Shown piece by piece: positions 1-40,880 of a DNA stretch of 40,880 nucleotides. Every line of letters begins with the position of its first letter. Within the stretch, counting starts at the first letter, position 1. Source of the DNA: Mogibacterium sp. (GTDB lineage: Bacteria > Bacillota > Clostridia > Peptostreptococcales > Anaerovoracaceae); contig JAFRGH010000062.1 of the NCBI GenBank assembly GCA_017433945.1, positions 1 through 40,880 of the forward strand. The letters are read 5' to 3'. A model generated the notes under the pieces. That model saw only the letters and a program-made list of their open reading frames with translations, was not told the DNA's origin and ran no database searches. Position numbers and translations under genes: made by a program.

Positions 1-297
1 ACAAACGATGCTCTGAACTACCTGATCGAGAACATGACAGCTGTAGGTCCTGCTAAGGCAGCTAACGCCGGCGGAGTTGCCTGCTCCTGCATCGAGATGG
101 GCTAGAACGCAGGTCACACTGCATTCCAGCACCAGGCTGTTTATGATCAGCTCCACACTATCATGAAGAACATCTACTCTGCTTGCGCTAAGGCAGGAGA
201 GACATACTATGGCGACAAGAACGCTCTGGTACCTGGCGCTAACATCGCTGGTTTCGAGAGAGTTGCAAACGCTATGATGGCTCAGGGTCTTGTATAA
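1..297 (+). pseudogene. gdhA: 3' end (about 98 codons) of the NAD(P)-specific glutamate dehydrogenase gene, interrupted by an in-frame TAG at 103-105 (or mis-sequenced)
   Basis: Frame-1 translation ...GPAKAANAGGVACSCIEMG*NAGHTAF...VPGANIAGFERVANAMMAQGLV matches the conserved GDH C-terminus as I recall it for E. coli GdhA (...KAANAGGVATSGLEMAQNA...GANIAGFVKVADAMLAQGVI). TAA at 295-297 is followed by a strong terminator. The gene runs off the left edge. Confidence 0.8.
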
Positions 298-344
298 TCG
301 ATGACTCTTTAACAAAAGCGATTCGTGAATAACGGATTATCAGG

Positions 345-373
345 GGAGACTGCTTCGGCAGTCTCCTTTTTTT
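345..373 (+). terminator. Rho-independent terminator downstream of gdhA
   Basis: 9-bp stem GGAGACTGC/GCAGTCTCC with a TTCG loop (345-366), followed by a run of seven T (367-373). Confidence 0.85.
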
Positions 374-485
374 GAAACAGAACTGCATCGCTTCGGTCGT
401 GAATATGCCCTGCGGCGCCTCGCTCCCTGCCTTTTTTAACAAAATACACGTATAGAAGCCACTTATGTGATAAACTATATGAACT

Positions 486-2795
486 ATGAAAATGAATCTG
501 AACAGTGAACAAATCAAGGCGGTAGAGCATATCGACGGGCCGGTGCTGATACTGGCGGGGGCCGGTTCGGGCAAGACGGCCACCATGACTCACCGCATGG
601 CGTATATGATAGAGCAGGGGGTCGATCCTCACAATATCCTGGCGGTCACATTTACAAACAAGGCTGCCGCTGAGATGAGGAGCCGTGTGGCGGATCTCGT
701 ATCGGATACCCGCGGCATGTGGGTGATGACCTTCCATGCGATGTGTCTTCGTATGCTCAGATATTCGTGTGAGAGTCTGGGCTACAAGGCCGGATTCACG
801 GTCTATGACGAGACTGACCGCAAAGCTCTTGTGAAACGTGTCTGCAAGGATCTCAAGGTCGATGAGAAAGAGAACCCTGCAGCCATGCTGCAGTCTGTTA
901 TCAGCAAGTGCAAGGAAAGCGAGCAGGGACCGGATGAATACCTGGCCTCCACGCCGGGATTCGGCCAGTACCGGACCATAGCTGATGTATACAGGCGATA
1001 TCAGGAGGAGCTGATGGCGGCTAACGCCATGGATTTTGATGATCTCTTGTGGAACGGTGTCAGGCTGCTTGAAAAAGAAGCTGATGTGCTCAAATACTAT
1101 TCGGACAGATTCAGATATATAATGGTAGATGAGTATCAGGACACCAACTATCTGCAGTATAAAATGATAAGCATGCTTGCGTCGAAACACGGCAATCTCT
1201 GCGTTGTCGGTGATGACGATCAGTGCATATACCAGTGGAGAGGCGCGGATATACGCAACATACTCGATTTTGAGAATGATTTCAAAAATGCGTTTACGGT
1301 GAGACTTGAACAGAATTACAGGTCTGACGGCAATATACTGAAGCTTGCCAATTCAGTGATAAAGAACAACAGGTCGCGCAAGCAAAAAGCCCTGTGGACG
1401 GACAGGGAAGGCGGGGAAAAGATGACGTACCGCAGACTTGAGGATGAAAAGCAGGAGGCCTGGTGGACCGGCTCTGAGATCGAGAAGCTCAGAACGAAGG
1501 GCTATGCTTATAAGGATATCGCGATACTCTACCGCAAAAACGCTCAGTCAAGATCGTTTGAAGAAAAATTCAGCATAAGAGGCATACCCTACAGGGTGCT
1601 GGCGGGCCTGAGATACTATGACCGCAAGGAGGTCAAGGACGTCATGGCATACCTTCGCCTGATAGAGAATCCGGGTGACAATGTTTCCATGCTCAGGATA
1701 ATCAACGAGCCCAAAAGAGGCATAGGAGCCAAGACCCTTGCGGGTATAGAGGGCTACGCAGCATCATATGGAGAGAGCGTTTACGAGGCGATATGCGATG
1801 AGACTCTGCAGGCGTCACTAAGCAATAAGAGCAGATCGGCGATCCGTGAGCTGGTCCGGATGATACAGGATATCCGGGCTGAGCAGGACAATATGACGAT
1901 ATCCGATATTTATGACAATGTGCTGAACAGATCAGGATATCTTAAGGCTCTGGAGGATGCCGGAACGATAGAAGCCGATGGACGGATAGAGAACATAATG
2001 GAATTCAAATCCGTCATCGCCGAATTCGAAAAGGGACTGAATGACGGCAGCGTCGCTGCTCTGCAGGATGAGATGCGCGCGGACAGGCAGGCATTGATGG
2101 GACAAGGACTCGAAGCTGAAGAGCCGACAATGCTCGGAACGTTTCTCGAGCAGATAGCCCTGATGGCGGATATAGACAATCATGACGAGGACGAGGACGC
2201 GGTCGTACTGATGACGCTGCATTCCGCAAAAGGACTTGAATTTCCTGTGGTGTTCATGCCCGGAATGGAGAACGGAATGTTCCCGGGAGTATCAGCCTTT
2301 GAGGATGACGAAAAAATGGAGGAGGAGAGACGTCTGTGCTACGTGGGCATAACGCGCGCCATGAACAAGCTCTATCTGAGCGGCGCCCAGGTGAGGACTG
2401 TGTACGGCAGGACGGACTGGCAGACGGAATCGCTATTCCTCGATGAAATGGACAGGAGCTGTCTCGACGGCGATACCTTTGTTAAGGACCGCGCGAACGG
2501 CGGCCGGACTATGCTCGGCGACTATATCTTTGCCGGCAGGAGCCACGGAACGGCTGACGGCTATTTCGGCGAACCCGAAGCAAAGCCTTTCGACAGTCTG
2601 AGCGCTGCGCGCAAGGCGACACGCAGCAAAAAGGTAATAAACGATGAATTCGCAAATGGTGATATCGTGAGGCATCCGAAATTCGGTGAGGGAATGGTCA
2701 TCATGCAGGATGAAAAGACTATGACTGTCATCTTTGATGAATTCGGGGAAAAGAAGCTCGGCAAGGGTTTTGTAAAAATGGAGAAGGTGCGCTGA
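486..2795 (+). CDS. pcrA: ATP-dependent DNA helicase PcrA/UvrD (superfamily 1)
   Basis: 769-aa ORF with Walker A AGAGSGKT, motif II VDEYQDTN, QNYRS, TLHSAKGLEF and VGITRA. The stop overlaps the ligA start (TGATG), the conserved Firmicute pcrA-ligA arrangement. No clear SD is present; an alternative ATG lies at 492. Confidence 0.93.
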   Translation: MKMNLNSEQIKAVEHIDGPVLILAGAGSGKTATMTHRMAYMIEQGVDPHNILAVTFTNKAAAEMRSRVADLVSDTRGMWVMTFHAMCLRMLRYSCESLGYKAGFTVYDETDRKALVKRVCKDLKVDEKENPAAMLQSVISKCKESEQGPDEYLASTPGFGQYRTIADVYRRYQEELMAANAMDFDDLLWNGVRLLEKEADVLKYYSDRFRYIMVDEYQDTNYLQYKMISMLASKHGNLCVVGDDDQCIYQWRGADIRNILDFENDFKNAFTVRLEQNYRSDGNILKLANSVIKNNRSRKQKALWTDREGGEKMTYRRLEDEKQEAWWTGSEIEKLRTKGYAYKDIAILYRKNAQSRSFEEKFSIRGIPYRVLAGLRYYDRKEVKDVMAYLRLIENPGDNVSMLRIINEPKRGIGAKTLAGIEGYAASYGESVYEAICDETLQASLSNKSRSAIRELVRMIQDIRAEQDNMTISDIYDNVLNRSGYLKALEDAGTIEADGRIENIMEFKSVIAEFEKGLNDGSVAALQDEMRADRQALMGQGLEAEEPTMLGTFLEQIALMADIDNHDEDEDAVVLMTLHSAKGLEFPVVFMPGMENGMFPGVSAFEDDEKMEEERRLCYVGITRAMNKLYLSGAQVRTVYGRTDWQTESLFLDEMDRSCLDGDTFVKDRANGGRTMLGDYIFAGRSHGTADGYFGEPEAKPFDSLSAARKATRSKKVINDEFANGDIVRHPKFGEGMVIMQDEKTMTVIFDEFGEKKLGKGFVKMEKVR

Positions 2796-4750
2796 TGTTT
2801 GAAGAAAAAAAGAAACGGATAGACGAGCTGACGGAAAAACTCAATGAGGCGTCGCGTGCCTATTACGCTGACGGCATTGAGATCATCACGAATTTTGAAT
2901 ATGACGAGATGTACGATGAGCTGCTCGCTCTCGAGGATGAGACGGGTTACATACGTGATGACAGCCCGTCGATAAATGTCGGTTACGAGACTGCCGCGGG
3001 CCTGCCAAAGGTCACTCATGAGATCAAAATGCTCTCGCTTAATAAGACAAAGGACCGCGAAGAGCTCAGGAGCTGGCTGGGTGATCAAAAAGGTCTGCTT
3101 TCGTGGAAGCTGGACGGTCTTACAGTCGGACTTACCTATGAGAACGGCAGGCTGGTGCAGGGCGTGACGAGAGGAAACGGAATCGAGGGCGAACTGATAA
3201 CAGCCAATACTCTGGCATGCCGCAACATCCCGAAGTCTATTCCTCACAAGGGAAGAGTCATGGTCAGGGGGGAAGCTGTCATCAGATATTCGGATTTTGA
3301 AGAGATAAACGAGGCTATAGCCGATGCCGACGCTAAATACAAGAATCCGCGGAACCTGTGCAGCGGCAGCATACGTCAGCTTGACCCGCAGATCACGGCC
3401 GAAAGAAAAGTAAGATTTTACGCCTTCAGTCTCACCATGGTCGAGGGAATGGAGATAAACAGCCGCAGAGAGCGGATGGAGTGGCTCAGATCGCAGGGCT
3501 TTGAGATAGCGGACTATATCATGGTCGACAGCAGCAATCTGCTTGACACGATAGATCATTACGAGGAGGCCATAAAGACCTTCGATATTCCGTCGGACGG
3601 ACTGGTGCTGACGCTCGACGATGGCAGATATGCGGCGACTCTGGGCGAGACCGCCAAATTTCCGCGGGACGCAATAGCCTTCAAATGGCGCGACCAGTAC
3701 GCGGATACCGTTCTCCGCGAGATCGAGTGGAGTCCTTCGAGAACGGGACTGCTCAATTCGGTGGCGATATTTGATCCTGTTGAGCTTGAAGGAACGACTG
3801 TATCGAGGGCGTCTGTCCACAATATCAATATACTGGAGGATCTCGAGCTCGGCATAGGTGATACCATACGCGTATACAAGGCCAATATGATAATACCTCA
3901 GCTGAGCGACAATCTGACGCGCAGCGGCAATATGGAGATACCCGAGACCTGCCCGGTGTGCGGCGGCAGGGCTGTTATAAGGGACGATGAGGGCACGAAA
4001 ACGCTCAACTGCACCAATCCGGACTGCCTCGCCAAGCACGTGAAGAGATTCTCGCATTTTGTGTCGCGCGACGCTCTGAACATCGAGGGGCTGTCTGAGG
4101 CGGGGCTGCTGAAGCTGATCGGGATCTCGGCGATAAAGACTTTTCCTGATCTGTTCAGGCTGGCTGAATACAGAGATGAGATAGTGGAAATGGAGGGCTT
4201 CGGGCAGAAATCCTTCGATAATCTGCTCGCCTCGGCGGAGAGAGCGTCGCATACTACGCCTGCGAGACTGCTGTACGGCCTCGGCGTACCGGGCATAGGC
4301 GTCGCTACATCGAACCTTATTTCCCGGGCGTGCCGCAACAAGTGGAGCGAGATAGAGGCTCTCGATGAAGAGAGCCTTACGGATATAGACGGCATCGGCT
4401 CCGTGATGGCGGGCGATTACGTCAGATTCTTCGAGGATGAAGATAACAGAGCCTTGATCGATGAGCTGATGAATGTGCTTGAGCTTGACGAAAGCTACGA
4501 AGCGGCCGGCACCGGACTTGAAGGCAAGGTCTTTGTGATTACCGGCAGTCTTGAACACTATGCGAGCCGCAAGGAACTCAAGGCGGAGATAGAGGCCGAG
4601 GGCGGCAAGGTGGCCTCTTCGGTCTCGGCTAAGACGGATTATCTGATAACGAACGATCCGAACTCGGGATCGTCAAAAAACAGAACTGCTCATGAGCTGG
4701 GAGTTGCTATAATAACAGAGGATGAGATACGCGAAATGCTGGCGAAGTGA
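2795..4750 (+). CDS. ligA: NAD-dependent DNA ligase LigA
   Basis: 651-aa ORF with the adenylation motif KLDG (SWKLDGLTV), a Cys4 zinc finger CPVCGG...CTNPDC, a helix-hairpin-helix region and a C-terminal BRCT-like segment (KVFVITGSL...GSSKN). Confidence 0.93.
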   Translation: MFEEKKKRIDELTEKLNEASRAYYADGIEIITNFEYDEMYDELLALEDETGYIRDDSPSINVGYETAAGLPKVTHEIKMLSLNKTKDREELRSWLGDQKGLLSWKLDGLTVGLTYENGRLVQGVTRGNGIEGELITANTLACRNIPKSIPHKGRVMVRGEAVIRYSDFEEINEAIADADAKYKNPRNLCSGSIRQLDPQITAERKVRFYAFSLTMVEGMEINSRRERMEWLRSQGFEIADYIMVDSSNLLDTIDHYEEAIKTFDIPSDGLVLTLDDGRYAATLGETAKFPRDAIAFKWRDQYADTVLREIEWSPSRTGLLNSVAIFDPVELEGTTVSRASVHNINILEDLELGIGDTIRVYKANMIIPQLSDNLTRSGNMEIPETCPVCGGRAVIRDDEGTKTLNCTNPDCLAKHVKRFSHFVSRDALNIEGLSEAGLLKLIGISAIKTFPDLFRLAEYRDEIVEMEGFGQKSFDNLLASAERASHTTPARLLYGLGVPGIGVATSNLISRACRNKWSEIEALDEESLTDIDGIGSVMAGDYVRFFEDEDNRALIDELMNVLELDESYEAAGTGLEGKVFVITGSLEHYASRKELKAEIEAEGGKVASSVSAKTDYLITNDPNSGSSKNRTAHELGVAIITEDEIREMLAK

Positions 4751-4836
4751 GCCTGCAGGTGAAGCTGCAGGCCAGCTGACGGAAATGCGGAGCGGAGCGG
4801 ATGAACCGCTGAATTGCAGAAAGGAGGAACGGACCC

Positions 4837-6234
4837 ATGGATAATGTAAATATCGTGCCTGACATGGAACAGGCATACGATGAGTCCATCGAAAAAATAT
4901 TCGAGCTGCTGGAAGAGAAAAAATATTTCCGGTGCAGGGACGAGCTCCTGAAACACAACGAGGTCGAGATAGCGGAGATGCTGGTCGACATAAGGCGCGA
5001 ATTCGACCTCCAGAGGATGGTCGTGCTATTTCGCGCCCTCCCAAAGGACATCAGCGTGGATGTATTCGCGGAGCTGAGCATAGACGATCAGATCGACATC
5101 ATCAATATCATTACCGATCCCGAGATCAAGTACATACTCGACGAACTCGATTTTGACGATATGATCGACGTCCTCGAGGAGCTGCCGTCGAACATCGTAG
5201 ACAAGATACTCGACAAGACGCCCAAGAGCGAGCGCCGGATGATAAACAATTTCCTCAAATACAAGGAGGACAGCGCCGGCGCCCTGATGACGCCGGAATA
5301 CATCAACCTGAGCAAGAACTATACCGTCAGGCAGGCGCTCGATCACATCAAGGATGTGGGACTTGACTCGGAGACGATATACACCTGCTATGTGCTCGAC
5401 AGGGGCCGCAAGCTGATAGGCGTAGTTTCGCTCAAGGCGCTGGTCATTTCTGATGACAATAAGCTCGTTTCTGAGATAATGCATGATGACCCTGTCGTTG
5501 CCCACGTGGACGACGACCAGGAGGAGGTATCAGACCTCTTTACCAGATACGGCTATCTGGCTATTCCCGTCGTAGATAACGAGTTCAGACTGGTAGGTAT
5601 CGTAACGGTCGACGATATCCTGGACGTAATCGAGGAGGAGACCACAGAGGATATCGAGCGTATGGGCGGTATCATCGATACCTCCGACAGGGAGTACCTG
5701 GATCAGTCTGTGTTCCAGCATGTCAAGGCCAGACTGCCGTGGCTGTTCCTGCTGATGTGCTCGTATTTTATCACGGGCGGCATACTCGCAAGGTGTGAGG
5801 ACGCCATGTCCGCTGTGATCGCTCTCGTCATCTACATGCCTATGCTGATGGGAACGGGCGGCAACTCGGGCTCGCAGTCATCGACTCTTATCATCCGCGG
5901 TATGGCTACAGGCGAGATCGAGCTGAGAGATTTTATCAAGGTAATGTGGAAGGAGATCAGAGTCGGTATCATAGTCGGCATATGTCTGAGCGCCCTCAAC
6001 TATTTTCGAATAGTGTTCCTCGATCATAATCCGCCTATGGTGGCTGTCACTGTCTGCGTATCGATGATACTCATAGTTATCATAGCAAAGCTGATAGGAT
6101 CGATGCTGCCTATGGTCGCGAAAAGGATAGGCATCGACCCGGCGCTTATGGCGGGACCTATGATGGCTTCGATCACGGATATGATCTCGCTCTGCACGTA
6201 TTTTGTAATGGCGGGGCTTTTCCTGCATATCTGA
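4837..6234 (+). CDS. mgtE: Magnesium transporter MgtE
   Basis: 465-aa ORF with an acidic N-terminal MgtE-N domain, tandem CBS domains and a C-terminal membrane domain carrying GTGGNSGSQSS. SD AAAGGAGGA lies just upstream. Confidence 0.9.
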   Translation: MDNVNIVPDMEQAYDESIEKIFELLEEKKYFRCRDELLKHNEVEIAEMLVDIRREFDLQRMVVLFRALPKDISVDVFAELSIDDQIDIINIITDPEIKYILDELDFDDMIDVLEELPSNIVDKILDKTPKSERRMINNFLKYKEDSAGALMTPEYINLSKNYTVRQALDHIKDVGLDSETIYTCYVLDRGRKLIGVVSLKALVISDDNKLVSEIMHDDPVVAHVDDDQEEVSDLFTRYGYLAIPVVDNEFRLVGIVTVDDILDVIEEETTEDIERMGGIIDTSDREYLDQSVFQHVKARLPWLFLLMCSYFITGGILARCEDAMSAVIALVIYMPMLMGTGGNSGSQSSTLIIRGMATGEIELRDFIKVMWKEIRVGIIVGICLSALNYFRIVFLDHNPPMVAVTVCVSMILIVIIAKLIGSMLPMVAKRIGIDPALMAGPMMASITDMISLCTYFVMAGLFLHI

Positions 6235-6270
6235 ATGTGTAATAACTGCAATAAGGTATCTTGTTCAACT

Positions 6271-6300
6271 GCCGGATTGACATATCCGGCGGTTTCTGTC
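6271..6300 (+). terminator. Weak hairpin terminator after mgtE
   Basis: 7-bp stem GCCGGAT/ATCCGGC (6271-6290) followed by GGTTTCTGTC. The U-tract is poor. Confidence 0.35.
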
Positions 6301-6381
6301 ATTATGAGAATGTTCGGATTTATAATCGTATATACTTATTTGTTTATTTATTCTTTTGCAATTTGACAGGAGGGGAGACTA

Positions 6382-7203
6382 TTGAAAACTGTACAGGAGC
6401 TTAATGATATAGCCCGCAGTGTGAGGATCGATGCTCTGAGGGGCATCCATGCTGCCTCTGCCGGACATCCGGGCGGTTCATTATCGGTAACGGACATACT
6501 CGTTTCGCTGTATTTCAATGTAATGAACGTTGATCCGCAGGATCCGTGCGCGGAGGACAGGGACAGACTGGTCCTTTCGAAGGGCCATGCCGCACCGGCG
6601 CTTTACTCTACTCTGGCGCACAGAGGCTATTTTGACCCCGAAGAAATGCTGACTCTTCGCAAAACAGGCAGCAGACTGCAGGGCCATCCTGATATGCATA
6701 AATGCCCGGGGGTGGAGATGTCTACCGGTTCTCTCGGCCAGGGCTTTTCAAATGCCGTAGGTATGGCGGTCGCGGATAAGCTGGATGGAAAAAGCCGCAG
6801 GACCTTTGTTGTGACAGGTGACGGCGAGCTGCAGGAAGGCATCATATGGGAGGCTGCGCTGTCCGCGGCGAAATTCGGCCTCGATAATCTGATCGCTGTT
6901 GTTGACCTGAACGGTCTGCAGATAGACGGACGAGTTGATACCGTCAAAAAAGTCGTTCCTGTTGAGGATAAATTCGAGGCGTTCGGATGGGAGACGATGA
7001 GCGTTGACGGACATGACATGACGGCCCTGCTCGATGCATATGAAAAGGCGATGGCTGTAAAGGGCAAGCCTGTCTGCATCGTTGCGAAAACGGTCAAGGG
7101 CAAGGGCGTTTCGTTCATGGAGGATCAGGCAGGCTGGCACGGCAAGGCACCTAACGATGAACAGCTCGAAACAGCAATCGTAGAACTGGGAGGTGACAGA
7201 TAA
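6382..7203 (+). CDS. tkt: Transketolase, N-terminal (thiamine-diphosphate-binding) subunit
   Basis: 273-aa ORF with a TTG start preceded by GGAGGGGAG. Motifs GHPGGSLS, SKGHAAPALY and GDGELQEG are present. Confidence 0.9.
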   Translation: MKTVQELNDIARSVRIDALRGIHAASAGHPGGSLSVTDILVSLYFNVMNVDPQDPCAEDRDRLVLSKGHAAPALYSTLAHRGYFDPEEMLTLRKTGSRLQGHPDMHKCPGVEMSTGSLGQGFSNAVGMAVADKLDGKSRRTFVVTGDGELQEGIIWEAALSAAKFGLDNLIAVVDLNGLQIDGRVDTVKKVVPVEDKFEAFGWETMSVDGHDMTALLDAYEKAMAVKGKPVCIVAKTVKGKGVSFMEDQAGWHGKAPNDEQLETAIVELGGDR

Positions 7204-8138
7204 TGGCAGATGTCAAAAAGATCGCAACAAGAGAGGCGTACGGACAGTTCCTTGTGGAATACGGTGCTGATCACAAAAATCTTATAGTGATGAGCGCTGA
7301 CCTTTCAGGTTCGAATAAGACTGACGGATTCGAAAAAGCGTATCCGGAAAGATTCATAGAATCCGGCATTTCGGAGCAGGATATGCTTGCTGAAGCGGCG
7401 GGGATCGCTCACTCCGGCCATGTGGTAGCGGCAAGCTCTTTCGCAATGTTCGCGGCCGGCCGCGCTTATGAGATAGTACGCAATTCCATAGCTCATACCG
7501 GCGCGAATGTCAAGATATGCGCTACTCACGGCGGCATCACGGTTGGCGAAGACGGAGCTACACACCAGACCTTTGAGGATGTGGCTCTTATGAGAGTGCT
7601 GCCGGATATGAAAGTCATTGTTCCTGCAGACGCAGCCAGCACAAAGAAGCTGATGACTGAGGAATTCGGTGTTGAGGGACCGGCGTATTTCAGACTCGGC
7701 AGATCCGGAGTGCCTGCGGTATATTCGGAGGACGCGGAGCTTGAGGTCGGCAAAGGCGTGGTCCTCAGAGAGGGAAACGATGTCGCGATCATAGCCTGCG
7801 GAATCATGGTTTCCGCAGCTCTTGAAGCGGCAGAGCTGCTGCATTCAGAGGATATCGAGGCCAGAGTTATAGACATGCACACTATCAAGCCTCTTGATGA
7901 AGAAATGATAGTCAGGGCTGCCTCGGAATGCGGAAAGATCGTAACAGCGGAGGAACATTCGGTCATTGGCGGACTCGGCGGCGCGGTAGCGGAGGTTACT
8001 GCGCAGAAATGTCCTTGCAGGATCGCGATGGTCGGTCAGCATGATGTGTTCGGTGAATCCGGCAAGCCTGCTGAGCTGCTCAAAAAGTACGGAATGACAG
8101 CTGATGACATCGTCGCGGCGGTGAAATCGATCCGCTAA
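7203..8138 (+). CDS. tkt: Transketolase, C-terminal (pyrimidine-binding) subunit
   Basis: 311-aa ORF whose ATG overlaps the previous TAA (TAATG). Contains GISEQDM and GEDGATHQTFEDVALMR-type motifs typical of split transketolases. Confidence 0.9.
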   Translation: MADVKKIATREAYGQFLVEYGADHKNLIVMSADLSGSNKTDGFEKAYPERFIESGISEQDMLAEAAGIAHSGHVVAASSFAMFAAGRAYEIVRNSIAHTGANVKICATHGGITVGEDGATHQTFEDVALMRVLPDMKVIVPADAASTKKLMTEEFGVEGPAYFRLGRSGVPAVYSEDAELEVGKGVVLREGNDVAIIACGIMVSAALEAAELLHSEDIEARVIDMHTIKPLDEEMIVRAASECGKIVTAEEHSVIGGLGGAVAEVTAQKCPCRIAMVGQHDVFGESGKPAELLKKYGMTADDIVAAVKSIR

Positions 8139-8163
8139 TACGGATATTGATATAACATCGTGA

Positions 8164-8212
8164 CAAGAGGCCGGCGGGATCTGAAAAGTGTTCAGGTCCC
8201 GCCGGCCTCTTG
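8164..8212 (+). terminator. Long GC-rich hairpin after the transketolase genes
   Basis: 16-bp perfect stem CAAGAGGCCGGCGGGA/TCCCGCCGGCCTCTTG. No clear T-tract follows, so efficiency and direction are uncertain. Confidence 0.6.
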
Positions 8213-8254
8213 CGGCAGCTCCGCAGTTCCGCTAAAAATTTTTGTATACAGGCA

Positions 8255-8282
8255 TTGCATTTATGGACCGATGTGTTAAAAT
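8255..8282 (+). promoter_or_regulatory. Sigma-70-type promoter candidate (extended -10)
   Basis: TTGCAT (8255-8260), a 16-nt spacer, then TGtTAAAAT (-10 hexamer at 8277-8282), about 90 nt upstream of the 8371 start. Confidence 0.45.
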
Positions 8283-8370
8283 ATGCAAAGGAGAAGACAT
8301 AAAGGATTTTTCGGATTGCATATGGCTGGATCTCGAATTCCTGTACAGACAGGATCAGAGGGAGTGCAAG

Positions 8371-9264
8371 ATGAAAATTACAATACGCAGGATCTGTTCA
8401 ATGATTCTAAGCCTTACGGTCGCGCTCAGCATGAGTGCCGGCCTTGTTTTCGTTAGCTTTGCTGATGATGGAGCAACGGTCTCGCCGGTGAAGATAAATG
8501 CTCTGGCCCAGGATATCGGAGAAAATGATGATCCGGGTGAAGAGGATGAAACGACGCCGCCAGAGGAGACCTCGGAAGATGATACCGAGGATATCGCCGA
8601 TGATCTGCTTATAGCGCCGGAGGACGGTGATTACTACAACAAGGAGCTGACTGCCGAGTCCGGGCAGGGCTCGTTCCGCGTCCAGGTGCCTGACTCGGGG
8701 TATATTGAACTGACAAATGACTGCGGCGGCAGCGGCGAAGGCCCGGTCGTCGGCGTCAGGGCTGAGGGGTCTGATGAGATCCAGACACTTGAACCGGATT
8801 GCTCGCTGTACATGGGGGTCAAAGAAGGAATCTACAGCTTTGAGGTAAGCACCGATTCGGAATCATATGTTATAGGAGCTTCTTTCAATAAGGTAAGCGA
8901 ATCGGCATACGGAAGCAAAAAGAGCGAAGCGGCGGCAATAAAGAACGGAAAACTGTATAAGGGCTTGTTCTATGCGGGTGAGGGAAAGCAGGTCCACTGG
9001 TATAAATTCAAGAATCCTAAGGATCAGAGAGTGAATCTGGATGTCTTTGCCAAGATGAACGGCGGCTCGGCTGATAAGGCCATCAGGATATCTGTTTACG
9101 GCGGCAAAAAGCACAAGGACTTTTCGTTCACGACCGGCTCGATAGGAAAGAGGATCAACATATACAATGCCAAGAACAAGGGCAGACTTGTCAAAGGTAC
9201 TTATTATGTCAAGGTAGTCAGCCTGGGAGGCAGCAGCGGATCCTTCAAGCTCAGATGGAACTGA
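8371..9264 (+). CDS. Secreted hypothetical protein with a signal peptide, an acidic linker and two beta-sandwich (pre-peptidase C-terminal/PPC-like) regions
   Basis: The ATG at 8371 is preceded by AGAGGGAG and opens with a classic signal peptide, MKITIRRICSMILSLTVALSMSAGLVFVSFA. An Asp/Glu-rich linker follows. The C-terminal pattern (...HWYKFKNPKDQRVNLDV...GTYYVKVVSLGGSSGSFKLRW) is reminiscent of PPC domains. The 43-codon upstream extension in the ORF track lacks coding character. Confidence 0.75.
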   Translation: MKITIRRICSMILSLTVALSMSAGLVFVSFADDGATVSPVKINALAQDIGENDDPGEEDETTPPEETSEDDTEDIADDLLIAPEDGDYYNKELTAESGQGSFRVQVPDSGYIELTNDCGGSGEGPVVGVRAEGSDEIQTLEPDCSLYMGVKEGIYSFEVSTDSESYVIGASFNKVSESAYGSKKSEAAAIKNGKLYKGLFYAGEGKQVHWYKFKNPKDQRVNLDVFAKMNGGSADKAIRISVYGGKKHKDFSFTTGSIGKRINIYNAKNKGRLVKGTYYVKVVSLGGSSGSFKLRWN

Positions 9265-9319
9265 TAAACTGCTGTGAAGGAGCTGCTCCGCCTGCGGAAC
9301 GGAAACATACAGCAATGAT

Positions 9320-9352
9320 AAACCTGTGTATCTGATGATGCACAGGTTTTTT
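9320..9352 (+). terminator. Rho-independent terminator
   Basis: Stem AAACCTGTG/CACAGGTTT with a 12-nt loop, followed by a T-run. Confidence 0.8.
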
Positions 9353-9433
9353 AGTGATTTATACGGTGAAATCTGATACAATATCCTACCGGTCAGTCGT
9401 TATGCAAACGGCATTTTCGCATGGAAAATAAAC

Positions 9434-9464
9434 TTTTGAAAAATTTTTAAAAATTTTTTCAAAA
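9434..9464. repeat. 31-bp AT-only near-perfect palindrome
   Basis: TTTTGAAAAATTTTT / AAAAATTTTTTCAAAA, with one extra T in the right half. It lies in the 430-nt gap upstream of the ECF sigma gene. Confidence 0.9.
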
Positions 9465-9694
9465 TGATGCAATAAAACGCGGTGCTTGCGTGTTTCCTTA
9501 ATAGAAGGGCAAGAGAGAATAAAGAGCTCTTCAGGAAAAACGAAATAATGGGCGCAAGATAGCTGCGGGTGATGGAAAGATAGAGTTAAAACCTGTAGAA
9601 TAAAAAGTGCAGAGTATTTGATCCCGACCGGCGGGCTGCATTACAGGATAACACTTTCCGGAGCATCACATTTGAAAAGGTATGACGGTTAAGG

Positions 9695-10249
9695 ATGCAC
9701 GCAGCAGATCTTGATGAAAATTTAATATTACTCATGGCCAACGGTGACGGCAATGCGTTCACTGAGTTCTATAATCAGACATCCAGCATAGTATACGGAT
9801 TTGCGCTCTCGATTTTAAGAAACAAACAGGATGCAGAAGACGTTATGCACGACGCATTCATCAAGGCGTATACGAGTGCTGTCACCTACAGACCGATGGG
9901 TAAGCCGATGGCCTGGATGCTCACGATAGTGAAGAATCTGTGCTATAACCGGATCCGTTCAGGAAGGATATTCGAAGATATAGACGAATATGAGGATGCG
10001 GCTGTAAGCGATGAACTGCAGGACACGGTAACAGACAAGGCCATATTGCAGCAGGCCTTGAAAATACTGGACGCAGAGGAGCGTCAGATAGTGACTCTCT
10101 ACTCGGTAACGGGGCTTAAGCACCGTGAGATAGCCGAGATTATGGAAATGCCGACAGGAACGGTGCTCTCCAAGTACAACAGGGCACTGGCCAAGATGAG
10201 AAAGGAACTTACCGGCGATGGAGGAAAAGGAAAGGGGGGAAGAAAATGA
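9695..10249 (+). CDS. ECF-type RNA polymerase sigma-70 family factor
   Basis: 184-aa ORF with a region 2-like segment (DAEDVMHDAFIKAY...MAWMLTIVKNLCYN) and a region 4 HTH (LKHREIAEIMEMPTGTVLSKYNRALAKMRKEL). The stop overlaps the next start (ATGA). Confidence 0.88.
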   Translation: MHAADLDENLILLMANGDGNAFTEFYNQTSSIVYGFALSILRNKQDAEDVMHDAFIKAYTSAVTYRPMGKPMAWMLTIVKNLCYNRIRSGRIFEDIDEYEDAAVSDELQDTVTDKAILQQALKILDAEERQIVTLYSVTGLKHREIAEIMEMPTGTVLSKYNRALAKMRKELTGDGGKGKGGRK

Positions 10250-11793
10250 CTTACAACAGAGACGAGATCACTAATGAAATCATTACAAAGTCTCTGGCGG
10301 ACGCCATTGAAGATTCCACCCCTGACATACTTAAGAGCCTCCGCGCAGAGCTTAATATAGACAGCAATGCTGTTAAGATGGCAAATGAAGGATCTGCTTC
10401 AGAGAGAGCTGCAGCTTACAAGCCTGTGAGGGCAAAGAACGCGGCAGCGCCTGAGAGGTCTGAACAGGAAGGAATTTCAGGCAGACAGGCTGCAAAGATG
10501 AGGTCAGTCGTATATAAGGCGGCCAGCTGCGCAGCAGCGCTGATAGTTCTTGCAGGCGGCGTATCGCTTGTCAACAGAACAGGTCCGGCATTCGCGGTAG
10601 TCGGGCTCGATGTCAATCCGGGCATTGAGATTACGATAGATAAGAATGAGAAAGTTATCTCAGCAGAGGCGGTCAATGAAGAGGGACAACATATCCTTTC
10701 GGATTTGAAAATTGAGAAATCCAACGTCAATTCAGCGTGCGACGAAGTAGTCGAGGCGATGATGGACGAAGGCTATCTCACCGACACATCCAATTCCGTT
10801 CTGCTCTCGGTCAGGGCTGATGATCCTGACAAGGGCAGGGAAATCGAAAAAGAGATTTCGGAAAACCTGAACGGGTTCCTGGAGGATTCCGATATCTCCC
10901 CGGCTATATTCGGCCAGTTTGTCGAAACGGACGACGAACTTAATGAGTTTGCAGGAACCCATGGAATCTCGATAGGCAAGGCGTGGCTGATACGCAAGCT
11001 CACGGATGAAGAAGATTTGAGCGTAACGTCGGATTCGCTGCTCGGACTGTCCACACAGGAACTTGTCCTACTCGGCCAGGACAGGAGCGTCAGTACCGGA
11101 ACCTCTTACGGAACCCCGAATACCAGTAAGTATGTCGGTACGGACAGCGCTTTGATAGCTGCTCTGGAGGCTGCAGGACTGAACAGGGAAGACGCACAGA
11201 ACGTTAAGGTCAAATTCAGCTGTGAGAACGGATCGATCGTATATTCAGTCGGTTTCGATGCGAATAGCTGCATTTACGGATTCAATGTTGATGCACTCAC
11301 CGGGATGGTGATGTTACATGACAGCGTGATCCCGGGTGTATCAGCCGAATCGCCTGCTGGGATCGGTCAGATGGCCGATGCGATCGATAGCTTGAATTTT
11401 AACTCATCAGGCCAGGATGCTCAGAACAATACTGAACATCAGAATACATCAGGAAACTCCGGGAACAGCGGTTCCGGAACAGAAAATGACAATAACGGAG
11501 CATCAAACCCGGGTGAGATCACGGGGGATGCGCAGGACATCGAAGATACAGATCCCGATGATAAACCGGGAGATATCAGCGGAGATGTTGAAGATATAGA
11601 TGATGAAACAGGCGATGTACCGGGCGAAAACGACAGTTCGGAGCAGGATGAACCTCAATCTGACATCGTCCCTGAGGTAAAAAAGGAAAGCGGTAATACT
11701 ACTGAAGCTTCAGATAAAACGGATTCTGCGGATACAAAAAAAGAATCTGAAGCAAAAACGCTAAATAAATCAGATAAAGAATCTGATTTATAA
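10246..11793 (+). CDS. Membrane anti-sigma factor with an extracytoplasmic PepSY-like domain and an acidic low-complexity tail
   Basis: 515-aa ORF translationally coupled to the sigma gene. It has a single TM helix (VVYKAASCAAALIVLAGGVSLV) and the segment DVNPGIEITIDKNEKVISAEAVNEEG typical of clostridial anti-sigma proteins. A PepSY-like stretch (ALIAALEAAGLNREDAQNVKVKF...YSVGF...GFNVDALTGMV) and a D/E/S/G-rich C-terminus follow. Confidence 0.75.
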   Translation: MTYNRDEITNEIITKSLADAIEDSTPDILKSLRAELNIDSNAVKMANEGSASERAAAYKPVRAKNAAAPERSEQEGISGRQAAKMRSVVYKAASCAAALIVLAGGVSLVNRTGPAFAVVGLDVNPGIEITIDKNEKVISAEAVNEEGQHILSDLKIEKSNVNSACDEVVEAMMDEGYLTDTSNSVLLSVRADDPDKGREIEKEISENLNGFLEDSDISPAIFGQFVETDDELNEFAGTHGISIGKAWLIRKLTDEEDLSVTSDSLLGLSTQELVLLGQDRSVSTGTSYGTPNTSKYVGTDSALIAALEAAGLNREDAQNVKVKFSCENGSIVYSVGFDANSCIYGFNVDALTGMVMLHDSVIPGVSAESPAGIGQMADAIDSLNFNSSGQDAQNNTEHQNTSGNSGNSGSGTENDNNGASNPGEITGDAQDIEDTDPDDKPGDISGDVEDIDDETGDVPGENDSSEQDEPQSDIVPEVKKESGNTTEASDKTDSADTKKESEAKTLNKSDKESDL

Positions 11794-11820
11794 ATAAACA
11801 GAGCAAGTTGTTAAAGGATT

Positions 11821-11940
11821 CAGCGCACGGTCATCCGACCGAAAACAAAATATCAGAGAGTATCACCATATGCAATCTGAAACAATCCAATAATGTCTCC
11901 TCCTTACATTTACATACATAGAAGGATGACCGGTGCGCTG
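11821..11940. repeat. Inverted repeat (16/17 nt arms) bracketing about 88 nt
   Basis: CAGCGCACGGTCATCC (11821-11836) pairs with GGATGACCGGTGCGCTG (11924-11940), leaving one bulged base. Confidence 0.85.
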
Positions 11941-11971
11941 ATATCGACATAATTGCTTAAGACAGATCACC

Positions 11972-12007
11972 GAAAAGACCGGCTGTGCTGCACAGACCGG
12001 TCTTTTC
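11972..12007. terminator. Bidirectional-looking intrinsic terminator
   Basis: GAAAAGACCGG CTGTG ctg CACAG(A)CCGGTCTTTTC. The stem is flanked by an A-run on the 5' side and a T-run on the 3' side. Confidence 0.7.
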
Positions 12008-12187
12008 CCTGTGTTAGCCTGACTTAATGCTTCGTCAATAAAGATTAAAGGGCGAATAGCTTTTTTTTATAATTATGCGGGTAAACTTGTTGGTATAATT
12101 GACAGGCAAGGTTTTATCTGCTGCTTCATAAACAGATAGCTTAGCAGAATACCAAGACTACAGATATTTAATCGGGAGGAAGAAATC

Positions 12188-12604
12188 ATGTCAATTGAAC
12201 TGGAATATGCATTAGAGCATAAGAATGATCCTGCTGTACTTTGCTGCAGAATGGAAGGCGGAAACGAGATCACACATCACAATCTGGAAGACCCTGCTAT
12301 TTTCCCTGATCTGGTAGATACAGGACTTCTTAAGCTTGATGGATGCCTGACTATCGCTCAGGTTCTCGGCGCAACACTTAAGGAGACTTCGGATTCCCTG
12401 ACTCCACTTACAGAGGCTATCGTAGACAATATACAGGATCCTGAAGCTGCAGGCGGTGAAGAGGCTCCTGCTGAAGAGGCTGAGGCTCCGGCAGCCGCAC
12501 CTGCTGTCGCAGTTCCTGCAGGAACACAGATGACATTCTCAGGCGGAGTAGTTAAGCTCTATATCGCAGAGGGCAAGGACATCGCGATCGAGTTCCCGGT
12601 ATAA
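12188..12604 (+). CDS. Hypothetical 138-aa acidic protein with a Pro/Ala/Glu-rich linker
   Basis: ATG preceded by GGGAGGAAG. The codon style looks like that of highly expressed genes. The N-terminal domain of about 95 aa contains a CC pair (VLCCRMEGG). It is followed by the linker EAAGGEEAPAEEAEAPAAAPAVAVPAG and a 25-aa C-terminal beta-like segment. I recognise no family. Confidence 0.7.
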   Translation: MSIELEYALEHKNDPAVLCCRMEGGNEITHHNLEDPAIFPDLVDTGLLKLDGCLTIAQVLGATLKETSDSLTPLTEAIVDNIQDPEAAGGEEAPAEEAEAPAAAPAVAVPAGTQMTFSGGVVKLYIAEGKDIAIEFPV

Positions 12605-12633
12605 TATAGAAGCCGTAAGCTTGATTATAGGAA

Positions 12634-12717
12634 CCGTCTCTATAGAGACGGGATGATCCCTCTTATAAAACAGATGATTGGCAGAGGTATTTATAGTTTG
12701 GCTATGGATACCTCTGC
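12634..12717 (+). other. Two intergenic hairpins between the 138-aa ORF and the reductase gene
   Basis: Perfect palindrome CCGTCTCTATAGAGACGG (12634-12651), and a 10-bp stem GCAGAGGTAT/ATACCTCTGC with a 17-nt loop (12681-12717). Neither has a clear T-tract. Confidence 0.6.
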
Positions 12718-12785
12718 TGTTGTAGATTGATGCGGATATTATATGCTGATAATTGATGCAATAGATCAGAGTAATAATTGAGGAG

Positions 12786-13943
12786 ATGAAAATGGAACTT
12801 ATCAAGGATCTGCCTGCAGTATTTGATGAATTTGCAGAGGCAAGAAGAAACGCGTTCGTAAATGTAAAAAAGGTAAAGGATCAGGGGATCCCTGTTATTG
12901 GATCCTACTGCACATATTTCCCTACAGAGATCGCTCTGGCTGCCGGAGCGGCACAGGTAGGACTCTGCTCGACATCCGGTGAGACTATCCCGGCTGCCGA
13001 AAAGGATCTCCCTGCAAACCTCTGCCCGCTGATCAAATCCAGCTACGGATTTGCCAAAGAGGACAAGTGCCCGTTCTTCTATTTCAGTGATATCGTTATT
13101 GGTGAAAACACCTGTGACGGTAAGAAAAAAATGTATGAGCTGATGGGCGATTTTAAGGATGTATTCGTAATGGATCTGCCTAATTCGCAGAGCGAGAAAG
13201 GTCTTGAGCTCTATAAGGCAGAATGCCTCAGGCTCAAGGAGTACATTGAAAAGAAATTTGAGATCACCATAACAGATGATGATCTCCGCAAGGCTGTCAA
13301 GCTCGAGAACGAGATAAGAATAGCAAAGAAGCATCTTATCGATACAATGAAGAACGATCCGTGCCCTGTATCGGGACTCGATATGTTCAAGGTGCTCTAC
13401 GGCAGCGGATTCAAGTTTGACCGCACAGGCATAGCAGAGGAGATGTATGCTGTTGCCGATAAGATCGAAAAGGAATACGCAGAGGGTAAGAAGCTCGATA
13501 AGAGACCTCGCATAGTAATCACGGGATGCCCTATCGGAGGAGTTACCGAAAAGGTGATCTCCGCTGTGGAGGACAACGGCGGCGTCGTAGTTGCTATGGA
13601 GAACTGCGTCGGAGCCAAGCAGTATGACAGACTCGTAGATGAGAATGCCGAGGATATCTGGGGCGCTCTTGCGGAGAGATATCTCAATATCGGATGCTCT
13701 GTCATGACGCCTAACCCTAACCGCTATGACCTGCTCGGCAGGATTATCGATGAATACAAGGCTGACGGTGTTCTCGAGATGACACTGCAGGCATGCCACA
13801 CCTACAATGTTGAGCACAAATCCATCGAGAGATTCTGCACAGAGCAAAAAAATACTCCGTATTTCATGGTAGAGACAGACTACTCGACTGCGGATGTAGC
13901 TCAGCTGAATACTCGTATTGCCGCATTTATCGAAATGCTGTAG
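12786..13943 (+). CDS. Double-cubane-cluster-containing anaerobic reductase (2-hydroxyacyl-CoA dehydratase D-component / YjiM family)
   Basis: 385-aa ORF with SD GAGGAG. Family-typical Cys-containing motifs: GSYCTYFPTE, VGLCSTSG, NLCPLIKSSYGF, DKCPFFYFSD, GENTCDGKKKMYE, ITGCPIGG and LQACHTYN. Confidence 0.8.
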   Translation: MKMELIKDLPAVFDEFAEARRNAFVNVKKVKDQGIPVIGSYCTYFPTEIALAAGAAQVGLCSTSGETIPAAEKDLPANLCPLIKSSYGFAKEDKCPFFYFSDIVIGENTCDGKKKMYELMGDFKDVFVMDLPNSQSEKGLELYKAECLRLKEYIEKKFEITITDDDLRKAVKLENEIRIAKKHLIDTMKNDPCPVSGLDMFKVLYGSGFKFDRTGIAEEMYAVADKIEKEYAEGKKLDKRPRIVITGCPIGGVTEKVISAVEDNGGVVVAMENCVGAKQYDRLVDENAEDIWGALAERYLNIGCSVMTPNPNRYDLLGRIIDEYKADGVLEMTLQACHTYNVEHKSIERFCTEQKNTPYFMVETDYSTADVAQLNTRIAAFIEML

Positions 13944-14037
13944 AACACTTATCAGATTTTTCAACTGTATGATATGTGCGTATAGGCGAAATTGATAATA
14001 ACTCCGATTGAGAGTTAAGTACCTCTATGATAAACTA

Positions 14038-14063
14038 TGTGTGCTGCGGTCCCGCAGCACACA
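14038..14063 (+). terminator. GC-rich hairpin, either the terminator of the reductase gene or a 5' leader element of the riboswitch
   Basis: TGTGTGCTGCG g tc c CGCAGCACACA, an 11-bp stem with no T-tract. It lies 95 nt after the TAG stop and immediately 5' of riboswitch P1. Confidence 0.35.
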
Positions 14064-14065
14064 TC

Positions 14066-14279
14066 ATATCCGGTGCCGGGTCTTTGCCTCATGCTTAGAG
14101 GCGAAGGCAGGGTCAAAAGGGAAACAGGTGAGAATCCTGTACGATCGCGTCACTGTGACAGTGTAGTGTCAGCCATGATGTCACTGCAGCAGATATCCCT
14201 GACGGTCGCAAGACAGGGATGCAGGCTGCGGGAAGGCGGCTGCCACGTTGATGCTGGAGCCAGGAAACCTGCCGGATAT
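14066..14279 (+). promoter_or_regulatory. Cobalamin (B12) riboswitch aptamer
   Basis: P1 pairing ATATCCGG (14066-14073) with CCGGATAT (14272-14279). Conserved core AAAAGGGAAACAGGTGAGAATCCTGT...CGCGTCACTGTGA (14115-14158). B12 box GAGCCAGGAAACCTGCC (14257-14273). A platform of about 170 nt precedes the 14453 start. Confidence 0.9.
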
Positions 14280-14452
14280 AAGGGTACAGGCTAAGGGACT
14301 AGCCGGGCCACGCGGGATTGGCCGTACCGTAAACAGCATATAGTGTTGATTTATGGTGCCTTCTTTTCCATATGGGTCTTTCCGTAAGATCCGCAAGAAA
14401 TGAGGCGCTTTTTATTCCGTAATCATTTTAGTTTGAAAATGAGTATATCAGA

Positions 14453-15445
14453 ATGAAAAAGAAAATTTTGGTGCTTCTTCTCGGACTCTCGATGATCATG
14501 ATGTTTGCATTTGCGACCGGATGCAGCAAGCAGGAGTCAGAGCCTGAAGAGGCAGAAACAGAAGAAACCGCAGATGCAGAAGCAGAAGACGACGAAAACT
14601 ACGAGACAGGAGATGCATCATTGGACAACCCGAGAAACCAGGATGAGATCGGTGAAAACGAACTGCTTGTCGTAAGCTTCGGAACAAGCTTTAATGACAG
14701 CCGCCGCCTTACCATCGGCGCTGTTGAGCAGGCTATCGAAGATGCTGTAGGCGATACCTACAGTGTGCGCAGAGGCTTCACCGCGCAGATCATTATCGAT
14801 CACATAATGAAGAGAGATAAGGTAAAGATAGACAATGTCACAGAAGCTCTCGACAGAGCCGTAGACAACGGAGTAAAGACACTTGTCGTTCAGCCGACAC
14901 ACCTCATGAACGGACTTGAATATGACGAGCTCAAGGAGACACTTGCCGGATACGCTGATTCATTCGATAAAATCGCAGTAGGCGAACCGCTGCTGACATC
15001 GGACGATGATTTCAGCAGAGTTGCAGATGCCATGATCAACGCAACAAAGGACTATGACGACGGCGAGACGGCTATCGTATTTATGGGTCACGGTACAGAA
15101 GCAGAGTCCAACGCGATCTACGAAAAGATGCAGGGCGTAAGGGATGACAAGAGCATGACGAACTACTTCATCGGAACAGTTGAAGCGACTCCATCGCTCG
15201 AGGATGTCATGGCTGCAGTAGGAAAGGGTGAATACAAGAGAGTCATACTGAGACCTATGATGGTAGTTGCGGGTGACCTTGCAAACAACGACATGGCTTC
15301 ACCTGACGATCCTGAATCATGATATTCGCAGTTCAAAGAGGCCGGCTATGACGTAGAGTGCGTTCTTGAAGGCCTCGGACAGATACCGGCAGTTCAGAAG
15401 CTCTACGTTGAGCATGCTCAGGCTGCTATCGAATCTGTTAAGTAA
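14453..15445 (+). pseudogene. cbiK: Exported (lipobox) CbiK-like sirohydrochlorin cobaltochelatase homologue, interrupted by an in-frame TGA at 15320-15322 (or mis-sequenced)
   Basis: Signal peptide plus lipobox MKKKILVLLLGLSMIMMFAFATGC, then an acidic linker. CbiK-family blocks follow: LLVVSFGTSFND, VVQPTHLMNGLEYDEL, VFMGHGT, GTVEATP and MVVAGDLANNDMA. The frame continues after the TGA for 40 codons (YSQFKEAGYDVECVLEGLGQIPAVQKLYVEHAQAAIESVK, TAA at 15443-15445). This matches the CbiK C-terminus. Confidence 0.8.
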
Positions 15446-15532
15446 CGTCAGCGGGCGGAACATCTGCTTTTCAGATAGTTGACGGATAAGTGCTATGGGT
15501 AAATACAGATCAATATCGATGTATAAAATAAT

Positions 15533-16417
15533 ATGAATATTAAAAAAACTAAATCCATTACGATCCTGCTGATCCTGACGCTGCTGCTGACTCTATCTGC
15601 GTGCGGAGCTCCATCCGAAAGCGCGGAGCAGGAAGAGAGCAGTGACCGGGTCGCTTCGGCGGAGGAAATGACGGATGTCGATGAAGTCGGATATGAGGGC
15701 ATGACAGCTGTCGCAGCTGATCAGCTGAACGATGGCAGCTATGATATAAGTGTTGAATCCAGCTCTTCTATGTTCAATATCGAGGCCTGCAGGCTCACGG
15801 TCAAAGACGGTAAAATGACTGCTGTCATGACTATGGGCGGTACAGGCTACAGATACATAACGATGGCATCTGCTGAAGAGGCGGCAAAGGCTGACGAATC
15901 GGAATATATTTATCCTGAAGAGGATGCGGAGGGGCGCCATACATATACCGTCTCGGTAGAGGCGCTGGATAAGGCGGTCAAATGCGCTGCGTTCAGCGAT
16001 AAAAAGGAAAAATGGTATGACAGGACGCTGGTATTCAGTTCATCAGCTCTGCCGCTCAGCGCATTCAGAGAAGGCGTGCTGACGACTCCGGCTGATCTTG
16101 ACATAGAAGACGGAGATCACGAGATCGGAGTAACTCTTTCCGGCGGTTCGGGAAGAGCGGGCGTGGACTCGCCTGCGCGTATCCGCAAGTCCGGAGACAG
16201 CTACGTAGCAGAGATCACATGGAGCAGTCCGCATTATGACTACATGATAGTAGACGGACAAAAGTATCTGCCGGTCAACGAAGACGGTAACTCTGTGTTT
16301 GAGATACCGGTCCTGTTCTTTGACAGGCCGATGCCTGTGATCGCAGATACAACTGCTATGAGTGAGCCTCACGAGATCGAATACACATTGCTGTTTGACT
16401 CGGGGTCGCTCAAATAA
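15533..16417 (+). CDS. Lipoprotein with two tandem homologous beta-sandwich (NEAT-like?) domains
   Basis: Signal peptide plus lipobox ...LLLTLSACG. There is an internal duplication: DGSYDISVESSSSMFNIEACRLTVKDGKMTAVMTM...WYDRTLVFSS aligns with DGDHEIGVTLSGGSGRAGVDSPARIRKSGDSYVAEITW...HEIEYTLLFDS. Confidence 0.8.
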   Translation: MNIKKTKSITILLILTLLLTLSACGAPSESAEQEESSDRVASAEEMTDVDEVGYEGMTAVAADQLNDGSYDISVESSSSMFNIEACRLTVKDGKMTAVMTMGGTGYRYITMASAEEAAKADESEYIYPEEDAEGRHTYTVSVEALDKAVKCAAFSDKKEKWYDRTLVFSSSALPLSAFREGVLTTPADLDIEDGDHEIGVTLSGGSGRAGVDSPARIRKSGDSYVAEITWSSPHYDYMIVDGQKYLPVNEDGNSVFEIPVLFFDRPMPVIADTTAMSEPHEIEYTLLFDSGSLK

Positions 16418-16428
16418 ACAAAAAAGAT

Positions 16429-16470
16429 ATGCAGCAGAGACTCTGCCTGTATAAGGGGTCTCTGCTGCAT
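16429..16470 (+). terminator. Intra-operon hairpin (attenuator or RNA-stability element)
   Basis: 13-bp perfect stem ATGCAGCAGAGAC/GTCTCTGCTGCAT with a 16-nt loop, 12 nt after the lipoprotein TAA. It is followed by TGTGTTAATAAA, a weak U-tract. Confidence 0.5.
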
Positions 16471-16491
16471 TGTGTTAATAAACATAATAAA

Positions 16492-17817
16492 ATGATAAGA
16501 AACGCAATATTATACAAAGAGAGACGCCGTAAAGCACTTTACAAAGCATTTCACAAAACATTTCATAAAACCCCAGGCTGTTCTGCTGCGCGATCAGAGT
16601 CTGCGTCAATCGTCACATCAGCTTTTGACCAAAAACCTGTAGCTGTACTGACAGCAGTCATTATTACTGTCTGCCTGTTCTTTACAGGATGCAGCAGCAT
16701 GGGAGATGCGAAAAACACAGACAACACCGACAATACAGGAAATGCTTCTCAAAGCGCGCTGATCGAAGAGCATCACACGGGAAGCATGGAGCTCGATCAC
16801 GCGACGCAGTTTCATGCTGATTATTATGATGACGGCATCACCATGGTCACAGTAGAGGATGGCCTTGATTACATCCTGGCGCCGGATCCTGATGATCTGC
16901 CGGACTGGCTGACAGAAGCGGAAACAGAGGGGCGTACTGTTATCGGCGTTCCCGCAGCCCCTGTCTATATGGCTGCATCCTCCGGCATGGATCTGATAGC
17001 TGCCATTGGCGCGCTGGATGCCGTATCCATGACCAGCACGGCCGCGAAGGACTGGGCGATCCCCGAGATAAGGGAGCTGGTCGAATCAGATGCCATACAC
17101 TATATCGGCAAATACAGGGCGCCTGATTATGAGGCTCTTGTCGAAGAGGAGACCGGTCTCGCGATAGAGTCTACGATGATATATCACAGCCCGCAGGTCA
17201 AGGAGGCAATAGAGGAGCTCGGGATACCGGTGCTTGTCGAGAGATCCAGCTATGAACAAGATGCTCTCGGACGTCTGGAAGGGATAAAGCTGTACGGCCT
17301 GCTTTTCGGTAAAGAGCAGGCGGCGGAGTCATATTATAAAAAAGCAGCCTCCCGAATCGCTTCAGTTGATACTGACTCAATCAGGGAGACGCCTTCGGTC
17401 GCGTTCTTTTCCGTAAACTCAAACGGCTCGGTAGTTGTGAGGAAACCCGGCGATTATGTAACGGGAATGATCGAAACGGCCGGAGGCAGATACGCTCTTG
17501 ACGGCATCACGGATGAAGAGGACAATGCCCTTTCAACTATGAATATGCAGATGGAGGCGTTTTATGACATGGCCGTCGACGTCGATATACTGATATACAA
17601 CAGCGCGATCGAATCCGACCTGAACACTGTCTCTGAGCTAACAGCGCTTGCGCCGCAGTTTGAGGATTTCAAGGCGGTCAAAGAGGGCGATGTCTGGTGC
17701 ACCAACAAGAGCGTCTTCCAGAAAACGACGGGCGCAGCGGACATGATAGTCGAAATGAACCGCATTTTTGCCGGCGCCGGTGATGGCGGTATGGAATATT
17801 TCCACAAACTGAGATAG
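16492..17817 (+). CDS. ABC importer substrate-binding lipoprotein (FecB/BtuF-type periplasmic binding protein family); start uncertain
   Basis: Lipobox VIITVCLFFTGCSS, followed by a type-III binding-protein-like body (e.g. RTVIGVPAAPVYMAASSGMDLI..., ADVDILIYNS...). The only in-frame ATGs upstream of the signal peptide are 16492 and 16429, and 16429 lies inside the hairpin. Confidence 0.7.
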   Translation: MIRNAILYKERRRKALYKAFHKTFHKTPGCSAARSESASIVTSAFDQKPVAVLTAVIITVCLFFTGCSSMGDAKNTDNTDNTGNASQSALIEEHHTGSMELDHATQFHADYYDDGITMVTVEDGLDYILAPDPDDLPDWLTEAETEGRTVIGVPAAPVYMAASSGMDLIAAIGALDAVSMTSTAAKDWAIPEIRELVESDAIHYIGKYRAPDYEALVEEETGLAIESTMIYHSPQVKEAIEELGIPVLVERSSYEQDALGRLEGIKLYGLLFGKEQAAESYYKKAASRIASVDTDSIRETPSVAFFSVNSNGSVVVRKPGDYVTGMIETAGGRYALDGITDEEDNALSTMNMQMEAFYDMAVDVDILIYNSAIESDLNTVSELTALAPQFEDFKAVKEGDVWCTNKSVFQKTTGAADMIVEMNRIFAGAGDGGMEYFHKLR

Positions 17818-17827
17818 AATCTTACAG

Positions 17828-18832
17828 ATGAACAACAAAAGGATAGCGTTTTGTTATACCGCGCTGGGCATCCTTCTCCTGGTGCTGATCATCATGAATA
17901 TGCTGATGGGAAGCTCCTCTATGACTGCAGGGGATGCTTTTCGCATACTCTTTTCACATGATACTGTCTCCAGATACGGCAGGATAGTCTGGGATATACG
18001 CATGCCGAGGATAATCGCTGCGGCTCTGCTCGGCGGAGCGCTGGCAGTCTCAGGTTTTTTGCTGCAGACTTTTTTTTCGAATCCAATTGCCGGCCCGTAT
18101 ATACTCGGGATATCTTCAGGCGCGAAGCTGGTCGTTGCCTGCGCTATGGTATATGCTCTGACTCACGGCATCATGCTGCATTCTTTTGTCATGATCATAG
18201 CCGCGTTTATCGGCTCTCTTGCCGTTACTGCTGTTATACTTTTGATCTCGGGAAAAGTCAGGAGCATGTCCGTTCTCATAGTGTGCGGCGTTATGGTCGG
18301 ATACATCTGCTCGGCTGTGACTGAGTTCCTGATCACCTTTGCCGACGATTCCAATATTGTCAATCTGCACAACTGGTCCATGGGCAGCTTTTCAGCTGTG
18401 AGCTGGGAGAATATCAGAGTAATCGCCCCTGTAGTTGCGATAACTGTGATATTGTCCTTTCTTTTATCTAAACCGATGAACGCTATTCAGATGGGAGAGC
18501 ATTACGCCGTCAGCGTAGGCGTGAACATCAGGGCGTTCAGGACGGGGCTGATAATGCTGTCGAGCATTCTCTCGGCTACCGTGACGGCTTTTGCCGGACC
18601 GATCTCTTTTGTAGGAATTGCAGCGCCTCACCTCATCAGGTCGATCACCGACACGTCAAGACCGATAGTCATGATACCGCAGTGCTTCCTCGGAGGATCA
18701 GTGTTCTGTCTGCTCTGCGATCTGCTCGCGAGAAATCTCTTCGCGCCGACCGAGATGAGCATCAGCTCCATGACAGCCGTATTCGGCGCTCCTGTAGTGA
18801 TCGCGATGCTGATAGGAAGGAAGGCGAGATGA
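17828..18832 (+). CDS. ABC importer permease, FecCD/BtuC family
   Basis: 334-aa polytopic membrane protein with family-typical segments (IRMPRIIAAALLGGALAVSG..LLQTFFSNPIAGPYILGISSGA, GPISFVGIAAPHLIR). Confidence 0.88.
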   Translation: MNNKRIAFCYTALGILLLVLIIMNMLMGSSSMTAGDAFRILFSHDTVSRYGRIVWDIRMPRIIAAALLGGALAVSGFLLQTFFSNPIAGPYILGISSGAKLVVACAMVYALTHGIMLHSFVMIIAAFIGSLAVTAVILLISGKVRSMSVLIVCGVMVGYICSAVTEFLITFADDSNIVNLHNWSMGSFSAVSWENIRVIAPVVAITVILSFLLSKPMNAIQMGEHYAVSVGVNIRAFRTGLIMLSSILSATVTAFAGPISFVGIAAPHLIRSITDTSRPIVMIPQCFLGGSVFCLLCDLLARNLFAPTEMSISSMTAVFGAPVVIAMLIGRKAR

Positions 18833-19689
18833 AAAGCGATGAGATAAGAAGAGGCTCGACCGGAAGCGGCGGCTCAAAAGAAGTCATCAGAACGGAGAGC
18901 CTCGATTCAGGCTATGGCCGTAAGGTGATAGTCGCCGGCGCGGAGCTGAGTGTGATGCCCGGAGAGATCGCGGTCCTGATAGGACCGAATGGAGCCGGCA
19001 AATCGACCGTTCTTAAGACCATCGCGGGACAGCTCGAAACGATAGCCGGTACGGTATTCATAGGCGGCAGGGACAGGACTGAGTATGCATCTGCTGATAT
19101 AGCGAAGAAACAGGCCGTAATGCTGACTGAAAGGCAGCCTGCCGAAAAGATGAGCTGCATGGAAGTGGTCTCTCTCGGCAGATATCCCTATACCGGGCGT
19201 TTTGGCATACTGTCCCGGGAAGACCGCAGGATAGTCCGCGAGACCATGGAACTGGTGCATATAAGCGAGCTGGCAGAGAGGGATTATGATCAGATCAGCG
19301 ACGGACAGAGGCAGAGAGTGCTGCTTGCAAGGGCGATCTGTCAGGAGCCTGAGATAATGCTGCTGGATGAACCGACATCATACCTCGACATAAGGCACAA
19401 GCTCGAGTTTCTGGATCTGCTCAGGGACCTGGCGCGGCATCGCGGCATCGCCGTCATAATGTCCATGCATGAGCTGGAGCTCGCGCATCTGACAGCCGAC
19501 AGCGTTATCTGCATATCTGCTGCAGGCAGAGTGGAAAAGGCAGGCCCGCCGGAAGAGGTGTTTACGGACGAACTGATAAGCAGGCTGTACGGACTGGAGG
19601 ACGGAAGGCTGAGGCAGGTATATTCGGGATTCGCGGAGAGCATCGGTAAAATGACGGATAACATCGGTAAAAAAACGGAGAGCCGGTAA
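18829..19689 (+). CDS. ABC importer ATP-binding protein (BtuD/FepC-like)
   Basis: The ATG at 18829 overlaps the permease stop (ATGA). Walker [10 protein letters not shown], signature SDGQRQRV and Walker [12 protein letters not shown] are present. The longer ORF-track start (18682) would overlap the permease in another frame. Confidence 0.88.
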
Positions 19690-19696
19690 AGAAACA

Positions 19697-21235
19697 ATGT
19701 CTAAGGTAATAATGATACAGGGCACCATGTCCAACGCGGGCAAAAGCCTGCTTGCCGCGGGACTTTGCCGCATATTCAGGCAGGACGGATACAGGACAGC
19801 CCCTTTCAAATCTCAGAATATGGCTCTAAACTCCTTTGTTACAAGGGAGGGGCTTGAGATGGGAAGAGCTCAGGTCGTTCAGGCTGAGGCGGCCGGGATA
19901 GAGCCGCTCGTCTGCATGAACCCTGTGCTGCTCAAGCCGACTGATGACGAGGGCTCGCAGGTGATAGTGAACGGCAGGCCCATCGGCAATATGAAGGCCA
20001 GGGATTATTTCAAGTATAAAACACAGCTCATTCCTGTTATTAAGGATGCGTTCCACCGTCTCGAGGAGATGGCGGACATCATTGTGATAGAGGGAGCGGG
20101 CTCGCCCGCGGAGATCAACCTCAGGGAGAACGATATAGTAAATATGGGACTTGCGGAAATGCTGGACGCGCCTGTGCTGTTGGTCGGGGATATAGACCGG
20201 GGAGGAGTTTTCGCACAGCTTCTCGGTACCATCATGCTCCTCGAGGGAAGCGAGCGTGAGCGCATCAAAGGCCTCGTAATAAACAAGTTCAGAGGCGATA
20301 AATCGCTGCTGGACAGCGGGATAGAAATGCTCGAGGACAGAGGCGGCATTCCGGTAGCCGGCGTCGTGCCGTATATGGATATAAAGGTCGAGGATGAGGA
20401 TTCTCTTTCGGAACGTCTAGCATATTCAGCGGGTCGCGCAGCGTACAGCGGGGAAACAGCTGTCGACATAGCCGTGATCAGGCTGCCGAAGATATCTAAT
20501 TTTTCAGATATGGATGTGTTTGAGCAATTTCCGGATGTATCTGTGAGATATGCAGGAAGAGCCGCGGAGCTTGGAGAGCCGGATATGATCATTATCCCTG
20601 GTTCGAAAAGCACTATAGCCGATCTCAGATGGCTGAGAGAGTCTGGCTTTGAAACGAGCATTACAGAGTGCTGCAGGTGCGGCATACCTGTATTCGGTAT
20701 CTGCGGAGGCTACCAGATGATGGGTGAAGAGGTCTCGGATCCTGACGGCGTCGAGGGAGGAGGCTGCATCAAAGGCCTCGGCTTGCTTCCGGTATCTACT
20801 GTGCTCGCAGGCGATAAAAAGACGAAGCAGTTCCGCGGCAGCTTTGAGGATGCGGACGGATTGTTCAGCGGTCTTAGAGGCATGGACATCGAAGGATATG
20901 AGATCCATATGGGGCGTACCGGACTGAGCGTACGCGCTGATCTGAGCGCCGGATCTGCATCGGATACGCCGCCAAAGCATTTCAGCTCAGACGATACAGG
21001 ATTCTGCCGGGATAATATATACGGCACTTATGTACACGGCATCTTCGACCGCGGCGAGATCGCGCGGGAGATAGTCAGTGCTCTCGCTGAGCGAAAGGGC
21101 GTGAGGATAAGGGACGCAGGAGCCATGGATCACAGGGAATTCAAGGAAAGAGAATATGACAGACTTGCGGATATCCTGAGAGCTTCGCTCGATATGGAAC
21201 GCATATACGATATGCTGAGGGAGGCTGCGATTTGA
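19697..21235 (+). CDS. cobQ: Cobyric acid synthase
   Basis: 512-aa ORF with an N-terminal CobQ/CbiP ATP-binding domain ([24 protein letters not shown]) and a C-terminal GATase domain ([12 protein letters not shown]). Confidence 0.92.
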
Positions 21236-22809
21236 TAAACATCGACCCTTTTAACAAAGACAGATATGACGAGATAAGGCAGCGCTGGGACAGGGTTGCA
21301 AAGCCGCTGAACAGCCTTGGACGCTTTGAGGAGATGACGGCGCGCATTGGCGCGGCGCAGGACTCTGCCGATGTGGACATAAGGAAGCGCGCAGTGATAA
21401 TTATGTGTGCCGATAACGGCATCGTAGCAGAGGGCGTCAGCCAGTCGGGCCAGGATGTCACGGCTGCAGTCGCGGCATGGATGGGCCGCGGCGAGAGCTC
21501 TGTATGCAAAATAGCGAAGAAATGCCGGACGGATACCATTGCGGTCGATGTCGGCATCAACATGGAAGGAAGCCCCGCGGGAGTCATAGACCGCAAGGTC
21601 ATGCGCGGGACGAGAGATTTTGCGCTTGAACCCGCGATGACCGAGGATGAATGCATGCAGGCGATAGATGCGGGCATAGACATTGTCTGCGAGTGCAGCG
21701 CGAGGGGCTACAGGCTGCTTGCCACGGGAGAAATGGGCATAGGCAACACGACCACGAGCTCTGCGCTGGCCTCGGCCCTTCTCGGAATGGATGTGTCTGT
21801 CATGACCGGGAGAGGGGCCGGCCTGAGCAACGCAGGCCTCAAAAATAAAATGCGTGTGATACAGGATGCCCTGAACAGATACTGTCCCGAGGATGATCTT
21901 GATATCGAAAGCCCGGAATACACGTCCCTGATGCTTTCCTGCGTCGGGGGACTGGATATAGCCGGACTTGCAGGGGTATTTATCGGCGGAGCAATGAACC
22001 ATATACCGGTGATCATAGACGGGTTTATCAGCGCGGTGGCAGCTCTCGCAGCAGAGCGGCTGGTTCCGGGCTGCCGCAATTATATGATAGCTTCGCATAT
22101 CGGCAGGGAACCCGGCATGAAATATATACTGGACACTCTGGGCCTCGAGCCTGTGCTGGATGCCGGACTGGCGCTCGGAGAGGGGACAGGTGCGGTCATG
22201 CTTATGCCGCTTCTCGATATGGCTCTTGCACTCTATTCGGACGGACTTTTTTTTGAGGAAACCGCAGTGGAACAGTATCATCATTTTGATGAAAACAATA
22301 CCATCCTTATAATCGGATATCCCGACAGCGGCAAATCGGAGCTTGCGGAGAAGACTGTACTTGAGATCTCAGGTCCGGGAGAGAGGATATATCTCGCGAC
22401 CATGATCCCTTACGGAGAAGAAGGCAGCGCAAGGATAGAAAAGCACCGCCGTATGAGGGCGGGAAAGGGCTTTGACACTCTTGAAGCGCCGCTTGATGTT
22501 TACGACAGCCTGACCGAATACATGAAAGGCGTCGAAGGCGAGCCGGGGGACAAGACTGTTCTGCTTGAATGCGTGTCCAACCTGACTGCTAATGAACTCT
22601 TTGAGAGACACAGTGACCCCGGGACTGCGGCGGACAAGATATGCGATGACATAGAAAAGATATCAAAAATGGTCCGCAACCTTATCATTGTCACCAACCA
22701 TTTTGATAAGCAGAGCGGATTTGATGAAGAGACTGCCGCTTATGCCTCAATACTTGATATAATTAACGACAGGCTCAGCAATATTGCTGACAGAGTGATA
22801 AAGCTGTGA
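21232..22809 (+). CDS. cobT: Fusion of nicotinate-nucleotide--dimethylbenzimidazole phosphoribosyltransferase (CobT) with adenosylcobinamide kinase/guanylyltransferase (CobU)
   Basis: The TTG start overlaps the cobQ stop. CobT motifs GEMGIGNTT and LGEGTGA lie in aa 1-350. From about nt 22300 there is a CobU-like domain with P-loop GYPDSGKS and RIEKHRRMR (the guanylyl-His region). Confidence 0.88.
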
Positions 22810-22816
22810 GACAGAT

Positions 22817-23623
22817 ATGAGACTATTAAGGACTGTTGCCGTAACATTTGCGCTGTATTCGAGGATACCGATGCCGCACTTTGAGTGGCGAGATGAGGAT
22901 ATGACATACAGCATAGCTTTGTTCCCGTGGGTAGGAGCCGTGATCGGACTTGTCTTTGTCTGCGTGTACAGAGCCGGAATCCTGCTGTCTGTGCCGCTGA
23001 CAGCTGTCTGTCTGCTTATGACAGCTGTTCCTGTTGTCATTACAGGCGGCTTTCATATCGATGGCATCATGGATGTCTCGGACGCCCTCTCATCATACGG
23101 AAGCAGGGAGGATAAGCTAAGGATATTGAAGGATCCGCATATAGGGGCCTTCGCTGTAATAAGGCTCTGTGTGTGCGGTCTGGTCTATATGGCGTCTCTG
23201 ATCACGCTTGCAGGCTCTGCAAAAATTTCAGCTGCGGGCAGTGCATACGAAGCGGTGCTGATACTGGCGGCGGGATTCTTTACGGCAAGGGCGTTCAGCG
23301 CTCTCGGTGTCCTGAACCTCAGGTCGGCAAAAAATGAAGGCATGCTGTTTTATGAAGCCTCGTGCGCCGGAAGCGGCAGAAAAGCAAATAATATACTCTG
23401 CTCGCTATGGATATGCGCAGTCAGCATTCTGATCATATATATCGATCCTGTAATGGGGATCGCGGAGATGCTTACTGCGGCTGCTTGCTTTGCATGGTAT
23501 AAATATAAGTGCTATAAGGAATTCGGAGGCATAACGGGAGATACCGCCGGCTGGTTCGTTACGGTATGCGAGACCGCTCTTGCAGCTGCTGCGGCCTTGG
23601 TATGCCTCTCTCGCGGTTTATGA
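22817..23623 (+). CDS. cobS: Adenosylcobinamide-GDP ribazoletransferase (cobalamin synthase)
   Basis: 268-aa polytopic membrane protein. The N-terminal FALYSRIPMP...FPWVGA and GGFHIDGIMD motifs are typical of CobS. Confidence 0.88.
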   Translation: MRLLRTVAVTFALYSRIPMPHFEWRDEDMTYSIALFPWVGAVIGLVFVCVYRAGILLSVPLTAVCLLMTAVPVVITGGFHIDGIMDVSDALSSYGSREDKLRILKDPHIGAFAVIRLCVCGLVYMASLITLAGSAKISAAGSAYEAVLILAAGFFTARAFSALGVLNLRSAKNEGMLFYEASCAGSGRKANNILCSLWICAVSILIIYIDPVMGIAEMLTAAACFAWYKYKCYKEFGGITGDTAGWFVTVCETALAAAAALVCLSRGL

Positions 23624-23688
23624 GTCCCCATTGACTCATCAGTCTCGCCGTCTCAAATGACTTACAGGTAAAAGGAGTGCGAAATAAA

Positions 23689-24330
23689 ATGAAGATGAAG
23701 CTTACGCTTATAAGGCATGGTCAGACACAGGGAAATATTGAGCGCAGATTCTCAGGATGCAGGACCGATGAGCCTCTTACGGATGCGGGAAGAACTGCTC
23801 TCTGCGCAGTCGGCGGATCAGGCGGCAGCGGAGGCATAGGCGAAGGCAGCATGGTATTCGTCAGCCCCATGATACGCGCTCGTGAGACTGCCGAAATACT
23901 GTTTCCCGGCCTCGAAAAGACCGTGATCGAAGACCTTAAGGAGATGGATTTCGGAATGCTTGAGCCTCACAATCATGAGGAGCTGGACGGAGATCCGGAT
24001 TATCAGGCATGGATAGACAGCGGAGGACTGGCTGAGATCCCGGGCGGCGAGAGCATAGCTTCATTTTCACAAAGAGCTATGAGGGGACTTGCGGCGGCCG
24101 TAAGACAGGCTGCATCGTCCGCGTCAAAAGAGATATATGCGGTTGCTCACGGCGGAACGATAATGGCGATAATGAGCAGTCTTACAGGCAGAGCTTATTA
24201 TGATTTTATGTCGGATAACGGATGCGGATATACAGTTGAGCTGGAGGTAGATGATGCAGGAAATATCGTTGCTGCAGGCGCATATGATCGCTTTTGCGGC
24301 GGGATACGTGATGGATCTTGTGATAGGTGA
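23689..24330 (+). CDS. cobC: Alpha-ribazole phosphatase (histidine phosphatase family)
   Basis: RHG motif LIRHGQTQGN. SD AAAGGAG (23671-23677) favours the ATG at 23689 over the GTG at 23677. The second catalytic region is AHGGTIMA. The 3' end overlaps cbiB. Confidence 0.8.
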   Translation: MKMKLTLIRHGQTQGNIERRFSGCRTDEPLTDAGRTALCAVGGSGGSGGIGEGSMVFVSPMIRARETAEILFPGLEKTVIEDLKEMDFGMLEPHNHEELDGDPDYQAWIDSGGLAEIPGGESIASFSQRAMRGLAAAVRQAASSASKEIYAVAHGGTIMAIMSSLTGRAYYDFMSDNGCGYTVELEVDDAGNIVAAGAYDRFCGGIRDGSCDR

Positions 24331-25258
24331 TCCTCATTCTCTGCCTCATCCAGTAAGATGGATAGGATCTCTGATAGCAGTTCTGGACAAAAGCCTGCTC
24401 GGAGAGCTGCCGGATGAAGGCAGCCGCGACCCGGACAGGGAGAGAAGGCGCGGCGCCGTACTTGTGATCATCGTGATCGCTGCCACCCTGCTGATTTCCG
24501 CAGCGGTAATGACGACTGCATATCACATTTCCCCAGCTGCGGGCATCATCGCCGAAGCCGTGCTGACATGCTACACTCTTGCGGCAGCGAGCCTTCGCAA
24601 GGAGAGCATGAAGGTGTATGAGGAGCTGAGCAAAGGTGAACTCGAGGGAGCTCGGAGGGCTGTTTCCATGATCGTCGGAAGAGATACGGCGGCGCTCGAC
24701 GAAAAAGGCGTTACGAAGGCTGCTGTGGAGACAGTAGCAGAGAATTTTTCGGATGGCGTGATCGCTCCCATGCTGTATAATGCATTAGGCGGGCCGGTCG
24801 CCGGTCTTGTTTACAAGGCTGTAAACACCATGGATTCCATGATAGGCTACAAAAATGACCGCTACCGGTGGTTCGGGACGGCTGCGGCAAGGCTCGACGA
24901 CGTCTGCAGCTTCATACCGGCCAGGCTCAGCGCCCTGCTGCTGATCGCAGCGAGTGCGTTCGCAGGGAGTGATTATGATCCGGCAAATGCACTCAGGATA
25001 TGGAGGCGCGACAGGCATAATCACAAGAGCCCGAACGCGGCCCAGACGGAGAGTGCGTGCGCCGGCGCGCTCGGACTGCAGCTTGCGGGCGATGCAAGCT
25101 ATTTTGGCAGGGTAGTACATAAGCCGACTATAGGCGATGATACGAGAGCTATAGAAGCTTACGATATAGTAAGGGTAAACAGGCTGATGATAATGTCGTC
25201 AGCAATCGGGGAATTGTTATGTCTTCTGGTTATATTTACGATGAATACAATAAGATGA
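24251..25258 (+). CDS. cbiB: Adenosylcobinamide-phosphate synthase
   Basis: Membrane protein with the MDLVIGDPHSLPHPVRWIG signature. SD GGAGG (24243-24247) precedes ATGs at 24251 and 24254; an alternative ATG lies at 24284. It overlaps the cobC 3' end by up to 80 nt. Confidence 0.88.
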   Translation: MMQEISLLQAHMIAFAAGYVMDLVIGDPHSLPHPVRWIGSLIAVLDKSLLGELPDEGSRDPDRERRRGAVLVIIVIAATLLISAAVMTTAYHISPAAGIIAEAVLTCYTLAAASLRKESMKVYEELSKGELEGARRAVSMIVGRDTAALDEKGVTKAAVETVAENFSDGVIAPMLYNALGGPVAGLVYKAVNTMDSMIGYKNDRYRWFGTAAARLDDVCSFIPARLSALLLIAASAFAGSDYDPANALRIWRRDRHNHKSPNAAQTESACAGALGLQLAGDASYFGRVVHKPTIGDDTRAIEAYDIVRVNRLMIMSSAIGELLCLLVIFTMNTIR

Positions 25259-25320
25259 GCGAAGAGGCCCGGGCGAAGGCTGAGGGTAGGACCATAGTAC
25301 GAAAAGAGGAGCCGGATACT

Positions 25321-26358
25321 ATGTCCGGACGGGTCGGACACGGGGGAGACGTCTACAGAAACAGGGTCAGGCTTGATTTTTCGGTCAGTCTCAACCCGAT
25401 GCCGCTTCCGCAGAGCATAATGGATGCGGCATTGATCGGCCTCAGCGAGATGCATCAGTATCCGGATCCCGTTCAGCAAAAGCTGAGAGAGGGGATCGCC
25501 TCATTCGAAAACGCAGCTGTCCGAAATGTGATATGCGCAAGCGGCGCGTCCGAACTGCTTATGGCAGTGTGTCACGCATTCAGGCCGCGAAGAGCGCTCG
25601 TTACAGCCCCATGCTATGCGGGCTATGAGAGGGCTCTTCGGGCTGTGGGAGCGGAAATGATCGAGTATACACTTGACGAGGCGAACGGTTTCAGACTGGA
25701 TGACGGACTGCTGTACACTCTGCCCGGTGCGAACATAGACATGATCATCCTGGCGGATCCCAATAATCCTGACGGCAGACTCATGGACGCGGGACTCAAA
25801 AAGAGGATATCGGATGTGTGCGATGGCATGGGGATCACTCTTGTTATAGATGAATGCTTCCTGCCGCTGACCGTAAGGGGACTGACCAGAGAGCCTATAC
25901 GGGACCGCGCCCTGCATCTCAGAGCTTTTACCAAGACTTTTGCCATGCCCGGCATCAGGATAGGATATATGCTCTCGGCCGATACACAAAAGCTTTCAAA
26001 GATATCCGGTCATCTGCCGGAATGGAATGTATCGAGGATCGCCGAAAAAGCCGGTGAAGCCGCGGCGGAGGTGATGCGCAATACTTCGTATCTGCAGAAT
26101 TCAGTCGCGTATATAAGCTCCGAAAAGCAGCGGCTGACACAGGGACTCGCCATGCTCGGCATCAAGGTGTACGAAAGCGATGCCAATTATATACTGTTCA
26201 AAAGCAGGGCGGGACTGTATCAGGATCTGCTCTCCAAGGGGATAATGATAAGGCGCTGCTCGGATTACAGCGGTCTTGACGAGCATTTTTACCGGATCGC
26301 AGTCAGGACGCGTGATGATAACAATGTGCTGCTCAGGACTCTTAAGAGCCTGCTGTGA
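25321..26358 (+). CDS. cobD: Threonine-phosphate decarboxylase (class I/II aminotransferase fold)
   Basis: The ATG at 25321 is preceded by AAGAGGAG and gives the canonical N-terminus MSGRVGHGGDVY...DFSVSLNP. A PLP-Lys region (FTKTFAMPGIRIGY) is present. Upstream in-frame ATGs at 25219 and 25255 are possible but lack an SD. Confidence 0.82.
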   Translation: MSGRVGHGGDVYRNRVRLDFSVSLNPMPLPQSIMDAALIGLSEMHQYPDPVQQKLREGIASFENAAVRNVICASGASELLMAVCHAFRPRRALVTAPCYAGYERALRAVGAEMIEYTLDEANGFRLDDGLLYTLPGANIDMIILADPNNPDGRLMDAGLKKRISDVCDGMGITLVIDECFLPLTVRGLTREPIRDRALHLRAFTKTFAMPGIRIGYMLSADTQKLSKISGHLPEWNVSRIAEKAGEAAAEVMRNTSYLQNSVAYISSEKQRLTQGLAMLGIKVYESDANYILFKSRAGLYQDLLSKGIMIRRCSDYSGLDEHFYRIAVRTRDDNNVLLRTLKSLL

Positions 26359-26385
26359 TGAGACGATGGGGTCGCTTCGAAAATT

Positions 26386-27009
26386 ATGAAACCTGAAGAT
26401 ATAGAAAAGAAAAGCTTTGCGATAATAGCGGATGAGCTTGCGGAGATGGGTATTGTCCTCGACCCGGTCAATGATCCGGTCATCAGGAGAGCGATACACA
26501 CGACCGCTGATTTTGAGTATGCAAAGACTCTTGTTTTTTCGGAGAATGCTGTTGAAAAGGCAAGGGATCTCATACGCGGCGGAGCCGATATAGTGACAGA
26601 TACCAATATGGCGCTCACGGGCATAAACAAAAAACGCCTTGCAGCCTGCGGAGGCTCTGTTCGATGCTATATGGCTGATGCTGATGTTGCCGCAGAGGCA
26701 AAGAAGCTTGGTGTGACCAGGGCGTCGGTAAGCATGGAGCACGCCGCTTCGGATATAGATGCATCCGGCAAAAAGACGATATTTGCGGTCGGAAATGCTC
26801 CGACTGCTCTCATCGCGCTCAGAGAGATGTACGACAGGGGCATTTTTGTGCCTGATTTTGTCATAGGCGTTCCGGTAGGCTTCGTCAATGTGGTCGAATC
26901 CAAGGAGCTTATACTCGATACTGAGATTCCGCATATAGTGAACCGCGGACGCAAGGGCGGCAGCAATGTAGCGGCTGCGATAGTCAATGCTCTTTTGTAT
27001 GGGCTTTAG
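26386..27009 (+). CDS. cbiC: Cobalt-precorrin-8 methylmutase
   Basis: 207-aa ORF with CbiC/CobH-typical segments: IEKKSFAIIADEL, RAIHTTADFEY, FAVGNAPTAL and GRKGGSNVAAAIVNAL. Confidence 0.9.
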   Translation: MKPEDIEKKSFAIIADELAEMGIVLDPVNDPVIRRAIHTTADFEYAKTLVFSENAVEKARDLIRGGADIVTDTNMALTGINKKRLAACGGSVRCYMADADVAAEAKKLGVTRASVSMEHAASDIDASGKKTIFAVGNAPTALIALREMYDRGIFVPDFVIGVPVGFVNVVESKELILDTEIPHIVNRGRKGGSNVAAAIVNALLYGL

Positions 27010-27023
27010 CGGGAGATAAGCGG

Positions 27024-28223
27024 ATGAGGGAGCTGAGAAACGGTTTTACTACCGGAAGCTGCGCAGCCGCGGCGGCAAAGGCCGCCTGCCTGATGCTGCT
27101 GACCGGAAACAAAAGGGATTCGATCTCGATAGTCACGCCAAAGGGCCTGATCTTTGACACAGAGATACTGGACAGCTCTGTGTCTGAATCCTCGGCAAAG
27201 TGCGCTGTGAGAAAGGACGGAGGGGATGACCCCGATGTGACGACCGGCGCTCTTGTCTATGCAGAGGTCGCTTATGCGGAGCCGGCTTGCGCGGAGCCGT
27301 CTGAGCAGTCGGGACCGCATATAGTCATATTCGGAGGAGAGGGAGTAGGCAGGGTAACAAGGCCGGGGCTGGATCAGCCGCCCGGAGAATACGCGATCAA
27401 TTCCGTTCCCCGCCGCATGATAAGAGATGAGCTGCTCGAGGTATGCGGCTTGTGTGACTACAGAGGCAGCCTTGCGGTCACAATATCAGTGCCGGGAGGC
27501 GCCGAAATAGCAAAAAAGACTTTCAACCCGAGGCTCGGGATCGAGGGAGGCATATCGATCATAGGCACTTCCGGCGTGGTCGAGCCGATGAGCGAGCAGG
27601 CCATAATAGATACGATCAAAGTGGAGTTGAGGCAAAAGAGAGCTGAAGGGAACAGCACAGCCTTCATTTCACCGGGCAATTACGGACTGGATCATATGAG
27701 AGACAGCTATGGGATCGACCTGGATCAAAGCGTCAAATGCAGCAATTTTATAGGTGATACCATAGATATGGTCGTAAGCATGGGCTTTGATAATATGCTG
27801 CTCACCGGACACGCAGGCAAGCTGGTCAAGATAGCCGGCGGCATAATGAATACGCATTCGCGAATGGCTGACTGCAGGATGGAGATCATCGCAGCAGCTG
27901 CCGCTCGGGAGGGCGCCGATACGGCATTTCTGAACAGCATACTCGACTGCCTTACGACTGACGAGGCCTTTTCGCTCCTGGATGAGCGCGGCATGCTGCA
28001 TGCGGTATGCGAGAGGATAATGGAGCGAATTGCAGCCAATCTCGAAAAGAGGGCGGCAAGGGCCGCAGGAACGGATATAACAGATGCGGGACTGAGCGGA
28101 GCAGACTGCTGCAGGAGAGGCAGCAGCAAGGCTCTGCGCATCGAATGCATAATGTACACAAAGGAGCACGGACAGCTTGCCGCAACGAAAGGCGCGGCTC
28201 AGCTGCTCGCAGAGGTAAAATAA
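27024..28223 (+). CDS. cbiD: Cobalt-precorrin-5B (C1)-methyltransferase
   Basis: 399-aa ORF with the N-terminal LRNGFTTGSCAAAAAKAA signature, DDPDVTTGA, GISIIGTSGVVEPMS and GHAGKLVKIAGGIMNTHS. Confidence 0.9.
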   Translation: MRELRNGFTTGSCAAAAAKAACLMLLTGNKRDSISIVTPKGLIFDTEILDSSVSESSAKCAVRKDGGDDPDVTTGALVYAEVAYAEPACAEPSEQSGPHIVIFGGEGVGRVTRPGLDQPPGEYAINSVPRRMIRDELLEVCGLCDYRGSLAVTISVPGGAEIAKKTFNPRLGIEGGISIIGTSGVVEPMSEQAIIDTIKVELRQKRAEGNSTAFISPGNYGLDHMRDSYGIDLDQSVKCSNFIGDTIDMVVSMGFDNMLLTGHAGKLVKIAGGIMNTHSRMADCRMEIIAAAAAREGADTAFLNSILDCLTTDEAFSLLDERGMLHAVCERIMERIAANLEKRAARAAGTDITDAGLSGADCCRRGSSKALRIECIMYTKEHGQLAATKGAAQLLAEVK

Positions 28224-29009
28224 ATGATTAAACAGGTATATTTCGTCGGCGCAGGACCGGGAGCAGCGGATCTCATCACTCTGAGAGGAAAGAGAATAAT
28301 TGAAGGGTCTGATGTGATCATCTACGCGGGATCCCTTGTGAACCCTGAGCTGCTGAACTACGCGAAGCAGGGCGTGGAGATATATAACAGCGCGTATATG
28401 ACGCTCGAACAGGTTCTGGAAGTCATGAAAAAGAGCGCTGAAGCAGGCCTTACGGTCTGCAGGCTCCATACAGGTGATCCGAGCCTGTACGGAGCTGTAA
28501 GGGAGCAGATGGACGCGCTCGATGAACTCGGTATCAGCTATGAGTCCTGCCCCGGAGTTTCCGCCGCGTTCGGAGCTGCAGCCGCGATGGATATCGAGTA
28601 CACTCTGCCGGGTATCTCGCAGTCTCTTGTAATTACGAGAATGGCAGGCAGTACAGCCGTGCCTCCGAAGGAGAACATCGAGAGCTGGGCTTCCCATGGA
28701 GCCACTATGGCGATCTATCTCAGCACGGGTATGCTGGGAGAGCTGACGGAGAGGCTGATCGCAGGCGGATACAGTGCTGATACGCCGGCTGCGATAATAT
28801 ATAAGGCAACATGGCCCGATGAGGAATACTACCGCTGCAGGCTCTCGGAACTCGAAAAAACGGCAGCGGACCACGGCATCACCAGGACGGCGCTAATACT
28901 CGTCGGTGAAGCCATAGCTCCAAAGGATTACGAAAAATCAAAGCTGTACGACAGGGATTTTGAGACGGAGTTCAGGCCGGCTGCATCCGGCAGCGGATCC
29001 GTAAAATAG
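28224..29009 (+). CDS. cbiF: Cobalt-precorrin-4 C11-methyltransferase
   Basis: 261-aa ORF of the tetrapyrrole methylase family (VYFVGAGPGAADLITLRG, RLHTGDPSLYGA, PGVSAAFGAAA). Confidence 0.9.
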   Translation: MIKQVYFVGAGPGAADLITLRGKRIIEGSDVIIYAGSLVNPELLNYAKQGVEIYNSAYMTLEQVLEVMKKSAEAGLTVCRLHTGDPSLYGAVREQMDALDELGISYESCPGVSAAFGAAAAMDIEYTLPGISQSLVITRMAGSTAVPPKENIESWASHGATMAIYLSTGMLGELTERLIAGGYSADTPAAIIYKATWPDEEYYRCRLSELEKTAADHGITRTALILVGEAIAPKDYEKSKLYDRDFETEFRPAASGSGSVK

Positions 29010-29014
29010 CAACA

Positions 29015-30022
29015 ATGGAAGCGGTAATAATCACATTTACAAAAAAAGGCTGTGAGCTGGGAACACGGATCAGAGAAGAGCTCGAGGGCGGATACGCGCC
29101 GGGCAGCACGGACTCGGAGGCATTGAGCTGCAGGCTTGTCTATAAGGATGCGCTGCTCCCGGATGTATGCAGGGACGCTTTTGAGAGATCACTTCCTCTC
29201 GTTTTTGTCGGAGCTGCCGGCATCGCTGTTCGCTCGGTAGCGCCTTTTGTCAAAGACAAGCTGAGCGATCCTCCGGTCATCGTTATCGATGAACTCGGCA
29301 GATTCGTGATCCCGCTCCTCTCAGGACATCTTGGAGGCGCAAATGAGCTGGCGCTGAGGATAGCCGCTGTGTCAGGCGCCATACCTGTCATCACCACCGC
29401 AACGGATATAAACGAGGTCTTTGCCGTCGATCTCTTTGCGAAGGAAAACGGCCTCAGTATAATGAACAGGGAGGGCATAGCAAGGGTCTCATCCGCCGCG
29501 CTCGAAGGCAGAGCGGTGACTTTATCGATACAGGGATATCCGCCGCAGGGCGATGTCGACGTGCTGGTCAGCGGGGACATGCCTGAAGGCTGCCTCCGTG
29601 ACGCGGCGTCTATAGTGCTCTGCCCAAAGAAATACGCTCTCGGGATGGGCTGCCGCAGGGGCAAATCATTTGAGGAACTAAGGGCGTTCGCGGAAAAAGT
29701 GCTGTATGAAGGCGGCATCGACCGTAGAGACGTCGGCTGCATCGCCACTATAGATATCAAAAAGGATGAAGAGGGGCTCAGGGCTCTGTCGCAGGCATGG
29801 CGCTTGCCGCTTATAGCATTTGATGCGGAGCTGCTTGCAGGGGCAGAGGCCGGACAGCCGGAGGGATTCTCTCACTCTGAGCTGGTGCTTGAAAGGACCG
29901 GCGTTGACAATGTATGCGAGAGGGCGGCGGTACTGGCAGCGGGAGCAGGAGCTGAGCTCAGGATCCGTAAAACAGCTGAGAACGGTATGACTGCAGCGGT
30001 CGCGGCAAGACGTCCGTCATAG
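29015..30022 (+). CDS. cbiG: Cobalt-precorrin-5A hydrolase
   Basis: 335-aa ORF with a CbiG N/middle/C organisation (GIAVRSVAPFVKDKLSDPPVIVIDE, FVIPLLSGHLGGANELA, LGMGCRRG, ERTGVDNVCERAA). Confidence 0.88.
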   Translation: MEAVIITFTKKGCELGTRIREELEGGYAPGSTDSEALSCRLVYKDALLPDVCRDAFERSLPLVFVGAAGIAVRSVAPFVKDKLSDPPVIVIDELGRFVIPLLSGHLGGANELALRIAAVSGAIPVITTATDINEVFAVDLFAKENGLSIMNREGIARVSSAALEGRAVTLSIQGYPPQGDVDVLVSGDMPEGCLRDAASIVLCPKKYALGMGCRRGKSFEELRAFAEKVLYEGGIDRRDVGCIATIDIKKDEEGLRALSQAWRLPLIAFDAELLAGAEAGQPEGFSHSELVLERTGVDNVCERAAVLAAGAGAELRIRKTAENGMTAAVAARRPS

Positions 30023-30039
30023 GGAAAGGCATAATAAGC

Positions 30040-30840
30040 ATGACAGACAGTGATAAGCAAAATAAGAAACAGGGCAGGATCACGGTGGTAGGGATGGGCC
30101 CCGGAACTGAGTCCATGATGACTCAGCAGGCGAGTAGGGCCCTCGATCAGGCTGATGTGATAGTCGGATATACGGTATATCTGGATCTCCTTGGGAACAG
30201 GTTCAAAAATAAAAGATTCCTCACTACAGAGATGAAGCAGGAGACTGAGAGATGCAGGCTGTGTTTCGAGGAGGCTGCAAAGGGCAGTGATGTCGCTATG
30301 GTCTGCAGCGGTGATGCCGGGATCTACGGAATGGCGTCGCTGCTGTTTGAGATGAGAGAGGAATTCGCGGCTGCGGGCGAAATGAAAACAGCATATGAAA
30401 TAAAGATTGATGTCGTTCCGGGCATAACTGCTGCATCGAGCGGAGCCGCCGTGCTCGGCGCGCCGCTGAACCATGATTTTTGCGTGATAAGCCTCTCGGA
30501 TCTGCTGACGCCGTGGGAGCTGATAGAAAAGAGACTGAGGGCTGCAGCCGAAGGCGATTTCGCGATAGCCTTATACAATCCGTCGAGCAGGAAGAGGCAT
30601 GACTATCTCATGAAGGCCTGCGACATACTGCTGGAGACGGCAGAGCCGGGACGGGCCTGCGGATATGTCAGGAACATCGGCAGACAAGGTGAAGAATACG
30701 TGACGTGCACACTTGCGGAATTGAGATCTGCCGAGGTCGATATGTTCACGACTGTGTTCATCGGCAATTCGCAGACCAGGATATCAGGCGGCAGGCTCAT
30801 AACTCCGAGAGGATATATAAATAAGAGGAGGCAGCTATGA
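30040..30840 (+). CDS. cbiH: Cobalt-precorrin-3B C17-methyltransferase
   Basis: 266-aa ORF of the tetrapyrrole methylase family (ITVVGMGPGTESMMTQQA, SGDAGIYGMAS, VVPGITAASSGAA). Confidence 0.9.
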   Translation: MTDSDKQNKKQGRITVVGMGPGTESMMTQQASRALDQADVIVGYTVYLDLLGNRFKNKRFLTTEMKQETERCRLCFEEAAKGSDVAMVCSGDAGIYGMASLLFEMREEFAAAGEMKTAYEIKIDVVPGITAASSGAAVLGAPLNHDFCVISLSDLLTPWELIEKRLRAAAEGDFAIALYNPSSRKRHDYLMKACDILLETAEPGRACGYVRNIGRQGEEYVTCTLAELRSAEVDMFTTVFIGNSQTRISGGRLITPRGYINKRRQL

Positions 30841-33041
30841 CAGAAACGATAAATACTCCTGTAGAGGCGGGCGAAAACAAGCAGGTAAATGAGAGCGGAA
30901 AAAGGCCGCTGATATTTGCCGGGACTACCGAAGGCCGGCAGATGTCAGTGAGGCTGTCCGCAGCCGGCATCGAACACATAGTCTGTGTTGCCACAGCATA
31001 CGGAGAGCTTGTGATGGAGCCGGGACGCTTTGCGGATATAAGACAGGGAAGGCTCAGCGAGCCTGAAATGGAGGCTCTTATATCCACTGAGGCATCCGTG
31101 GTCTTTGATGCCACCCATCCTTATGCTCAAGAGGTCACGAAAAACATCCGGGAAGCAAGCTTTCGCACGGGAACGGCATATGTCAGGATAATCCGGAGGG
31201 AGAGCGCCGCGGGCGATCCCGCAGGCATCAGTACGTTTGCCGACGCCGCTTCATGCGCCGATGCGCTGACCGGGACTGAGGGCAATATATTGCTGACTAC
31301 CGGAAGCAAGGACCTGCATTTTTACGCCAAGGATGAAGAGGTCAGGACCAGGCTGTATGCAAGAGTGCTGCCGTCTGTTGAGAGCATTACTCTCTGTGAG
31401 GCGTTCGGTCTGCACGGCAGACAGGTGATAGCGATGCAGGGACCGTTCAGCTATGAAACGGATCTGGCAATGATCAGGCAGTACGATATACGCACGCTTG
31501 TTACCAAGTCCAGCGGTTCTGCCGGAGGATATGACGAAAAAATGCAGGCGGCGGCAGAGGCAGGCATCGATGTCTTTGTTATAGGAAGGCCTGCAGAGGA
31601 AAACGGCCTGTCGGTCAGCGAGGCCCTGCACGCGTATTTCGGGCTTGAACCTGTGATCAGAGTCGATCTGGTCGGGACCGGTCCGGGCAGACAGAGCCTG
31701 ATGACTGATGAAGCCCGGGAGGCAATAAGATCAGCTGAGATCATATTCGGCGCGCCTCGCATGATAGAGCCGTATAAGGACAAGCATGCCTGTCCGTATT
31801 ATCTTGCGAAGGACATTATTCCGGTGATAGAGAAGGAAAGACCTGAGCGCATAGCTGTGCTGTTTTCGGGTGATACAGGCTTTTACAGCGGGGCCGCTTC
31901 GATGGCGCCGGAGCTTGACAGCTGGCTTTCGGACAAGGGATATGAGAGTCAGATAGTGATACATCCGGGGATATCTTCGTTCTCTTATCTGTCAGCGGCT
32001 GCGGGCATAAGCTATTCGGATGCCGGATTCTGCAGCATTCACGGCAGAGCGGATGATGAGAACACGGATGCTGTTATAAGAACTGTTCGCCGCAAAGAGA
32101 ACACTTTCCTGCTTCTCTCAGGAGCGGCGGACGTAAGGAAGCTCGGCGGACTGCTTATCGAGAACGGACTGGAGGAGTGCACGGTAGTGCTTGGGAACCG
32201 GCTCTCGTACGACGATGAGATACTCGCTGCTCTGACGCCTGAGAAATGTAAAGCGGTCGTCAGAGAGGGCCTGTATACCGCGCTTATAGTCAACAAAAAT
32301 GCCCTTGCGGATGATGCCGCAGCGCGTGAAGCGCATGCTTCCGGCGCTGAGGCTGCAGCTGCGGCTTCAGCTGCGAATACGGAGCCGCCTGCGGAGCGGC
32401 AGACCCTGCAGGGCGCAGGCAGCGACGAATCCATCGCAAGGAGGCTCATGCCTGTGATCGATGATGAGAGCTTTATCCGCGGCAGGGTGCCGATGAGCAA
32501 GGATAATATCAGGCATCTGAGCATAATGAAGCTCGATCTCAGGTCGGATTCCGTGGTCTACGACATAGGCAGCGGAACAGGCTCGGTCGCCTGTGAGATG
32601 GCGGGCCTGAGTGAGAGTCTCAGGGTCTATGCTATAGAGATGAAAGAGGATGCCTGCAATCTGATCAAGCAGAACGCGGATCATTTCGGATTAAGAAATA
32701 TCGGAATAGTGTACGGAAAAGCTCCGGAGGCTTTTGCCGGGCTGGAGGCGCCGACGCATGCGTTCATCGGCGGCAGCTCGGGAAATCTCAGGAGCATAAT
32801 AGAAGCTCTGGTGGACAAGCTCAGGTCTTCGGGCAGCGAAAACGGAATCAGGATAGTTGTGAACGCAGTCAGTCTGGAGACGATCTCGGAGCTGAGCAGC
32901 CTTGCATCTGTAGAGGGCGTAAGCGATGTAAGCATAGAGCAGGTCTCCGTCAGCAGATCGAGGAAGCTCGGCAAGCATCAGCTTATGACGGCTGAGAATC
33001 CTGTGATGATCGCGGCATTCACACTCGGTGCAGGGAAATGA
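30837..33041 (+). CDS. cbiJ/cbiE/cbiT: Triple fusion of cobalt-precorrin-6A reductase (CbiJ), cobalt-precorrin-7 C5-methyltransferase (CbiE) and cobalt-precorrin-6B C15-methyltransferase, decarboxylating (CbiT)
   Basis: 734 aa. The CbiJ-like N-terminus is LIFAGTTEGR...THPYA...LVTKSSG (aa 1-270). The CbiE methylase domain starts at about nt 31653 (VDLVGTGPGRQSLMTDEA). An Ala-rich linker follows. The CbiT SAM-MTase domain starts at about nt 32457 (IRGRVPMSKDNIRHLSIMKL...VYDIGSGTGSVACE). Confidence 0.88.
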   Translation: MTETINTPVEAGENKQVNESGKRPLIFAGTTEGRQMSVRLSAAGIEHIVCVATAYGELVMEPGRFADIRQGRLSEPEMEALISTEASVVFDATHPYAQEVTKNIREASFRTGTAYVRIIRRESAAGDPAGISTFADAASCADALTGTEGNILLTTGSKDLHFYAKDEEVRTRLYARVLPSVESITLCEAFGLHGRQVIAMQGPFSYETDLAMIRQYDIRTLVTKSSGSAGGYDEKMQAAAEAGIDVFVIGRPAEENGLSVSEALHAYFGLEPVIRVDLVGTGPGRQSLMTDEAREAIRSAEIIFGAPRMIEPYKDKHACPYYLAKDIIPVIEKERPERIAVLFSGDTGFYSGAASMAPELDSWLSDKGYESQIVIHPGISSFSYLSAAAGISYSDAGFCSIHGRADDENTDAVIRTVRRKENTFLLLSGAADVRKLGGLLIENGLEECTVVLGNRLSYDDEILAALTPEKCKAVVREGLYTALIVNKNALADDAAAREAHASGAEAAAAASAANTEPPAERQTLQGAGSDESIARRLMPVIDDESFIRGRVPMSKDNIRHLSIMKLDLRSDSVVYDIGSGTGSVACEMAGLSESLRVYAIEMKEDACNLIKQNADHFGLRNIGIVYGKAPEAFAGLEAPTHAFIGGSSGNLRSIIEALVDKLRSSGSENGIRIVVNAVSLETISELSSLASVEGVSDVSIEQVSVSRSRKLGKHQLMTAENPVMIAAFTLGAGK

Positions 33042-34570
33042 AACAGTCACGCGTCATGACCGCCGCCGTGTCGAGCGGAAGCGGCAAGACCCTTATAACA
33101 TGCGGTCTGCTGTCATTTCTGAAGGATAGAGGGATATCTGTCAGCTCCTTCAAATGCGGACCGGATTACATAGATCCGATGTTCCACCGAAGGGTGCTGG
33201 GAATACCGGGAGGAAACCTCGACAGCTTTTTTGCCGGTGAAGCTGAGATACGGAGGATGATCGCTGATGCCGATACAGACGCGTCAGTGATCGAGGGCGT
33301 AATGGGCATTTACGATGGCGTCAGCGTAAAATGCTCAAAAGCAGCTTCGGATAGCGGCGCCCGAAAAGCCCCGGCAGGAACTGCGGCTGCCGGCTCGTGC
33401 TATGAGATCGCAAGGATCACAGATACTCCGATCATCCTCATCGTCAACGTCAAGGGCATGGGGCAGACTATGATCTCCGTGATCAAAGGTGTTCTTGCTG
33501 ATGATGACGAATGCCTCATAAGGGGCATAGTCCTTAACAGGATAAGCCGGTATTATTACGAAACTGTCAGACCGGGACTCGAGGCTGTCCTTGAGGGCAT
33601 CAGCGAAGGCCGTGGCGCCGGAGTATATCTGCTGGGAGGCTTGCCGGATGCTGAGGATATTAAACTCGAAAGCAGACATCTGGGGCTCATGATGCCGCAT
33701 GAGATAGATGATCTGCACGATCAGATAAAGAGAGCGGAGCAGCTGATAGCGGATAATCTCGATACCGAACGACTGCTTGATATCATGTCCGAAGCGGGGA
33801 TACCCGGCGAGGTATCCGTACGTGAGGCAGGAGAAGCCGCAGGGACTGACGCAGGGACCGCAGCAGCTACCGCTGCAGATTCCGGATTTGACGGACCTGT
33901 GCTGGCTGCTGCCCGCGATGAGGCGTTTTGCTTTTACTATGAAGAAAACCTTCGGTTCGTCGAGAGCTGCGGCATACGAATCAGGGAATTCTCGCCGCTG
34001 CATGACAGCTGCGTTCCGGATGACGCAGACGGACTGCTGCTCGGCGGCGGATACCCCGAGCTCTATGCAGAGGCTCTCAGCAGCAATACAGGGATGATGG
34101 ATTCGATAAGAGAGGCTCTCAGCGGCGGCATGCCGAGCCTTGCCGAGTGCGGAGGCTTCATGTATCTGCTTGACGGCATACAGGATCAAAACGGCAGTAT
34201 GCTGCCCATGGCCGGCCTTGTACCGGGAACAGCGGCAAACAGCGGAAGGCTCGGAAGGTTCGGTTATATAATGGTGACAGGTGACTGCAGGGATGATCGT
34301 CCGGATCTGAATTATAAGGCTGCTGAAACGCTGATATCAGGCCTGTCGGTCAGGGGACATGAGTTCCACTACTATGATTCGGATAACAACGGTACTGACG
34401 CGCTTGCTGTCAAAGCCGGAAGCGGCAGGACATGGCAGTGCATGCACGCGGGACCGGAGCATCTATGGGGCTATCCGCATCTCTACTATCCTTCGTGTCC
34501 GGAGCTGATAAGGAGATTCCGGAGCGTCATGCTTCGTTACCGCGATAAGAGAGGGAAAAGGCATGGATAA
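33038..34570 (+). CDS. cbiA: Cobyrinate a,c-diamide synthase
   Basis: 510-aa ORF with the N-terminal P-loop-like SSGSGKTLITCGL, KCGPDYIDP, and a C-terminal GATase domain with AECGGFMYL. Confidence 0.9.
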   Translation: MKQSRVMTAAVSSGSGKTLITCGLLSFLKDRGISVSSFKCGPDYIDPMFHRRVLGIPGGNLDSFFAGEAEIRRMIADADTDASVIEGVMGIYDGVSVKCSKAASDSGARKAPAGTAAAGSCYEIARITDTPIILIVNVKGMGQTMISVIKGVLADDDECLIRGIVLNRISRYYYETVRPGLEAVLEGISEGRGAGVYLLGGLPDAEDIKLESRHLGLMMPHEIDDLHDQIKRAEQLIADNLDTERLLDIMSEAGIPGEVSVREAGEAAGTDAGTAAATAADSGFDGPVLAAARDEAFCFYYEENLRFVESCGIRIREFSPLHDSCVPDDADGLLLGGGYPELYAEALSSNTGMMDSIREALSGGMPSLAECGGFMYLLDGIQDQNGSMLPMAGLVPGTAANSGRLGRFGYIMVTGDCRDDRPDLNYKAAETLISGLSVRGHEFHYYDSDNNGTDALAVKAGSGRTWQCMHAGPEHLWGYPHLYYPSCPELIRRFRSVMLRYRDKRGKRHG

Positions 34571-34805
34571 TTCGCACAGATTCTTTGAAAACAGGGATTG
34601 CAGGTATTATCCGTGCCACGAGGGAATAGATGATATCAATTGCCTGTTCTGCTACTGTCATATGTACGGATCCGGCAATTGCCCGGGGGAACCGAAATAC
34701 ATCACAAAAGGGGACAGGACCGTCAAGGTCTGCACCGGCTGCACGTTTCCTCACAGACCGGAGAACTACGACAAGGTGATAGAATTTCTCCGTCTGAACA
34801 AGTAA
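34563..34805 (+). CDS. Cysteine-rich small protein (CxYYPCH-type metal-binding domain) associated with B12 clusters
   Basis: 80-aa ORF overlapping the cbiA stop by 8 nt. It has 9 Cys and several His in motifs: CRYYPCH, CLFCYCHMY, GNCPG and CTGCTFPH. Confidence 0.75.
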   Translation: MDNSHRFFENRDCRYYPCHEGIDDINCLFCYCHMYGSGNCPGEPKYITKGDRTVKVCTGCTFPHRPENYDKVIEFLRLNK

Positions 34806-34869
34806 CAAACGGACTCTTTTGCTTCATTTTTCAATCACTGAGAGCTCCGGGAAAGGATATCGATTTATA

Positions 34870-35868
34870 ATGTCAGAGTTGATTTACAGACCGAGGAGGC
34901 TGCGCAGCACCCCTATGCTTCGCAGACTGGTCAGAGAAACAAGAATGGATCCCTCATCGCTGATCTATCCGATGTTCGTGACGGACGGACAGAACAGGAC
35001 AGAGGAGATAAGCGCTCTGCCGGGTCAGTTCCGGTACACGGTGGACATGACGGATCCTAAGATAGAGGAAATGCTCGAGGCAGGCGTCAGCAGCATCATG
35101 CTCTTCGGCATACCTGATGAAAAGGATGAAAGAGGTTCACAGGCCTATGCGGAGGACGGAGTGATACAGAGAGCGGTAAGCCGCATCAAGAACAAGTATC
35201 CGGAAATGCTCGTCATTACTGACGTATGCCTCTGTGAATACACTTCGCATGGTCACTGCGGAGTAGTCTGCAAATGCGGAAACAGATGCGATGTCGACAA
35301 CGATAAGACGCTCGAGCTGCTTCAGAAGACCGCTGTGTCGCACGCGGCAGCCGGGGCCGATATGGTCGCTCCCTCGGATATGATGGACGGCAGGGTAGGA
35401 GCAATACGCGAAGCCCTGGATGAGAACGGATTCACCAACATACCGATAATGTCATATGCCGTAAAATACGCATCGTCGTTTTACGGACCTTTTCGCGAGG
35501 CTGCAGGCTCGGCGCCGTCATTCGGCGACAGACGCAGCTACCAGATGGACTACCACAATCGCAGAGAGGGCATAAAGGAGGCCCTTCTGGACGTAGAGGA
35601 GGGCGCGGATATAATCATGGTCAAGCCTGCGATGGCTTATCTCGATATGACGAGGGAGATCCATGAAGTGACAGATGTGCCTGTTGCTGCGTACAGCGTC
35701 AGCGGTGAATACGCGATGGTAAAGGCTGCTGCTGAAAAAGGCTGGATAGATGCTGATTCGATCATATGTGAGATGGCTGTATCAGCTTACAGGGCAGGCG
35801 CGTCTATATATGAGACGTATTTCGCAAAGGAAATCGCTCAATTCATGAAGGAAGGCCGCATAGGATAG
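34870..35868 (+). CDS. hemB: Porphobilinogen synthase (delta-aminolevulinate dehydratase), zinc type
   Basis: The ATG at 34870 gives the canonical N-terminus MSELIYRPRRLRSTPMLRRLVRET. The Zn-Cys cluster DVCLCEYTSHGHCG and the active-site Lys regions SYAVKYAS and IIMVKPAMAYLD are present. Confidence 0.92.
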   Translation: MSELIYRPRRLRSTPMLRRLVRETRMDPSSLIYPMFVTDGQNRTEEISALPGQFRYTVDMTDPKIEEMLEAGVSSIMLFGIPDEKDERGSQAYAEDGVIQRAVSRIKNKYPEMLVITDVCLCEYTSHGHCGVVCKCGNRCDVDNDKTLELLQKTAVSHAAAGADMVAPSDMMDGRVGAIREALDENGFTNIPIMSYAVKYASSFYGPFREAAGSAPSFGDRRSYQMDYHNRREGIKEALLDVEEGADIIMVKPAMAYLDMTREIHEVTDVPVAAYSVSGEYAMVKAAAEKGWIDADSIICEMAVSAYRAGASIYETYFAKEIAQFMKEGRIG

Positions 35869-35888
35869 GCGAAAACGGGTGATCGATA

Positions 35889-38363
35889 ATGCGTGACGCG
35901 TCAGATGAAATAAAAATCATAAAAGTGGGCAGCAGAGCAAGCAGGCTTGCTGTCATACAGTCAGAGCTGGTCATGGAACGAATAGAGAGGGCTTTTCCGG
36001 GAATCAGGACAGAGCTTGTCACTATGAAGACCACCGGCGACAGGATACTGGATAAGACTCTCGACAAGATAGGAGGCAAGGGACTCTTTGTCAGGGAGCT
36101 TGATGAGGCTCTTCGGACGGGAGCCTGCGACATTTGCGTGCACAGCCTTAAGGACCTGCCCCGTGACATAGATGAGGCGATACCGCTGGCTGCTCTTTCC
36201 GAAAGAGAGGATGCTCGTGATGTGCTTATTCTGCCTGAGGGCCGGATCGAGCCCGATCCGGCTCTTCCAATCGGCACTTCGAGCCTGAGGCGAAGGCTCC
36301 AGATAGAGAAGCTGTATCCGGGAGTCGAAACTGCTCCTGTCAGGGGAAATGTCGAGACGCGCCTCAAAAAGCTGGATGAAGGAATGTATTCGGGACTCGT
36401 CATGGCCGCTGCCGGGATAAAGAGGCTGGGTCTTGAACACAGGATCAGCAGATATTTCGGTCCCGATGAGATGATTCCGGCGCCATGCCAGGGCATACTC
36501 GGAATACAGGCAAGACAGACGGACGATGCTGTCATGGAAATTCTCAAAAGCATCAGCGTGAGAGAGTCTGAGCTGTGCGCCGCTGCGGAGAGGGCTTTTG
36601 TCAGCAGGATAGGAGCCGACTGCGGCTCGCCCGATACGGCGTATTCATGGATAGATGGAGATATCATGGATATCGTCGGAATGAGATATGACGAAGGCAG
36701 TGGGCAGATGATACGTGCAAGCTTAAGGAGCAGCGTCAGGGACAGAGATGATGCCGCCGCTCTGGGGACAGAGCTGGCAGAGAGACTGATGAAGTCCGCA
36801 GAGAATAAAGGAAAGGTCTGGCTTGTAGGCGCCGGTCCGGGAGACTGTACGCTGATGACGATAAAGGGCATGGAGGTCCTGTCGAAAGCCGATGTCGTGA
36901 TCTATGACGCTCTGATCGGAGACAGCATACTGTCAATGATGCCCGAAAGAGCGGAGCTGATATATGCAGGCAAGAGATCCGGAGTCCATACTCTTAAGCA
37001 GGATGAGATCAATGAAGCTCTGCTGGATAAAGCCCTGCAGGGCCTTAATGTCGTCAGGCTCAAAGGCGGTGATCCTTTTCTCTTCGGGAGAGGAGGAGAG
37101 GAAGTGGAGCTGCTGATAAAAAACGGCATTCCTTATGAGATAGTGCCCGGTGTGACCAGCGCGTTCGCCGTCCCGGCATACGCAGGCATACCTGTCACGC
37201 ACAGAGATTATTGCTCTTCGGTACATGTGATCACAGGACACAGGCGCAAGCCGGCTGACAAGCATCAGTGCTCCGGTGATACTGCGCCTCCGCTTTACGA
37301 TATAGATTTTGCTTCGCTGGTGAAAAGCGGGGGGACTCTTGTATTCCTTATGGGTGTTTCTTCGCTCCGCTTCATAGTAAAGGGACTGCTGGACGCCGGG
37401 ATGGATCCGGATACACCGGCGGCGATAGTAGAAAAAGGAACTACTTCAGAGCAGAGGACGGTTTCGGCAAGCCTCAGTGAACTGCCGGATGAGGCAGAGA
37501 GGGCAAAAGTCCGGATGCCTGCCGTCATAGTCATAGGCAGGGTTGCGTCACTTGCGGACAGCTTAAGCTGGAGGGCTGATCTGCCTCTTGCCGGCGTCAG
37601 AGCTGTGGTGACAAGACCAAAGGAGCTCAGCTCAGGTCTTGCGGCCAGACTCAGGGCAAAGGGAGCGGAGGTCATAGAGCTGCCCGTGATCGGAATAGAG
37701 CCGATAGCTGACAATGCTGCGCTTGATGAAGCTATAGTAAGGCTTCGTGAAGGCTCATATGAGTGGATAGTATTCACGAGCCCGAGCGGCGTAAAGGTAT
37801 TCCTTGAAGCTCTTATGAAGGAATGCGATCTCAGGGCTCTTGCAGGCTGCAAAATAGCCGTGATCGGAAGAGGCAGCGAAAGAGAGCTTATCAGATACGG
37901 GATACGGCCGGACATGATACCTTCGGTGTACGACGGCGAGACTCTCGGCAAGGAACTTGCGAAGCTGCTCAGATCCGGGGACAGGATACTGATACCGAGG
38001 GCAAGAATAGGAAACAGGGCGCTGACAGCTGAACTGGAGGCTTCAGACGCTGCCGATATAGAGATATCCGATATAGCAAGCTACGAGACCGTATATAAAA
38101 AACCTGAGTGGTTCGACGCCGGAGCTGTTTTCGCAAATGATAATACCTACGCGGTATTTACCAGCGCTTCCACTGTCAGAGGCTTTGTAAATGCGTGCCC
38201 TGATATGGATATGAGCTGCGTAAATGCAGTCTGCATCGGCAGACAGACTGCCGCAGAGGCGTCAAAACACGGCATGAGAGTATATATTTCCGCGGAGGCG
38301 ACGCTTGAATCTCTGGTACAGAGACTTGAAGAAGCTGCCGGCACAGGGACTGAAAAGCTATAG
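35889..38363 (+). CDS. hemC/cobA/hemD: Triple fusion of hydroxymethylbilane synthase (HemC), uroporphyrinogen-III C-methyltransferase (CobA/SUMT) and uroporphyrinogen-III synthase (HemD)
   Basis: 824 aa. The HemC part carries IKVGSRASRLAVIQ, TTGDRILD, GGKGLFVRELD and the cofactor Cys in GADCGSP. SUMT starts at about nt 36807 (VWLVGAGPGDCTLMTIKG, LKGGDPFLFGRGGEE, PGVTSAFAVPAYAGIP). HemD starts at about nt 37584 (LAGVRAVVTRP...WIVFTSPSGV). Confidence 0.9.
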   Translation: MRDASDEIKIIKVGSRASRLAVIQSELVMERIERAFPGIRTELVTMKTTGDRILDKTLDKIGGKGLFVRELDEALRTGACDICVHSLKDLPRDIDEAIPLAALSEREDARDVLILPEGRIEPDPALPIGTSSLRRRLQIEKLYPGVETAPVRGNVETRLKKLDEGMYSGLVMAAAGIKRLGLEHRISRYFGPDEMIPAPCQGILGIQARQTDDAVMEILKSISVRESELCAAAERAFVSRIGADCGSPDTAYSWIDGDIMDIVGMRYDEGSGQMIRASLRSSVRDRDDAAALGTELAERLMKSAENKGKVWLVGAGPGDCTLMTIKGMEVLSKADVVIYDALIGDSILSMMPERAELIYAGKRSGVHTLKQDEINEALLDKALQGLNVVRLKGGDPFLFGRGGEEVELLIKNGIPYEIVPGVTSAFAVPAYAGIPVTHRDYCSSVHVITGHRRKPADKHQCSGDTAPPLYDIDFASLVKSGGTLVFLMGVSSLRFIVKGLLDAGMDPDTPAAIVEKGTTSEQRTVSASLSELPDEAERAKVRMPAVIVIGRVASLADSLSWRADLPLAGVRAVVTRPKELSSGLAARLRAKGAEVIELPVIGIEPIADNAALDEAIVRLREGSYEWIVFTSPSGVKVFLEALMKECDLRALAGCKIAVIGRGSERELIRYGIRPDMIPSVYDGETLGKELAKLLRSGDRILIPRARIGNRALTAELEASDAADIEISDIASYETVYKKPEWFDAGAVFANDNTYAVFTSASTVRGFVNACPDMDMSCVNAVCIGRQTAAEASKHGMRVYISAEATLESLVQRLEEAAGTGTEKL

Positions 38364-38380
38364 CATATGAGGAGTGTGGT

Positions 38381-39073
38381 ATGAAAAAAGGAAAAGCATA
38401 TGGCGTCGGAGTTGGCCCGGGCGATCCTGAGCTGATGACTCTCAAAGCCTGCAGGCTGATTCGCGAAAATGATGTTATAGCAGTACCGGGCAGATCTGCA
38501 AAGGACGCGGTGGCATACAAAATAGCTGCCGCGGCTGTGCCTGAGATAGAGCACAAAGAACTGCTGCCTGTTTATATGCCTATGGTCAGGGACGGGGAGC
38601 TGATCAGGAAGAGCCACAGGGAGGCTGCTGACGCTGTCGAAAAATACCTTGATGCAGGGAAAAACGTCGTCTATATCACTCTCGGCGACTCGACTATATA
38701 CTGCACCTTCAGCTATATCCAGCATCTGCTCGAGGCAGACGGATACGAGACAGAGCTTATCCCCGGAATACCGTCATTCTGCGCGGCGGCAGCAAGACTC
38801 GGCGTTTCGCTTACGGAATGGAATGAGCCTCTGCATGTCGTGCCGGCTCTTCACAACACTGAGGAAGGCTCGCTTGAATGGCGCGGCAATTATGCTCTGA
38901 TGAAATCAGCGAGCAGGATGCGTGAGGTAAAGGAAATGCTCGCAAAGACCGGCATGGAGGTACAGGCTGTCGAAAACTGCAGCATGGATAACGAAAAGGT
39001 CTACCGCTCGCTTGAAGAGATACCGGATGATGCAGGGTATTTTTCGCTGATCATCGCGAAGGAAAAGAAATGA
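38381..39073 (+). CDS. cbiL: Cobalt-precorrin-2 C20-methyltransferase
   Basis: 230-aa ORF with SD GAGGAG, of the tetrapyrrole methylase family (AYGVGVGPGDPELMTLKA, TLGDSTIY, IPGIPSFCAAAA). Confidence 0.88.
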   Translation: MKKGKAYGVGVGPGDPELMTLKACRLIRENDVIAVPGRSAKDAVAYKIAAAAVPEIEHKELLPVYMPMVRDGELIRKSHREAADAVEKYLDAGKNVVYITLGDSTIYCTFSYIQHLLEADGYETELIPGIPSFCAAAARLGVSLTEWNEPLHVVPALHNTEEGSLEWRGNYALMKSASRMREVKEMLAKTGMEVQAVENCSMDNEKVYRSLEEIPDDAGYFSLIIAKEKK

Positions 39074-39906
39074 TAGAACTGCGCGGCCTTACTAAAAAAT
39101 TCGGCAGCTTTACTGCTGCCGACGATCTCTCCTTTACGATAGAGACAGGAGAGTTTTTCGGACTGCTCGGGCCTAACGGCGCCGGCAAGACTACGACTAT
39201 AAGCATGCTGTCGACAGTCCTGCTGCCAAGCTCAGGAGAGATACTGATAGACGGAGCCGGACTGACAAGAGCTGCTTCGGAGCAGAAGCGCAAGCTGGCC
39301 GTGATCACTCAGGAATATTCCATGCGCCAGGACATGACCATGGACGAGGTGATGGAATATCAGGGCCGCCTCTACTATATGCCGAAAAAGGAGATCAGGA
39401 AAAGGTCGGCAGAGCTGCTTGAATTTGCCGGCCTCAGTGAGTTTCGCCGCAGGACGGTCAGGCATCTCTCGGGCGGCATGAAGCGAAAGCTCATGATATG
39501 CAGGGCCCTTTTGACAGAACCTGAGATACTGCTGCTCGATGAGCCGACCGCGGGCATGGACGCTCTGTCAAGACGGCAGATGTGGAACCTTTTGAGGCAG
39601 GTGAACAGCAGGGACATGACCATACTACTCACGACTCATTACATAGAGGAGGCGGAGGCCCTCTGCGACAGGGTGGCAATGATAAACCGCGGCAGACTGC
39701 AAAAGCTGGACACCCCGGCCGCTCTTATTGCTGAGATCGGCGGGTTCACAGTCGACGAGACCGGTGCGGACGGTCTTGTGAGCACGCATTTCGCGAGCAG
39801 GGAGGACGCGATAGCATACCTCGGCAGCACAGGCGCGGATTCGGTACTGAGACAGACTACGCTCGAGGACGTATTCATAGACGCCGCCGGCAGGGCAATC
39901 AGATAA
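39070..39906 (+). CDS. ABC transporter ATP-binding protein (ABC-2/DrrA-like subfamily)
   Basis: The ATG overlaps the cbiL stop (ATGA). Walker A GPNGAGKTT, signature LSGGMKRKL and Walker B LLLDEPTAGMD are present. Confidence 0.88.
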   Translation: MIELRGLTKKFGSFTAADDLSFTIETGEFFGLLGPNGAGKTTTISMLSTVLLPSSGEILIDGAGLTRAASEQKRKLAVITQEYSMRQDMTMDEVMEYQGRLYYMPKKEIRKRSAELLEFAGLSEFRRRTVRHLSGGMKRKLMICRALLTEPEILLLDEPTAGMDALSRRQMWNLLRQVNSRDMTILLTTHYIEEAEALCDRVAMINRGRLQKLDTPAALIAEIGGFTVDETGADGLVSTHFASREDAIAYLGSTGADSVLRQTTLEDVFIDAAGRAIR

Positions 39907-39915
39907 TTAGATCAA

Positions 39916-40060
39916 CGGCTCAAAGAGCCCGTGCGAGAGTACGGCTCTCTCCTCGCTGCGGCTTAACGCAGCGGTACTAAGCTCTGTCTTCGCAGCAAGC
40001 TGCTCGCCAATCGCTAAGTACCGGCTGCCGCAGAGCCTCTCGCTCGGGCTCTTTGAGCCG
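39916..40060. repeat. Roughly 145-nt imperfect inverted-repeat / extended stem-loop element between the ABC-2 genes
   Basis: The outer arms CGGCTCAAAGAGCCCG (39916-39931) and CGGGCTCTTTGAGCCG (40045-40060) are perfect complements. Pairing continues inward (GCGAGAG/CTCTCGC, GGCTCT/AGAGCC, GCGGTACTAAGC/GCTAAGTACCGGC) with bulges. The central palindrome is GCAGCAAGCTGC. Confidence 0.85.
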
Positions 40061-40065
40061 CTTAT

Positions 40066-40110
40066 AGGCATAATAGTTACAGGCATAATAGTTATGGGTA
40101 TAATAACTGT
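40066..40110 (+). repeat. 15-bp tandem repeat (two near-identical units plus one degenerate) spanning the permease start codon
   Basis: AGGCATAATAGTTAC / AGGCATAATAGTTAT / GGGTATAATAACTGT. Each unit contains a CATAAT or TATAAT hexamer. The ATG at 40094 lies at the junction of units 2 and 3. Confidence 0.85.
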
Positions 40111-40825
40111 ACTCTGGGAAAAGTGGGTCGAATTCCGGCGGGATTTCTACAAGATCACCGTGGCAGCGATGATCTCTCCTTTGATGTACCTGATTATTTT
40201 CGGCCTCGGCATACGCACGACCTCGCACGGGGAGCCGTATATACAGTTCCTCGTTCCGGGCCTTGTCGCGATGACCACCATGACCGGCAGCTTCAGCGCC
40301 GTGGCCCAGAACATGAGCGTTCAGAGGCTGTATGAAAAAGCTCTTGACCAGGTCATGATATCTCCTACGCCGCTCTGGCAGTTCATAGCCGGTCAGATAA
40401 TCGGAGGGAGCCTTCGAGGCATCTATGCCGCCTGTGTCATACTTGTCCTGACTGTTCCGGTCAGACACGGACTCGTATTCAACGGCACATCGTTCATCGT
40501 GATGCTGCTAAACGGCATGGTGTTCTCAACGCTGGCGCTTGTTCTTTCATTTCTTTCGAAGACATACTCAGATGCTCCGAGGTTCAATACATATATAATC
40601 ATGCCGATGTCATTTCTCTGCAACACATTCTTTTCGGTCGAGGAAATGCCGGACGGTTTCAGACAGGTGATAGAGCTGCTGCCTCTGTCGCAGGCGAGCG
40701 GCATGATAAGAAGCATCGCGCGCGGGGATGCTCCGGGGATGCTCGGATTCCTGATCCTCTTAATCTATCTTGCTGTACTCAGCGTCATATCAGTTTATTT
40801 CATATACCGTAAAAAGAATCTGTAG
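40094..40825 (+). CDS. ABC-2 type transporter permease
   Basis: 243-aa ORF with six predicted hydrophobic helices. The N-terminal ...EFRRDFYKI... and overall pattern are typical of ABC-2 permeases paired with DrrA-like ATPases. Confidence 0.82.
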   Translation: MGIITVLWEKWVEFRRDFYKITVAAMISPLMYLIIFGLGIRTTSHGEPYIQFLVPGLVAMTTMTGSFSAVAQNMSVQRLYEKALDQVMISPTPLWQFIAGQIIGGSLRGIYAACVILVLTVPVRHGLVFNGTSFIVMLLNGMVFSTLALVLSFLSKTYSDAPRFNTYIIMPMSFLCNTFFSVEEMPDGFRQVIELLPLSQASGMIRSIARGDAPGMLGFLILLIYLAVLSVISVYFIYRKKNL

Positions 40826-40836
40826 GAGGCGGAGTG

Positions 40837-40880
40837 ATGGATAAGAGCATTATGGACAGGCTCCGCGAAGGACCGTCTGT
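40837..40880 (+). CDS. 5' end of an unidentified ORF (MDKSIMDRLREGPS...) running off the window
   Basis: ATG preceded by the strong SD GTAGGAGGCGGAG, 12 nt after the permease stop. It is too short to identify. Confidence 0.4.
   Translation, partial: MDKSIMDRLREGPS

Follow-up and report, generated by a model that had tools for sequence, protein, structure and literature searches.

In the window, the whole 40,880-nt stretch of Mogibacterium sp. DNA analyzed here, a cobalamin riboswitch is followed by genes for three lipoproteins, a permease and an ATPase, which are in turn followed on the same strand by genes of cobalamin biosynthesis. The features of the region are listed below.

14008..14036, + strand: promoter-like site (TTGAGA, 17-nt spacer, TG-TAAACT), weak evidence
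14037..14064, no strand assigned: perfect 12-bp palindrome at the 5' edge of the leader
14061..14290, + strand: cobalamin riboswitch aptamer (RF00174), by covariance-model score, with homologous aptamers aligned
14324..14368, + strand: intrinsic-terminator-like hairpin at 14324-14359 (-17.2 kcal/mol) followed by the U-tract TTCTTTTC at 14361-14368, by folding
14360..14416, + strand: second hairpin at 14360-14405 followed by TTTTTATT at 14409-14416, by folding
14438..14443, + strand: degenerate Shine-Dalgarno sequence AATGAG (AAGGAG in relatives, 9 nt before the ATG)
14453..15447, + strand: gene of an exported lipoprotein of the CbiK family (class II chelatase fold), with an in-frame TGA at 15320-15322 and H276L at 15278-15280
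15533..16417, + strand: 294-aa lipoprotein with two predicted NEAT-fold domains (about residues 56-178 and 179-294), by HMM, hhalign and AF2/Foldseek
16431..16468, + strand: intercistronic hairpin (14 bp, -30.7 kcal/mol, z -6.15) without a U-run, clade-specific
16492..17817, + strand: lipoprotein substrate-binding protein (SBP; Peripla_BP_2, cluster A / class III type) with lipobox FFTGC, by HMM
17828..18832, + strand: FecCD-family permease, by HMM
18829..19689, + strand: ABC ATPase, by HMM
19697..39073, + strand: contiguous cobalamin biosynthesis genes

The riboswitch leader

The canonical cobalamin riboswitch named in the original prediction is matched over the full covariance model (positions 1-189; 88.5 bits versus a gathering threshold of 31.5, E 1.1e-20), and a covariance-model scan of the window found no second riboswitch. 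The number of promoter-like sites in the region is not above that in shuffled sequences. The element at 14324-14368 is probably the expression platform, and the second hairpin is predicted from folding to be an alternative or additional terminator; the two hairpins, each with its T-tract, overturn the former view that this platform has no obvious terminator. A bulge in its stem hid the leader terminator from a simple scan, and it was detected by folding together with a purpose-built scan with controls, in which a hairpin with a T-run at -10 kcal/mol or below was found in 59 of 70 family leaders versus 9 of 70 shuffled sequences and 8 of 67 coding controls. The leader terminator is conserved across the module family, and its coupling to the ligand is predicted from sequence. 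The absence of a Shine-Dalgarno sequence before the first gene holds for the window and not beyond it, as the motif was lost through a window-private G→T change at 14440 and is AAGGAG in four contigs of 99.8% identity.

Three lipoproteins and an importer

The first gene encodes, in its intact form, a protein of 330 aa with a signal peptide and the lipobox FATGC. It was predicted to be an exported CbiK homologue, and Pfam CbiK (PF06180) indeed matches it at 196 bits (gathering 26.2), with profile positions 3-222 of 262 preceding the in-frame stop; the NCBIfam equivalog for the CbiK sirohydrochlorin cobaltochelatase (NF047852) is missed (160 bits versus a cut-off of 400). The PDB matches are 1qgo (CbiK), 9b86 (FetB) and 2xvx (periplasmic CbiK). 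A lipobox is present in 69 of 79 relatives, the remainder having Sec signal peptides or being truncated. The tetrapyrrole cleft is conserved in the CbiK-fold family, both metal-binding histidines (His145 and His207 of Salmonella CbiK) are kept in 79/79 members, and the metal-binding Glu is conserved in all exported members.

The window copy itself has a leucine at the second metal-binding histidine and a stop 14 codons downstream. This TGA, which had escaped the original prediction, replaces the invariant Trp290, a Trp in all 79 relatives and three solved homologues, and the conserved C-terminus runs on in frame past it to 15447. Selenocysteine and an alternative genetic code were ruled out, since homologues carry Trp (TGG) at this position; the 4-nt gene overlaps suggest that TGA acts as the stop of other window genes as well, for instance FecCD at 18832. 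Judging by its sequence, the window copy is probably defective or mis-sequenced, and the gene would be inactivated if the window sequence is accurate. For the window only, we give an even chance to the explanation that nothing operates here, the module being either a defunct copy in decay or affected by sequence errors. The differences from the four near-identical contigs are concentrated in 14440-18985 (24 of 30, binomial p 7e-7) and hit the Shine-Dalgarno sequence, the invariant His276, the invariant Trp290 and a conserved Trp of the SBP (a private W→G in the EW motif at 17281), whereas the frames of the NEAT-like protein, permease and ATPase are still open and the riboswitch is unchanged relative to these contigs. 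The substitution density there, about ten times the flanking value and with many transversions, is explained by an error or an unusual event at least as well as by decay.

In the 294-aa lipoprotein the lipobox LSAC is present as predicted, its Cys24 being at least 90% conserved, and the proposed internal duplication is recovered by hhalign (residues 56-178 versus 179-294, probability 97.4%, E 1.1e-11). Pfam NEAT (PF05031) stays below threshold in the window protein (23.7 versus 32.8 bits) and matches 31 of 47 relatives at E < 0.01 (best 1.6e-9), with 55 bits for the relative P0094; relatives with 7-11 repeats exist. When the AF2 model (pLDDT 86.5) was compared with the PDB by Foldseek, all 13 matches at E < 0.001 were NEAT domains (probability 1.0; target TM 0.65-0.68 for single domains). 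The model and the Pfam matches of relatives agree with the predicted resemblance and point to the NEAT fold, that is, eight-stranded immunoglobulin-like beta-sandwich domains of about 120 residues. PDB sequence searches with the NEAT-like profile and with P0094, a three-domain relative, gave nothing meaningful, so this kinship is visible by fold comparison only. Both the CbiK and the NEAT assignment hold in HMM searches and in fold comparison.

The original prediction gave WYDRT for domain 1 and HEIEY for domain 2 correctly; the motif S-x-M-F, thought to be common to both domains, occurs in domain 1, and domain 2 has GGSGRA at that place. The motif register against the verified IsdA sequence (Y166/Y170), which is the sole basis of the YxxxY correspondence, places K158xxxY162 in domain 1 and H280xxxY284 in domain 2, without the iron-coordinating Tyr; neither domain gave an informative hhalign alignment with the single IsdA sequence. 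To our knowledge, NEAT domains bind heme or hemoglobin only.

The SBP most likely starts at the ATG at 16492 and not at 16429, since relatives carry a 1-nt indel that interrupts the frame upstream; a lipobox is found in 59 of 73 family SBPs. The anticipated lipobox SBP, FecCD permease and ATPase match Pfam Peripla_BP_2, FecCD and ABC_tran. The label BtuFCD-type stands for these generic domains and fails at the level of equivalogs: the best NCBIfam match of the permease is BtuC, below the cut-off (208.8 versus 334), BtuD is missed (112 versus 281), and the SBP has IsdE as its best match (23 bits) and no match to a BtuF model. Against the PDB, the SBP profile reached only Lmo2184 (E 7e-8) and one unnamed binding protein, with no BtuF at E up to 1, and the single sequence had no match. 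Lmo2184 is, we assume, the IsdE-like SBP of the Listeria NEAT locus. With Lmo2184 nearest, IsdE as best match and no BtuF, the ancestry of the SBP points to heme systems; ligands cannot be told apart by the fold of a class III SBP.

The downstream cluster contains cbiP/cobQ, cobT-cobU, cobS, cobC, cbiB, cobD, cbiC, cbiD and a methylase gene, then cbiG, a methylase gene, a cbiJ fusion, cbiA, hemB, hemC-cobA-hemD and a further methylase gene. The window host appears to make B12 de novo.

Distribution of the module and alternative functions

The module is widespread among gut and rumen Clostridia, with 2,445 clusters at 50% identity and no fewer than 562 species-level genomes, including those of Lachnospiraceae, Oscillospiraceae, Ruminococcus, Butyricicoccus and others. 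We fetched 80 loci out of these at least 562 species; the module is present in all of them, and the order CbiK-like gene, NEAT-like gene, SBP, FecCD, ATPase is kept in nearly all. The riboswitch lies directly 5' of the CbiK-like gene in 11 of 11 loci by Rfam and in 69 of 80 by nhmmer, that is, in 69 of 75 testable loci (five were untestable), so the gene set recurs behind cobalamin riboswitches, as the original prediction had asked to be checked. The six riboswitch-negative loci remained negative on an Rfam rescan; three of them sit within cbi operons, and L032, L043 and L046 have neither a riboswitch nor upstream cbi genes. The architectural variants include independent fusions, of CbiK to NEAT-like (P0154) in the same operon behind the riboswitch and of NEAT-like to SBP (P0123, P0124, P0129 and P0190), and an 11-repeat NEAT-like protein encoded behind the riboswitch and before SBP-FecCD-ATPase.

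This association bears on the explanation by ordinary Isd-type uptake of heme or porphyrin, with the riboswitch being incidental or serving cross-regulation of tetrapyrrole pools. The NEAT fold, the IsdE-like affinities of the SBP and the heme binding of exported CbiK homologues (9b86 is titled 'Heme-binding protein FetB'; PMC12094164) would all suit heme uptake, which we nevertheless hold to be very improbable: the riboswitch accompanies most testable loci, spans many families and extends to the architectural variants, the module shares operons with cob genes, both NEAT-like domains lack the iron-coordinating Tyr by sequence register, and neither a heme-degrading enzyme nor sortase signals were seen. 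Among the annotated genes of the module and its flanks there is no IsdG/I-like or sortase gene.

In most loci the module stands alone as a self-contained five-gene riboswitch operon, and in 20 of 67 scored loci the operon extends into cobQ, cobT, cobU, cobS or cbi genes. In L019, L020, L024 and L044, cbi operons enclose the CbiK-like and NEAT-like genes, and in L046 and L087 the module is linked only to nucleotide-loop/salvage genes (cobT/cobU/cobS). B12 riboswitches often control cobalt transporters, and the window's 20-kb cob cluster shows no such transporter. Both observations, as well as the four embedded loci, speak for cobalt acquisition, in which the exported chelatase would bind Co2+ or insert it into an extracellular tetrapyrrole carrier, and the NEAT-like protein and Isd-type importer would carry the chelate in for B12 synthesis. 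It is also consistent with the metal-binding histidines and Glu kept throughout the exported family, with the ability of the IsdA NEAT domain to hold Co-protoporphyrin (PDB 3qzp), and with FetB, a solved exported homologue shown in vitro to metalate a porphyrin analogue with Co(II) and Mn(II) (PMC13065792). The prevalence of stand-alone operons, the two loci tied only to salvage genes, and the lack of an operon-encoded enzyme for freeing cobalt from porphyrin argue against it. Intact B12, moreover, is normally taken up by type II FecCD importers with class III SBPs, and we regard cobalt acquisition as unlikely.

The position of the module before or within complete cbi/cob operons in the window and several loci suggests that the surface proteins might serve the producer, retaining or re-capturing its own released corrinoids or intermediates instead of foreign ones. 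We judge this quite improbable, as most loci are stand-alone uptake operons; its mechanism would be that of corrinoid capture in general, the source of the ligand alone being different.

Proposed extracellular corrinoid capture and related systems

The operon combines a riboswitch, a terminator, export signals, recognizable folds, conserved synteny and gene fusions, and by analogy with the Isd relay we consider it reasonably probable that it serves B12-repressed extracellular capture and relay of corrinoids in a Gram-positive cell. The candidate ligands are corrinoids, namely cobamides or precursors such as cobinamide, besides another tetrapyrrole or a cobalt chelate. Plentiful cobalamin would bind the leader aptamer, and the downstream terminator hairpin would halt transcription; when cobalamin is scarce, the operon would be read through, here into the cob biosynthesis genes behind the module as well. 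The CbiK-fold, two-domain NEAT-fold and class III SBP lipoproteins would be tethered on the outer face of the membrane, and we infer a hand-over from the CbiK-like and NEAT-like outer binders to the SBP, as in the Isd heme relay, after which the FecCD/ATPase importer would bring the ligand into the cell. The earlier proposal that both lipoproteins are corrinoid or tetrapyrrole receptors feeding the importer thus keeps its core, backed by the HMM matches, folds, riboswitch-led loci and fusions, with all the computational checks it had suggested going its way, and loses its statements on regulation; a hit of the 294-aa protein to a well-characterized non-tetrapyrrole family, or a gene trio never linked to B12 riboswitches, was named beforehand as speaking against it, and neither was found.

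Against corrinoid capture stand the restriction of known NEAT ligands to heme or hemoglobin, the affinities of the SBP to Lmo2184 and IsdE and not BtuF, the lack of both riboswitch and upstream cbi genes in L032, L043 and L046, and, in the window, the disabling changes of the module. Corrinoid uptake is also not obviously needed in the window host because of its apparent de novo synthesis. Two further points, the invariably conserved catalytic histidines and the action of FetB as a Co/Mn chelatase (PMC13065792), suggest that the CbiK-like family does not simply bind its ligand but catalyzes a reaction. It is possible, if rather unlikely, that a surface CbiK-like chelatase charges an extracellular acceptor, a tetrapyrrole or a metal-free corrinoid, with Co2+ and that the NEAT-fold protein passes the product to the importer; NEAT domains would then have a ligand other than heme, a cobalt-tetrapyrrole, and extracellular metalation would supply Gram-positive gut bacteria with cobalt or corrinoid.

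The proposed corrinoid relay resembles the Isd / IsdX / Hbp relays of Staphylococcus, Bacillus anthracis and Listeria in its NEAT-fold surface proteins, often tandem or multi-copy, whose genes adjoin those of a class III SBP lipoprotein, a FecCD permease and an ATPase, and the fold match is direct. In contrast to the iron-regulated, sortase-anchored Isd-type systems, the module is under a cobalamin riboswitch and its proteins are lipobox-anchored, with no sortase signals seen; it has KxxxY/HxxxY in place of YxxxY by sequence register, no heme oxygenase, an exported CbiK-like partner, and a window protein that falls below the Pfam NEAT threshold.

A precedent overlooked in the original prediction is the Porphyromonas gingivalis iht operon, in which a B12 riboswitch precedes ihtA (a BtuB homologue), ihtB (a CbiK-like lipoprotein) and a FecCD-type ABC system (PMC3764172, PMC12094164). 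Under the corrinoid relay, the module would be its Gram-positive counterpart: both have a riboswitch-headed CbiK-fold lipoprotein (IhtB = FetB, 9b86), an SBP lipoprotein, a FecCD permease and an ATPase, and FetB aligns full-length with the CbiK-like protein, with both catalytic His conserved. The Gram-negative IhtABCDE system differs in having a TonB-dependent BtuB-like receptor where the module has the NEAT-like protein; Iht is read as an iron/heme system in the literature, and FetB as a Co/Mn chelatase (PMC13065792). CbiK-P of Desulfovibrio vulgaris (2xvx) is likewise an exported class II chelatase with conserved active-site histidines, although soluble, periplasmic, Gram-negative and without a NEAT partner, whereas the CbiK-like protein of the module is a lipoprotein with one. 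CbiK-P reportedly binds heme, a finding attributed to Lobo et al. in 2008. Such exported CbiK proteins (IhtB/FetB, CbiK-P) have long been puzzling.

The same job as proposed here is done in Bacteroides by the riboswitch-controlled surface lipoproteins BtuG, BtuH, BtuJ and BtuK, which capture cobamides and pass them to the transporter (PMC6143338, PMC13616437); these have unrelated folds and deliver to the outer-membrane BtuB, which is absent in Gram-positives. No Pfam match to the B12-binding domains of BtuG/BtuH/BtuJ (e.g. DUF4465) was found in either lipoprotein at E up to 0.01. The module shares with Escherichia coli BtuFCD the architecture of a type II ABC importer and the best NCBIfam match of its permease, and differs in missing all equivalog cut-offs and in an SBP without detectable similarity to solved BtuF.

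We found no published description of the module, and literature searches for NEAT together with cobalamin gave nothing relevant; a September 2026 review (PMC13616437) says of Gram-positive Firmicutes that their extracellular capture of cobamides 'remains entirely uncharacterized'. Gut and rumen communities are shaped by competition for cofactors of the B12 type, and surface capture machinery is known only for Bacteroidota, so the module provides a concrete, testable candidate for the Gram-positive machinery of cobamide capture. Should its NEAT-fold protein bind corrinoids, heme specificity would cease to be a property of the NEAT fold and a relay of the Isd type would have been co-opted for a different tetrapyrrole, which would also suggest that IhtB/FetB and CbiK-P belong to the biology of B12 rather than of iron.

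Riboswitch leader and genes of the module

An Rfam scan of the 40.9-kb window detected a single RNA family, the cobalamin riboswitch, which precedes genes for a CbiK-like protein, a NEAT-like protein of 294 aa, a substrate-binding protein (SBP), a permease and an ATPase.

Features of the riboswitch-led module in the window
14061-14290, + strand: cobalamin riboswitch aptamer, full-length (88.5 bits, gathering score 31.5)
14324-14359, + strand: 17-bp interrupted hairpin, terminator-like (-17.2 kcal/mol), followed by TTCTTTTC
14360-14405, + strand: second leader hairpin, followed by TTTTTATT
from 14453, + strand: CbiK-family gene (Pfam CbiK, 196 bits)
15533-16417, + strand: gene for the 294-aa protein; its sole Pfam signal is NEAT, sub-threshold (23.7 vs 32.8 bits, residues 81-152)
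16431-16468: perfect 14-bp hairpin between the NEAT-like stop and the SBP start, without a U-run (-30.7 kcal/mol, z -6.15)
16492-17817, + strand: SBP gene (Pfam Peripla_BP_2), start most likely ATG 16492
17828-18832, + strand: FecCD permease; best NCBIfam match BtuC, under cut-off
18829-19689, + strand: ABC ATPase

The original prediction had described this leader as having no obvious terminator, which is refuted by the two hairpins and the tracts that follow them. Of 70 family leaders, 59 have a single hairpin (-10 kcal/mol or stronger) with an immediate T-run, compared with 9/70 shuffled leaders and 8/67 coding segments, and the family therefore probably uses transcription termination. A promoter-like site and the first riboswitch bases flank a perfect 12-bp palindrome (14037-14064, ATGTGTGCTGCGG/CCGCAGCACACAT). 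The CbiK-like gene had also been said to lack a Shine-Dalgarno sequence; this holds for the window (AATGAG) but not elsewhere, since four metagenome contigs 99.8% identical to the window read AAGGAG 9 nt before the ATG, and the defect is thus a mutation private to the window. Before the NEAT-like gene (15447-15533, gtataaaataatATG) no recognisable Shine-Dalgarno sequence was found, and this stretch is identical in close relatives.

A lipoprotein signal peptide opens both the CbiK-like protein (MKKKILVLLLGLSMIMMFAFATGC) and the 294-aa protein (MNIKKTKSITILLILTLLLTLSAC). For the SBP, two of the four contigs have a 1-nt indel that breaks the frame upstream of 16492, and a lipobox (FFTGC) lies in frame downstream of the proposed ATG. 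The hairpin at 16431-16468 may set differing expression of surface proteins and transporter, or may stabilise the upstream mRNA; it looks clade-specific because the NEAT-like and SBP genes abut or overlap in most other loci. Upstream of the module lies a sigma-70/RsgI-like anti-sigma pair (9695-11793), the RsgI-like gene having five substitutions relative to close strains within 54 nt (10421-10474).

The two surface lipoproteins

Relatives of the 294-aa protein number more than 7,600 among the scored candidates of a 90%-clustered database, every name among the top 120 matches listed being 'hypothetical protein', and a profile search of a 50%-clustered library returned 2,445 clusters, 895 of them with E <1e-30. 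The internal duplication originally proposed is borne out by homology between the two halves (hhalign probability 97.4%, E 1.1e-11). For an AlphaFold2 model computed from 47 sequences (mean pLDDT 86.5), all 13 PDB matches at E <0.001 are NEAT proteins, with two-domain IsdB and IsdH matching over the full length and Hbp2-N2, IsdX1 and IsdX2-N5 giving single-domain matches (target TM 0.65-0.68, probability 1.0). Because, in addition, 31 of the 47 relatives individually match Pfam NEAT and a three-domain relative passes the threshold, we regard the NEAT fold of the predicted model as secure, with the window protein itself remaining under the Pfam cut-off.

An IsdA NEAT sequence, confirmed in the PDB together with its Y166A and H83A variants, served as reference. 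Its strand-8 motif NYNHRYTTHLEF corresponds to KEKWYDRTLVF of domain 1 and HEIEY-TLLF of domain 2. The second Tyr of the motif never varies (Y162, Y284), and the iron-coordinating first Tyr appears, in this sequence register, to be replaced by Lys (K158) or His (H280), in agreement with the earlier report that canonical YxxxY is missing from both domains. The S-x-M-F motif ascribed to both domains is retained as an invariant SSS-x-MF lip in domain 1, but domain 2 has GGSG instead. A plain heme system would account for the NEAT fold and for the nearest relatives of the SBP, the IsdE model and Lmo2184; we consider it very improbable given the linkage to a cobalamin riboswitch and the apparent loss of the iron-binding Tyr.

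The CbiK-like reading frame of the window is stopped by an in-frame TGA (15320-15322), beyond which the conserved CbiK C-terminus runs on in the same frame to 15447. A Trp occupies this position in Salmonella CbiK, P. gingivalis FetB, D. vulgaris periplasmic CbiK and 79/79 family members, and the four contigs encode an intact 330-aa protein. At the position of the invariant histidine that aligns with the AGDH-motif His of Salmonella CbiK (His207), the window protein carries Leu, and another private difference replaces the near-invariant Trp of the SBP EW motif. Altogether 24 of the 30 differences from the four contigs fall within 14440-18985 (binomial p 7e-7), at a density roughly tenfold that found in the flanks; almost all of them occur in the window alone, with about 7 transitions to 13 transversions. 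Decay, sequence error or an unusual mutational event could each explain this clustering.

Recurrence, gene fusions and linkage to cobalamin biosynthesis

In a species-level scan with one genome per species, at least 562 genomes carry a relative of the 294-aa protein, including Lachnospiraceae, Oscillospiraceae, Ruminococcus, Butyricicoccus, Mogibacterium, Peptostreptococcaceae and others. The 80 fetched loci hardly deviate from the gene order CbiK-like, NEAT-like, SBP, FecCD, ATPase. In the comparison that the original prediction proposed as a check, this gene set recurs behind B12 riboswitches, found by Rfam right upstream of the CbiK-like gene in 11/11 scanned loci and by an nhmmer profile in 69/80; five of the remaining loci end at a contig edge, and six were negative by nhmmer and again on Rfam rescan. 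Three of these six have the CbiK-like/NEAT-like pair within a cbi operon whose head lies beyond the fetched DNA. Loci L032, L043, L046 and L089 have the module without a detectable cobalamin riboswitch and without upstream cbi genes. All CbiK-like proteins carry export signals (a lipobox in 69/79, the rest having a Sec-type signal peptide or being truncated), as do 59/73 SBPs in the form of a lipobox.

Independent gene fusions link the components of the module. The 598-aa CbiK–NEAT-like fusion P0154 is preceded by a riboswitch and followed by SBP-FecCD-ATPase-cbiA-cbiC; several NEAT-like–Peripla_BP_2 fusions (640-760 aa) occur, and one open frame covers NEAT-like and SBP in L046. Many family ATPases (364-371 aa) have an extra C-terminal PF27219 (MJ0874) domain, absent from the window ATPase (286 aa).

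Expanded architectures in relatives' loci
L087, 838-2733: tandem double CbiK, 631 aa, with a triple NEAT-like partner; directly upstream of SBP-FecCD-ATPase
L088, 1268-7165: 11 NEAT-like repeats, 1965 aa, directly upstream of SBP-FecCD-ATPase; riboswitch before, no CbiK partner
L089, 1797-6218: 7 NEAT-like repeats, 1473 aa, directly upstream of SBP-FecCD-ATPase
L085, 6150-7250: ATPase with PF27219
L088, 9511-10626: ATPase with PF27219
L089, 8503-9597: ATPase with PF27219

In the window, the ATPase is followed to 39073 by an unbroken same-strand run of cbiP/cobQ, cobT-cobU, cobS, cobC, cbiB, cobD, cbiC, cbiD, cbiG, a cbiJ fusion, cbiA, hemB, a hemC-cobA-hemD fusion and three further tetrapyrrole methylases, and the riboswitch thus heads an uptake module fused to the de novo B12 pathway.

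Biosynthetic fusions in the window
21232-22809: cobT-cobU
30837-33041: cbiJ + tetrapyrrole methylase + ~270 further residues
35889-38363: hemC-cobA-hemD

Across the family the module runs into cob/cbi genes in 20 of 67 scored loci (cobT/cobU in three of the 20), and in ten other loci with an annotated next gene unrelated genes follow, so that there it is a self-contained riboswitch operon. Neither a cytoplasmic cbiK/cbiX nor sirC, hemA, hemL or a cobalt transporter gene is present in the 20-kb cob cluster (19697-39073), and the exported gene is the sole CbiK-type gene of the region. In L024 and L044 the exported CbiK-like gene directly follows cbiJ, which is where cbiK lies in Salmonella. Cobalt acquisition via an exported chelatase would fit the lack of a visible cobalt transporter in the cluster, the two catalytic histidines kept by all family CbiK-like proteins and the in vitro Co/Mn chelatase activity of FetB (PMC13065792), but is unlikely given the ties of the module to salvage genes and its occurrence as stand-alone operons.

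A putative corrinoid relay

With the riboswitch, terminator, export signals, folds, synteny and fusions established, we consider it fairly probable that the module is an extracellular corrinoid-capture relay modelled on that of Isd for heme, with the ligand and the order of transfer inferred. At low cobalamin, the leader would read through and three lipoproteins would be displayed; the NEAT-fold protein, and probably also the CbiK-fold protein through its tetrapyrrole cleft, would bind corrinoids extracellularly and pass them on to the SBP for import via the type II ABC transporter. A producer-side retention role, which differs from this relay only in the source of the ligand, seems quite unlikely.

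For the CbiK-like component the closest system is the P. gingivalis iht operon, where a coenzyme-B12 riboswitch is followed by IhtA (a BtuB homologue), IhtB/FetB (a CbiK-like lipoprotein) and an ABC system, and which these papers regard as an iron/heme system (PMC3764172, PMC12094164). The Isd, IsdX and Hbp loci of Bacillota are closest for the NEAT-like component and the overall logic, whereas the closest functional analogues, the Bacteroides surface lipoproteins BtuG/H/J/K, have unrelated folds. Our literature searches found no paper linking NEAT domains with cobalamin, and a 2026 review describes Gram-positive extracellular cobamide capture as entirely uncharacterised (PMC13616437). The module would combine a NEAT-type relay with an exported CbiK, both of known kinds, re-deployed under B12 control; it occurs widely and lends itself to direct testing.
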